Origin: Candidatus Methanoperedens sp.
GTDB taxonomy: Archaea; Halobacteriota; Methanosarcinia; Methanosarcinales; Methanoperedenaceae
Length of the DNA: 32,000 bases
Direction of reading: 5' to 3'
NCBI GenBank assembly: GCA_041494705.1
Contig: JBGQBI010000001.1
Coordinates: 1 to 32,000, forward strand
Shown: piece by piece, positions 1 through 32,000 of the stretch
Position numbering within the stretch: the first letter of the stretch is position 1
Layout of the letters: each line of letters starts with the position of its first letter
Notes under the pieces: generated by a model
Databases searched by the model: none
What the model saw: the letters and a program-made list of their open reading frames with translations, nothing else
What the model was told of the DNA's origin: nothing
Position numbers and translations under genes: made by a program

Positions 1-12
1 TATCAAAAACTG

Positions 13-85
13 TTGCGGCAGTTTACACCGCATACACGTATGGCTTTGCCATACGTGGGTACTGCGCAAGCCGAAGTTTCGGCTT
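13..85. repeat. Cluster of three adjacent stem-loops, non-coding
   Basis: Stems TGCGG/CCGCA (14-18/28-32), a perfect 10-bp CACGTATGGC/GCCATACGTG (35-44/48-57), and AAGCCGAA/TTCGGCTT (68-75/78-85). Read directly from the sequence. Confidence 0.6.
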
Positions 86-205
86 ACAGAGAACTATTAC
101 AACTCTGTGCTCTCTGTGTGCTCTGTGGTCGATTATCCTTACTTGAGTTCATTTATCAACGATTGCAGAACATATTTATCCTAAACCCGTCTCTAAACCC
201 CTATA

Positions 206-970
206 ATGGGCATCAAGGAAAGCGCGATAAGGCAATTCGGAAGCAGGGCGGAAGCATACTCGAAAGGGAATATATTCGTGGACGGTGTTCATCTCTCCGA
301 AATAGTAAAAAAAAGCGGGGTAGCAAAAAACCACCGCGTTCTTGATGTAGCCACAGGCGCGGGTTTTCTCGCGCTTGAGTTCGCAAAAAATGCGCAAACT
401 GTAATCGGCTGCGACATCACGCGCAACATGCTCATGAAAGCCATTGAAAAGCAGGAAATTTCAGGACTGGACAATACCGGATTCCTGCTTTCTGACGTGG
501 AATCGCTTCCCTTTCCTGATGAGAGCTTTGATATAGTCTCATGCAGGTTCGCATTCCATCATTTTCCAGACCCGGGCAAAGCCCTGGCGGAAATGAAACG
601 GGTCTGTAAAAAACGTATAATCATAGTTGACGGCGTCTCATCCGAAGACCGCGATAAGAGCCTGTTCCATAACCATATCGAAAAGCTCCGCGACCCCTCG
701 CATGTCAGGATATATGCGCTTCGTGAAATGGAAAAAATGGTCAAAGACACCGGGGCTGTTATTTCGGAGCTGGCGCACCGGGATATCCCGCAGGATTTCG
801 GGGAGTGGATAAGTCGGGCTGGAACCGAGGCAAAGACGGCAAAAGTCATTGAAGGTTTGATGAGGCAGAGTGTGAATGGTGACAGCACGGGTTTGCGGGT
901 GAAGCTTGAAAACGGAAGGCTCGGGTTTACGTATGATACGGTTATTCTGATTGTGGATATTCGCGGATAG
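206..970 (+). CDS. Class I SAM-dependent methyltransferase (Methyltransf_11 / UbiE-like)
   Basis: 254-aa ORF. SAM-binding motif I VLDVATGAGFLALEFA, followed by GCDIT and FDIVSCRFAFHHFPD, typical of this family. Confidence 0.85.
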   Translation: MGIKESAIRQFGSRAEAYSKGNIFVDGVHLSEIVKKSGVAKNHRVLDVATGAGFLALEFAKNAQTVIGCDITRNMLMKAIEKQEISGLDNTGFLLSDVESLPFPDESFDIVSCRFAFHHFPDPGKALAEMKRVCKKRIIIVDGVSSEDRDKSLFHNHIEKLRDPSHVRIYALREMEKMVKDTGAVISELAHRDIPQDFGEWISRAGTEAKTAKVIEGLMRQSVNGDSTGLRVKLENGRLGFTYDTVILIVDIRG

Positions 971-988
971 GGCAAAAATACTTTTATG

Positions 989-1046
989 GTTGAGAACCGA
1001 ATTTTTCAAACATATTCTTGTGAATACTTTGCGTACCTGGCACCTT
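989..1046. repeat. Dispersed intergenic repeat, copy 1 (GTTGAGAACC...TTCTTGTGAATACTTTGC.TACCTGGC.CCTT)
   Basis: About 58 nt, near-identical to 6912-6968 with a few mismatches and a 1-nt indel on hand alignment. Confidence 0.7.
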
Positions 1047-1113
1047 ATAGAAAAATCAACAACTATAGCAAGATTCTTAAATAATCGTAAATCTAAAAAC
1101 TGGTATGAATCTG

Positions 1114-1165
1114 GACAGGATTAACAGGATAAGATATTAAATCCTGTTCATCCTGTAATCCTGTC
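1114..1165. repeat. Imperfect inverted repeat of ACAGGAT heptads between convergent gene ends
   Basis: GACAGGATTAACAGGAT ... ATCCTGTTCATCCTGTAATCCTGTC: two heptads on the left arm and three on the right. Confidence 0.55.
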
Positions 1166-1190
1166 TGGAAAATCTATAATTTTCAATATT

Positions 1191-1415
1191 TTATTGCTTC
1201 ATAAGCCGTTTCTCAATTACTCCCGGCCATATCGATGCCGATACAATCATCGACAGGATGAAAACATACACCATGCCGGCATACACATCCACAGATTTGT
1301 ACTCCGCCGGGTTTGTGCTTACCATCCGCATGGCAAGAATATAGAACATTACCATTATAAAAACCGAAGTCGCAAGGCTTGCAAGAACACTGTAAACCCC
1401 AAGCTTCTTTTCCAT
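1191..1415 (-). CDS. Small membrane protein (2 predicted TM helices), likely co-transcribed with copA
   Basis: 74-aa ORF starting 4 nt after the copA stop. Two hydrophobic stretches (VYSVLASLATSVFIMVMFYILAM and MVYVFILSMIVSASIW). Confidence 0.5.
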   Translation of the reverse strand: MEKKLGVYSVLASLATSVFIMVMFYILAMRMVSTNPAEYKSVDVYAGMVYVFILSMIVSASIWPGVIEKRLMKQ

Positions 1416-1419
1416 ATTT

Positions 1420-4170
1420 TCACCCCTTTAATTTGATGCGCTTCAAGAGCAGCGTGTTCATAGTCACTGTGACAGAACTTGCAGCCATCGCTGCTGCTGC
1501 CAGCGCAGGATTAAGCAACCCTGCTGCTCCCATGAACGGATACAGTATGCCTGCAGCTATCGGGATTCCCACCGAGTTGTAGAAGAAAGCCCAGAAAAGG
1601 TTCTGCTTTATTTTATTAAGCGTGAGCCTGCTCAGCCGTATTGCTTTTGCCACATCGCGCACGTCGTTCTTTATCAGCACAATCTGGGCAGATTCGATAG
1701 CAACATCAGTGCCGCTCCCTATGGCTATACCCACATCAGACTGCGCAAGAGCCGGGGCATCGTTTATACCATCGCCCACCATCGCCACTTTTTTGCCTTC
1801 AGCCTGGAGTTTCTTGATCTCAGCCGCCTTATCTTCGGGAAGAACCTCTGACAAAACCATGTCGATGCCCACTTGTTTTGCGATTGCATCAGCCGTTCTC
1901 CTGTTGTCGCCTGTTATCATGGCAACAGAGAAACCCATATCATGCAGTTCACGCACAGCCTCGGCTGAATTCTCCTTAAGGGTATCGGCAACCGCGATTA
2001 TGCCCGCTATTTCGTTATCGAGCGCCACGAGCATTGCAGTCTTCCCCTCATGCTCAAGTTCCTCAAGCTTTCCCGAATGAGGCGTAATGTCCATTCCGTA
2101 CTCGGTCATCAGCTTTCGCGTTCCGATAAGCACTTTTTTCCCGCCGTATTTTACCTCAACGCCGCGGCCCGGTATTGCCTTGAACTCCTCTGCGTCTGGC
2201 ACAACTATGCCGCGTTCCTTTGCGCCTTTGAGGATGGCTTCACCGAGGGGATGCTCCGACCCCTTCTCCGCTATGGCGGCAAGCCTCAGCACCTCGTCCT
2301 GGGTGCCTTTTATGGCTATCACATCGGTGAGCGCAGGCTCGCCTTTTGTGAGCGTGCCGGTTTTATCGAAGACGATGGTATCCAGTTTTTGCGCCTTCTC
2401 AAGCACCTCGCCGCCCTTGATGAGAATGCCGTTCTCCGCGCCTTTTCCTGTTCCCACCATGATAGCGATAGGTGTCGCCAGTCCCACAGCGCACGGGCAG
2501 GAGATGATGAGCACTGTTATGGAAATCAACAGCGAGAAAAGGAAAGGGGAAGTCAGCCCCATCCCGGAGGTTGCAGGCACATTGAATTTCTCAAACCCGA
2601 TGAAGAACCAGAAGAAAAACGTAAGCAGCGCAAGTATATGCACAGCGAGGATGAAATGCCCCGCCACTATATCGGCGAGTTTCTGTATCGGCGCCTTGCG
2701 GGTCTGGGCGTCTTCCACCAGTTTGATAATCTGCGAAAGTGCGGTGTCCGAGCCTACCTTTGTCGCTTTGAACTTTATCATGCCCGTTTTGTTCATTGTG
2801 GCGCCGATTACCAGAGAGCCTGCCGTTTTCTCAACAGGTATGCTCTCTCCGGTGAGCATGGATTCATCAACCGCCGTGAGACCATCGACGACCCTGCCAT
2901 CGACAGGTATTTTTTCACCCGGTCTCACAACAACAATATCATCGACCTTCACATCCTCGACAGGTATTTCCTTCTCTTCCCCGCCAACGATGATGCGTGC
3001 GGTCTTTGCCGCAAGCCCCATAAGCTTCCTGATGGCTTCCGAGGTCTTTCCCTTGGTGAGCGCCTCAAGATACCGCCCGAGCACGATGAACATGATAAGC
3101 AGCGCAGCGGTATCATAATAAGTATGCTTGTACGCCTCGCCGAGGTCAAGGAATGTGGCTGCAACACTGATGGTATAAGCCGCGCCCGTTCCCGTTGCTA
3201 TCAGGAGATTCATGTCAGTCATGCCGTGCCTTAAACCTTTATAAGTGCCCTCAAAAAACTGCCGCCCGGGGAAGAGCATCACGATTGTGGCAAGGATGAA
3301 AAGAACATAATCGTTTTTCAGTATTTCGGGCACGAATGCCCATTCCATGTTGCGCCCCATGTCACCGAGAGATATCGGGACAGCAAGGAGAACCGCAATG
3401 ATAAGATTAATCCTCTGTTTCTTTATTTCCTCTTCGCGTGCCCTCTTTTCCCTGTCGGCATCCGATTTTTCAAGTTTCTCGGAAGCCGTGTAGCCCACAC
3501 TCTCAATTGTTTTTATCATGTCTGATACCGAGATGAGTTCAGGGTCGTAGGTAATCCTTGCCCGCTCAAGCGGAAAACTGACATCAACAGAAACAATACC
3601 GCCTGTTTTCTTAAGCGCAGTCTCGATATTGAGCGCACAGGCAGCGCAATGCATCCCTCCAATCTTGAGCGTGATATCGCTCTTAGCCACGCCGTATCCC
3701 AGGGAAGTTATCACGCTTTCCAAGCTTTGCGGCGTCACCTTGGCAGCGTCGTATTCCACGCTTGCTTTTTCAAATGAGAAGTTAACGGATGCGTTTTTCA
3801 CACCTTCTGTTTTTATTAACGCCGTTTCGATGTTCTGGGCGCACGAAGCGCATGTCATCCCTGTTATCTTCAAAGAGATTTTTTTTAACCCGCTTTCTTT
3901 AATCTCAACCTTAGTTTCAGGTATAACCACCTGCTTTACCGGAACAGGGCAGGCTTCCCCCTCATCTATTACTTCATACCCTGAAGAAGCGATAGCCGTT
4001 TTTATTGTCCCAAGGTCTGTGACATTTGTGTCAAACGACACCTTTGCCTCGCCTCGCTTAAAATCGGATGAGGCTTTTGTCACCCCTTTAACACTCATTG
4101 CGGCTTCAGTCACTGTTTTTTCGCAATGGCCGCACATCATGCCTTTGATTTTAATTACAACGTCTTCCAA
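1420..4170 (-). CDS. copA: Copper-translocating P1B-type ATPase with three N-terminal HMA domains
   Basis: Three MxCxxC motifs (GMMCGHC, GMTCASC, GMHCAAC). CPC in [11 protein letters not shown], phosphorylation site FDKTGTLT, hinge [11 protein letters not shown] start preceded by GGAGA. Confidence 0.95.
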
Positions 4171-4297
4171 TGATATTCTCCAGACTTATTTGTGGACTTG
4201 ATAATATAATACTTATCAGTTATGTTTGTTCTGGTTTAAAAAATAAGAAAAATCTCGAATTGAATCTTAATTTTTGAAAATATACGGAATATTTTCT

Positions 4298-5101
4298 TTA
4301 CGCGATATCCTTTGTAGTATCTATCTGAACACCGTCTCCGACCTTGAACCTTATCATTTCAATCGACGGGACTCTTCCCCTTATTTTCGGTATTGAAAGC
4401 CGGTTAGAAATCTTTTCCGAATTTTTTTCAGAATCCACATCAAAAATCACGTCACAGGATTTTAATATTTCATTTTCAAGATTCTTTTCATGTGTATCCT
4501 TGAGGCCGTATAAAAAAGTCAGGCAATTAACGCTTTTTGTTGCCTCGTATATCAAATTGATGAGCCGTTTGATTGATCCCGGATTAACGTTCAGGTTCAG
4601 GTAGAAAGAGAACGAGTCAAAAATTATGTTTATATCCTGTTCTTCTTCAGCCACTATTTTTTTCAGGTTATATTCCGTGAATTCCACTATCTTGGCATCG
4701 ACGAATTCATTGCCAATATTATCAACCATATCTCCATGGGACGAGATATAATACTCACTGTATATATCCACAAATGTAATATCATCTGTTTTAAAACCAA
4801 AATTCTGGATATCATGCATTACATATACCGGGCGCCTTTCATTTGAAAAATAATAGCTTTTGCGGGCCTGCGTGAATTGGAATAAGAAAACTTCAGCCAT
4901 GGAAGTGGCATCGGCGTGTATATAGGCAACAGAACCCGATGGCAATCCGCCTCCGAGGGTACGGTCAAGAATAGATATGCCTGTGGTCCGGTTTTGTTTT
5001 TGGGGAACCCCATTCAAGATTGAAACTGCCAGCGGGCTAGTACTTTGGGAAGGTTTTTTATTGACAGTCCCTGCTAAAGATATTCTTTTTCCGTTTGCCA
5101 T
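4298..5101 (-). CDS. KaiC/RecA-superfamily ATPase-like protein with degenerate Walker A
   Basis: GISILDRTLGGGLPSGSVAYI matches the KaiC/RadA-type lead-in. ADATSMAE replaces the expected GxxGxGK[ST]. A Walker B-like IIFDSFS is retained. Confidence 0.7.
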   Translation of the reverse strand: MANGKRISLAGTVNKKPSQSTSPLAVSILNGVPQKQNRTTGISILDRTLGGGLPSGSVAYIHADATSMAEVFLFQFTQARKSYYFSNERRPVYVMHDIQNFGFKTDDITFVDIYSEYYISSHGDMVDNIGNEFVDAKIVEFTEYNLKKIVAEEEQDINIIFDSFSFYLNLNVNPGSIKRLINLIYEATKSVNCLTFLYGLKDTHEKNLENEILKSCDVIFDVDSEKNSEKISNRLSIPKIRGRVPSIEMIRFKVGDGVQIDTTKDIA

Positions 5102-5181
5102 TTTTTCCCTTTTTTTATAATAGAGTTATTTTTTTCTGGCTTAATATAGTTTACTAAAAATGCATGATAATAATGATGAGA

Positions 5182-6846
5182 TTAAAATAAGGTTTTAGGT
5201 TTTTGTGCTTTCTTCTTTACATTGCCGGATTTTTTCAAGGAACCCAAACACATTTCCATACCTTTAATCGCTATTTGGCTTTCAGGATTTAATTCAAATG
5301 CCATTTGATAACTTTTAAGGGCCTCTCTGATATCCCCTTTTTTATAAAGCGCATTGCCTTTATTATTTAGAAATACATAGTCGTCCGGGTCGATTCCCAG
5401 CGCTTTATCATAGCAGATTATTGCCTCATCGATTTTTCCTGATTTTGCAAAAGCAAGACCTTTATTGTTCCAGGCGATGGTATTTTCGGAATCTATCAGA
5501 AGCGATTTATTGAACGAATCGATTGCATCTTCATATTTTTTCATGGAATACAACGCATTTCCGGTAACAAGGTGATCTAAAGCTTTTTTGGCTATTTCAT
5601 GACCAGGCGCAGGCTTTTTTTGTTGAGCTTTCGGCGCCGGTTTTTCTATCTTAATAATTTTTCTTTCAGGGGGAGGTTCGATAAATGCCTGTTCCTCGAT
5701 ACTCTTAACGGGAGCAGGTTCGGGTTTAATTGTTTTCGGTTCAGGTTGCTTAGTGATAGCTTGTTCAACAGGATGATGTTTGATTATTTTCTGCTCCTTG
5801 AAACTCTCAACAGGAGCGGGTTCAGGAATTATGGCAACTGGCTCCGCTTCAGGCTGTGGCAGCTCAATAACCGGCTGTTCAACGACTTGCGGTTCTATAA
5901 ATGCCTGTTCTTTGATGGTTTCAGCAGGATGTTCAGGCATCTTGGTAACGGTTTCTGGCTCTGGTTCAGGTTGCGGAGGCTTAATAACTGGCTGTTCAAC
6001 GACTTGCGGTTCGATAAATTCCTGTTCTTTGATGGTTTCAGGAGGAGCAGGCTTTTCAACTACTGCCTCTTGCATCGGTTCAGGCTTCGGAGGCGTAATG
6101 ACCGGTTGCTCAATAAACGGTGGTTCGATGGCAGGAGCCGCCTCCTCTTCTTTCGGTATGGATGAAGCAATCTTTTGTAAATCGATTGTTTCAGCGTTCT
6201 GCTTCATTTTTGCAAGAGCGAGCCCTTTATTGCTCCATATCTTCTCAACTTTCGGGTTTATTTCAAGAGCCTTATCATAGGATTCTATAGCCTGGGCGAA
6301 CCGGTTAAGTTTTACAAGAGTCAATCCCCTGTTATTCCATACTGTCTCGTCCCCGGGATTGATTTCGATTGATTTGTCATACGCACGAAGCGCCTCTTGA
6401 AAATTGCCGCTCTCAAAATACACATCGCCCTTGCTGCACCATGCGGCAGCGTCAGTGGGATTTTTTTCAAGCAATTTATCATAACAGGCAATGGCCTCAG
6501 GCAGCCGCCCGAGCTGGGCAAGCGCAATGCCTTTATTATACATCACTTCTTCGTCATCAGGTTTGAGTTCAATGGCTTTATCATAACACTGTATGGCTTC
6601 TGAATATCTCCCGGTTCTTGCAAGTGCAAGCCCTTTATTATTCCAGACTTCGGTTAATTTTGGGTTTATCCCGAGGACTTTATCATAATACTTAATAGCC
6701 TCTGCATACATGCCGCTCTCAACCAGCTCATTGCCCTTATTGGCCAATACGCTCGCATCCGCGCCCCCAATGTCATTCATAGGCCCACCCGCATTTTCAC
6801 TTTCGGAAATGGGTTTCTTTCTCCTGAAAATCGTCTCAAATCCCAT
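5182..6846 (-). CDS. TPR-repeat protein with central Pro/Glu-rich repeat linker
   Basis: Multiple 34-aa TPR units (W.NKG.AL...G...EAI..YDKAL.I.P) at both ends. Central low-complexity P/E/Q/I-rich region. Confidence 0.9.
   Translation of the reverse strand: MGFETIFRRKKPISESENAGGPMNDIGGADASVLANKGNELVESGMYAEAIKYYDKVLGINPKLTEVWNNKGLALARTGRYSEAIQCYDKAIELKPDDEEVMYNKGIALAQLGRLPEAIACYDKLLEKNPTDAAAWCSKGDVYFESGNFQEALRAYDKSIEINPGDETVWNNRGLTLVKLNRFAQAIESYDKALEINPKVEKIWSNKGLALAKMKQNAETIDLQKIASSIPKEEEAAPAIEPPFIEQPVITPPKPEPMQEAVVEKPAPPETIKEQEFIEPQVVEQPVIKPPQPEPEPETVTKMPEHPAETIKEQAFIEPQVVEQPVIELPQPEAEPVAIIPEPAPVESFKEQKIIKHHPVEQAITKQPEPKTIKPEPAPVKSIEEQAFIEPPPERKIIKIEKPAPKAQQKKPAPGHEIAKKALDHLVTGNALYSMKKYEDAIDSFNKSLLIDSENTIAWNNKGLAFAKSGKIDEAIICYDKALGIDPDDYVFLNNKGNALYKKGDIREALKSYQMAFELNPESQIAIKGMEMCLGSLKKSGNVKKKAQKPKTLF
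5866..6046 (-). repeat. 117-nt (39-codon) tandem duplication inside the TPR gene
   Basis: AATAAC[CT]GGCTGTTCAACGACTTGCGGTTC.ATAAAT.CCTGTTCTTTGATGGTTTCAG occurs at 5866 and again at 5983. Protein-level unit is ETIKEQ.FIEPQVVEQPVI..PQPE. Confidence 0.85.
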
Positions 6847-6911
6847 ATCTCAATACCATTAAATATAATGAGCCAATTAATATTGCTTATCCTATTTAAT
6901 GTTTATTTATT

Positions 6912-6994
6912 GTTGAGAACCTGATTTTCCAAAATATTCTTGTGAATACTTTGCTTACCTGGCGCCTTTTGCGGTGTGCGATTTTATTCACCGC
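6912..6994. repeat. Dispersed intergenic repeat, copy 2, plus attached hairpin
   Basis: 6912-6968 matches 989-1046. It is followed by a 6-bp stem GCGGTG/CACCGC (6971-6994). Confidence 0.7.
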
Positions 6995-7173
6995 AGAGCG
7001 CGAAGGTCGAAAGTTAGTTTTAACTCGTAGGGTCAAGGGGTAGAGAAGTCCCCTTCTGAGAGGTAGGGGATGAATCGTACCCCTTGGGATATGCGATTTG
7101 ATAAAAGCCGAAAACACTTTCACCATGCTTACATAAAAACCATATCTATACAGATATAATCCAGATAAATACT

Positions 7174-8445
7174 ATGCGACTAACTGAAAAAATCAGGATA
7201 TACCCAACACCTGAACAGGAAGAAGTATTATGGCATCTATCAGAGCAATGCAGGCTAATATACAATTTTGCTCTTGCAGAACGAAGAAAAGAATGGATAC
7301 TCAATAACTTTCGAGCCGATTTTGAAGTATTCCCTTGGGGAAAACCATACTATGAAGTTGGATACAAGAAACAGCAAAACGATTTGCCGAAAATAAAAGA
7401 AAAGTATCCGAAATATAATGTTGTATATTCAAAAGTATTGCAGATGGCTATCCGAACCCTCAATGCTGATTACAGTTCATTTTTTGAGCAAAGAAAAAAA
7501 GGTGATACCAATGCACATTCACCTGGATTCAAAGGCAAAAACCATTTCACTACAATGATGTATAATCAATCCGGGTTCACAATCAAAGGATCAGAAATAT
7601 CGTTATCCCATTTTTATAATGAAGTGCCTCTTGTATTTGAATTATTGCGAAAATACAATAAAGTCTATCAAGTAAATGTCTATCAGGTTGAAGGAAAATA
7701 TTATCTTGGGATTGTTCATGAAGTTCCGGAAAAACCTTATGTCGATAACGGATTGTATCAGGCAATTGACCTTGGAGTCACAAAAACCATAACCGCTATA
7801 AACACAGAATCAAAATTCTATGAAGCTGTAAACCCAAGACCGGACAAATACTGGAATCCGAAAGTCGATGAACTTCAAGCAAGACGAGACCATTGTATCA
7901 AAGGAAGCAATCACTGGCAGAGACTCAATCGAGCAAAGAATAAACTTACTCGGAAATGTAGTAACCAGATAAAAGACATTCAGCATAAACTCACACGGAA
8001 AATGGTTGACAATACTAAAGCCAATACAATCATTGTCGGTGACCTTGATGTCAAGGAAATGGCTCAATCCAAAAATACAAAAATAACAAAGAAAGCTAAA
8101 AAGAGTCTCAACCGATCAACTCAAAATAATGGATATTTATCTCAGTTTGTTGGATTTCTAACCTACAAGGCAGCACTTATAGGTAAGAAAGTAATAGAAA
8201 TCGATGAGCAATACACTTCTAAGAAATGTTATGTTTGCGGAAAGAAACACGACATGCCTATCTGGAAGCGTACTATGGAATGTGATTGTGGGAATGTAAT
8301 TGATAGAGATAGGAACAGTGCTATCTTTATCATGTTACGATTTCTATCAAAAAATGCCATGTGGACTGGCTACCAACAATTTGTTGGTAATCTACGACAA
8401 ACAGGGCTTATGGTGCCTAAACAAGCACCAGAAGCATACTCGTAG
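7174..8445 (+). CDS. tnpB: TnpB (OrfB) RNA-guided endonuclease / IS605-family accessory protein
   Basis: 423 aa. RuvC triad candidates AIDLGV, IEIDEQYTSKKC and IDRDRNSA. Zinc finger CYVCG...CDCG. N-terminal HTH-like region. Confidence 0.92.
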   Translation: MRLTEKIRIYPTPEQEEVLWHLSEQCRLIYNFALAERRKEWILNNFRADFEVFPWGKPYYEVGYKKQQNDLPKIKEKYPKYNVVYSKVLQMAIRTLNADYSSFFEQRKKGDTNAHSPGFKGKNHFTTMMYNQSGFTIKGSEISLSHFYNEVPLVFELLRKYNKVYQVNVYQVEGKYYLGIVHEVPEKPYVDNGLYQAIDLGVTKTITAINTESKFYEAVNPRPDKYWNPKVDELQARRDHCIKGSNHWQRLNRAKNKLTRKCSNQIKDIQHKLTRKMVDNTKANTIIVGDLDVKEMAQSKNTKITKKAKKSLNRSTQNNGYLSQFVGFLTYKAALIGKKVIEIDEQYTSKKCYVCGKKHDMPIWKRTMECDCGNVIDRDRNSAIFIMLRFLSKNAMWTGYQQFVGNLRQTGLMVPKQAPEAYS

Positions 8446-8485
8446 GAAGCCCCATCCCGAAAGGGTGGGGTAGTTCACAGATAAA
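8300..8485 (+). ncRNA. Predicted omega/reRNA of TnpB (position inferred, boundaries uncertain)
   Basis: In characterised TnpB elements the guide RNA scaffold overlaps the tnpB 3' end and the right end. Here a CCCCA-T-CCC GAAA GGG-TGGGG hairpin sits at 8450-8470, just after the stop. Confidence 0.3.
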
Positions 8486-8592
8486 TACAAGAGTTGATAA
8501 GCGAAATTGTCCACTCTATAAGGATAATTTTTATCCCGGTAAAAATAAATATGGATATAATCAAACACTGGTAAAAACACAGGGAAATAGCA

Positions 8593-9114
8593 ATGACAAT
8601 TCAAATCGACGACCAGGGATGGGGTACGCCAGTTGGGGGGGTGGGTATCATAGTAGTGAGAAAAGAGACCGGGGAATTGCATTATGATATCGTCCCGATA
8701 GAGCATTTTGGAAAAGAAATGTTTAAGAAGAAGACATATAATACGGGAGCGCAAAACATAGTGGAGAAGGGGTTCATTAAACTAAAAGTCCAGCATGACG
8801 AGAATATCGAGATATGCTCAGGCTGTATCCACGATAAGACAATCGAGTGGTTGAAAACCGAGGGCTATAAATTCACAGTTATGAAAATTGACGGTATTGC
8901 CCAGCAGAAAGGGGAATCGATGTTCATCGAATATCTCCGCACTCTTGGCCTCCCGAATCCGCCCGCCATTGTCGGGGAAACAGTGGATGAATATAAAGCG
9001 CAATTTTTCTATATCATGGACTGGGTAAGAGAGGACCCGCAGGGAAGGAAGCATCTTTGCAAAACCGGGTGGAAGTATTTCAAGAAATTCTTTAAAGATA
9101 CGAATAAAGATTAA
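8593..9114 (+). CDS. Conserved hypothetical protein (weak RNase HII-like N-terminal motif)
   Basis: 173-aa ORF, 7 nt upstream of the NTPase gene. N-terminal IDDQGWGTPVGGVGIIV resembles the GIDEAGRGPVIGPLVVA motif of RNase HII. No further assignment is possible by eye. Confidence 0.6.
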   Translation: MTIQIDDQGWGTPVGGVGIIVVRKETGELHYDIVPIEHFGKEMFKKKTYNTGAQNIVEKGFIKLKVQHDENIEICSGCIHDKTIEWLKTEGYKFTVMKIDGIAQQKGESMFIEYLRTLGLPNPPAIVGETVDEYKAQFFYIMDWVREDPQGRKHLCKTGWKYFKKFFKDTNKD

Positions 9115-9121
9115 GAGTATT

Positions 9122-9646
9122 ATGGTTAAAAAATGTATCCATGTGGCTTCCCTGAACAAAAATAAGATAAACGCCGTTTGCGAAGTATTTCCCTCATATC
9201 TGGTGGAGGGGATGGAATGCAGGTCAGGCGTCAGGGAACAGCCTCTTTCTCTTGATGAGACAATCGAAGGTGCGGTATTCAGGGCAAAATCGATTTTTGG
9301 TGATTGCGAATATTCGGTGGGAATAGAAGACGGGATAGCCCCTGTGCCCTCCACACATAGCGGATATATGAACTTTTGCTGCTGTGCCGTGTACGATGGA
9401 GAGCGGGTTTTTCTGGGTCTTGGGCCAGCCTTTGAGTACCCGCCCCAATGCACCAAAAGGGTAATTGATGAGGGAATAACTATCTCAGAAGCATTTTTGC
9501 CAGTCTCAAATAAGCCTGAAATCGGATATGAGGAAGGCATTATTGGCTGGCTTACACGCGGAAAAATAAACAGGAAGGATTATACAAAAATTGCAGTGGA
9601 GATGGCGAAGGTGCAGATGGATAATGTTGAGCTTTATGAGCTTTGA
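9122..9646 (+). CDS. Inosine/xanthosine triphosphatase (YjjX / DUF84 family non-canonical purine NTPase)
   Basis: SGVREQPLSLDETIEGAVFRA and EGIIGWLTRGKINRKDYT match the YjjX motifs SGVPEQPFG..ET..GA..RA and GAIG..T.G...R. Confidence 0.8.
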   Translation: MVKKCIHVASLNKNKINAVCEVFPSYLVEGMECRSGVREQPLSLDETIEGAVFRAKSIFGDCEYSVGIEDGIAPVPSTHSGYMNFCCCAVYDGERVFLGLGPAFEYPPQCTKRVIDEGITISEAFLPVSNKPEIGYEEGIIGWLTRGKINRKDYTKIAVEMAKVQMDNVELYEL

Positions 9647-9648
9647 AC

Positions 9649-12600
9649 TCATACCGGGCACACAGGTGCCGGACATCCTCCTGCATATTCATCATCAGCG
9701 GATACAAATTGATCAACCCTGTCACCAAGATATAACACCTGCTGCGCCTTGCTCCCGTACCTGTAAACTGTAATTCCCTTGCATTTTAATTCATAGGCGA
9801 GCATGAACGCCTTTTCAACTTCCTTGATATCCACATCATTCGGGAAATTGATGGTCTTAGATACTGCGTTATCCGTATATTTCTGGAAAGCCGCCTGCAT
9901 CCTGACATGCCACTCTGGCGCTATATCAAAAGCAGTCACAAACACGCGCTTCACATCATCGGGCACTTCTTCAATTCCAGCGAGAGTTCCCTGCTTCGCG
10001 ATTTTCATCATCATCTCCTCGCTGTAGAAACCCCGCTCTTTCGCCACAGCTTCAAAATACGGGTTTATTTCAAGGAGTTTAGTCCCTTCCATGACATTGC
10101 GCACGAAAGAAACCGCAAACAGTGGCTCAATACCGCTTGAACAGCCTGCGATAATGCTGATAGTTCCTGTGGGAGCAACAGTTGTCACGGTGGAATTGCG
10201 TATTGGTTTCTTATACATGCTTCCCGGGAAATTCGGGAAAGCGCCCCGCTCAATCGCAAGTCTTTCTGAAGCTGCATGGGATTTTTCCTGGATGAATTTC
10301 ATAATCTCTTCGCCTGTTTTGAGGGCGTCTTCAGAATCGTACGGGATACCGAGCTGCACGAGCATATCTGCAAAACCCATTATCCCAAGACCGATTTTCC
10401 TGTTAGCTTTTGTAATTTCCTCAATCTGGGGAAGCGGGTATTTGTTGATATCTATTACATTGTCAAGGAACTTGACTGCATTGTTTATGATTTTTTCAAG
10501 GTTTTCCCAGTCGATTTTGCCATCCTTCACTATTTTCGCAAGGTTTATCGAACCAAGGTTGCAGGATTCGTAGGGTAAAAGCGGCTGCTCTCCGCAATCA
10601 AGCGACACGATTCCATTTGAAATGAAGCTCAAGGTTCTCGGCTCTGTTAAATCATATACAAGTTCCTTTCCATTTTCTTTTATATATTTTATTTTCTCTA
10701 CAAATTTGTCAGAATAAAATCCTTTTGTGAAAAATTTTCCGATTTTATCTTTATGCAGCCCGCACAGGAATCCGATGTCTCCTATAAATTTCATCACACT
10801 TTCTTTGCTGATTTCAAGCTCGAAACACACACCGCTTGAACCATATTTTCTCAGCTCCCCGCTCTTGTTGAGATAGCTGAACTTATTTTCTTCGGGTTGC
10901 CGGCTTCTGTCGTATATCCTTGATTTTATCCCTAAATTTAGCAGAAGTATTTGAACGTCTTTCAGCAGTCTCAGGGATTTTGAAGTCAGTCTTACGTATG
11001 ATGATTTATCCTTAATAAAATTAACAGTTCCATCAGCCGTGAACAGACCCTGCAAAAAACCGATAACAGCCTCTTTCGGCGCAATTAAAATACTTTCAGG
11101 GACTGTTTTGTTTCCACCATCCACAGCCCGAATGCCCAGCTTGATGAAAAAGTCCACGAAATGTTTTGAGTGGTATGATAAGTGATATACTCCATTCTCC
11201 CTTTTCACTTCTTTTATGTCAGAGCCATACCAGTAATTAATAATAGGTTTGAAATAGTCCATCACATTTTTATCTTGTTTTGAGAATGTGAACCCCACCC
11301 TTCGGTTTTTATCCCCGTCCCTGAGCCAGCCATCGCCAACCAGCCAGCCCAATACCTGACCCAATTCTTTGCTCCAATCAGATGGCAGGTTTAATCGGGT
11401 GATTTTTCCATTTTTCCCAACAAATTCATTTCCCGCATCGAATGGCAATTTGAAGTCATCGCTGAATCTCCCTTCACCGGATTGAATCGATATTCTGTGA
11501 ATCGTTGGATCCAAATCTATTGTTTTAACCCAGCCTTCAGGGGTCAGGATTTTATGGTCAGCAGTGCAGGTCAGTTCATATCCGGACTCTGTCTCTATTT
11601 TGTACGTCTCTTTTTCTCCAACACAAAAAGCCTTTATTATCTTATTGAAGCCAATCCCGGTTTGCTTTGAGCGCATCAAACTTATTGTCCCGCCGCTATT
11701 CACAATCCGGATTGGAACCTTGTTATCCGTGGCAATTCTGATTCCACCATCGGGGTGTTTTTCAATCAGGTCGCTCATTCTCATTAAGCCGTTTTCTGTC
11801 GAAATAAGCGTACTTCCGACAACGCACGGGTTTGTGCTTTCCATTTCCCCTACCTGCGGCGTGGGATTGTGCCTGTTAATCTCATCTATGAACACAACCC
11901 CCGGGTCGCCTGTCCTCCACGCCATTGTTATTATGAGGTTCCAGATATCTTTGGCCCTGACCTTCTTCACTATTTCCCTGTTCCGCGGGTTTATTAACCC
12001 GTATTCACCATCTTCCCTGACGGCTTTCATGAACTTATCATCCACCGCTACCGAGATATTGAAATTCGTAAGAAAACCCTCCTTTGTTTTTGCGGTGATG
12101 AATTCAATGATATCAGGGTGGTCTGCCCTTAGAATCCCCATATTGGCGCCGCGCCGCTTTCCTCCCTGCTTTATGATATCCGTGGTGGTGTCGAACACCC
12201 TCATGAAAGAAACCGGTCCTGATGCAACCCCTTTTGTAGATTTTACAATATCTCCCGAAGGCCGGAGGCGCGAAAATGAAAAACCCGTGCCGCCGCCTGA
12301 TTGCTGGATGAGCGCCATGCTTTTTACCGCATCAAAAATGCTCACAAGCGAGTCCTCGACAGGAATGACAAAACAGGCCGAAAGCTGTCCCAGGTCTGTA
12401 CCCGCGTTCATGAGTGTGGGCGTATTGGGCAGGAATTCAAGGTTTACCAGCATGTTGAGGAATTCATCCTCGGATTCGGGGTCAAGCGCCACGGCTTTTG
12501 CTATGCGCCGCAAAAGCCGAAGAGGTGTCTCAATCACCTTCCCGTCCTCATCTTTTAACAGGTAGCGCCTCTTGAGGACTCTTGCGGCATTAACACTCAA

Positions 12601-12921
12601 CTTCAGTTCATCCTTTACTCCGAGAAATTCCTTGGCTTTCCGTATCTGTGAGCGCTTTTCCCTGTACAGGATGTATGCTTTCGCAACGCCGGCATAGCCG
12701 TTTTTAATCAAAACCTCTTCGACCGTATCCTGGACATCTTCAACATCAGGGATTCCCGTGATTCTTTTTTCAAGAAGCTCAACTACCTGCTTTGCTATTC
12801 CCTCTGCCCTTTTGCCATCCCTGCTTTTTGTGGCGATAAATGCCTTAAAAACTGCATTGGCTATCTTTGAGCTGTCAAAATCTACAATTCTTCCGTCCCT
12901 TTTTTTGATTTTCTCAATCAT
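9649..12921 (-). CDS. nrdJ: Adenosylcobalamin-dependent (class II) ribonucleotide reductase with N-terminal ATP-cone and one in-frame intein
   Basis: ATP-cone IKKRDGRIVDFDSSKI. The catalytic motif STNP|C...|CGEQPLLPYESCNLGSINL is split by a 410-aa insert. C-terminal Cys tail CPAPVCPV. Confidence 0.95.
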   Translation of the reverse strand: MIEKIKKRDGRIVDFDSSKIANAVFKAFIATKSRDGKRAEGIAKQVVELLEKRITGIPDVEDVQDTVEEVLIKNGYAGVAKAYILYREKRSQIRKAKEFLGVKDELKLSVNAARVLKRRYLLKDEDGKVIETPLRLLRRIAKAVALDPESEDEFLNMLVNLEFLPNTPTLMNAGTDLGQLSACFVIPVEDSLVSIFDAVKSMALIQQSGGGTGFSFSRLRPSGDIVKSTKGVASGPVSFMRVFDTTTDIIKQGGKRRGANMGILRADHPDIIEFITAKTKEGFLTNFNISVAVDDKFMKAVREDGEYGLINPRNREIVKKVRAKDIWNLIITMAWRTGDPGVVFIDEINRHNPTPQVGEMESTNPCVVGSTLISTENGLMRMSDLIEKHPDGGIRIATDNKVPIRIVNSGGTISLMRSKQTGIGFNKIIKAFCVGEKETYKIETESGYELTCTADHKILTPEGWVKTIDLDPTIHRISIQSGEGRFSDDFKLPFDAGNEFVGKNGKITRLNLPSDWSKELGQVLGWLVGDGWLRDGDKNRRVGFTFSKQDKNVMDYFKPIINYWYGSDIKEVKRENGVYHLSYHSKHFVDFFIKLGIRAVDGGNKTVPESILIAPKEAVIGFLQGLFTADGTVNFIKDKSSYVRLTSKSLRLLKDVQILLLNLGIKSRIYDRSRQPEENKFSYLNKSGELRKYGSSGVCFELEISKESVMKFIGDIGFLCGLHKDKIGKFFTKGFYSDKFVEKIKYIKENGKELVYDLTEPRTLSFISNGIVSLDCGEQPLLPYESCNLGSINLAKIVKDGKIDWENLEKIINNAVKFLDNVIDINKYPLPQIEEITKANRKIGLGIMGFADMLVQLGIPYDSEDALKTGEEIMKFIQEKSHAASERLAIERGAFPNFPGSMYKKPIRNSTVTTVAPTGTISIIAGCSSGIEPLFAVSFVRNVMEGTKLLEINPYFEAVAKERGFYSEEMMMKIAKQGTLAGIEEVPDDVKRVFVTAFDIAPEWHVRMQAAFQKYTDNAVSKTINFPNDVDIKEVEKAFMLAYELKCKGITVYRYGSKAQQVLYLGDRVDQFVSADDEYAGGCPAPVCPV
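10597..11826 (-). mobile_element. Intein (residues 366-775) with LAGLIDADG homing endonuclease domain
   Basis: Block A CVVGSTLI, block B TCTADHKILT, LAGLIDADG motifs LGWLVGDGWL and GFLQGLFTADGTV. Block F/G is VYDLTE...FISNGIVSLD followed by the +1 Cys of NPCGEQ. Confidence 0.85.
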
Positions 12922-13063
12922 TTTTAACCCCTTGTTCTGGACACTATAATATATTAGAAGTGGTTGTTAAATAACTTAAACCTTGAGGCTTTTTGAGTGT
13001 TATGCAGGGTTTCTTGATACCTGTGAAAAATATTATAAAATTGTAAACATTAAATTTTTGGCG

Positions 13064-13158
13064 CAACAGCCGGATGAAGGAACACGGATTACACGGATGC
13101 GACGGATACGCACGGATTTTCATTGATTCCCTTCCATCTATTATCCCATACTTCTCCC
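13064..13158. repeat. CACGGAT-iteron element, copy A1
   Basis: CAACAGCCGGATGAAGGAACACGGATTACACGGATGCGACGGATACGCACGGATTTTCATTGAT...CCCATAC. Four [CG]ACGGAT units at 9-10 nt spacing. Matches 14259-14352. Confidence 0.75.
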
Positions 13159-13168
13159 CAAACTACAT

Positions 13169-13585
13169 TTAGTATTTTATAAGATACTGAGCTATGTATT
13201 TACTAAATTGTTCAATATCTCCAATATTATTCTGCAAGTAATAATAGAGCTTTCCGATGTCTATTTTTGCGTACATGTGGACGAGCCTATTTCTAAATCC
13301 TGCAGATGGTGCAAATTTTACAGCAAAATCACCCGGCAAAATACCATGCTCTCCAAGAACCAAAAACACTTCCTGGTATGTTTCAGGTCGTTTAAGTTTT
13401 TCTCTTGATATTATCATTTCACCAATGTCGATGGTACATTCCAGTGCAATCTCTAAATATCGCTCGACTGCTCCCTTAAGTGTGTGGTCTGTCTGTAAGT
13501 CCTCTATTTTAAAATGTTGATAGCCTTTTAATATGCTCACATATTCTTCAAGCTGTTCAAGTTTGGATGCTATTTCATCATTCAC
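13169..13585 (-). CDS. hepT: HepT (DUF86/HEPN) toxin of a type VII MNT-HepT toxin-antitoxin pair
   Basis: 138 aa. R-x4-H-x-Y motif in FRNRLVHMY. Overlaps the upstream MNT gene by 4 nt. Confidence 0.85.
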   Translation of the reverse strand: MNDEIASKLEQLEEYVSILKGYQHFKIEDLQTDHTLKGAVERYLEIALECTIDIGEMIISREKLKRPETYQEVFLVLGEHGILPGDFAVKFAPSAGFRNRLVHMYAKIDIGKLYYYLQNNIGDIEQFSKYIAQYLIKY

Positions 13586-14052
13586 GAGAAACCGACCCCG
13601 GCAATCCTTTTCAGAGTTTCTTCCGTATGCCTCTTTATGTAATATTTTTCATCCATATACATAGAAAGGAGCTTTGTTTCGAACTTTACTCTCTCTATTT
13701 CACTGGATTTTAAAATAATTCCATTTTTTATAATATTATATGCCAGAAGCAAAGGCGCTTCATTTAAAACGATCAAATCTATTTTGTTTTTCTTGATTAA
13801 AGCGGCTATTTCACCCATCAATTTTAATTCCAGATCGAAGCGGTCTTTTTTGGATAATTTTTCATCGAGCAGGACTCCAATATCAACATCGCTCAACCTG
13901 CCTGTATCGCCCCTGACTGTTGAGCCAAAAAGATAAGCAAGTATTATGCTGTCTTTGCTGCTGAAGTATTCTGTTAGTTCCTTTTCATATGGTATCATGA
14001 ATACTCTGTAATTTGTTTTTGCTAATATATGTTCTTCGCTCATGTGCAGCAT
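13582..14052 (-). CDS. mntA: MNT-family nucleotidyltransferase antitoxin
   Basis: LFGSTVRGDTGRLSDVDIGVL (GS...DxD polymerase-beta-type NTase motif). The true start may be the internal M of MIPYEKEL. Confidence 0.85.
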   Translation of the reverse strand: MLHMSEEHILAKTNYRVFMIPYEKELTEYFSSKDSIILAYLFGSTVRGDTGRLSDVDIGVLLDEKLSKKDRFDLELKLMGEIAALIKKNKIDLIVLNEAPLLLAYNIIKNGIILKSSEIERVKFETKLLSMYMDEKYYIKRHTEETLKRIAGVGFS

Positions 14053-14119
14053 CTTTCAGGCGGCAGCATAACAGGCGCAGGTATCGGTGGGGTTTGTATT
14101 GGGTTATAATTTTAAATCA

Positions 14120-14243
14120 TGGCGCCGGCAGGTCCCCGGAGCGGCGGACTGCTCTGAAAGCATGCAGGCTTGCGAAAAGGAGGGAGAGAGGCTTCCGCAG
14201 TCTATTGATAGATAGGGGTATGTGTTCTTAATCGGGTTGCGCT
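14120..14243. repeat. About 120-nt repeat B, copy 1
   Basis: TGGCGCCGGCAGG...AGCGGCGGA.TGCTCTGAAAGC.TGCAGGCTTGCGAAAAGGAGG.AGAGAGGCTTCCGCAGTCTAT...GGGGTATGTGT...AATC.GGTTGCGCT matches 15495-15610. The two copies differ by a 6-nt indel and a few substitutions. Confidence 0.8.
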
Positions 14244-14258
14244 GGTTAGTTAAACAGT

Positions 14259-14352
14259 CAACAGCCGGGTGACGGAACACGGATGACACGGATTCGACGG
14301 ATACGCACGGATTTTCATTGATATTTTTTCTATCTATTAACCCCATACCTCC
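14259..14352. repeat. CACGGAT-iteron element, copy A2, inserted between repeats B1 and C1
   Basis: CAACAGCCGGGTGACGGAACACGGATGACACGGATTCGACGGATACGCACGGATTTTCATTGAT...CCCCATAC. The segment 14244 to about 14377 is absent from the otherwise collinear copy at 15495-15700. Confidence 0.75.
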
Positions 14353-14377
14353 GCAATCTTCTCCTTTATCTTCCCCT

Positions 14378-14470
14378 AAAAAAGCTCGATCAGTTTCTTA
14401 TTTGCATCGACCAATTTCTGCTCCTATTCGATTCGGGCAACGATTTCCGCTCCCCGGGGAGGGGGCGGGA
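14378..14470 (-). pseudogene. Decayed 3' fragment resembling the conserved region of a type I R-M specificity subunit (hsdS-like), copy C1
   Basis: Minus-strand translation is VIPPPPRGAEIVARIE*EQKLVDANKKLIELF*. This resembles the HsdS conserved motif (PLPPLEEQ..IV..IE.E..LV...K.LIE.FE) but has an in-frame stop. Confidence 0.5.
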
Positions 14471-14514
14471 TAACATATCGAAATACAGAGGCACGGTGGC
14501 GGTGCTTACGCTGA

Positions 14515-14844
14515 TCACGCCTCTACCTTCTGCTTGACTATCTTGAGTCTGATGCCTCCTGGCTCGGTTTCGATGGGCAGCTTAAAGTTCGAATTAAGGT
14601 GATAGAGATCTGCAATCACTTTTGGAAGTCGTATAGATATGCTATTGCCCGATTTATATACAGTCGCCTCCACACCTTTCTTCAGTGCTTTGAAGTATTT
14701 GACGATGTTATCCACATCTTGAGGGTCGCTGTGTTCATTACCGCATTCGCACCGCCAGCCATGTATAATAAACCCTTTCAGGTTAATATCTTCCACTGTA
14801 TTCATTTCTTTTCCACAGATATTGCATTTATGCATCTTTTTCAC
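14515..14844 (-). CDS. Zinc-ribbon + AbrB/SpoVT-like domain protein, putative antitoxin
   Basis: 109 aa. CNICG...CECG zinc ribbon followed by SISIRLPKVIADLYHL (swapped-hairpin-like). Overlaps the upstream ORF by 17 nt. Confidence 0.6.
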   Translation of the reverse strand: MKKMHKCNICGKEMNTVEDINLKGFIIHGWRCECGNEHSDPQDVDNIVKYFKALKKGVEATVYKSGNSISIRLPKVIADLYHLNSNFKLPIETEPGGIRLKIVKQKVEA

Positions 14845-15115
14845 CTCGCATTAATTTCAATTTTTCTTTAGTAGCTCTAATTTTTCCGACGTGTCTTATA
14901 AGCCAATAATCATCATAGTCCTCGATCGCCACGATGTAGATAATCTGTCCGCGGTGGCACCACTTTTCGATTATACCTTTTTTCCTTTTGGATACTTCTT
15001 TACCGTTTTCAAGTAATTCTATTATCTGATGTATTTCAATTCCGAGTTCTATCATTTCGCCATCGGCATTTCTGTTATGGTCAGGAATTAATGGCTTATT
15101 TTTCCATGTTATCAA
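14828..15115 (-). CDS. Small putative toxin (DUF4258-like pattern)
   Basis: 95 aa. MIELGIEIHQIIELLENGKEV...IYIVAIEDYDDYWLIRHV resembles the DUF4258 layout (ER.IS..EV.E.L.NG ... V.V......IITV). Assignment is by eye only. Confidence 0.45.
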   Translation of the reverse strand: MITWKNKPLIPDHNRNADGEMIELGIEIHQIIELLENGKEVSKRKKGIIEKWCHRGQIIYIVAIEDYDDYWLIRHVGKIRATKEKLKLMRGEKDA

Positions 15116-15134
15116 GCCATATCAACCTCATAAT

Positions 15135-15164
15135 GTATAAACATATTTCACCATATGTATATAC
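15135..15164. promoter_or_regulatory. 12-bp inverted repeat (1 mismatch) upstream of the toxin-antitoxin pair; candidate operator overlapping an AT-rich promoter
   Basis: GTATAAACATAT (15135-15146), a 6-nt spacer, then ATATGTATATAC (15153-15164). Lies 20-50 nt upstream of the start at 15115. Confidence 0.4.
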
Positions 15165-15380
15165 TTTTTTGTTATCCAAAGAGGCATGGAAGCGCAGAGA
15201 CATTCTTTTTATCGAATTCTTATATAAAAATTGCGGCGCATGCTATCCCCATGCAACCAATATCTATCAAAATACCGCGCTGCTGTCCTTCTCTTCTTTC
15301 CCGCAGGTGTGACAGCAGGAAAGGGGCGGGGTTATGAGCATGGTCGTTTGGTTTAAGAAATAGTATTCATCCAGACGAAA

Positions 15381-15420
15381 GGAACACGGATGACGCGGAT
15401 TGGACGGATACGCACGGATT
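15381..15420. repeat. CACGGAT-iteron element, copy A3 (shorter, diverged flanks)
   Basis: GGAACACGGATGACGCGGATTGGACGGATACGCACGGATT. Confidence 0.7.
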
Positions 15421-15494
15421 TTTTTATTAGCCGTGAAAATCCGATATAAGAGAGAGAGCACTAATAATTTTATATAATAATGGCAATTAAAATG

Positions 15495-15610
15495 TGGCGC
15501 CGGCAGGAGCGGCGGATTGCTCTGAAAGCTTGCAGGCTTGCGAAAAGGAGGAAGAGAGGCTTCCGCAGTCTATTTATGATGGGGGTATGTGTTTTTAATC
15601 AGGTTGCGCT
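15495..15610. repeat. About 120-nt repeat B, copy 2
   Basis: Collinear with 14120-14243. Confidence 0.8.
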
Positions 15611-15700
15611 CGAAAAGCTCGATCAGTTTCTTGCATGTCTCGATACAATTTCTGTTCCTCTTTAATTCGGGCAACGATTTGCTTTTTGATATCATGGAGT
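15611..15700 (-). pseudogene. Decayed hsdS-like 3' fragment, copy C2, immediately downstream of the 202-aa gene
   Basis: Minus-strand translation is LPLHDIKKQIVARIKEEQKL. After a frameshift it continues CIETCKKLIELFERNLIKNTYP. The DNA is collinear with 14378-14450. Confidence 0.5.
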
Positions 15701-15706
15701 GGGAGA

Positions 15707-16315
15707 TCATGGCAGTAAGTTAAATAACCCAGTAAATTGTTCACCAGATAAAATTAACACGTTCTTTGTTCTAAAAGTGGGTTTATCCACCCTTTCCAGA
15801 AACAAAGAGTATTTTAAAAGTTTCACAAATATTTTCAATACTCGTTCAGATTTGGCAACTATTACACCAAAACGCCCCATGGCAGAAGTATTTATTATGT
15901 CAGCTAAAACGACCTTGCGATCTGCTCTTCCTTCTATCTCAACCGCCATGAAGCATCTTGCATTTGTATTCGTAAACTCTCGATTGAAGAAATCATCAAA
16001 CCTTGGCAATTCTTCTTCTCGGTTACTATACCGTTCTAAGTTTTCAATGTGAGCATTTAACGCGAATCGTAATAATCTCCGTACATCTCTATTGGCTAAT
16101 AACTCATCATATTCTAGAATACATTGGGTTTCTATTGCAAAAGGACCTATTGCAATATCTATCATTGGGGAAGATATAAATTGATCGTGCCATCTATTGA
16201 ATGGTAACCATTCTTTTCTTATTTCAACATCTCTACCTCTAATTGTAGTTGGAAATTTTCTTGCAAATTCCCGAACACCCATATTTTGGAGTCTTATTGT
16301 TTCTGCGTTTGGCAT
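15707..16315 (-). CDS. Hypothetical protein, possible PD-(D/E)xK (BamHI/BglII-like) nuclease fold
   Basis: 202-aa ORF in the AT-rich block. SPMIDIAIGPF (D53) and CFMAVEIEGRADRKVVLADIINTSAMGRFGVIV (E126, E128, K134) fit a D...ExE...K pattern. Confidence 0.6.
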   Translation of the reverse strand: MPNAETIRLQNMGVREFARKFPTTIRGRDVEIRKEWLPFNRWHDQFISSPMIDIAIGPFAIETQCILEYDELLANRDVRRLLRFALNAHIENLERYSNREEELPRFDDFFNREFTNTNARCFMAVEIEGRADRKVVLADIINTSAMGRFGVIVAKSERVLKIFVKLLKYSLFLERVDKPTFRTKNVLILSGEQFTGLFNLLP

Positions 16316-16408
16316 TTTAAGTCCTTTTTGATTCTTTTTAATTAGTCCAATATTTCATTTTTAATGGTAATTTGTTCTATGAATTTTTCTATATAATTTT
16401 ATTTAAAA

Positions 16409-18832
16409 TTATTTATTCCATTCATAAATTTTATTACCACATCCGCATCTTATCTTTTTGCAAACTTCATCATAGTATTTTAGAGAAATGAATTTCTGAC
16501 AAGAACCGCAAAAAAATAAATCATCCAAATCTTTTACATCTTTCCAAAACGCTTTGAAATCATTGATGCTTGCAACAAATGTACTGTCGTGAGAATCTTT
16601 ATTGCCTAAAAATACGGACTTTAAAAGCCTGTCCAGTATTGCGCTATTCTTCAACACCAAACTTGGCTGTTTATTGATTTTATTTTTAAGTTCAGTTAAA
16701 AGTTCATAAGCCATTCTATCTTCATTTGTATCATTATAGACAAACTTAACCTTAACTTCTAAATTAAATGCAATGTCTTTGAGTCTATGCTCAAGATATT
16801 TTCTACAATCATTACCTAATCCTGTTTCGTCATTTGTTTTAATCTTATGCTCTATTCTTTCTTTTAAAGTCTCAAAAGGTTCATCAATGTAGGTTCCTCT
16901 ATCTTCACTCCATTTTATAGTGTTAACTTTCCAGTTTTTCCCCTTCACTAGGTTTTTAACAATATCAAACCAATTTTTTTCGTGAGTTAATAAAATAATT
17001 TGATAATCAGAAAATTTTTCAACTAATAGATCAGCAAAGCGTTTTCTATGGCTTGTGTCCAGACTTGATATCACATCATCAAGAATAAAGAATTTATTCT
17101 TTTTATTAAATGCTTTAACAGAGGTAAGAAAGAAAGCTATTCCGAAACAATTGAGGTGGGATTCGCTTAAATATTTATGAGGCGGTGAAACCTCATTTTC
17201 AAAAAACTTAAATTGGAATGTTATACCTGCTAAATCATCATCTTTTTCAAGAGGAATTAATTTTATATCCTCAACTTTTTCATCTGGATGCATAAATTGA
17301 TATAGACTATTAATATCCTTCGAAAAGATAGAAAGGAAAGATTCCAAACCCTCTTTTTGTTTTTTTGCAAACTCACTATATACTAATTCTAATGATTTTA
17401 TTTGATTATCTAATATTTTTCTTTCTTTTGTTAACTTCTTAATTTCAAAATATGCATTTCTTGATAATACTATCTTACTATGAATATCAAATTTAAGATT
17501 ATCCTTTTTGTTCGTCTTTAATTGCTCGTTCTTTTCTTTACAGAAATCAACTATTTGTTTAAAGAGTTCTTTATCAATTATGAATTCATTTGCTATTTTA
17601 AGCTTTTGAATCTCAGAAATTTCAATATCTGATTCAGCTAAATAATTTTCAAAGCAAATATTTAACTTTCTAATTTTTATTTTTAATTCTTTATTATCTG
17701 CTAATTCAAAGTGCTTATCTGATAATAAAGGTTTAATTAACTGGTTGGAATCATTAAGTACTCTTTGTAAAGATTTTTTTAAGTCAATCAACCTTAATTT
17801 TTCTTTTTTGTATTTTTCTAATTCAATGATTCTAAGTTCTAATTCCTTTAATAACTCCTTTTTATTTTTGGGCTGCAAACACAGCGGACAATTGTTATCT
17901 GTAATAATATTCCGTTTTAAAACATCTACACCTACAGATAATAGTGTTTCTAATTCGATTTTATTTATTTTTTCAATATCAGTAATTATTTTTTGAAATT
18001 GGTCATAATATTTTTTATAAGATTCTTCTATTTCACCAAGCCTGTTGGATAAATTAGAAATAAGATCATTTACGTTGCTATAAAATGATTGAATTGCCAC
18101 TATTCTAGAATCATCAGGTTCTTTGATTAATGTTAAAATACTATCTATATCATCGATTTTTGTTAATTCTTTATCAATACCTAAAAGTTTTATCAGTTTG
18201 TTTATAGAATCAATAAATTGCTCATCAGATGTTATATTGTGCCCGATATGCTCTATAATATGAGCTTGTTGGGCATTAATCTGGTTATCAAACTTTTGTA
18301 ATTTGAGTTCCTTTTTTAGTTCATTAGTAATTTTTCTTAATATATCTCTAGTGCCTGTGACCTCTGAAAACCCAATAATATTAGAAAGCTCGATTAATTT
18401 CTCGGATTTCGGGGCTAAAATAAAATTCATTAAATCTTCATAGCGTAAAATGATATTTTCGTTTTTGGAAGCCTTTAGAAAATCAACGAATTCATTTGAA
18501 TTATTTGAATATTCAGAAGTATAGGAGCCTTTTTTTAAATAGATGCATTTATACGAATTAAATTCTTTGTCTGTAAATTCAATGTTAATAAAAGCTTTTT
18601 CATCATCACCTAAAAAGAAATTTCTTAAAGCAGCTATACCCCCCCGCCCGATTTCTTCACTTGCCAAGTGTTCTATTCTGTCATAATAAAACCACTCAAA
18701 TGCATCTGAAATACTGCTCTTACCAGTGGCATTATCACCATAAAGCAAAACAGATTTTTCATCTATATTTAGTGATAAATTTGATTTAATTCCTCTAAGG
18801 CCATTTATATTAAAACTTTTAATTTTTGCCAT
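16409..18832 (-). CDS. Rad50/RloC-like ABC ATPase with coiled-coil zinc hook, C-terminal HEPN-type (R-x4-H) domain and terminal zinc ribbon
   Basis: Walker A GDNATGKSS (aa 32-40). About 400 aa of K/E/L/I-rich coiled coil with NCPLCLQ (C315/C318) at mid-point. Signature LSESHLNCF, Walker B FFILDDV, H-loop LLTHE, RKYLEH (aa 677-682), CGSC...CGCG (aa 775-798). Confidence 0.85.
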   Translation of the reverse strand: MAKIKSFNINGLRGIKSNLSLNIDEKSVLLYGDNATGKSSISDAFEWFYYDRIEHLASEEIGRGGIAALRNFFLGDDEKAFINIEFTDKEFNSYKCIYLKKGSYTSEYSNNSNEFVDFLKASKNENIILRYEDLMNFILAPKSEKLIELSNIIGFSEVTGTRDILRKITNELKKELKLQKFDNQINAQQAHIIEHIGHNITSDEQFIDSINKLIKLLGIDKELTKIDDIDSILTLIKEPDDSRIVAIQSFYSNVNDLISNLSNRLGEIEESYKKYYDQFQKIITDIEKINKIELETLLSVGVDVLKRNIITDNNCPLCLQPKNKKELLKELELRIIELEKYKKEKLRLIDLKKSLQRVLNDSNQLIKPLLSDKHFELADNKELKIKIRKLNICFENYLAESDIEISEIQKLKIANEFIIDKELFKQIVDFCKEKNEQLKTNKKDNLKFDIHSKIVLSRNAYFEIKKLTKERKILDNQIKSLELVYSEFAKKQKEGLESFLSIFSKDINSLYQFMHPDEKVEDIKLIPLEKDDDLAGITFQFKFFENEVSPPHKYLSESHLNCFGIAFFLTSVKAFNKKNKFFILDDVISSLDTSHRKRFADLLVEKFSDYQIILLTHEKNWFDIVKNLVKGKNWKVNTIKWSEDRGTYIDEPFETLKERIEHKIKTNDETGLGNDCRKYLEHRLKDIAFNLEVKVKFVYNDTNEDRMAYELLTELKNKINKQPSLVLKNSAILDRLLKSVFLGNKDSHDSTFVASINDFKAFWKDVKDLDDLFFCGSCQKFISLKYYDEVCKKIRCGCGNKIYEWNK

Positions 18833-19154
18833 TTATCGCTTCTTCTCTAAGCTCTATTAATGCATTAAAAATTTGTTTTTCGTTAAATTTATTATTCTGA
18901 TATAGTCCTATTAAAGCATCTGCAATCTTCGGATCAATTCCGGAAATTTCTTTTAAACCATCAAAAAATTCGTCTAATATCTCCTTACCACTCTTAATTG
19001 TGTTACTCATTTTTCGTCTCCCTTTTTTCAAAATAACTCCATCTATTTTAAAGTTAATATCCAATTCATTTTGTAAAATCTCAAATTCTGTTTTATTGTT
19101 ACAGCTTGGATATTCACCATAATTTCTTACCACCTTTTTAATATTAAATCCCAT
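18819..19154 (-). CDS. Small hypothetical protein, first gene of the AT-rich cluster
   Basis: 111-aa ORF overlapping the ATPase start by 14 nt. An alternative start is M49 (19010), preceded by GGGAGA, giving 63 aa. No recognisable motif. Confidence 0.5.
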   Translation of the reverse strand: MGFNIKKVVRNYGEYPSCNNKTEFEILQNELDINFKIDGVILKKGRRKMSNTIKSGKEILDEFFDGLKEISGIDPKIADALIGLYQNNKFNEKQIFNALIELREEAINGKN

Positions 19155-19445
19155 GAGCCCTGATATTGCTCAGCTCAGATGATTATAATACTCATATAAG
19201 TATAAATATTCTTTCTTTTTATCTTTTTTACCACTCTACTTACATAAAAATCACATAAAACCCGCCATCCCTTTTGCTTCACCTCTCGCTCTCAAACAGC
19301 GACTTCATCCTAAGTTCAAGCCCCTCCCTCAAATACACCGCACAAACCTCACCCACCCACAACCTCCACTTCACTCCTCCCCAAAAAATCCTTATCAAAA
19401 GTCGCTATCTTCCTTCTCCTTACCTTATCGCTCGTCTCATCTCAA

Positions 19446-19712
19446 TCATTTAACAAAAAGCCCGCATTTGCATGAACCTTTTTTTCGTATGTCAAGAGTC
19501 CTGTGGATACAGGGACAAATTAAATCCCTGTCTTTTTCAGGGTTACCTGTAACCTGGCGGCAGCCGCAATACTGTACTCCGTATTCTCTTTTATTCCGGG
19601 CAAGACCTTTTATTGCCTGAACAACCAAATCATAATCAGGATTAAGTTTCAAGCCGTTTTTTTCTGCGTAGTCCTTTGCCCATTCGAAAATCTGGCCTTC
19701 AATATCATCCAT
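19446..19712 (-). CDS. Ferredoxin:thioredoxin reductase catalytic-subunit-like protein (FTRc/FDR family)
   Basis: Three CxC pairs, YCGCR...LICPCI...SCKCGLF, mirroring the CPC...CPC...CHC of FTR. Start trimmed to ATG at 19712, one nt after the flavodoxin stop. Confidence 0.8.
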   Translation of the reverse strand: MDDIEGQIFEWAKDYAEKNGLKLNPDYDLVVQAIKGLARNKREYGVQYCGCRQVTGNPEKDRDLICPCIHRTLDIRKKGSCKCGLFVK

Positions 19713-19713
19713 T

Positions 19714-20145
19714 TTAACCACTCTTAACTTTCTGTGCGATACTTTTGCCAAACTCCCGACACTTTTCCAATCCAGCTTCATCGGGCTTTTCGTGAATAAG
19801 GAGACCTTCCAACGTCTCCATCCCAAAGCCTTTCAGCCTGTTCGTTATCAGGTCAACAACTTCAGGAGACCAGCCATATGAGCAAAATGCTGCTCCTACT
19901 TTACCCTTCAAGCCTGCATCCTTTACTTTTTCAATGAAAACCTCAAGAGCAGGCATGATTTCATGGTGGTACGTCCCTGAACCCAGAACCAGGCCGTCAA
20001 CATTTTTGATATCCTCTATCCTTGCCTCATGGACATGTGAGATTTTTACATCCACTTTTTCTGACTTTATTCCTTCTGCTATGGCTTTTGCCATCATCTC
20101 GGTATTATGCGTTGCGGAATCGTATATTATTGCCACTTTTGCCAT
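19714..20145 (-). CDS. Flavodoxin
   Basis: MAKVAIIYDSATHNTEMMAKAIAEG (FMN phosphate-binding loop S/T-x-T-x-N-T) and GSGTYHH. Start taken at the ATG preceded by AAGGGGAATAAT; the ORF track begins 7 codons earlier. Confidence 0.85.
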   Translation of the reverse strand: MAKVAIIYDSATHNTEMMAKAIAEGIKSEKVDVKISHVHEARIEDIKNVDGLVLGSGTYHHEIMPALEVFIEKVKDAGLKGKVGAAFCSYGWSPEVVDLITNRLKGFGMETLEGLLIHEKPDEAGLEKCREFGKSIAQKVKSG

Positions 20146-20173
20146 ATTATTCCCCTTAACAAGCATTTAACCT

Positions 20174-21508
20174 TTAACGCCAATAAGGCTTTCGCAGTTC
20201 GATATATGCATTATGCGCCACCGTAGCCCCATGCGCCACCGCAACCACGACCAGTTGAAGGTCAGAGGCTATGTCGCCCACTGCATAAATCCCGTCGATA
20301 TTGGTCTTCTGGGTTTTATCGGTCTTGAGGTACCCTTTTTCATCCATCTCAAGCCCGAGCTTCTTGAAAATCTCGGTGTTGGGCGTCAAACCGACAGCCA
20401 GCACAACCGAATCCACCACCTGCTGGATGGTTTCATCCTCCTTTAAGTCCTTCATAATGGCTTTCTCGACCTTTTCAGTTCCGGCTATTTCGAGAACCTC
20501 GGTATTATACAACACCTTGATTTTATCTATCGCCTTCAGTCGCTCTATCTTCTGCGGGACAACTCTTAACTCATCCTTCCTGTGCGCTATGGTGATGAGG
20601 TCGGCAGTGTCGGCAAGGGAAAGCGCAGCGTCAACTGCGGAATTACCGCCCCCGACGACGAGAACGCGTTTTCCCACAAAATTCTGGGGGTCCCTGACAT
20701 AATAATATACACCGCGTTCATTCTTGCTGAATTTATCTTCGCCTTTAATGTCGCCTGTAGATGGCGAACTGCCAGTTGCAAGAACGATAATCTTTCCTCT
20801 GTACGCGCCGCTTTCAGCGATGATTTTCTTATCCTGGGTGATTTCATTCACGCGTTCTTTTTTCATTTCCACTTTCAGTTTCTTTGCTTCATTCACCCAG
20901 CTTTCAACAAGGTCAGTACATGTTGATTTCTCACACAGCCCCGGGAAATTTTCAATCATCTTGTTCGGGCATAACCATGAAAGTATCCCGCCCCAGTTTG
21001 AAGCTTCAAATATCGCGGTTTTAAGCCCCCGGTACGCGCACAATATCCCGGTTGTCAGCCCGCCCGGTCCCCCGCCTACTATAATCACATCAAAATCATA
21101 GTTCTCAGCCTCGGTTTTGGCTTTCTCCTCTTTTTTGGTCATGTAATCCTTGATTGCAGCATGAAGCGCATCTGCTGCAAGGTTTGAGCAGTGCATCTTG
21201 ATAGGAGGCAGGCCGTCAAGTTCTGCCGCCACATCTCCCCTTGTAATTTTAAGAGCTTCCTCAAGCGTTTTACCAATGGCCATTTCTGTTATCATGCTGC
21301 TTGTTGCGATTGCAGAGCCGCAGCCGAATGTCTTGAACTTCACGTCCTTTAAAATATTGTTCTCGACCTTGATTTGTATCTCCATCAAATCCCCGCAAAC
21401 AGGGTTCCCGACCCTTCCAATCCCGTCGGCGTCCTTAATCTCTCCAACATTGCGCGGGTTCCTGAAATGTTCCATTACTTTTTCTGAGTATTCGAATTGT
21501 TCTTCCAT
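20174..21508 (-). CDS. Fusion protein: IscU/NifU-N scaffold domain + thioredoxin-reductase-like flavoprotein lacking the CxxC (FNR-like)
   Basis: IscU cysteines are present in NPVCGD, FGCGSAIA and MHCSNLA. FAD and NAD(P) folds DVIIVGGGPGG, VVGGGNSAVDAA and GIYAVGDI follow. RGVYYYVRDPQNFVGK occupies the position where TrxB has GVSACATCDGFFY. Confidence 0.85.
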   Translation of the reverse strand: MEEQFEYSEKVMEHFRNPRNVGEIKDADGIGRVGNPVCGDLMEIQIKVENNILKDVKFKTFGCGSAIATSSMITEMAIGKTLEEALKITRGDVAAELDGLPPIKMHCSNLAADALHAAIKDYMTKKEEKAKTEAENYDFDVIIVGGGPGGLTTGILCAYRGLKTAIFEASNWGGILSWLCPNKMIENFPGLCEKSTCTDLVESWVNEAKKLKVEMKKERVNEITQDKKIIAESGAYRGKIIVLATGSSPSTGDIKGEDKFSKNERGVYYYVRDPQNFVGKRVLVVGGGNSAVDAALSLADTADLITIAHRKDELRVVPQKIERLKAIDKIKVLYNTEVLEIAGTEKVEKAIMKDLKEDETIQQVVDSVVLAVGLTPNTEIFKKLGLEMDEKGYLKTDKTQKTNIDGIYAVGDIASDLQLVVVAVAHGATVAHNAYIELRKPYWR

Positions 21509-21512
21509 ATTT

Positions 21513-22679
21513 TCACCCTTTTCTCGGATACAGCGGCGATAAAGCCCGAAGTTTTGCCACTATTTTAGGCACGGATTCAATGACATAATCAACATCTTCT
21601 TCGGTATTTGATTTTCCAAGCGTGAGCAGGAGCGAGCCGTGGGCTTCCTCATGCCTCAATCCCATTGCAATAAGCACGTGCGAGGGTTCAAGCGTTTTCG
21701 TGGAACACGCCGAGCCTGTACTTGCGGTTATCCCCAGGTCGTTAAGCTGGAGTATTATGCTCTCGCCTTCAATGAAACTGAACCTGAAACTTGCATTATT
21801 TGGGAGACGCTTTGTCCTGTGACCTGTGAGATATGCGTACTCTGTTTTCAGGATATTGTCCATCAGCCGGTCGCGCATCCTGATAAGCAGTGCGCCGTTA
21901 TCAACCATTTCCGCTATGGCAAGCTCTGCGGCCTTTCCCATGCCAACAATTCCCGGGATATTCTCAGAGCCGCTTCTCATGCCAAATTCCTGCCCTCCTC
22001 CCAGCATGAAAGGCAGAATCCTCACTCCCTGTTTAACATACAGGGCTCCCGCGCCTTTTGGGCCATACATATCATTCGAAGAAATGGTAAGAAGGTCGAT
22101 ATGCTCTTTTTCGACATCAACCGGGACTTTACCGCATGCAGTCGTCCCGTCAACATGGAACAGGATTTTCTTATCTGACGCAATTTCCCCGATTTCACGT
22201 ATCGGCTGCACCGTCCCCACCTCGCCGTTAGCAAACTGGACAGAAATTAGAATGGTTTTTTCTGTTATTGCGTTCTTGATTTTCTCCGCATCCGCAAGCC
22301 CGTCTTTGTCAACAGGAATATACGTCACCTCAAACCCGCTTCTTTGAAGGTCTTTTAAGGTATTCATCACAGACATGTGCTCAACCGAAGTGGTGATTAT
22401 GTGGTTCCCTTTATCCTTATACCGGAGCGCTGCTCCGCGCAGTGCCAGGTTATTTGATTCCGTGGCGCATGATGTGAAAATTATGCTTTTGGGGTTGGGC
22501 GCGGTAACCAGGTTTGCAACTTTTGTGCGTGCGGCTTCAAGCTCGCGTTTGGCTTTTCTTCCTGGCGAATGAAGGGAAGAAGGGTTCCCGACCTCTTTAT
22601 CAAAATACGGCATCATGGCTTCAAGCACCCGTGCATCGACGGGCGATGCCGAACCATAATCCATGTAAACCTGTCTCAT
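21513..22679 (-). CDS. iscS: IscS/NifS-like class V aminotransferase-fold protein lacking the PLP-binding lysine
   Basis: TISSNDMYGPKGAGALYV aligns to the IscS sequence FSGHKIYGPKGIGALYV, with HK replaced by ND (D203, nt 22071-22073). The catalytic loop Cys is retained in STGSACSTKTLEPSHVL. Confidence 0.85.
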   Translation of the reverse strand: MRQVYMDYGSASPVDARVLEAMMPYFDKEVGNPSSLHSPGRKAKRELEAARTKVANLVTAPNPKSIIFTSCATESNNLALRGAALRYKDKGNHIITTSVEHMSVMNTLKDLQRSGFEVTYIPVDKDGLADAEKIKNAITEKTILISVQFANGEVGTVQPIREIGEIASDKKILFHVDGTTACGKVPVDVEKEHIDLLTISSNDMYGPKGAGALYVKQGVRILPFMLGGGQEFGMRSGSENIPGIVGMGKAAELAIAEMVDNGALLIRMRDRLMDNILKTEYAYLTGHRTKRLPNNASFRFSFIEGESIILQLNDLGITASTGSACSTKTLEPSHVLIAMGLRHEEAHGSLLLTLGKSNTEEDVDYVIESVPKIVAKLRALSPLYPRKG

Positions 22680-22726
22680 TTTTTCACTCTTTGTGTTAGT
22701 AACGAGTTATCTTTGTATATCTTTTG

Positions 22727-22765
22727 AAACTTTGCGTTCTTTGCGGTGTGATTTCGCCGTAGAGA
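22727..22765. repeat. Partial third copy of the dispersed intergenic repeat and hairpin
   Basis: AACTTTGCGTTCTTTGCGGTGTGATTTCGCCGTAGAG resembles TACTTTGCTTACC...TTTGCGGTGTGCGATTTTATTCACCGCAGAG at 6946-6998, with deletions. Confidence 0.4.
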
Positions 22766-22927
22766 TTATATCCTTCTATCCCTGCCTTCCGGTCCCTCGC
22801 ATTCGGGGATATAGCAGGTCGCATCAATGAATGCGCACGCTTCTTTGCACGAAGGACACCGCTCAGGTGGCGAAGGTTCGCCTTCGAACTGGTAGCCGCA
22901 CATCGAACATTTCCACTGGGTTTTCAC
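22766..22927 (-). CDS. Small rubredoxin-like / zinc-ribbon protein (53 aa), absent from the ORF track
   Basis: GTG start preceded by GGAGGAAGT. Translation: [53 protein letters not shown], with CxxC...CxxC plus further Cys. Begins 8 nt after the DsrE-like stop. Confidence 0.6.
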
Positions 22928-22935
22928 ACTTCCTC

Positions 22936-23295
22936 CTAAAACCACATCGTCCCATCGGCATCAAGCACAAGGTCATTTAACGTGGCGGCGCCAACGATTT
23001 CTGCCACGGGAATAAAATCTCCCTTTGCAAGATTGATAAGTTGGCAGCTCTGCTCGCAGACCATGAGTTTTACACCTGCCTTCACGGTCTGGTCCATCAC
23101 TTCCTTGAGGGTGGGGAATTTCCCTATCTTTATCTTTTCCGCATTTCCTTTTTTAACGACAGTAATTCCCATACCGAGGAAATATATTGTCGCATCTATT
23201 CCCATAGCTTTTGCTGTCTGGGCAAGGATGAAAGGGGAATACAGGCGTTCGGGCGTATCGATTCCGCTTGTCTGGACGTATAGTAGGTTTGTCAT
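22936..23295 (-). CDS. DsrE/DsrF-like sulfur-relay family protein
   Basis: About 119 aa from [11 protein letters not shown]. Small alpha/beta layout with a conserved-type Cys in LMVCEQSC. Start trimmed to the ATG preceded by GGGAGA. Confidence 0.6.
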
Positions 23296-23362
23296 GATAA
23301 ATCTCCCATTATATATTATGATTAATGATAGATACACTTTTCCATTTCAGGACTCTACAATT

Positions 23363-24619
23363 TCAGGAAATCCTCATCCTGCTATCAATGACTGATACGC
23401 TCTGCTGTAACTCCTGTCTTTTTGATTCAACGTCGCGCTTTAGCGCTTCAAAACGGTTTCTTGATAATTCAAGTTCCTTTTCAAGAGCGGTAATCTTATC
23501 CTTTAAACCAGCAATCCTCTTCTCCAGTCCCGCTTCTTCATCAGCCGCTTTCATCCCTGATATCTTTTCTTTTTGCTTTTCAATATCCTGTGTTAGGGCC
23601 TGATATTCTGGTTTTGACGAATCCAATGATGCAAGTACAAGTTTTGTTTGCTCAAGGATTTTATTGGTTTTTTCAGTTGTGAGGTTCAGGATGCCGCTTT
23701 CAACGATTTTCTGGAATTCGATAAAGAATTCAGGATTTACATTTATCTGGCCGGACAAGCACAAATTCAGCCCTTCCTTGATTTCAGGAGCCAATGTATA
23801 TCTCCCGCTTTCGCTTAATTGCTTTAGCCTTCCCAGGGCTTTATTCAAAGGAAGGATAAGCCCCCTGATATCATCCTCCTTTTTCCTGGCATCAGTCTCA
23901 AGCGAAATAAGTTCTTCCCTGCTTTTAATATACTCTTTCCATGGTTCGCTTTCCTTTAAATGGGTCAGAGCTTTCTCTTTCCCTTCAAGTTCTTTTTTCA
24001 AAAGGGCAATTTTTTCTTCGCTCTCTTTTATTGTTTTTTCATTGAATCCGATATCGAGAATTGTATTCTTGATATTTTGTATTGTGGTTTTAGCAATATT
24101 CAGGGCATCCAGCACGTTTCTTTTGTTATCTATAGGTTCTATAAGCTGGTTCAAGAGTCTCCCGAGCGCGTTTACTTTTGCGATTAATTCTTTTGATTCC
24201 TCAAAATAAACCAGTTTGGTGTACTGGTAGCTTTTCATCATATTTTCAAGGCAAACTGTCAGGGTCTGGATAGCATTTTCATGAAAAGTCATGATAGCGC
24301 CGATATCGGTAGCTTGCGGGATATTAATATTATCAAGTAGCATCCTCACCTGCTTACTCATGTTGTCCCTGTTGCTTGCGGCGACTTTCACCATTTTAAG
24401 ATGGAACCTCCCTTCTGGCGTTGCCTCTTCAAGTGCAGTCATGTTTTCCTTTATTGCAGATAGCGCTTCCCCTATCTCGGAATAGAGGGAAGAAGCGTCT
24501 CTGCCCATCTCCTCCGATATCTTCTTCGACCTTGATTCAAGCCATTCAGGCAGCTCATCGAACGTTATCAGGGATGGCGAGCTTTGCCTTTTCCCAAATA
24601 GCCTGTCAATCCATTTCAA
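23363..24619 (-). CDS. Coiled-coil hypothetical protein
   Basis: 418-aa ORF with heptad-rich K/E/L composition throughout. No catalytic motif recognised. Confidence 0.6.
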   Translation of the reverse strand: MKWIDRLFGKRQSSPSLITFDELPEWLESRSKKISEEMGRDASSLYSEIGEALSAIKENMTALEEATPEGRFHLKMVKVAASNRDNMSKQVRMLLDNINIPQATDIGAIMTFHENAIQTLTVCLENMMKSYQYTKLVYFEESKELIAKVNALGRLLNQLIEPIDNKRNVLDALNIAKTTIQNIKNTILDIGFNEKTIKESEEKIALLKKELEGKEKALTHLKESEPWKEYIKSREELISLETDARKKEDDIRGLILPLNKALGRLKQLSESGRYTLAPEIKEGLNLCLSGQINVNPEFFIEFQKIVESGILNLTTEKTNKILEQTKLVLASLDSSKPEYQALTQDIEKQKEKISGMKAADEEAGLEKRIAGLKDKITALEKELELSRNRFEALKRDVESKRQELQQSVSVIDSRMRIS

Positions 24620-24649
24620 ATTGAATCCTTCTTTGATGAACCCGATGCT

Positions 24650-25969
24650 CTATTCTTCATTGGCGGTTTCATCCGACATTTTCCCGCTGAAATAGCTGTC
24701 GTATGCTCCCATATCAAAATGCCCGTGCCCGCTCAGGTTAAAGAGAATAGTCTTTTTCTCTCCTTTCTTCTTGCATTCCAGTGCTTTATCTATTGCGCAT
24801 TTTATGGCATGTGATGATTCAGGCGCCGGGACTATGCCCTCACTTCTCGCAAAGGTCACAGCGGCCTCAAACACCTCGGTCTGGTGATACGCCACTGCGT
24901 CTATCACCTTATCAGCATACAACTGGCTCACGATTGGAGAATCCCCGTGGTATCGAAGACCGCCGGCATGGATTGCAGGAGGTACATACTCGTGCCCCAT
25001 GGTGTACATTTTTAGAAGCGGCGTCAAGCCCGCAGTATCGCCAAAGTCATACCTGAATTCCCCGCCTGTAAGGCTCGGGCATGCGGTGGGTTCAACCGCG
25101 ATCACTTTTATGTCCTTTTTTCCTGCAAGCTTATCCATCAGGAACGGGAAACTTATCCCTGCGAAATTGCTTCCCCCGCCAACACATCCTATGATGTAGT
25201 CGGGATATTCCTCGACCTGCGCAAGCTGTTCCTTTGCTTCCTGGCCAATAACCGTCTGGTGAAGCATGACATGATTCAACACGCTCCCCAGAGAATAATG
25301 GGTGTCATCATGGGTTGCGGCGTCCTCGACTGCCTCGCTTATGGCAATTCCAAGGCTGCCCGGGGAGCCGGGGTCTTTTTCAAGCATCTTTTTTCCTGAG
25401 TTGGTGAGGTTGCTCGGGGATGGAATAACATCAGCGCCCCAGAGCTGCATCAATGACCTGCGGTATGGTTTTTGCTTGTAGCTTATTTTTACCATATAGA
25501 CCGTGCACCGGAGGTCAAAATAAGTAGTTGCAAGAGCGAGGGCGCTTCCCCACTGCCCGGCGCCGGTTTCCGTTGCCAGCCGCTCAATTCCTTCTTTCAT
25601 ATTATAATACGCCTGGGCAATCGCAGTATTGGGTTTGTGGCTGCCTGCCGGGCTTACGCCTTCATATTTGTAATAAATCCGGGCAGGGGTTTTAAGTGCA
25701 GCTTCAAGACGGTGTGCCCTGTAAAGAGGGGTGGGGCGCCACATCCTGTAAATATCCCGGACCTCATCAGGTATTGATATGAATCTTTCCTGGCTGACCT
25801 CCTGCTTTATCAATTCCATTGGGAAAATAGTCGAGAGGTCTTTGGGGCCGATAGGCTCTTTCGTAGCCGGGTTCAAAGGGGGAGAAAGGGGTGTGGGCAT
25901 ATCGGGAAGTATGTTGTACCATTTCTTCGGGATATCATTTTCATCTAAAAGTATTTTTGTTTGTTGCAT
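24650..25969 (-). CDS. TrpB-like PLP enzyme (tryptophan synthase beta chain type 2)
   Basis: PLP-lysine motif AGSHKPNTA and phosphate loop [11 protein letters not shown]. Length and N-terminal extension are typical of TrpB2. No trpA adjacent. Confidence 0.85.
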
Positions 25970-26059
25970 AAGGAAACCTCGGGGATAATATTTACGTGGG
26001 GGTATATCAAACTTGATGAATAGATTTCTTTGATTTAACTGGAATCACGGTATTATGAA

Positions 26060-26104
26060 AAATGGAAAAAAATAAAAAAATAAAAACAGTGGTAAGAAAC
26101 CACT
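26060..26104 (-). terminator. Hairpin followed by long oligo-T run (minus strand) after the 73-aa gene
   Basis: AGTGGT/ACCACT stem (26088-26104) overlaps the stop codon. Downstream on the minus strand is TGTTTTTATTTTTTTATTTTTTTCC. Confidence 0.5.
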
Positions 26105-26324
26105 ATTTTTTAAGCAATCTTTCTTTTATGAAATAAATACTGATAGCCAGCACCGATATGGCATAGAATGCATCAAATATGGGTTTATACCTGTATTCAA
26201 TAAAAGTTCCTATAAGCATATTGATTGCATTATAAAGATTAAATACGGAAATCAATGCGAACAACATGGCTATCAGGAAAATTCCAAGATAAAAATAATC
26301 CTCAAGCTTTTCTCGGTTGACCAT
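26103..26324 (-). CDS. Small membrane protein (2 TM)
   Basis: 73-aa ORF starting 2 nt after the upstream gene stop. Two hydrophobic helices. Confidence 0.5.
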   Translation of the reverse strand: MVNREKLEDYFYLGIFLIAMLFALISVFNLYNAINMLIGTFIEYRYKPIFDAFYAISVLAISIYFIKERLLKK

Positions 26325-26326
26325 TG

Positions 26327-27340
26327 TTATAACCTCCTTCTTGATACAAATACAATTAAGAGCGCAGATATTGCTGCAAATATTTCAAATCCGGGTGCCT
26401 TGGGGGTTTCTCCGGGATACGCCTGATACGCCGGTACCGCCGTTGCCATAGGATTAGTATAGCCTGGCGCTGCGCCGCCTTCACGCACGAACTTTGAAAC
26501 CTCGATATTCGTCTTTTTCTCAACACTTTCCTTGGGAACGGTCTTTGTGGGGGCAAGAAGCACCGGCTTTTCCCAGCTATTTATCAAAGTACCCCCTCTC
26601 CAGAGTTCCACTACCACCATGTAATTATATCCTTCAGGCACAGCAAGCACAACACTTTTTACCGCAGTCGTTTCGTTTGCGATCACGCCGGTTTCGGTGC
26701 CAGTCTTATCCGCAAGCAGGTTGGAAGTGGCTTCCCTTGCTTTTACAGTCATTTTCAGGTTTTCGGAAGCTTGAGGGCCTTTATTTTCAAGGTATATGTC
26801 GGATTTAATGGAGACCTTCCCGGTTGAAACGTTGGTGACTGTAAAATCGATATTGTTCAGCATCACTCCGCTTCTCTTTGACATGGGCGTCAGGGCGTTC
26901 AATCCGCTTATGCTCACCGAGCCGCTGTCCATGATGCTCCCGTTGTCAAAAAGAAGGATATTAAGGTCATAGCCTCCGTTCCTTTCAAGGTTTAAATTGG
27001 TTGAAATAGCAAGCGTTTTTTCCAAATCAGATTCGATTTCCGGTATCGGGGCTGAAACCTGGGTTTCAAGCAGTCTGGTATCACTGCTTATGGCTCTTAT
27101 GAGCATGGTCGCGTTCCGAGTTTTAGCGCCTTTATGGTTTATATAGGCTGTAACATTCACCTCTACCTGCGAGCTGGTAACCATGACTGGTTTTACATCC
27201 ACATCGCGGATGTTGAGGTTTGATGGGGGAACCCATGTTTCAGGCGGCTTTTGCAGAACGTCGCTTTTAATTATAACAATAGCAAAAGATAAAATCAACA
27301 ACGATGCCAATATTATTGTGAGCAGATGACCCGGTTTCAT
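26327..27340 (-). CDS. Secreted/surface protein with N-terminal signal anchor and PGF-CTERM sorting signal
   Basis: N-terminal LLTIILASLLILSFAIVII. C-terminal PKAPGFEIFAAISALLIVFVSRRRL (PGF + TM + basic tail). Confidence 0.75.
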   Translation of the reverse strand: MKPGHLLTIILASLLILSFAIVIIKSDVLQKPPETWVPPSNLNIRDVDVKPVMVTSSQVEVNVTAYINHKGAKTRNATMLIRAISSDTRLLETQVSAPIPEIESDLEKTLAISTNLNLERNGGYDLNILLFDNGSIMDSGSVSISGLNALTPMSKRSGVMLNNIDFTVTNVSTGKVSIKSDIYLENKGPQASENLKMTVKAREATSNLLADKTGTETGVIANETTAVKSVVLAVPEGYNYMVVVELWRGGTLINSWEKPVLLAPTKTVPKESVEKKTNIEVSKFVREGGAAPGYTNPMATAVPAYQAYPGETPKAPGFEIFAAISALLIVFVSRRRL

Positions 27341-27418
27341 AATCCCGAGTCCTAAAGAATTGCAGTACTTATATACTTTACGAAGGTTTTTAAATTTTAA
27401 ACTTGAATGAAACAGGAA

Positions 27419-29152
27419 TCAGCTTCTTTTAAAAAGCTTATCGAGTTCCTGCCTGTTAAAAGAAACCATGGTTGGTCTTCCGTGCGGGCAGGTATATGGA
27501 TTTTCAGTCATGAAAAGCTGCCGGACAAGGCTTTGCATCTGTGAAGTCGAGCAGTCCGCGCCCGCCTTGATAGCGCTTCTGCAGGCAATACTTTTAGTCA
27601 CCCGCTCAAATACCCCGGTTTCATCTTTTATCCTTCCCTCTGAAAGTATGTCAGCTATTATATCATGTATCAACTGCGGGTCTTCAAGCCTGCCAAGCAC
27701 AAAAGGGACTGCGGTTACCGCAAATGTGTCGGGTCCGAACCCGGATATCCTGAAGCCAAACTCCTCAAGAAACGGGATGCACTCTTTTATTAAAACCTTC
27801 TCCCTTGAATCAAGTTCAAGATTGACAGGCACAATAAGTTCCTGGGAATCCTCGCGTTTTGATTCACGCACTTTTTCAAAAAAGACCCGCTCATGCGCAG
27901 CATGCTGGTCAATTATTATCAGGCCATCTTTTGTTTCTGCAATGATGTACAGGCTGTCGACCTGCCCGAGGATATTGACCTGCGGCATTTCAATATTTTG
28001 GTTCCCATGCCTCATCCCGAATTTTTCAGACTGCCTGAGTCTTTTCTCCGTGTCTTTAAGAGGGGCCCTGAATCCTGTACCGGTTTCCCGGACCAGAAGA
28101 GGATTTTGAGGGATATTTTCATACACCAAAGACTGCTGTTCAGGTATTTTCACATCCGGAATCAGGGTCTCTCCAGATAGGGACATTTTCACAGCCTGCG
28201 CCACCACATCGCATATCTCCCGTTCATGGCTTAACCTGACCTGGTTCTTGGTCGGGTGCACATTGACATCCACTTCCAAAACATTAACATATATTTTTAA
28301 AACAGCAATCGGAAAACGCCCCCTCGGGATAAGCGTGCCGTAGCCGTCGCGCAAGGCAAAGCTAATAGCTCTTGAACTTACGTTCCTGTCGTTTATGAAA
28401 AAGGACTGGAAGTCAAGGCTTCCGCGCACCAGCGCGGGTTTTGACACAAATCCTGTTACCCTGGCAGGACCAGATTCAAAATTAACAGGGACCATCGCCC
28501 GCGCCACTTCCTGGCCATAGATATGAATTATCGTGTCTCGAAGCTCCGAGGCCGGGGCGCGCAGTATCTCCTTTCCGTTATTGGATAAAGTAAATGATAT
28601 GCTGTTATGACCGAGTGCGTTCCTTGTCACGGCATCAATGATATGCGCTAGTTCGGTGCTATCTGATTTTAGGTATTTTTTTCTTGCAGGGGTGTTGTAA
28701 AACAGCTCTTCGGCAAGTACGGAAGTCCCATCGGCGGCTCCGGTTTCTTCGATGCTGATTAATTTGCCCCCATGGATTACTACCCTTGTGCCTGATAACT
28801 CGTCTTTTGTTTTGGTGGTTATCTCCACATTGGCCACAGCGGAAATAGAAGAGAGCGCTTCTCCGCGGAACCCCATTGTCCTGACGGTTTCGATATCCTC
28901 GCTGGTGCTGATTTTGCTTGTTGCATGTTTCACGAATGAAAGCGCTGCATCCTCTTTACTCATCCCGCATCCGTTATCGGTCACGCGTATCGAATTCTTC
29001 CCGCTTTTTGTGACTTCGATGCGTATATCGGTTGCGCCGGCATCGATAGAGTTTTCGATAAGTTCCTTAACCACAGAGGAGGGGCGCTCTATCACTTCCC
29101 CTGCAGCTATCTTGTTTATTGTTGCATCATCAAGTACGCGGATTTTTCCCAT
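27419..29152 (-). CDS. mutL: DNA mismatch repair protein MutL (endonuclease-type)
   Basis: N-terminal GHKL motif IAAGEVIERPSSVVKELIENSIDAGAT. C-terminal DQHAAHERVFFE, ACRSAIKAG and CPHGRP. Confidence 0.95.
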   Translation of the reverse strand: MGKIRVLDDATINKIAAGEVIERPSSVVKELIENSIDAGATDIRIEVTKSGKNSIRVTDNGCGMSKEDAALSFVKHATSKISTSEDIETVRTMGFRGEALSSISAVANVEITTKTKDELSGTRVVIHGGKLISIEETGAADGTSVLAEELFYNTPARKKYLKSDSTELAHIIDAVTRNALGHNSISFTLSNNGKEILRAPASELRDTIIHIYGQEVARAMVPVNFESGPARVTGFVSKPALVRGSLDFQSFFINDRNVSSRAISFALRDGYGTLIPRGRFPIAVLKIYVNVLEVDVNVHPTKNQVRLSHEREICDVVAQAVKMSLSGETLIPDVKIPEQQSLVYENIPQNPLLVRETGTGFRAPLKDTEKRLRQSEKFGMRHGNQNIEMPQVNILGQVDSLYIIAETKDGLIIIDQHAAHERVFFEKVRESKREDSQELIVPVNLELDSREKVLIKECIPFLEEFGFRISGFGPDTFAVTAVPFVLGRLEDPQLIHDIIADILSEGRIKDETGVFERVTKSIACRSAIKAGADCSTSQMQSLVRQLFMTENPYTCPHGRPTMVSFNRQELDKLFKRS

Positions 29153-29265
29153 ATTCTCGGTTGTATTAGATGCTGTCTTTGTTATTCACTTTTTCGTGTG
29201 GCATTTTTTTGAAGAGAGATTCCAGATGTCTGCAAATCGTGAAACGGTGATTATTTGCCGCGGAG

Positions 29266-29283
29266 TTATACAATATCGTATAA
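29266..29283. promoter_or_regulatory. Short palindrome TTATAC-N6-GTATAA upstream of vapB (possible operator/TATA region)
   Basis: Lies about 32 nt upstream of the ATG at 29315. Confidence 0.3.
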
Positions 29284-29314
29284 CTTATATAGATGCAATT
29301 ACAAAGTTGTATTT

Positions 29315-29521
29315 ATGTGCCATGCTTCTGTAGAGGTAAAAAAATGGGGCAACTCCCTCGGTGTGCTCATCCCGAAAGACAAGGTTGCTGAGTTAGGATT
29401 ATCAGAAAAGGATATAATCGATATCGATATCTTAAAAAAAGAAAAAGTAAGCGGGTTTGGGATAGCAAAGGGAAAAATATCATTTGAAAGAGAAGAACCT
29501 GAGCACGAAGACCTCTGGTGA
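29315..29521 (+). CDS. vapB: AbrB/SpoVT-type antitoxin VapB
   Basis: VEVKKWGNSLGVLIPKDKVAELGL is the canonical swapped-hairpin motif. Overlaps vapC by 4 nt. Start trimmed from 29255. Confidence 0.75.
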   Translation: MCHASVEVKKWGNSLGVLIPKDKVAELGLSEKDIIDIDILKKEKVSGFGIAKGKISFEREEPEHEDLW

Positions 29522-29907
29522 ATCCTGTGTACCTGATAGATACTTATGCCTGGGTTGAATATTTCATAGGTTCAAAAAGAGGGGAAAAGGTTAAAAAAAT
29601 AATAGAGGATGAAAATAATGTTATCCTCACTCCTGAATGCTGCCTGGCTGAAATAAAAGGCTGGGCTATCAGGGAAAATATGGATTTTGAGGAACTATAT
29701 TCTATTCTAAGGAAAATTTCAGATATCCAGTGCATTTTAACCCAGGATTGGCTGGAAGCTGCAACGATTAGAAGTGAACTCAGGAAAACAAAAAAGGGTT
29801 TTGGTATTATGGATGCACTTATCATGGCTCAACAAGAGAGAATGGGCTGCAAAGTGGTCAGCGGGGATCCGCATTTTGAAGATTTGAAAGATGTAATTTT
29901 TATATGA
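29518..29907 (+). CDS. vapC: PIN-domain toxin VapC
   Basis: Acidic residues in YLIDTYAW, CLAEI, MDALIMA and SGDPHF. GTG start overlapping the vapB stop. Confidence 0.85.
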   Translation: MNPVYLIDTYAWVEYFIGSKRGEKVKKIIEDENNVILTPECCLAEIKGWAIRENMDFEELYSILRKISDIQCILTQDWLEAATIRSELRKTKKGFGIMDALIMAQQERMGCKVVSGDPHFEDLKDVIFI

Positions 29908-29943
29908 TGACCAGTTTACAAGAATAGCCCCGTTTTCATTGCC

Positions 29944-30342
29944 CTAAAGCCTGTGCCTGGCAAGATTAAGTAAAACCATACTCAGGATAATGCATATCGA
30001 AAGTGCATAAAACGTTGTATCCGTGCTGAGGCCCCCCAGCCCTTTCACCCAGATATATTTCATCCCACCGATGGATGCCGTGATTATGAACGCAAGACAC
30101 GCGGATGCGATCGCGCCGCCCACAAGCGACCAGGGAAAGACGGCGCCCCTTTTTTCAAAGAACACCGAAGCGATAACGAAGCCTATTGAGAATATGAACA
30201 GGATGAGATATGGCGGAAGCGGAAATGAATTGCTCTCCATAATATACGTAATCCCGTAAGCTACGGAAACCATGATAAAAGCCATTCCGGCTACAATCCC
30301 GAGCATTTTCACGAAATCATTGGATTCTAATTTAATATCCAT
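29944..30342 (-). CDS. Integral membrane protein (about 4 TM), unknown function
   Basis: 132-aa ORF, hydrophobic throughout. Confidence 0.55.
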   Translation of the reverse strand: MDIKLESNDFVKMLGIVAGMAFIMVSVAYGITYIMESNSFPLPPYLILFIFSIGFVIASVFFEKRGAVFPWSLVGGAIASACLAFIITASIGGMKYIWVKGLGGLSTDTTFYALSICIILSMVLLNLARHRL

Positions 30343-30488
30343 CCCTTCAAATCAAAATATAATTAAAAGTATTTAAACAATTTGATAGCCTCCACAAACA
30401 AATAGCAATAATTTAATAATAAAACGTATCAATATGTTCTTCAAGACTGTAAAAAATTATAGCAATACATTTGGGAGAAAAAAAACTA

Positions 30489-31439
30489 ATGAAACTTCCT
30501 GTCATCCACCTGCCAGATATCCAGGCGAACCAGCCTGAGATTCCGATTACATTAACGCGCGTGGGAGTGACCGACGTCAAGAAACTTGTTGAAGTAGCAA
30601 GAAAAGACAAACGTCCAATCGTGCTCGTCTCCATATTTGATATTTTTGTGGATTTGCCCTCGAACCGCAAAGGTGCGAATCTCTCAAGGAATTTTGAAGC
30701 CATAGATGAAGTGCTTGAGGAGATGATTGCCTCGCCCGTTTATGAGATAGAGGATTTATGCGGCGAAGTCGCAAAGCGTCTCATCGACAGGCACGAGTAC
30801 GCCCTGAATGCAGAAGTGAGAATGAAAAGCGAATATATATTAAAACGCGAAACCCCGGCAACAAAAATAAAATGCCAGGAAGTTGTGAATATTTTCGCAG
30901 AAGCGAAGGCAATTCGCGGAAAAACCCTGACAATAAGGAAACTCGTCGGGGCAGAAGTCCTCGGAATTACTGCATGTCCATGCGCCCAGGAAATCATGAG
31001 GGATAAGGCAAAAAAGGAATTGAAAACACTTGGCGTGGAAAGTGATATTATAAGAAAATTCCTGGGTAAAGTACCCATGCCCACCCATAACCAGAGGGGG
31101 CGCGGCATTATTTCGATTGAAGTTCATGACAATCATTTTGTTTCCCTTGAGAAGATCATTGAAATTATTGAGAATTCCATGAGTTCGCAGATGTTTGAAC
31201 TGTTAAAGAGGTCGGACGAGGCTGCAATCGTGGAACGGGCGCATAAGAATCCCAAATTCGTGGAAGATTGCGTGCGGACAATGGCGCAAAAAATAGTAAA
31301 TGAATTTCCCGAGCTGCCTGATGATTCGATTATTATTATCAAGCAGATAAATGAGGAGAGTATCCATCGTCACAATGCGTTTGCGGAGCGAAAATCCACG
31401 CTTGGGGAACTGAGGCAGGAAATTAATAGTATCGTTTAA
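30489..31439 (+). CDS. mptA: GTP cyclohydrolase MptA (FolE2/MptA family, archaeal type IV)
   Basis: [30 protein letters not shown] and [14 protein letters not shown] are family hallmarks. ATG preceded by GGGAGA; the track ORF starts at an upstream TTG. Confidence 0.85.
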
Positions 31440-31668
31440 CCCAAGAATTTATTATTTTACCATTTATACGATTTAAGCGTAAAGCCGGTTCATCCTTTCC
31501 TTTTGGTGCTGGTATGATTTTTTTTAAGTATTCACGGCTCCATGAAAAAAAATGACCTCTAGACATAAGGGTACCATAACGCGCTAAAAACATGAAAAAT
31601 AGAGCACGTCACGCCTCATCCTCATGTCTACAGGTTTAAGAAAATTGTTTAAATGCCATGCTATCTTC

Positions 31669-31998
31669 TTATTTCGGCTGAGGTGCCTTGCGGGCTCTCA
31701 GTTTTGCATTAAAAGCATCCAGTCTCTTTTTCTCAGCGGGATCTTCTTTTGCTTTGACTTTTTTCGCAGCAGCTGCATTATCCATTGAGCTTTCTAGTCC
31801 GACCATTTTTTCACCTCCTGTTGAATCTATTCTTTCATATATTTTAAATCTTTCGGCTGTTATAAAGTTATCCGATACAAAAAGATAAATTGACCCCGAA
31901 CATAGAATGCATGTGCCAAAAATCGCAATTACGGCTCTTGTGCCCCCTGAATTAATTTTCGCCTGCGGGGGAGAGCCGTTTGATGTCAATAATGTCAT
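31669..31998 (-). CDS. Hypothetical protein, possibly truncated by the window edge
   Basis: 109-aa ORF with one TM-like segment (AVIAIFGTCILCSGSIYLFV) and a Lys/Ala-rich tail. The reading frame is open to the end of the window. Confidence 0.35.
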   Translation of the reverse strand: MTLLTSNGSPPQAKINSGGTRAVIAIFGTCILCSGSIYLFVSDNFITAERFKIYERIDSTGGEKMVGLESSMDNAAAAKKVKAKEDPAEKKRLDAFNAKLRARKAPQPK

Positions 31999-32000
31999 AC

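Follow-up and report, generated by a model that had tools for sequence, protein, structure and literature searches.

A hypervariable defence and toxin–antitoxin hotspot between nrdJ and FTRc in Candidatus Methanoperedens, with an unnamed RloC/Lamassu-like variant among its cargo

Genes, remnants and repeats in the interval

Between nrdJ and FTRc of the Ca. Methanoperedens genome analysed here, 6.5 kb of DNA (12922-19445 of the window, that is, of the whole 32,000-nt stretch under study) hold two toxin–antitoxin or putative toxin–antitoxin gene pairs, an AT-rich ATPase cluster, several gene remnants and two kinds of repeat (Table 1). The listed genes all lie on the minus strand, in agreement with a first-pass annotation in which the modules were said to point one way.

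Table 1. Features of the nrdJ/FTRc interval and its ends, in window coordinates
Feature	Position	Strand	Remarks
Direct-repeat copy, nrdJ end	12913..12928	-	GTTAAAAATGATTGAG; holds nrdJ ATG (12921-12919); duplicates the FTRc-stop/nrdJ-start junction intact in L006 and L014
nrdJ-proximal island end	12929..13063	-	AT-rich, TATA-like taatatattata at about 12947-12958
D1 dispersed repeat, copy 1	13064..13127	+	64 nt; four ACGGAT units with 9-10 nt spacing
HepT RNase toxin (type VII toxin-antitoxin)	13169..13585	-	NCBIfam HepT_toxin 3.3e-34; Pfam HepT-like 5e-32; R-x4-H = RNRLVH
MntA nucleotidyltransferase antitoxin	13582..14052	-	NCBIfam MntA_antitoxin 2.3e-26; Pfam Polbeta 1e-21; 4-nt overlap with hepT
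Scaffold part A, copy 1	14112..14243	-	Non-coding, after hsdS tail; 92% identity over 106 nt to 15506-15610
D1 repeat, copy 2	14259..14322	+	Inside ~127-nt insertion splitting scaffold copy 1; spacing shifts 1367 -> 1233
hsdS 3'-tail remnant, copy 1	about 14380..14510	-	Translation IPPPPRGAEIVARIE*EQKLVDANKKLIELF*GKIKEKIAEVWG; two in-frame stops
p109, Zn-ribbon + AbrB/SpoVT-like putative antitoxin	14515..14844	-	CxxC...CxC ribbon; TIGR02609 doc_partner 1e-4, sub-threshold
p95, putative toxin, weakly DUF4258-like	14828..15115	-	Pfam DUF4258 E 0.013, below cut-off
D1 repeat, copy 3	15366..15429	+	64-nt repeat
Scaffold part A, copy 2	15487..15610	-	Repeat comparison; homology with related islands
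hsdS 3'-tail remnant, copy 2	about 15600..15744	-	Translation LPLHDIKKQIVARIKEEQKL...KKLIELFERN; frameshifted; overlaps p202 end
p202	15707..16315	-	No family match; downstream of ATPase; candidate PD-(D/E)xK-type nuclease
C (p807)	16409..18832	-	ABC/SMC-type ATPase aa 1-~635; HEPN-like aa ~650-773; Cys4 Zn-ribbon
B, 63-aa conserved partner	18819..19010	-	14-nt overlap with C; weak helix-hairpin-helix signal, HHH_5 E 0.07
Gene A 3' remnant, about 43 codons	19038..19166	-	GIY-YIG-like; tblastn vs intact A residues 104-146; reads through into B
PIN/VapC toxin gene, 3' remnant	19364..19414	-	tblastn vs intact PIN gene after FTRc in L004: 65% over 17 aa, E 4e-4
Direct-repeat copy, FTRc end	19441..19454	-	GTTAAATGATTGAG; holds FTRc stop and three orphan nrdJ codons

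Both proteins of the MNT-HepT pair recognised earlier pass NCBIfam equivalog models. Together with the canonical gene order, the 4-nt overlap and the R-x4-H motif, and with no notable difference from the known system, this indicates at the sequence level that the pair is an ordinary type VII member. In such systems, nucleotidylylation catalysed by MntA keeps the HepT RNase inactive. For the second pair, previously read as Zn-ribbon/AbrB plus DUF4258-like, the genes and the ribbon stand while both family matches fall below cut-off; in the related locus L002, p95 recurs with 99% amino acid identity and p109, in truncated form, with 94% nucleotide identity.

The two hsdS-like remnants reported earlier yield minus-strand translations that by eye resemble HsdS C-terminal tails, and the second accompanies p202 in L169/L170, with homology as far as 15612. 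The duplicated segment of ~200 nt was also recovered in both copies (14112-14243 plus 14371-14446 versus 15487-15680; 78-94% identity across matching blocks). Pieces homologous to its part A, which we term scaffold, are present in the islands of L002, L004 and L005. The D1 repeat occurs three times, against a chance expectation of zero, and nowhere else in the window, with 10 further occurrences in other Methanoperedens loci. The three copies of an iteron-like repeat proposed in the annotation are thus real but the label is not: we rejected D1 as an iteron or island-specific repeat because the ACGGAT array is dispersed across the genus.

The cassette-like layout noted before is descriptively right, as an hsdS-tail/scaffold block and/or D1 follows each module, and in L002-L005 these scaffold pieces reappear between different cassettes. 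An integron-like array, in which D1 and/or scaffold part A would be sites where a site-specific recombinase captures promoterless cassettes in one orientation, would explain this uniform orientation, the block after each module, the recurrence of the blocks between different cassettes, and the D1 copy that sits as an insertion inside a scaffold copy. Nevertheless, we regard such an array as extremely improbable: no integrase is encoded in the window or the related loci, the repeated blocks gave no attC-like imperfect hairpins in a folding test, the repeated block is partly recognisable hsdS coding debris, the D1 core is found away from the site with unrelated flanks, and each genome has merely two or three blocks.

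The nrdJ/FTRc junction in related genomes

In two related Ca. Methanoperedens genomes (L006 and L014), FTRc stop and nrdJ start overlap (GTTAAATGATTGAG...), so that the site is empty; this overlap (ATGA) is the ancestral state. Five other relatives (L002-L005 and L007) have 2-7 kb of different cargo at the junction, including a type II R-M system in L007 (REase_II 1e-114, MTase_II 1e-54), PDC-S54 in L003 (1e-149), and CARF, STK-AAA (kinase-ATPase) and MTase (methylase) genes in L004; PIN/VapBC genes are likewise among the alternative cargo. The proposal that the interval is an accessory island is borne out by these empty and differently filled sites, and the synteny comparison suggested with it did not find the same gene set at the site in relatives, leaving the island reading unrefuted. 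We conclude that 12922-19445 is a genuine island and that the junction is a hypervariable defence and toxin–antitoxin hotspot of Ca. Methanoperedens: a rapidly changing spot for toxin–antitoxin and anti-virus genes in a methane-oxidising archaeon, placed between housekeeping genes that normally overlap.

A 14-16 bp piece of the ancestral FTRc/nrdJ junction flanks the insert on both sides as a direct repeat. Adjoining the nrdJ copy, 12929..13063 is a putative replacement promoter for nrdJ. The segment 12600-13064, which comprises this island end and the 5' end of nrdJ, has 91-92% identity in L002-L005 and partly in L007, and the empty sites lack its part upstream of nrdJ. Different genomes have the island ends in common and not the middle.

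Base composition differs along the island. The AT-rich block has a GC content of 0.27, compared with 0.44 for sequence outside the island, and its tetranucleotide z reaches 10.6; it probably is a recent import of foreign origin. The composition profile recommended in the first-pass annotation thus found this block alien but not the whole 6.5 kb, as had been implied: only 16409-19154 stands out, and the remaining island has z < 1. Because composition is heterogeneous and only the B-C block is alien, the cargo came in several steps.

These data also bear on the possibility that the 6.5 kb is a decayed single mobile element (an integrative element, a transposon or casposon-like) that produced the 14-16 bp target duplication and carried the defence genes as cargo. 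The junction repeat at both ends, insertion precisely at a gene boundary, several decayed genes and a TnpB gene 4.5 kb from the island (7174-8445) would fit. However, the six island variants all lack genes for an integrase, Cas1, polymerase or transposase, no terminal inverted repeat is seen by eye at the two island ends, and the window has no tRNA gene. Moreover, stepwise arrival and common ends around differing middles go against a single element, which would account for the founding event and not for the present diversity. We therefore consider this explanation rather unlikely.

The A-B-C operon and its ATPase

The AT-rich cluster had been described as a unit of three genes around an ATPase. 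Its AT-richness holds but its ancestral unity and gene count do not, since p202 was added and the "111-aa ORF" was rejected as a gene, being a chimera of the GIY-YIG-like remnant (~43 codons) and the 63-aa B. Comparison of homologous loci indicates that C belongs to a widespread, conserved bacterial operon encoding A (GIY-YIG-like, ~150 aa), B (~62 aa) and C (~807 aa). Homologues of C (382 matches, 45-86% identity) are found in Caldithrix, where C adjoins a type III R-M system, and in Nitrospirae, Brocadia, Patescibacteria and others. All homologous loci have B directly upstream of C, and among the 83 other loci A-B-C are collinear in every one with enough room upstream, the exception being the archaeal L083. 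GIY_YIG_2 is matched by 24 of 25 A proteins, always below threshold, and the only other hit is one stray weak match to MotCF; a PDB search with the A profile (A5) gave no match. From these alignments, the island copy appears to be a stripped-down A-B-C operon that lost A and gained p202 downstream; the truncation breakpoint of A and ~130 nt of upstream sequence are common to the island copy and L083. With dS at 0.45, C has a dN/dS of 0.16 and B one of 0.21, which points to continuing purifying selection on both genes despite the loss of A.

p202 has no match in Pfam, NCBIfam or PADLOC. It and its 13 database relatives have invariant D53, E126, E128 and K134, and its AF2 model (pLDDT 89) has the order helix-strand-strand-(helical insert)-strand-helix-strand, with no significant match in a fold search; p202 is possibly a PD-(D/E)xK-type nuclease. 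It is absent from 80+ homologous A-B-C loci and linked to C only in close archaeal relatives (L169/L170), suggesting a later, archaeal-only add-on to the operon. Its homologues occur without B-C too.

C matches Pfam SMC_N (1.5e-12) and, over aa 4-635, the PADLOC LmuB model (4e-20; 3e-27 to 3e-32 for its homologues). Among homologues, the CPLC zinc hook (315-318), Walker A/B, R677, E681, S747-H748 and the Cys4 cluster (C775, C778, C796, C798) are invariant. The AF2 model of the C-terminal domain (pLDDT 81.7) has HEPN chains as five of its six best Foldseek matches in the PDB (2q00, 2hsb, 7bxo_G, 2jpu and 4nqf; probability up to 0.99) with the HEPN structures 1ufb and 3o10 ranked lower, at E-values of 0.05-1.4 that are consistent across matches and individually weak. 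The domain thus models as HEPN-like with an invariant RloC-type R-x3-E...S-H triad. Of two HEPN R-x4-H motifs claimed previously, RNRLVH of HepT stands, whereas RKYLEH of the 807-aa protein was rejected because H682 varies among homologues, even though the domain models as HEPN. PADLOC, also suggested at that stage, returned protein-level matches and called no complete system.

The best PDB sequence matches of C are SMC and Rad50 heads. With the weak HEPN fold E-values and the broken partner nuclease A, this could mean that C is a housekeeping Rad50/SbcC-type repair ATPase or an inert pseudogene-to-be, with a non-catalytic helical bundle as its C-terminal domain. We find this improbable given the patchy distribution and horizontal spread of C across phyla, its location beside type III R-M in Caldithrix and within the hotspot here, the alien composition of its gene, its RloC-like pattern of invariant polar residues, selection that continues after the loss of A, and a C-terminal domain practically confined to the ~800-aa architecture (433 clusters).

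Relation to known systems and a model for the island

RloC is a zinc-hook ABC ATPase of 804 aa with a CX2C hook, fused to an anticodon nuclease with the motif Arg-X3-Glu-X36-52-His, often with Ser before His (Davidov & Kaufmann 2008, PMC2610378). C resembles it in length (807 aa), in an N-terminal ABC ATPase split by a coiled coil that has a CxxC zinc hook at its centre, and in a C-terminal alpha-helical (HEPN-class) domain with Arg-x3-Glu ... Ser-His, and it lies beside type I R-M debris, the setting in which rlo genes were first described; the analogy to prr/rlo loci drawn in the annotation is therefore apt. In contrast, C is not detected by Pfam AAA_13, which we take to cover PrrC and RloC, its Glu-His spacing is 66 residues rather than 36-52, and a Cys4 Zn-ribbon is added at its C-terminus. 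Also, RloC is a single gene, while in bacteria the genes for a GIY-YIG-like protein and for a ~62-aa protein are obligate operon partners of C. By analogy, C may be an RloC-like tRNA cleaver.

A-B-C also follows the Lamassu gene order of effector, small protein and zinc-hook ATPase, in line with the LmuB alignment. LmuC, at about 200 aa, is far larger than B, C carries its own HEPN-like domain and Zn-ribbon, and an LmuA-type effector with an oligomerising C-terminal domain is missing, A being GIY-YIG-like with a length of only ~150 aa. Solved Lamassu chains are not matched by the sequence of C, and rule-based detection would not call the operon Lamassu. In LmuA-LmuC-LmuB/DdmABC, a nuclease effector precedes the small protein, which binds DNA near the hook, and the zinc-hook SMC-like ATPase, and GIY-YIG is not among the listed effector types (bioRxiv 10.1101/2025.03.14.643221; PMC12663957).

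Taken as a whole, a hotspot with a founding duplication, cassette swapping and three modules including an RloC/Lamassu-like A-B-C derivative is quite likely the explanation of the island. In our model, the founding insertion would have duplicated 14-16 bp of the FTRc/nrdJ junction, giving nrdJ its own upstream region, and cassettes would later have been swapped among strains, probably by homologous recombination via the core flanks and the internal scaffold (the hsdS 3' tail with downstream sequence, and D1); we found no recombinase, transposase or inverted terminal repeat at the island to account for either step. Every swap would leave 3' stubs of overwritten genes, seen as the PIN, GIY-YIG and two hsdS remnants, and the present cargo would consist of three independent modules, MntA-HepT, p95-p109 and the AT-rich A-B-C derivative. 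From its architecture, we suggest that C dimerises via the CPLC zinc hook and that its ATPase heads, together with B, detect aberrant or foreign DNA like RloC and Lamassu LmuB/LmuC, unleashing the HEPN RNase (R677/E681/H748) to cut tRNA or mRNA and abort the infection. In complete systems A would contribute DNA cleavage, an arm that in the archaeal version would be gone or possibly assumed by p202.

The hotspot itself is an ordinary kind of object, in which the RloC/Lamassu-like variant is unnamed. Like chromosomal defence hotspots of E. coli and Pseudomonas (PMC10121019, PMC12629846) and the prr and Campylobacter rlo loci, it occupies a fixed site between conserved core genes and combines strain-specific R-M, toxin–antitoxin and abortive-infection cargo with gene remnants and heterogeneous composition. 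It differs from them in its archaeal host (an ANME-2d methanotroph), in its lack of a mobility gene, in a site that separates two translationally coupled genes, and in internal hsdS-tail scaffolds that repeat between the cassettes.

A variable junction between FTRc and nrdJ

Our comparison of related genomes bears out the first-pass annotation in placing a genomic island in the 6.5 kb between nrdJ and the redox operon. The order on the minus strand is NifS, NifU-PNR, flavodoxin and FTRc, then the island, then nrdJ, an NTPase and TnpB. When the window proteins were mapped onto 24 Methanoperedens loci, two of them (L006 and L014) were found to be empty sites in which the core genes are adjacent and the nrdJ start is overlapped by the FTRc stop codon (…GTTAAATGATTGAGAAAATC…). 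In five others (L002, L003, L004, L005 and L007), the equivalent interval holds 2.1-7.0 kb of other DNA, which follows FTRc in L003-L005; an FTRc match was not found in L002 or L007. The sole module that these five have in common with the window is the gene pair p95/p109, in L002. Related loci do not carry the same genes in the same place with native composition, because they hold either different defence cargo or the empty junction. The NifU-type gene at the flank has its closest relatives exclusively in Ca. Methanoperedens MAGs (85-99% amino-acid identity), and the gene for the 807-aa ATPase of the island, here called C, lies on a JGI metagenome contig of 2.07 Mb (3300053059).

The alternative cargo at this site is defence-related. 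L007 holds a complete type II restriction-modification (R-M) system (REase_II, 1e-114; MTase_II, 1e-54), L003 the PADLOC candidate PDC-S54 (1e-149) together with VapBC, and L004 a CARF-like protein, a kinase plus ORC/CDC6-like ATPase (CARF_STK_AAA, 4e-21), a DNA methylase and two PIN genes. L005 contributes three AT-rich genes including an ATPase, along with VapBC, and L002 a 339-aa protein without assigned identity, p95/p109 and a PIN toxin. The region belongs to a familiar class of objects, the chromosomal defence hotspots, and is well documented here for an ANME-2d archaeon; the literature that could be searched gave no account of this one. Such hotspots have been mapped thoroughly in model bacteria, but scarcely in uncultured archaea like Methanoperedens, where methane-cycle genomes are shaped by viruses, plasmids and Borgs. 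The overall interpretation of the first-pass annotation is supported, with several of its details corrected.

Coordinates of the features discussed, in the window and in other loci
Feature	Locus	Position	Strand
Island	window	12922-19445	
TnpB / IS605 OrfB-type gene	window	7174-8445	+
nrdJ (start 12921)	window	9649-12921	-
Direct repeat, nrdJ side	window	12913-12928	
p109	window	14515-14844	-
p95	window	14828-15115	-
p202	window	15707-16315	-
C, 807-aa ATPase	window	16409-18832	-
Compositional anomaly	window	16409-19154	
B, 63-aa gene	window	18819-19010	-
A, GIY-YIG-like remnant	window		
G-rich stretch	window	19155-19350	-
PIN/VapC 3' remnant	window	19364-19414	-
Direct repeat, FTRc side	window	19441-19454	
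FTRc stop	window	19446	-
Multihaem protein gene	L006	11641-12453	
D1-type repeat	L010	13099	
D1-type repeats	L016	7003; 7185	
A-B-C beside type III R-M	L082	9445-14334	
Neighbours of A-less B-C	L083	2508-6821; 6849-7481	

The island ends read GTTAAATGATTGAG on the FTRc side (19454-19441), where three orphan nrdJ codons are retained after the FTRc stop, and GTTAAAAATGATTGAG on the nrdJ side (12928-12913), which indicates that 14-16 bp of the ancestral FTRc-stop/nrdJ-start junction were duplicated. The direct repeat GTTAAA(AA)TGATTGAG flanks the island in the window and likewise in L003 and L005, and recombination between its two copies could restore the exact empty site. The island is accompanied by neither an integrase or transposase nor an inverted terminal repeat or tRNA gene. 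A tRNA gene as integration target was rejected, as the window has no tRNA genes, and no hsdM, hsdR or integrase lies nearby, the neighbours being a P-type ATPase, KaiC-like and TPR proteins, TnpB and metabolic genes. Positions 12600-13064 of the window, which include ~135 nt upstream of nrdJ, are 91-92% identical among island-bearing genomes, and this upstream stretch contains a TATA-like run; we infer that it now acts as the nrdJ promoter. Where the site is empty, translation of nrdJ is coupled to the redox operon.

Base composition gives a divided picture. The GC content is 0.341 over the island vs 0.444 outside, but the anomaly is concentrated in a single block (GC 0.27, tetranucleotide distance z = 6-10.6), and windows wholly inside 12500-16000 have z below 1. 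An alien composition therefore holds for this block but not for the remainder of the island, which argues that the island is a mosaic of older or native-like and very recent material.

Several further features lie at or near the site. Within the nrdJ gene of the window (1090 aa) lies an intein that bears a LAGLIDADG homing-endonuclease domain (Pfam Intein_splicing, LAGLIDADG_3), a second strain-specific selfish element directly adjoining the island; the orthologues in L002, L003, L006 and L014 have 680 aa and no intein. Beyond nrdJ, 4.5 kb from the island, the TnpB gene encodes a Cas12f1-like TNB domain and has no TnpA nearby. Downstream of FTRc, the coding strand is strongly G-rich over a stretch without an ORF (GC skew -0.59 on the plus strand, 19001-19500) that the window shares with L003 and L005. 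In the empty-site genome L006, a gene for a 270-aa multihaem (CxxCH-rich) protein lies between NifU-PNR and flavodoxin, so that the redox operon has a second variable junction.

Cassettes, repeats and gene remnants

The MNT-HepT pair reported from the sequence alone was confirmed: HepT and MntA pass the NCBIfam equivalog cut-offs (NF047751, 117 bits, and NF047752, 92 bits; cut-off 60 for each), HepT adjoins the MNT nucleotidyltransferase, and the two form an ordinary type VII toxin-antitoxin pair. For the proposed pair of a Zn-ribbon/AbrB and a DUF4258-like protein, the CxxC…CxC ribbon of p109 is present, but its AbrB-type antidote match is below threshold and p95 is only weakly DUF4258-like. 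The pair, 94% identical at the nucleotide level to L002, where p109 is truncated, is a putative toxin-antitoxin module, an assignment that is plausible but unproven.

All three copies in the window of D1, a 64-nt repeat with four ACGGAT units 9-10 nt apart, lie within the island, with none expected by chance. Of the earlier description of three iteron-like repeats, the number stands and the label does not, because the D1 core recurs at ten places elsewhere among the Methanoperedens loci, in several cases away from this site and between flanks that are unrelated. D1 is a genus-wide dispersed repeat. A viral or Borg derivation was rejected, with no exact match to the D1 core in IMG/VR, and an Rfam scan of the island detected no RNA family at E up to 1, D1 included. 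D1-type repeats also lie downstream of the NifU-PNR gene in L016 (two, within ~300 nt) and L010 (~1.8 kb), more distant Methanoperedens genomes without flavodoxin, FTRc and nrdJ at this position, which hints at an association of D1 with variable junctions.

The two hsdS remnants and the duplicated segment of the first-pass annotation were recovered by translation, which reveals stops and a frameshift, and by repeat comparison. Together they make up what we call the scaffold: the first part of the segment is the hsdS C-terminal tail ('…AEIVARIE*EQKLVDANKKLIELF*GKIKEKIAEVWG'), frameshifted in the second copy, and the other, part A, is ~125 nt of downstream noncoding sequence whose two copies are 92% identical over 106 nt. 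Scaffold copy 1 is split by a ~127-nt insertion holding D1 copy 2. Pieces of the scaffold recur between different cassettes in L002-L005 and nowhere else in the window. An integron, with an IntI integrase and an attC hairpin after each cassette, was considered and rejected: there is no integrase, and the repeat blocks, including the scaffold, show no attC-like fold. Because blocks are shared between loci and no recombinase was found, cassette turnover would rather proceed by homologous recombination on the core flanks and scaffold blocks.

Directly after FTRc lies the 3' remnant of a PIN/VapC gene (its last ~17-25 codons), which is intact at this place in L004, and the GIY-YIG-like gene A is reduced to its last ~43 codons. 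All four remnants are 3' ends, suggesting that an arriving cassette replaces the 5' portion of the gene already in place. With its empty site, six different fillings and founding duplication, the locus is a clean, datable example in which 3' stubs record successive overwrites.

The A-B-C operon and its ATPase

C belongs to a three-gene operon found well beyond Methanoperedens. Searching with C gave 382 database matches at E ≤ 0.001; among the 120 listed, identity is 45-86%, and those with source names come from many bacterial phyla. In the loci examined for context (Caldithrix abyssi, one Nitrospirae MAG and 80 metagenome loci), the operon is strictly collinear and consists of A, of ~150 aa, followed by B, which has ~62 aa and overlaps C, and by C itself. 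A has the motifs GLYFIF…YIGMSE…R…H, of which GLYFIF, YIGMSE and R65 are conserved; 24 of 25 A proteins match GIY_YIG_2 and 14 match GIY-YIG, all below cut-off (best E 0.0013) and with essentially nothing else matched, and the A profile has no match among PDB sequences. B gives a faint helix-hairpin-helix signal. We found no description of a system joining a GIY-YIG protein to an RloC-like one in the searchable literature.

Residues 1 to ~635 of C are an ABC ATPase of the Rad50/SMC/LmuB type. SMC_N (1.5e-12) matches at both ends of aa 1-635, and the PADLOC LmuB model PDLC03859 aligns aa 4-635 to model positions 5-597 of 611 (4.4e-20). The invariant CPLC motif (C315-P-L-C318) lies mid coiled coil, in a region for which the scan of two distant homologues yielded weak matches to zinc-finger or Rad50 zinc-hook models. 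A sequence and profile search of the PDB for a solved relative returned only generic SMC, Rad50 and PtuA heads.

Residues 631-807 match no Pfam or NCBIfam family, and a profile of this domain finds 433 clusters (50% identity), practically all at the C-terminus of ~800-aa proteins. In an AlphaFold model built with 43 homologues (pLDDT 81.7), a helical bundle is followed by a small beta Zn-ribbon. The bundle is predicted to have the alpha-helical HEPN fold, as HEPN chains (2q00, 2hsb, 7bxo_G, 2jpu, 4nqf) make up five of the six best Foldseek matches in the PDB, with 1ufb and 3o10 lower, at probability up to 0.99 and target-normalised TM-scores of 0.46-0.63, though at E-values of only 0.05-1.4. 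Two R-x4-H RNase motifs had been proposed for the island; RNRLVH of HepT holds, but RKYLEH of C does not qualify as a conserved R-x4-H, since residue 682 differs among homologues (H/R/S/Y/N/G/Q). A conserved HEPN R-x4-6-H was not found in C, the invariant H748 being preceded by [KR]-x-S rather than R-x4-6. Invariant residues are R677, Y679, E681, K685, N700, N703, E704, R706, S747, H748 and D758, and C775, C778, C796 and C798 are each at least 90% conserved.

These residues bear on a comparison with RloC. The RloC/PrrC anticodon-nuclease triad, R-x3-E…S-H, has been described as 'Arg-X3-Glu-X36-52-His, Ser often precedes His', and the 804-aa RloC of G. kaustophilus contains R692/E696/H737 and the hook residue C291 (PMC2610378); a HEPN survey classed the RloC/PrrC domains as HEPN fused to SbcC/Rad50-like ABC ATPases (PMC3710099). 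As in RloC, the ABC ATPase head of C is interrupted by a coiled coil that carries a CX2C zinc hook. R677-x3-E681 and S747-H748 are invariant in C, but at a Glu-His spacing of 66 residues vs 36-52 in RloC. C further differs from RloC in its extra Zn-ribbon, its obligate partners A and B and its lack of Pfam AAA_13 membership, even among its most distant relatives. AAA_13, which we take to be the PrrC/RloC family model, gives no match to the window C up to E = 1, is missing from the 25 most frequently matched families in a scan of 27 C homologues, and matches one of ten distant relatives at 3.7e-5, below cut-off.

The second comparison is with Lamassu, in which the effector LmuA has a C-terminal oligomerisation domain, LmuC contacts DNA close to the hook, and DNA ends are sensed by the complex (bioRxiv 10.1101/2025.03.14.643221; PMC12663957). 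The order of nuclease, small protein and zinc-hook ATPase in A-B-C mirrors LmuA-LmuC-LmuB, and by its PADLOC match C is a zinc-hook, SMC-like ATPase of the LmuB type. However, PADLOC, which recognises C and the L003 cargo PDC-S54, has no LmuA or LmuC model matching A or B, and A is truncated in the window.

Loss of A, p202 and a proposed mechanism

Of A, the window retains residues ~104-146 without the stop codon, which creates a spurious 111-aa ORF; the true B has 63 aa. In the AT-rich three-gene ATPase cluster of the first-pass annotation, one gene is this spurious ORF and another, p202, is absent from all bacterial A-B-C loci examined. The closest relative of the window C, in L083 (86% amino-acid identity, Methanoperedens-like flanks of GC 0.45), has the same A breakpoint and ~130 nt of upstream sequence in common with the window, so that A was truncated before the two copies diverged. 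After that divergence, C has evolved at a dN/dS of 0.16 (dS 0.45) and B at 0.21, equal to the value against L165, where A is intact; B-C is thus kept by selection in the absence of A. The B-C(-p202) block represents an unnamed family in degenerate form and is best described as an RloC/Lamassu-like variant.

p202 has 13 relatives and matches no family. In L169 and L170 it follows a C homologue, with 88% nucleotide identity over window positions 15612-16531, and the homology stops exactly at the start of scaffold part A; other p202 homologues stand alone in variable regions. Membership of p202 in a conserved ATPase system is ruled out for the bacterial family, and the link to the ATPase is found only in close archaeal relatives. 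Its structural model is confident (pLDDT 89) and has the order helix-strand-strand-(helical insert)-strand-helix-strand, and D53, E126, E128 and K134 are invariant. Fold searches of the PDB and BFVD gave no significant match and only scattered low-probability nuclease matches; a PD-(D/E)xK nuclease is our guess.

The architecture and conserved residues of C, conservation of the operon, selection on B and C, horizontal origin and residence in a hotspot are established. In the mechanism that we propose, C would dimerise through its zinc hook and, with B, sense foreign or damaged DNA; an ATP-dependent rearrangement would then activate the HEPN RNase, leading to translation shut-off and abortive infection. 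A would be the DNase arm of complete systems, and the archaeal lineage would use the RNase arm alone, or p202 instead. We tentatively put forward, as one joint proposal that we hold to be possible but somewhat short of probable, that A-B-C is an unrecognised, widespread anti-phage or anti-plasmid system, that the Methanoperedens copy is a still-working RNase-only or p202-swapped derivative, and that, separately, hsdS-tail/D1 scaffolds are the recombination substrates behind cassette turnover without a mobility gene. In this proposal a GIY-YIG-like A and a ~62-aa B would act with C, whose zinc-hook ABC ATPase would be fused to a Zn-ribbon and a HEPN domain of the RloC type, and A-B-C would unite a Lamassu-like DNA sensor with both a DNase and an RNase arm. 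The locus also points to a conserved three-gene system, recognisable by its signature C-terminal domain, in which two established designs of defence, DNA sensing as in Lamassu and an RNase as in RloC, are predicted to be joined. That a naturally occurring variant lacks the DNase, yet is under selection, suggests that the two arms are separable experimentally.

In L083, the other archaeal copy of the A-less B-C adjoins an intein-containing PolC/DP2 gene; alongside lies a nuclease-like neighbour other than p202, a Zn-ribbon protein of 210 aa whose VRR-NUC/PD-(D/E)xK signal is weak (E 0.008). In Caldithrix abyssi (L082), intact A-B-C is immediately followed downstream by a type III R-M system (N6_N4_Mtase/EcoP15I_C plus ResIII), in keeping with a defence-island setting.

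Follow-up and report, generated by a model that had tools for sequence, protein, structure and literature searches.

A conserved three-gene operon, truncated in an archaeal genome

A low-G+C block in the 32,000-nucleotide stretch of Candidatus Methanoperedens sp. DNA analysed here (the window) appears to be a copy, acquired by horizontal transfer and truncated at its 5' end, of a three-gene operon that is conserved elsewhere and that we regard as a widespread, uncharacterised candidate defence system; we consider this explanation, taken in full with the mechanism proposed below, fairly probable. The full operon would encode a GIY-YIG-type endonuclease of about 150 aa, a helical protein of about 62 aa and a Rad50/SMC-like ATPase of about 807 aa. 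The 5' two-thirds of the nuclease gene seem to have been lost through deletion or replacement both in the window archaeon and in its closest relative, leaving behind a remnant fused to the 63-aa gene, which together read as a 111-aa ORF, and an intact ATPase gene.

The block comprises three co-directional ORFs on the minus strand at 18819-19154 (111 aa), 16409-18832 (807 aa) and 15707-16315 (202 aa), the first two overlapping by 14 nt and the last two separated by a 93-nt AT-rich spacer. On recomputation, this layout agreed in every particular with that given in a first-pass annotation of the DNA, as did its manual G+C counts, 11 for 17401-17460 and 37 for 20581-20640. The annotation had also called the block compositionally foreign, which is confirmed by the 807-aa and 63-aa genes (27.4% and 28% G+C, respectively, against 43-46% in the flanks); the 202-aa gene, at 35.5% G+C, is unlike the 807-aa gene. 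The toxin-antitoxin surroundings that it described are borne out by a HepT/MNT pair at 13169-14052. Its hsdS-like remnant (about 15600-15712) yielded no Pfam match and lies within a repeated intergenic element with copies at 14138-14446 and 15506-15680, and this identification is therefore unsupported.

Table 1. Features of the locus, with positions in the window
Feature	Position	Strand	Basis or remark
202-aa gene, possible restriction-endonuclease-like protein	15707..16315	-	Neighbour of separate origin (putative)
93-nt AT-rich spacer	16316..16408	-	16% G+C; 5' of the 202-aa gene
807-aa Rad50/SMC-like ABC ATPase	16409..18832	-	Split head, ~360-aa coiled-coil insert, zinc hook, HEPN-like domain, zinc ribbon
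C-terminal 4-Cys zinc ribbon (C775, C778, C796, C798)	16439..16510	-	Cys conserved in alignment A8; beta-strands in model
HEPN-like helical domain, about residues 652-770	16523..16879	-	AlphaFold2 model, fold matches, conservation
ABC head C-lobe	16979..17176	-	SESH 556-559, Walker B DD 585-586, D-loop, H-loop H617; invariant in alignment A1
Coiled-coil insert, about residues 160-520	17273..18355	-	Between N- and C-lobes of the ABC head; split SMC_N match
CPLC zinc hook, C315-P-L-C318, coiled-coil apex	17879..17890	-	All four invariant in 20 diverse homologues
Walker A/P-loop, residues 32-40 (GDNATGKSS)	18713..18739	-	G32, G37, K38, S39 invariant in alignment A1
63-aa partner gene, from M49 of the 111-aa ORF	18819..19010	-	Overlaps the ATPase gene by 14 nt
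GIY-YIG gene remnant, last ~45 codons	19011..19154	-	In-frame fusion to the 63-aa gene
Replacement sequence upstream of the remnant (deletion junction)	19155..19283	-	Common to the closest relative, L001

Conservation and genomic setting of the operon

Of the related loci, 83 have 760 nt or more of upstream DNA. In every one of these a homologue of about 62 aa lies directly upstream of the ATPase gene, and in 82 it is accompanied upstream by a GIY-YIG-like gene of about 150 aa. All but one of these 82 complete loci are co-directional in the order nuclease, small protein, ATPase, the remaining one being divergent, and the sole locus of the 83 to lack the nuclease gene is L001, the closest relative of the window locus. 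We assign the ~150-aa family as a putative GIY-YIG-type nuclease on the strength of its sequence. Of 47 members, 42 matched Pfam GIY_YIG_2 and 26 matched GIY-YIG, both below the curated cut-offs (best matches PF20815 at 3.9e-4 and PF01541 at 4.2e-4; for example, 18.5 bits against a threshold of 22.4), and some carry the NCBI label 'GIY-YIG nuclease family protein'. The conserved residues follow the pattern GLY...YIGMSE...R63...H67...E105/E108...N126, in which conservation across the 47 sequences is 90% or more for G27-L-Y29, Y49-I-G51, R63, H67, E105/E108 and N126; a PDB profile search with the family found no GIY-YIG structure.

The family is patchily distributed, being present in 234 of 185,579 species representatives (~0.13%), and it also occurs on plasmids. 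Since 79 of the best 80 species loci are bacterial, it is no archaeal speciality, contrary to the emphasis that had been placed on its archaeal context. Its upstream neighbourhoods are rich in OLD/Gabija-like ATPase-TOPRIM genes, methylases, Eco57I and Shedu SduA, with type I/III restriction genes, HerA and integrases also frequent, and individual loci carry restriction-modification genes and MazE.

The 111-aa ORF joins a nuclease gene remnant to an intact small gene

Judged by alignment, the 111-aa ORF is not a single gene but a chimera of the end of a GIY-YIG gene and an intact 63-aa gene. M49 aligns with the N-terminus of all of the approximately 80 homologues of the small protein, a family with the conserved pattern IKSGKEILDxFF...LY..xKLT..N..N.L..LRE, and a GGGAG lies 7 nt upstream of its ATG. 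The first ~48 codons align with the C-terminus of the ~150-aa family (YGxYPxCNNKTxFEIL) and are matched by the GIY-YIG family HMM, and positions 19024-19130 share 88% DNA identity with the 3' end of the GIY-YIG gene of locus L093. The ATPase has a dedicated small partner, as the first-pass annotation had it, but that partner is the 63-aa product and not the 111-aa ORF taken as one gene. Positions 19119-19283 have no counterpart in L093 and align at 69% identity with the sequence preceding the small gene of L001, the closest archaeal relative, which has the same deletion junction. The replacement sequence contains a TATA-like AATATTTATAC and may serve as a promoter. Because L093, with an ATPase 79% identical to that of the window, still has a complete operon, the loss of the nuclease appears recent.

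An SMC-like ATPase with a zinc hook and a HEPN-like C-terminal domain

The identification of the 807-aa protein as a Rad50/SMC-type ABC ATPase is confirmed by a match to Pfam SMC_N (1.5e-12), split into two stretches, and by its best PADLOC match, the LmuB profile PDLC03859, in which ATPase residues 4-635 align with positions 5-597 of 611; the score of this match (4.4e-20, 70 bits) is in our judgement low, given that the 611-position profile is matched over its full length, and does not establish Lamassu membership. More than 380 homologues were found, most of them 800-812 aa long. The sequence SESH at 556-559 resembles an ABC signature motif, D585/D586 stand at the Walker B position, PrrC likewise having the pair Asp215/Asp216 among the essential residues of its NTP-binding site (PMC3025547), and every ATPase motif as well as the zinc hook is intact in the window protein. 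The proposed zinc hook likewise holds, its CPLC being invariant among homologues and of the same kind as the CxxC zinc-hook motif of RloC and Rad50 (PMC2610378).

The C-terminal domain is HEPN-like in that HEPN proteins are its best fold matches, albeit weak ones: with an AlphaFold2 model of mean pLDDT 84, the top Foldseek matches in the PDB were 2q00 and 2hsb (probability 0.98-0.99, E 0.07-0.12), and profile searches against the PDB and against HepT returned no match. Its conserved motifs are R677-x3-E681-x3-K685, N703-E-D-R706-M and S747-H748 (alignments A4 and A8), with R677, E681, K685 and H748 standing out. The HEPN matches are in line with the first-pass annotation, but its proposed R677/H682 motif fails, as H682 varies among homologues (H/S/Y/N/G/R/Q). 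The canonical Rx4-6H motif is also absent, H748 following G-N-[KR]-x-S and lacking a conserved Arg 5-7 positions before it. The E-x3-[KR] motif that the HEPN superfamily carries in its N-terminal helix (PMC3710099) is present as E681-x3-K685, which is invariant or nearly so. The domain also contains many invariant acidic residues, which could mean other catalytic chemistry. It is found almost exclusively at the C-terminus of ~800-aa proteins and is absent from ATPase variants of about 655 aa, which keep the GIY-YIG and 62-aa genes. The terminal zinc ribbon noted earlier is real, consisting of four conserved cysteines after the helical domain, and is missing from ~775-aa variants such as P0037.

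The neighbouring 202-aa gene and alternative explanations of the locus

The first-pass annotation had placed the 202-aa protein in the system as a putative PD-(D/E)xK nuclease, yet no homologue of it was present in any of 87 related ATPase loci, in which the conserved nuclease partner is instead the ~150-aa GIY-YIG protein. One could still propose that in this archaeal clade a 202-aa DNA-nuclease effector replaced the lost GIY-YIG protein, making the unit 63-aa protein, ATPase and 202-aa protein. The gene is co-directional with and adjacent to the ATPase gene, and the sequence running from the 3' end of the ATPase gene across the conserved spacer (kept in L096) to the 202-aa gene is 88% identical at the nucleotide level in the independent samples L096/L097, which places the same adjacency in a second lineage and may reflect a functional link inside this clade. 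In L093 the GIY-YIG gene is present and the downstream genes differ, such that nuclease loss and 202-aa gain map to the same branch on current sampling. The residues D53, E126-x-E128 and K134 are invariant in the family, the element order of the AlphaFold2 model (alpha-beta-beta-(helices)-beta-alpha-beta; pLDDT 89.5) is compatible with a PD-(D/E)xK core, and weak fold matches include restriction-enzyme, DUF2726, DUF559 and ERCC4 proteins. Nonetheless, all of these matches fall below significance, with no significant fold match in the PDB or BFVD and no profile match, leaving the nuclease fold putative. The adjacency to an 807-like gene is confined to L096/L097, which are close relatives, and the distant homologues (the family has 14 clusters only) occupy four unrelated contexts with neither such an ATPase nor a common partner. 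Moreover, the G+C contents of the two genes differ, the spacer has a TATA-like TTTAAATA near its 5' end and may provide the 202-aa gene with an archaeal promoter of its own, and the L001 contig ends before the position of this gene. We therefore think replacement rather unlikely and prefer to see the 202-aa gene as a neighbour that entered the same variable island separately; it is not a conserved member of the system.

A truncated operon might alternatively be a decaying relic, non-functional since the nuclease was lost, with its ORFs intact merely because too little time has elapsed. An effector gene kept in 82 of 83 loci has after all been destroyed in the window, its remnant is further eroded in L001 and the native upstream region of the operon has been replaced. 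Neutral decay is hard to square, however, with a dN/dS of 0.16 between the window and L001 ATPase genes (dS 0.45) over 807 codons free of frameshifts and stops in either lineage, with the retention of all catalytic and structural motifs, or with a C-terminal domain that is the most constrained part of the protein (dN/dS 0.11); the 63-aa gene has a dN/dS of 0.21. That this purifying selection acted after the deletion presupposes that the window and L001 lineages inherited one loss from their common ancestor, for which the basis is one ~165-nt alignment at 69% identity. We consider a relic quite improbable and, on the strength of the ATPase dN/dS, the two-gene remainder probably functional. We think it very improbable that the family serves as a housekeeping complex for DNA repair, akin to SbcCD/Rad50-Mre11, in which GIY-YIG takes the place of Mre11 and which has no defence role. 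The attractions of this reading are the Rad50/SbcC-like architecture with a zinc hook, a PHROG SbcC-like match and a nuclease-before-ATPase gene order as in sbcD-sbcC (PMC12663957); it is at odds with the rarity of the family among species representatives, its occurrence on plasmids, the foreign base composition in the window, neighbours that include restriction-modification, OLD, Shedu and toxin-antitoxin genes and integrases, and an RNase-like domain that would have no role in repair.

Returning to the preferred reading of a truncated defence operon, we take its gene content, conservation, truncation, purifying selection and defence-island setting to be shown by the sequences, and infer DNA sensing, RNA cleavage and a part in defence, the last from context and analogy only. 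On the model of RloC and Lamassu, the ATPase would dimerise via its heads and zinc hook and carry out ATP-dependent sensing of DNA ends or foreign DNA. Sensing would release the effectors, which in the complete system would be a GIY-YIG DNase and the RNase-like domain at the ATPase C-terminus; the 62-aa protein would serve as an adaptor or regulator. In the window the RNase-like arm alone would be left, and the locus would thus act as an RloC-like, abortive-infection-type module.

Comparison with known systems

The dedicated small partner and the features of the ATPase make the RloC-like and Lamassu-like readings of the first-pass annotation reasonable, in light of the LmuB match, the zinc hook and the HEPN matches, but AAA_13, LmuA and LmuC remained unmatched. 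Like RloC, the ATPase is about 800 aa long and has a split ABC head with a coiled-coil insert bearing a CxxC zinc hook. Its R677-x3-E681...H748 mirrors, by pattern only, the catalytic triads of PrrC (R320/E324/H356) and RloC (R692/E696/H737; PMC2610378, PMC3025547), with a Glu-to-His spacing of 67 residues as opposed to 41 in RloC. RloC is, however, described as a single gene, whereas this ATPase family is almost always in an operon with GIY-YIG and 62-aa genes and has an extra terminal zinc ribbon. The window ATPase gave no match to Pfam AAA_13 (PF13166, the PrrC family) at E<=1; among the homologues listed, about 10 of 120 have a precomputed PF13166 match. A Bradyrhizobium plasmid ATPase, 23% identical, passes the AAA_13 cut-off (38.6 against 36 bits), aligns with window ATPase residues 456-796 (BLASTP 8e-21) and has the R-x3-E and zinc ribbon in common with it, its hook being CPVC.

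Lamassu comprises an LmuA effector, LmuC and the SMC-like LmuB, of which long forms keep a CxxC motif, and has modular effectors and variants without some components (PMC12663957). The full operon likewise has an effector nuclease, a small protein and an SMC-like ATPase in order, and its family shares the modular effector logic, with variants lacking some components. LmuA, however, joins its effector domain to a conserved C-terminal domain that docks on LmuB/LmuC; the ~150-aa GIY-YIG proteins, which had no PADLOC LmuA match, are about the size of a nuclease domain alone and have no such C-terminal domain. The 62-aa proteins had no PADLOC LmuC match and look too small for the globular DNA-binding LmuC, in which residues up to K149 were mutated (PMC12663957). 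A second putative effector domain, HEPN-like with a zinc ribbon, is part of the ATPase itself and of a kind that we have not seen described for LmuB, and the term GIY-YIG occurs nowhere in the text of that paper.

The operon is also similar to SbcCD/Rad50-Mre11 in having a zinc-hook coiled-coil ABC ATPase downstream of a nuclease gene, but the partner in SbcCD is the Mre11/SbcD phosphoesterase and here a GIY-YIG protein, and the family loci have no conserved Metallophos neighbour. Further differences from SbcCD are a much shorter coiled coil, the added RNase-like domain and a patchy distribution tied to defence islands. In the ABC-HEPN fusion families APECO1_4465 and ERFG_01251 of Anantharaman et al. 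2013, which occur in mobile or defence contexts, the C-terminal HEPN-type domain is under the control of an N-terminal ABC ATPase (PMC3710099). Compared by description only, these share with our ATPase an ABC head, a C-terminal domain of HEPN type (HEPN-like in ours) and a mobile or defence setting, and differ in conserving Rx4-6H ('Yes' in Table 1, PMC3710099) and in having no GIY-YIG or 62-aa partner listed. We found no description in the literature of a system combining GIY-YIG, 62-aa and Rad50-like ATPase components. Overall, the full system resembles Lamassu in the order of its operon and RloC in its architecture, while appearing to be a member of neither.

A conserved operon encoding a predicted nuclease, a small protein and a Rad50/SMC-like ATPase

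The GIY-YIG/62-aa/ATPase system described here is real, widespread and uncharacterised. Relatives of the 807-aa ATPase occur in 234 species, and all ORFs of 80 loci fetched from species-representative genomes were searched with HMMs built from the first examples of a gene pair that recurs upstream of ATPase homologues, comprising a ~150-aa gene and an overlapping 61-63-aa gene. Among 87 family loci, 83 extended 760 nt or more upstream of the ATPase gene and 82 of these carried both genes, arranged on one strand in the order 150-aa, 62-aa, ATPase in 81 cases and divergently in one, on a Brucella anthropi plasmid. HMM searches of all ORFs found no homologue of the 202-aa gene in any of the 87 loci, and the defence unit proposed in the first-pass annotation, which joined a 111-aa, the 807-aa and the 202-aa protein, is thus not the conserved one. 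The possibility that the operon has a fourth conserved gene upstream was also considered and dropped, as the upstream neighbours are heterogeneous. At the Brucella locus the divergent genes start ~20 nt apart, the ATPase belongs to a branch with 30% identity, and the repA/repB genes of the plasmid lie ~1 kb away.

We assign the 150-aa family as putative GIY-YIG-type nucleases based on residues that are at least 90% conserved (G-L-Y, Y-I-G, R63, H67, E105/E108 and N126), on sub-threshold Pfam matches (GIY_YIG_2 in 42 of 47 members, GIY-YIG in 26 of 47) and on the NCBI name of some members, 'GIY-YIG nuclease family protein'. Comparison of the family alignment by hhalign with an I-TevI sequence gave nothing informative, and hmmsearch of the family profile against PDB sequences returned no relevant match. 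Conservation is high in the 62-aa family (IKSGKEILDxFF...LY..xKLT..N..N.L..LRE), which matched nothing known. Searches of the 111-aa and 202-aa proteins against Pfam, NCBIfam, PHROGs and PADLOC likewise yielded nothing meaningful, the few weak matches (E 0.015-0.5) being uninformative.

The ATPase is a predicted RloC-like protein with a HEPN-like C-terminal domain

By its sequence matches, the 807-aa protein is a Rad50/SMC-type ABC ATPase. It matches Pfam SMC_N (1.5e-12), and its best PADLOC match is LmuB (4.4e-20), which spans residues 4-635 and nearly the entire LmuB profile, with weaker matches to mad3, PDC-S06, AriA and AbiLi. More than 380 homologues were found, and among those listed most are 800-812 aa long. 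In 20 diverse members the Walker A residues (G32, G37-K38-S39), a CPLC zinc hook (residues 315-318), a signature-like SESH (556-559), the Walker B DD (585-586) and H617 are invariant. Because a Pfam search returned no match to AAA_13 (the PrrC family), we regard this protein as a member of a probable RloC-like sister family rather than as RloC.

To the C-terminal part of the protein the first-pass annotation had assigned a HEPN domain with an Rx4H motif (R677/H682) and an extra zinc ribbon. An AlphaFold2 model of residues 636-807, built from a 48-sequence alignment (mean pLDDT 84), comprises a helical domain and, after it, a small beta ribbon bearing C775, C778, C796 and C798, in agreement with the proposed ribbon. 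Foldseek against the PDB placed HEPN proteins on top (2q00, 2hsb and 2jpu, of which 2q00 and 2jpu are one and the same Sulfolobus protein) and 4nqf and 3o10 lower, with probabilities up to 0.98-0.99 but E-values of only 0.07-0.4. HEPN was not recovered by sequence profile, as hmmsearch of the domain profile against PDB sequences gave no relevant match, and hhalign against the HepT protein of the window was uninformative. Conserved polar residues in this domain are R677, E681, K685, N700, N703, E704, R706, E710, S747, H748 and D758, whereas H682 varies among homologues, so that the conserved pattern is R-x3-E-x3-K ... SH in place of the motif first proposed. Within this pattern lies the E-x3-[KR] element known from HEPN domains (PMC3710099); the canonical Rx4-6H motif is missing. 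The E-values, the profile searches and the missing Rx4-6H leave the HEPN assignment weak. There is also a parallel between the R-x3-E ... H arrangement and the Arg-Glu-His triads of PrrC (R320, E324, H356; PMC3025547) and RloC (R692, E696, H737; PMC2610378).

With phmmer, 191 clusters among 1.84 billion representatives proved to carry the C-terminal domain, nearly always at the C-terminus of ~800-aa proteins. A stand-alone 827-aa ATPase on a Bradyrhizobium plasmid (L095), with a tail of the same architecture, passes the Pfam AAA_13 cut-off, aligns with residues 456-796 of the window ATPase (8e-21) and shares with it R-x3-E and the C-terminal Cys ribbon; its hook is CPVC. Next to the L095 gene are genes for an adenylate/guanylate cyclase and an E2-domain protein, which we read as a CBASS-like pair, and similar matches were seen on several Bradyrhizobium and Rhizobium plasmids.

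The window carries a truncated derivative of the operon

The three minus-strand ORFs, with their overlap and spacer, lie where the first-pass annotation had placed them, and its hand counts of G+C (11 in 17401-17460 and 37 in 20581-20640) are exact. Its view of the block as compositionally foreign is borne out by the ATPase gene (27.4% G+C) and the small gene (28%) relative to the flanks (43-46%). At 35.5% G+C, the 202-aa gene is unlike the neighbouring ATPase gene in composition. The same locus is also present in GCA_041489935.1.

The 111-aa ORF, read initially as one gene, is a chimera of a gene remnant and the true small gene. Its N-terminal 48 residues align with the C-terminal end of GIY-YIG family members, and at window 19024-19130 the DNA is 88% identical to the 3' end of the corresponding gene at L093, a related locus that retains the complete operon and whose ATPase is 79% identical to that of the window. 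From M49 onward the ORF corresponds to the 63-aa gene, whose N-terminus there matches all homologues and which has a GGGAG sequence 7 nt upstream of its start. The closest relative, L001 (ATPase 86% identical), adjoins an archaeal PolC DP2 gene and lacks the nuclease gene; it shares with the window an unrelated stretch of ~130 nt that precedes the remnant, and its remnant bears a further internal deletion. The missing gene and the shared upstream sequence point to a single loss, probably in the common ancestor of the window and L001. For the window-L001 pair, the ATPase gene has a dN/dS of 0.16 (dS 0.45), with 0.11 in its C-terminal domain, and the 63-aa gene one of 0.21, and the two-gene remainder appears to be kept under purifying selection. 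The window holds a truncated derivative of the operon family. The PolC DP2 gene beside L001 bears an intein, as does the ribonucleotide reductase gene of the window.

The opposite truncation occurs elsewhere: ~650-655-aa ATPase forms (L009, L034, L067) lack the whole HEPN-like and zinc-ribbon tail and keep the GIY-YIG and 62-aa genes, while ~775-aa forms (P0037 and others) lack the zinc ribbon only. Together with the nuclease-less locus of the window, these variants show the two putative effector arms to be separable.

Coordinates of features in the window and in related loci
Feature	Location	Strand	Remarks
111-aa ORF	window 18819-19154	minus	overlaps 807-aa ORF by 14 nt
Segment matching the 3' end of the L093 GIY-YIG gene	window 19024-19130
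807-aa ORF (ATPase)	window 16409-18832	minus	Rad50/SMC-type
202-aa ORF	window 15707-16315	minus	preceded by 93-nt spacer
Segment kept in L096/L097	window 15612-16531		88% nucleotide identity
HepT/MNT toxin-antitoxin pair	window 13169-14052		near the block
64-nt intergenic unit	window 13064-13127, 14259-14322, 15366-15429		three copies; four ACGGAT-like motifs
~170-300-nt intergenic element	window 14138-14446, 15506-15680		two copies; 78-94% identity
95-aa and 109-aa genes	window 14515-15115	minus	overlapping
Ribonucleotide reductase gene	window 9649-12921	minus	intein with LAGLIDADG endonuclease
IS605-family OrfB/TnpB-like gene	window 7174-8445	plus	~7 kb from block; Cas12f1-like TNB, OrfB_IS605, HTH domains
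PGF-CTERM/DUF7490 surface protein gene	window 26327-27340	minus
DUF7125/KaiC-like ATPase gene	window 4298-5101	minus
GIY-YIG gene, Brucella anthropi plasmid	L094 3318-3767	minus	divergent
Small and ATPase genes, same plasmid	L094 3787-6397	plus
ATPase without tail	L009 5001-6989
Bradyrhizobium plasmid ATPase	L095 2597-5080
PolC DP2 gene	L001 508-4821
PD...E-x-K small proteins	L007 5256-5822, L093 368-745, L001 4849-5481

An 'hsdS remnant' had been reported to abut the block; we reject this identification because the peptide has no Pfam match and lies within one copy of the repeated ~170-300-nt element. Repeated intergenic elements divide small gene cassettes (the HepT/MNT pair, the 95+109-aa pair and the 202-aa gene), and the layout resembles a cassette array whose spacers are conserved. 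The overlapping 95-aa and 109-aa genes resemble a further toxin-antitoxin pair, the 95-aa protein having a weak DUF4258 match (E 0.013) and the 109-aa protein a Cys-rich N-terminal segment and a C-terminus that is AbrB/MazE-like by eye. Scans of the window for tRNAs and Rfam families revealed no integration-site marker. The PGF-CTERM/DUF7490 and DUF7125/KaiC-like genes, which we take to represent archaeal-type families, support an archaeal host.

The 202-aa gene is a clade-restricted neighbour

The 202-aa protein has only 14 homologue clusters. Its distant homologues lie in four differing contexts (one on a Nanoarchaeia contig, the others on contigs of three further samples), none of which holds an 807-type gene or a shared partner; conserved partners of the family in these contexts were sought and dropped, none being common. 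The ATPase 3' end, spacer and 202-aa gene are kept together only in the close relatives L096/L097, an arrangement that is co-inheritance within one clade and not independent co-occurrence.

The first-pass annotation suggested that this protein is a putative PD-(D/E)xK nuclease. Its AlphaFold2 model is confident (pLDDT 89.5), and the invariant D53, E126, E128 and K134 would fit a restriction-endonuclease-like core, but Foldseek against PDB and BFVD gave non-significant matches only and hmmsearch of the family profile against PDB sequences no relevant match. Small proteins with a canonical PD...E-x-K signature (e.g. IPDFII...AVLEFK) recur beside these archaeal loci; two of them, L007_188 and L093_125, share 58% identity, and one adjoins a 202-family gene, the other the complete operon.

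On current sampling, the GIY-YIG gene was lost and the 202-aa neighbour gained on the same branch, and for this reason we retain replacement of the lost nuclease by the 202-aa protein as a reading, although an unlikely one. Similarly improbable is a fuller scenario in which the operon bridges Lamassu and RloC as an undescribed anti-mobile-element system with two separable effector arms: a DNase acting in trans and an RNase-like domain in cis would both be under the control of one zinc-hook SMC-like sensor, and in this archaeal clade the unrelated 202-aa nuclease-like protein would have taken over the GIY-YIG role by non-orthologous effector displacement.

Genomic context supports a possible defence role

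Across 66 loci, the genes upstream of the operon are heterogeneous, with an abundance of defence and mobile-element functions, including OLD/Gabija-like ATPase-TOPRIM, N6 methylases, Eco57I, Shedu SduA, type I/III restriction subunits, HerA and integrases; single loci adjoin type III or FokI restriction-modification genes, or MazE. Relatives are present on plasmids, and tblastn found none in a phage genome collection. These neighbours, the plasmid occurrence, the patchy distribution and the foreign composition support, by inference, a defence role. By analogy, the mechanism would most likely follow RloC and Lamassu. In RloC a zinc hook and DNA-dependent ATPase govern the nuclease (PMC2610378; PMC3458546), and in Lamassu an SMC-like sensor of DNA ends frees a nuclease, with an operon order of effector, small protein and ATPase (PMC12663957).

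If the family is a defence system, it would show that a single Rad50-like sensor can bear both DNA-cutting and RNA-cutting outputs. Natural variants have lost either arm, the ~655-aa ATPases the RNase-like tail and the archaeal copy the DNase. Such single-arm variants offer a ready genetic dissection of sensor-effector coupling in SMC-type immunity. For the window itself the practical outcome is a correction, as annotation based on adjacency would have given a wrong third gene and a chimeric first gene.

Comparison with known systems

PADLOC v2 has no model for either partner protein, and a 2024 survey of 132 systems contains GIY-YIG domains only in three single-gene systems. No description of a GIY-YIG and SMC/ABC-HEPN system was found in the literature searched; the Krishnan et al. 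2020 ABC-ATPase classification, the likeliest prior source, may already name this clade. In evolutionary terms the family plausibly links Lamassu and SbcCD with the RloC-type ABC-HEPN proteins. The Mre11/SbcD partner that characterises SbcCD is missing from it. With Lamassu it shares the operon order, and it weakly resembles LmuB, but it has neither the LmuA C-terminal domain nor an LmuC match. It has the architectural features of RloC but does not match the RloC profile, and RloC is a single gene, whereas the family described here is operonic.

Follow-up and report, generated by a model that had tools for sequence, protein, structure and literature searches.

Organization of the locus

The window analyzed here comprises the first 32,000 nt of a contig from Candidatus Methanoperedens sp. 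(JBGQBI010000001.1). It carries an 807-aa ORF whose product, hereafter the ATPase, combines a Rad50/LmuB-like coiled-coil ABC head with a C-terminal, probably HEPN-like domain and a zinc ribbon (Table 1). Upstream of it are geneB, whose last 14 nt overlap the beginning of the ATPase gene, and what remains of geneA, which in relatives encodes a GIY-YIG-like nuclease. The ORF had been noted in a sequence-only reading of the window, and every motif string quoted there is present in the translation.

Table 1. Features of the locus, all on the minus strand (-), with positions within the window
Feature	Residues	Position	Basis or comment
geneA remnant, last ~48 codons		19026..19184	tblastn with 44 full-length geneA proteins
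geneB, 63-aa helical protein		18819..19010	true start is M49 of a 111-aa ORF
ATPase ORF, 807 aa		16409..18832	third gene of the family operon
Walker A / P-loop GDNATGKSS	32-40	18713..18739	G37, K38 and S39 invariant, n=119
Ascending coiled-coil arm	142-306	17915..18409	AlphaFold2 helices, short breaks
CPLC zinc hook	315-318	17879..17890	C315, P316 and C318 invariant; apex loop
Descending coiled-coil arm	324-514	17291..17863	AlphaFold2 helices
C-terminal lobe of ATPase head	515-630	16943..17290	invariant motif residues and SMC_N
Signature LSESHLNCF	555-563	17144-17170	S556 and S558 invariant
Walker B FFILDDV	581-587	17072-17092	D585 and D586 invariant
H-loop LLTHE	614-618	16979-16993	H617 invariant
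Family-specific helical domain	631-773	16514..16942	probably a divergent HEPN fold
R677-x3-E681-x3-K685	677-685	16778..16804	first long helix of the domain; contains RKYLEH
G743-N744-K-D-S747-H748	743-748	16589..16606	equivalent of HEPN R-N-x3-H, Gly replacing Arg
Four-Cys zinc ribbon	C775, C778, C796, C798	16430..16510	three beta strands in models

A total of 382 homologs of the ATPase were found; one-genome-per-species data held 321 relatives, in about 200 clusters at 50% identity. The family is scattered patchily over many bacterial phyla and several archaea, and the pairing of a GIY-YIG gene with a 62-aa protein occurs in Bacteroidota and many other phyla. Source databases label the family protein hypothetical. 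In the window, the ATPase gene lies in a low-GC trough (25-30% vs ~45%) and is adjoined by an MNT/HepT toxin-antitoxin pair. Neighbors in relatives include type III R-M, GmrSD, OLD-like, AbiE and integrase genes, placing the family in a defense-island context; one of the four neighborhoods inspected (L081) contains no obvious defense island. Searches for integration signatures at the window island found no tRNAs and, as direct repeats, only internal intergenic ones, and Rfam gave no match there. A 202-aa downstream ORF was considered as a further partner and set aside, as it has no homolog in 77 related loci and forms a singleton cluster.

Pfam SMC_N matched the ATPase at 1.5e-12, with profile positions 135-210 covering the C-terminal lobe of the head. 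The top Foldseek neighbors were Rad50, SMC and JetC (best solved structures E ~1e-13), and sequence searches of the PDB returned matches to SMC and Rad50 only. Invariance was scored over 119 sequences at 45-86% identity, and the Methanoperedens protein retains all of the family-invariant residues. The Rad50/SMC-type head proposed from sequence alone is therefore borne out by the invariant motif residues and the structural neighbors, with one adjustment to the P-loop, whose range had been given 3 nt too short.

An AlphaFold2 model of the ATPase (pLDDT 84.7) placed CPLC in the sole long loop (residues 307-323), which joins helices 142-306 and 324-514 and constitutes the coiled-coil apex. The motif, NCPLCLQ in its longer form (residues 314-320, nt 17873-17893), had been proposed as an apical zinc hook, with coordinates that span CPLC alone, and the model agrees. 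CPxC is kept in 119 of the best 120 homologs and also in a clade at 21-25% identity, and Pfam Rad50_zn_hook matches relatives of the ATPase weakly. Because they are conserved, most of the motifs quoted from the sequence lie far beyond what chance would produce.

The C-terminal domain and zinc ribbon

An AF2 model of the C-terminal domain alone (pLDDT 81.9) had as its top two Foldseek matches the HEPN proteins 2q00_A and 2hsb (probability 0.93 and 0.97, E ~0.3), with TM scores normalized by target of 0.59 and 0.61, respectively; 2hsb belongs to a named HEPN family (PMC3710099). With Pfam, neither the window domain nor 30 diverse family domains gave a HEPN match, and zinc-ribbon matches alone were returned. 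A hhalign comparison with a HepT family profile of 120 sequences was not significant (P 0.17). An alignment to the window's own HepT had put GNKDSH on RNRLVH (P 0.025), a placement that the 120-sequence profile did not reproduce and that we therefore discarded. Exhaustive phmmer searching with the domain recovered matches only at the C-terminus of the same ATPase family.

The sequence-only reading had singled out RKYLEH (residues 677-682, nt 16787-16804) as a HEPN R-x4-H motif. This assignment fails: position 682 is His in 71/310 relatives (23%), and about 0.4 R-x4-H matches are expected by chance from the composition of the protein (R 3.1%, H 1.7%). Lack of conservation of these residues had been named in that reading as a ground for rejection, which H682 bears out in part. 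RKYLEH belongs to the domain's first long helix, off the canonical HEPN position, and the HEPN-equivalent site is instead GNKDSH. The case illustrates the limits of reading motifs alone, since the striking R-x4-H is a chance match and the real motif site looks degenerate. In contrast to H682, the other residues of RKYLEH that had been given weight are conserved (R677 in 299/310 and E681 in 306/310), as is K685 (289/314). The alternative proposal made for the same residues, an R-x3-E pair with a downstream His, holds as a residue pattern, with R677, E681 and S747-H748 conserved at 96-99%. E681-x3-K685 also matches a HEPN feature, as HEPN families have a conserved upstream acidic residue, typically Ex3[KR] (PMC3710099).

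At the GNKDSH site (GNKDSHDS, residues 743-750), His is present at position 748 in 319/322 relatives (99%), Ser at 747 in 297 and Asn at 744 in 269. Position 743 is occupied by Gly in 179, Ala in 49, Thr in 29, Leu in 20 and Arg in 8, so that the canonical Arg occurs in 8/317; the aligned site reads RNKTSH in L034 and RNAFGAH in L076. Judged from sequence and model, the C-terminal domain is probably HEPN-like with a degenerate motif. As the canonical Arg is missing in ~97% of relatives and the S-H loop is modeled at pLDDT <50, the domain may be non-catalytic. Eleven of the best 120 family members do without it, yet have both geneA and geneB, which makes the domain an accessory and not part of the core.

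The terminal ribbon (CGSCQK, residues 775-780, and CGCGNK, residues 796-801) was correctly recognized from sequence, although its boundary was misplaced at 16439. Its cysteines are found in 83/88 full-length homologs and are missing en bloc from a class of homologs of ~775 aa. Zn-ribbon Pfam matches in relatives are weak.

Operon partners and loss of the nuclease gene

The gene order of the family is geneA (~150 aa), geneB (~62 aa) and ATPase. Among the 43 close-clade loci having enough upstream DNA, geneA lies upstream in 42 and geneB directly upstream in all 43, and independent gene calls at four further loci gave a geneA of 150-153 aa and a geneB of 59-65 aa. The geneA proteins of relatives share invariant G27-L-Y29, Y49-I-G51, R63, E108 and N126/127. 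PF20815 matched 22/24 members and PF01541 10/24, all under the gathering score (best E 2.6e-4), and a geneA profile found no solved GIY-YIG structure in the PDB. For geneB, no consistent Pfam or PADLOC family emerged; its identification as a helix-hairpin-helix protein is unproven, with HhH-type matches in ~5/28 members and the motif Gly unconserved. A distant clade in Acidobacteriota has a Ser/Thr-kinase-like protein accompanying the ATPase-HEPN-ribbon core, which appears to be modular.

We favor, with a probability of roughly 0.6, the reading that the ATPase is the sensor subunit of an uncharacterized three-gene defense-linked system.

Membership in Lamassu (LmuACB / ABC-3C), with geneA as a GIY-YIG LmuA, geneB as a minimal LmuC and the ATPase as an extended LmuB, seems unlikely to us. 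It would explain why the PADLOC LmuB model PDLC03859 is the best match, over the full length, for the window protein (4.4e-20, residues 4-635, profile 5-597 of 611) and for every relative tested. The order of effector, small protein and CxxC ATPase is identical to LmuA-LmuC-LmuB, and LmuA effectors and LmuC types are highly variable. LmuC and the LmuA C-terminal domain dock near the zinc hook (PMC12663957; bioRxiv 10.1101/2025.03.14.643221). However, true LmuB family members would be expected to score better than the 1e-20 to 1e-31 seen in relatives, and neither geneA nor geneB matched any PADLOC model at E<=10, LmuA and LmuC included. The size of the partners argues in the same direction, as the 150-aa geneA has a tail of only ~45 aa after the nuclease domain and LmuC is presumably much larger than the ~62-aa geneB. 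In the Lamassu literature sampled, the term GIY-YIG was absent by occurrence counts, and reading turned up no mention of an LmuB to which a HEPN-like domain and a zinc ribbon are fused. Finally, the partner of the core in the distant clade is the kinase-like protein instead.

We consider it more doubtful still that the ATPase is a genuine RloC ortholog. Such an enzyme would be a stand-alone, zinc-responsive tRNA anticodon nuclease that excises the wobble nucleotide under the control of its own Rad50-like ATPase. The resemblance extends to overall layout and the ~800-aa size. The key residues of Geobacillus kaustophilus RloC are C291, R692, E696 and H737 (PMC2610378), and C315-C318, R677, E681 and H748 of the window protein are nearly co-positional with them. 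The RloC triad is described as Arg-X3-Glu-X36-52-His, and "Ser often precedes His" (PMC2610378), a pattern that the conserved R-x3-E and S-H of the ATPase family resemble. Some relatives score high enough on Pfam AAA_13, the RloC/PrrC family, to pass its gathering threshold (P0107, 44 bits; L064, 51 bits); several relatives adjoin R-M systems; one family fragment is named "wobble nucleotide-excising tRNase" by JGI; and the window copy lacks a nuclease partner.

Several points speak against RloC. AAA_13 (PF13166) matched neither the window protein at E<=1 nor its last 300 aa at E<=10. Relatives score 39-51 bits on this model through the ATPase and coiled coil only, with alignments ending near position 580 of 713, the end of the ATPase head; the sole exception, P0122, reaches position 628, and no relative reaches the model end. 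The PADLOC PrrC model matched once (3.5e-6), in a distant relative and within its ATPase part. Between E and H lie 66 residues as opposed to 36-52, and the HEPN Arg, which PrrC reportedly requires (PMC3710099), is missing from the window protein. An operon with a GIY-YIG-like nuclease, as seen in the close relatives, is not known as an RloC trait, and the window gene stands alone only through truncation of that nuclease. The RloC-like character suggested by the sequence-only reading thus survives for layout and residue pattern, but membership in RloC is not established, given the missing AAA_13 match, the spacer, the better match to LmuB and the operon of relatives.

In the window, geneA is truncated. 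The 44 full-length geneA queries matched only via their residues ~98/104-151, and the catalytic GLY...YIG...R...E region is missing from the window. The remnant runs in frame into geneB through an ORF at 18819..19154. The truncation junction is common to the window and L078, a second archaeal copy, so that geneA loss is older than the divergence of the two; in the closest copy of the locus, even the remnant is gone. In the comparison with L078, dN/dS came to 0.16 for the ATPase and to 0.125 for its C-terminal domain, and geneB gave 0.21 (dS 0.33-0.74). By this measure, purifying selection still acts on geneB and the ATPase, and the Methanoperedens copy therefore most likely functions as an RloC-like module of two genes that does without the nuclease.

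These observations make it improbable that the window copy is a decaying remnant of a defense operon that ceased to function once its nuclease was lost. Decay would be in keeping with a geneA that is reduced and read through into geneB, with the further loss in the closest copy and with the location of the gene in a low-GC island amid mobile-looking repeats. However, the 807-codon ORF is intact with its invariant residues in place, and the low dN/dS persists although the nuclease was lost before the copies diverged. A housekeeping role in DNA repair, as an ATPase like Rad50/SbcC or RecN, would fit the Rad50 and SMC structural neighbors and the zinc hook but is very improbable given the absence of an Mre11/SbcD-like gene from the window ORFs and from four Pfam-annotated loci, the patchy distribution, atypically low GC and defense or mobile-element neighbors, and a coiled coil much shorter than that of Rad50.

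Proposed function and comparison with known systems

For the three-gene defense-linked system, we hypothesize the following mechanism, in which DNA sensing, activity of the HEPN-like domain and immunity itself go beyond the anatomy, conservation, gene order, truncation, selection and island context observed above. By analogy with Rad50 and LmuB, the ATPase would dimerize via its apical CPxC zinc hook, and the dimer would detect foreign or aberrant DNA. Head movements driven by ATP could next free the GIY-YIG DNase, or switch it on, in trans. The same movements may join two C-terminal HEPN-like domains into a module in cis that, as in RloC, cleaves RNA or else binds it, and the likely outcome for an infected cell would be growth arrest or death. 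In Methanoperedens, the nuclease gene was truncated before the copies diverged, leaving geneB and the ATPase-HEPN-ribbon protein.

A more specific version, which we put forward tentatively, is an undescribed defense family with features of both Lamassu and RloC, in which one zinc-hook, Rad50-like sensor would serve two effectors, a GIY-YIG DNase acting in trans and, in cis, a fused HEPN-like RNase that ends in the ribbon. The active site of this RNase may be non-canonical, with a His and no motif Arg. If correct, this arrangement would join nuclease release in trans (Lamassu) with control of a fused HEPN RNase (RloC), ideas that are usually separate.

Rad50-type coiled-coil ABC ATPases are emerging as common prokaryotic immunity sensors, as seen in Lamassu, Wadjet, RloC/PrrC and PbeABCD. 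The present ATPase family is large and carries no annotation, and two of its three genes have no PADLOC model. The archaeal copies that have lost the GIY-YIG gene and are under purifying selection represent a natural dissection of the system, in which it can be tested whether the HEPN-like tail serves as an effector by itself. If the proposed reading is true, persistence in Methanoperedens without the nuclease would show that the core can act alone.

Among known systems, Lamassu/DdmABC shares with the locus a Rad50-like ATPase, a short coiled coil, a CxxC hook, occurrence in defense islands and modular partner genes. It differs at Walker B, which is DD in the window protein, whereas LmuB usually has an E-to-Q variant according to one review. 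Rad50/SbcC-Mre11/SbcD is alike in coupling a zinc-hook coiled-coil ABC ATPase to a nuclease gene, but the ATPase family has extra C-terminal domains and a mobile defense-island context. Set against the published motif description of RloC (PMC2610378, Davidov & Kaufmann 2008), the window protein likewise has a coiled coil that splits the ABC head and an apical CxxC, and it differs in its extra terminal zinc ribbon and in having Gly for the Arg of the HEPN Rx4-6H motif. HEPN RNases of the HepT, AF0298 and PrrC/RloC types (PMC3710099) resemble the C-terminal domain in the His with a polar Asn at -4 and the upstream Ex3K, and a few members of the ATPase family (8 relatives) have the full R-N-x3-H. 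In contrast to these RNases, the window domain has a beta-hairpin before it and a zinc ribbon after it, and the absence of the Arg in nearly all of the family is comparable to Parep1/8, described as an exception among HEPN proteins (PMC3710099).

Operon organization in relatives and in the window

The window, from a Methanoperedens-like host, carries a nuclease-less form of a widespread, unannotated system of a GIY-YIG protein, a small protein, and a Rad50-like ATPase. We scanned one genome per species for relatives, obtaining 321, and fetched 77 loci. The ATPase family occurs in Bacteroidota, Proteobacteria, Nitrospirota, Dehalococcoidia, Patescibacteria, Acidobacteriota, Myxococcota, Methanobacteriaceae, Thermococci, and others. 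In the relatives, a ~150-aa gene (geneA) is followed by a ~62-aa gene (geneB) immediately upstream of the ATPase gene; Caldithrix abyssi (CM001402.1, 946151-966568) provides one example of the complete operon. Among the 43 close-clade loci with enough upstream DNA, HMMs detected geneA in 42 and geneB in all 43, and independent gene callers called both in four further loci. GeneA has invariant G-L-Y, Y-I-G, R63, H67, E108, and N126/127 residues and matches the GIY-YIG models PF20815 (22/24) and PF01541 (10/24) just under threshold; from its sequence, it is probably a GIY-YIG nuclease. GeneB encodes a small helical protein of no consistent family.

Upstream of the window ATPase, a 111-aa ORF consists of two joined pieces: residues 49-111 match geneB, with a stop that overlaps the ATPase start by 14 nt, and residues 1-48 correspond to the C-terminal tail of geneA alone. 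Using tblastn, geneA residues ~98-151 alone were recovered, and upstream of this remnant lies G-rich non-coding DNA. The predicted catalytic region of the nuclease is missing from the window. At the locus of the closest homologue (L078; 86% identity), which adjoins an archaeal PolD gene, geneB and the ATPase gene are present and geneA is wholly absent. Upstream of a junction common to the window and L078 copies, ~130 nt of their sequence is homologous, so geneA was truncated before the two diverged. Since that divergence, geneB (dN/dS 0.21) and the ATPase (0.16; C-terminal domain, 0.125) have been under purifying selection.

Architecture of the ATPase and its C-terminal domain

The motif strings quoted in the sequence-only reading are all present in the 807-aa ORF, with coordinates slightly off, and its anatomical description was largely right. 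Our homologue search returned 382 sequences, the best 120 at 45-86% identity. An alignment of 119 sequences shows no variation at the P-loop Gly/Lys/Ser, C315-P316-x-C318, the signature serines, D585/D586, or H617, and the window protein retains every family-invariant residue. The AlphaFold2 model built on this alignment (mean pLDDT 84.7) has ascending helices at 142-306 and descending helices at 324-514, with CPLC in the sole long loop (307-323) between these arms, which places the zinc hook at the predicted coiled-coil apex, as had been proposed. Among solved structures, the nearest are Rad50, SMC/cohesin/condensin heads, and JetC; PDB sequence matches are to SMC and Rad50 only.

Features of the ATPase (residues of its translation), the window (nt), and two related loci
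Feature	Sequence or content	Position
ATPase ORF	807 aa	16409..18832 (-)
Walker A	GDNATGKSS	32-40
Zinc hook	CPLC	315-318
ABC signature	LSESH	555-559
Walker B	FFILDDV	581-587
H-loop His		H617
Proposed R-x4-H	RKYLEH	677-682
HEPN-equivalent block (putative)	GNKDSH	743-748
Zinc ribbon cysteine pairs		C775/C778 and C796/C798
GeneA remnant	residues ~98-151	19184-19026
Ribonucleotide reductase-like ORF	1090 aa	9649-12921 (-)
Type VII toxin-antitoxin pair	MNT, 156 aa; HepT, 138 aa	13169-14052 (-)
Two overlapping small genes	95 aa; 109 aa	14515-15115 (-)
ORF directly downstream of ATPase	202 aa	15707-16315 (-)
Composite intergenic repeat		13064-13127, 14112-14446, 15366-15680
Small ORFs inside repeat		14013-14231 (+), 15480-15665 (+)
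L078, PolD and 210-aa protein		2508-7481
L049, interrupted homologue		6001-9698
L049, C-terminal domain remainder		9324-9698

The C-terminal domain has no matches in Pfam, PADLOC, or NCBIfam, and when 1.8 billion cluster representatives were scanned exhaustively with HMMER, it turned up nowhere but at the C-terminus of ~800-aa proteins of the same family or in their fragments. We evaluated conservation over 334 non-redundant C-terminal domains pooled from all homologues and related loci. The headline claim that RKYLEH is a HEPN R-x4-H motif was rejected: H682 is His in 71/310 domains, and ~0.4 matches are expected by chance given the 3.1% Arg and 1.7% His of the ATPase. Near-invariant positions are R677 (299/310), E681 (306/310), K685 (289/314), and H748 (319/322), along with R706, E710, N744 (269), and S747 (297).

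A domain-only AlphaFold2 model (pLDDT 81.9, pTM 0.73) consists of a beta-hairpin, a helical bundle, and a three-stranded ribbon. Its top two PDB matches by Foldseek are the HEPN proteins 2hsb (AF0298; probability 0.97, TM 0.61 by target, rmsd 3.4 Å) and 2q00_A (probability 0.93), with MntA-HepT toxin chains further down the list; all matches have E-values of at least 0.28. In an alignment of relatives at 21-36% identity, the family block [G/A]-N-x-x-S-H aligns with R-N-K-T-S-H and R-N-A-F-G-A-H from two related loci (L034 and L076, respectively), which read as canonical HEPN R-N-x3-4-H motifs; 8/317 members carry the Arg at the canonical position. The HEPN superfamily is described as having Rx4-6H with a polar residue after the Arg and an upstream Ex3[KR] (Anantharaman et al. 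2013, PMC3710099), including one family that kept the His and lost the Arg (PMC3710099), and both the aligned block and E681-x3-K685 fit this description. Together, these two features point to GNKDSHDS, and not RKYLEH, as the HEPN-equivalent site. An earlier motif-on-motif alignment with HepT was dropped after failing against a 120-member HepT profile (hhalign, P 0.17), leaving homology unconfirmed at the sequence level. The original HEPN call is thus probably right for the domain and falls for its motif. We put the probability of a HEPN fold at roughly two in three and that of catalytic activity well below this.

Among the best 120 homologues, the full-length form accounts for 88; in 19 (~775 aa) the zinc ribbon alone is missing, and in 11 (~650 aa) the C-terminal domain is missing entirely, with geneA and geneB kept. 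By these length classes, the HEPN-like domain and ribbon are accessory modules added to a conserved ATPase core. The hook, C-terminal domain, and ribbon all persist in a distant clade (21-25% identity); there, geneA is absent, as is geneB except for one marginal match (L073, E 0.0035). In its Acidobacteriota members, a conserved ~760-aa gene with a Ser/Thr protein kinase-like N-terminus (GSGGMGDVY...HRDLKPGN) lies about 13-85 nt downstream of the ATPase gene (L053, L059, L070, and L074) and appears to stand in for the GIY-YIG and small-protein partners. Separately, one Acidobacteriota homologue (L049) is interrupted by an insertion with transposase-like ORFs: the ATPase ORF stops at 652 aa, the remainder of the C-terminal domain lies ~1.4 kb downstream, and geneA is on the opposite strand.

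Genomic neighbourhood

The window ATPase gene sits in a GC trough (25-30% vs about 45% around) and has an MNT/HepT pair and a further small two-gene cassette as neighbours, a typical defence-island context. Of four complete operons in relatives, L079 neighbours a type III R-M system; L080, GmrSD, an OLD-like ATPase, and a methylase with Vsr; and L082, AbiEi/AbiEii, a type III R-M system, and recombinases. Defence genes are not obvious around L081.

The MNT nucleotidyltransferase (Pfam Polbeta, 1e-21) and HepT HEPN RNase (Pfam, 5e-32; canonical RNRLVH motif) have close homologues mostly in Methanoperedens and Methanosarcinales. The overlapping small genes, possibly another toxin-antitoxin cassette, encode a 95-aa protein with a weak match to DUF4258 (toxin-like) and a 109-aa protein whose N-terminus bears a CxxC...CxC zinc ribbon and which weakly matches the MqsA antitoxin. 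The 202-aa ORF has a PD-(D/E)xK-like pattern by eye (IDIAIG ... AVEIEGRADRK), no Pfam, PADLOC, or NCBIfam match, and no counterpart in the related loci, and it forms a singleton cluster in a 15-billion-protein collection. L078 encodes an intein-bearing PolD large subunit (DP2) and, after it, a 210-aa protein that carries a zinc ribbon at the N-terminus and a PD-(D/E)xK-like 'PDFVV...YFVEVKFR', the latter also by eye; an unrelated nuclease-like gene would therefore adjoin both archaeal copies. The 1090-aa ribonucleotide reductase-like (RNR) ORF contains an apparent intein, judged by eye from an 'NPCVVGSTLI' junction and a LAGLIDADG-like 'LGWLVGDGW' segment.

A composite repeat recurs between the cassettes (RNR / HepT/MNT / 109-aa and 95-aa pair / 202-aa gene / ATPase); its blocks share 78-94% identity and abound in CACGGAT-like heptamers. 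A similar 'CACGGATGACCGGAT...TACGGAT' stretch precedes the geneB-ATPase cassette of L078. The repeat has no Rfam matches and has the look of MITE-like or cassette-boundary DNA, and the small ORFs it contains are probably spurious.

Comparison with Lamassu and RloC

The PADLOC model of the Lamassu ATPase LmuB (PDLC03859) aligns along its whole length with the window protein (4.4e-20) and its relatives (1e-20 to 1e-31), and the operons follow the same order of effector, small protein, and CxxC ATPase. In Lamassu, an LmuB dimer and LmuC keep LmuA, the effector, sequestered close to the zinc hook and release it upon DNA-end sensing (PMC12663957; bioRxiv 10.1101/2025.03.14.643221). The operon order, LmuB-like ATPase, and Rad50-like fold point to a similar logic, and the whole mechanism that follows is inference. 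GeneA would be the released DNase, with its conserved ~45-aa C-terminal tail, the sole part remaining in the window, as a candidate docking element. The fused HEPN-like domains, one per head, could be joined or separated by ATP-driven head engagement and form an RloC-like, RNA-directed second arm, with the zinc ribbon binding nucleic acid or stabilizing the domain dimer. In the Methanoperedens copies the second arm alone would remain, and the dN/dS values suggest that it is still useful.

The sequence-only reading had likened the protein to RloC, a tRNA anticodon nuclease with ABC motifs, a coiled-coil/CxxC insert, a C-terminal triad, and tRNase activity (Davidov and Kaufmann, PMC2610378). The triad is Arg-X3-Glu-X36-52-His, "where Ser often precedes His" (PMC2610378). 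Compared by published residue positions, C315-C318, R677, E681, and S747-H748 are strikingly like C291, R692, E696, and H737 of G. kaustophilus RloC (PMC2610378); however, the Glu-to-His spacer is 66 residues, outside the RloC range. The window protein has no match to Pfam AAA_13. AAA_13 scores in relatives rise as high as 51 bits, reaching the gathering threshold, with alignments ending near profile position 580/713, the end of the ATPase head, except in the homologue P0122 (to 628); none reaches the model end. The PADLOC PrrC model is barely touched by the family. Given these results and the end-to-end LmuB alignment, RloC identity is not supported. The ATPase may work like RloC, and the analogy serves reasonably as a working model. 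We would place the system, as a variant, among the Lamassu/RloC-type coiled-coil ABC defence systems.
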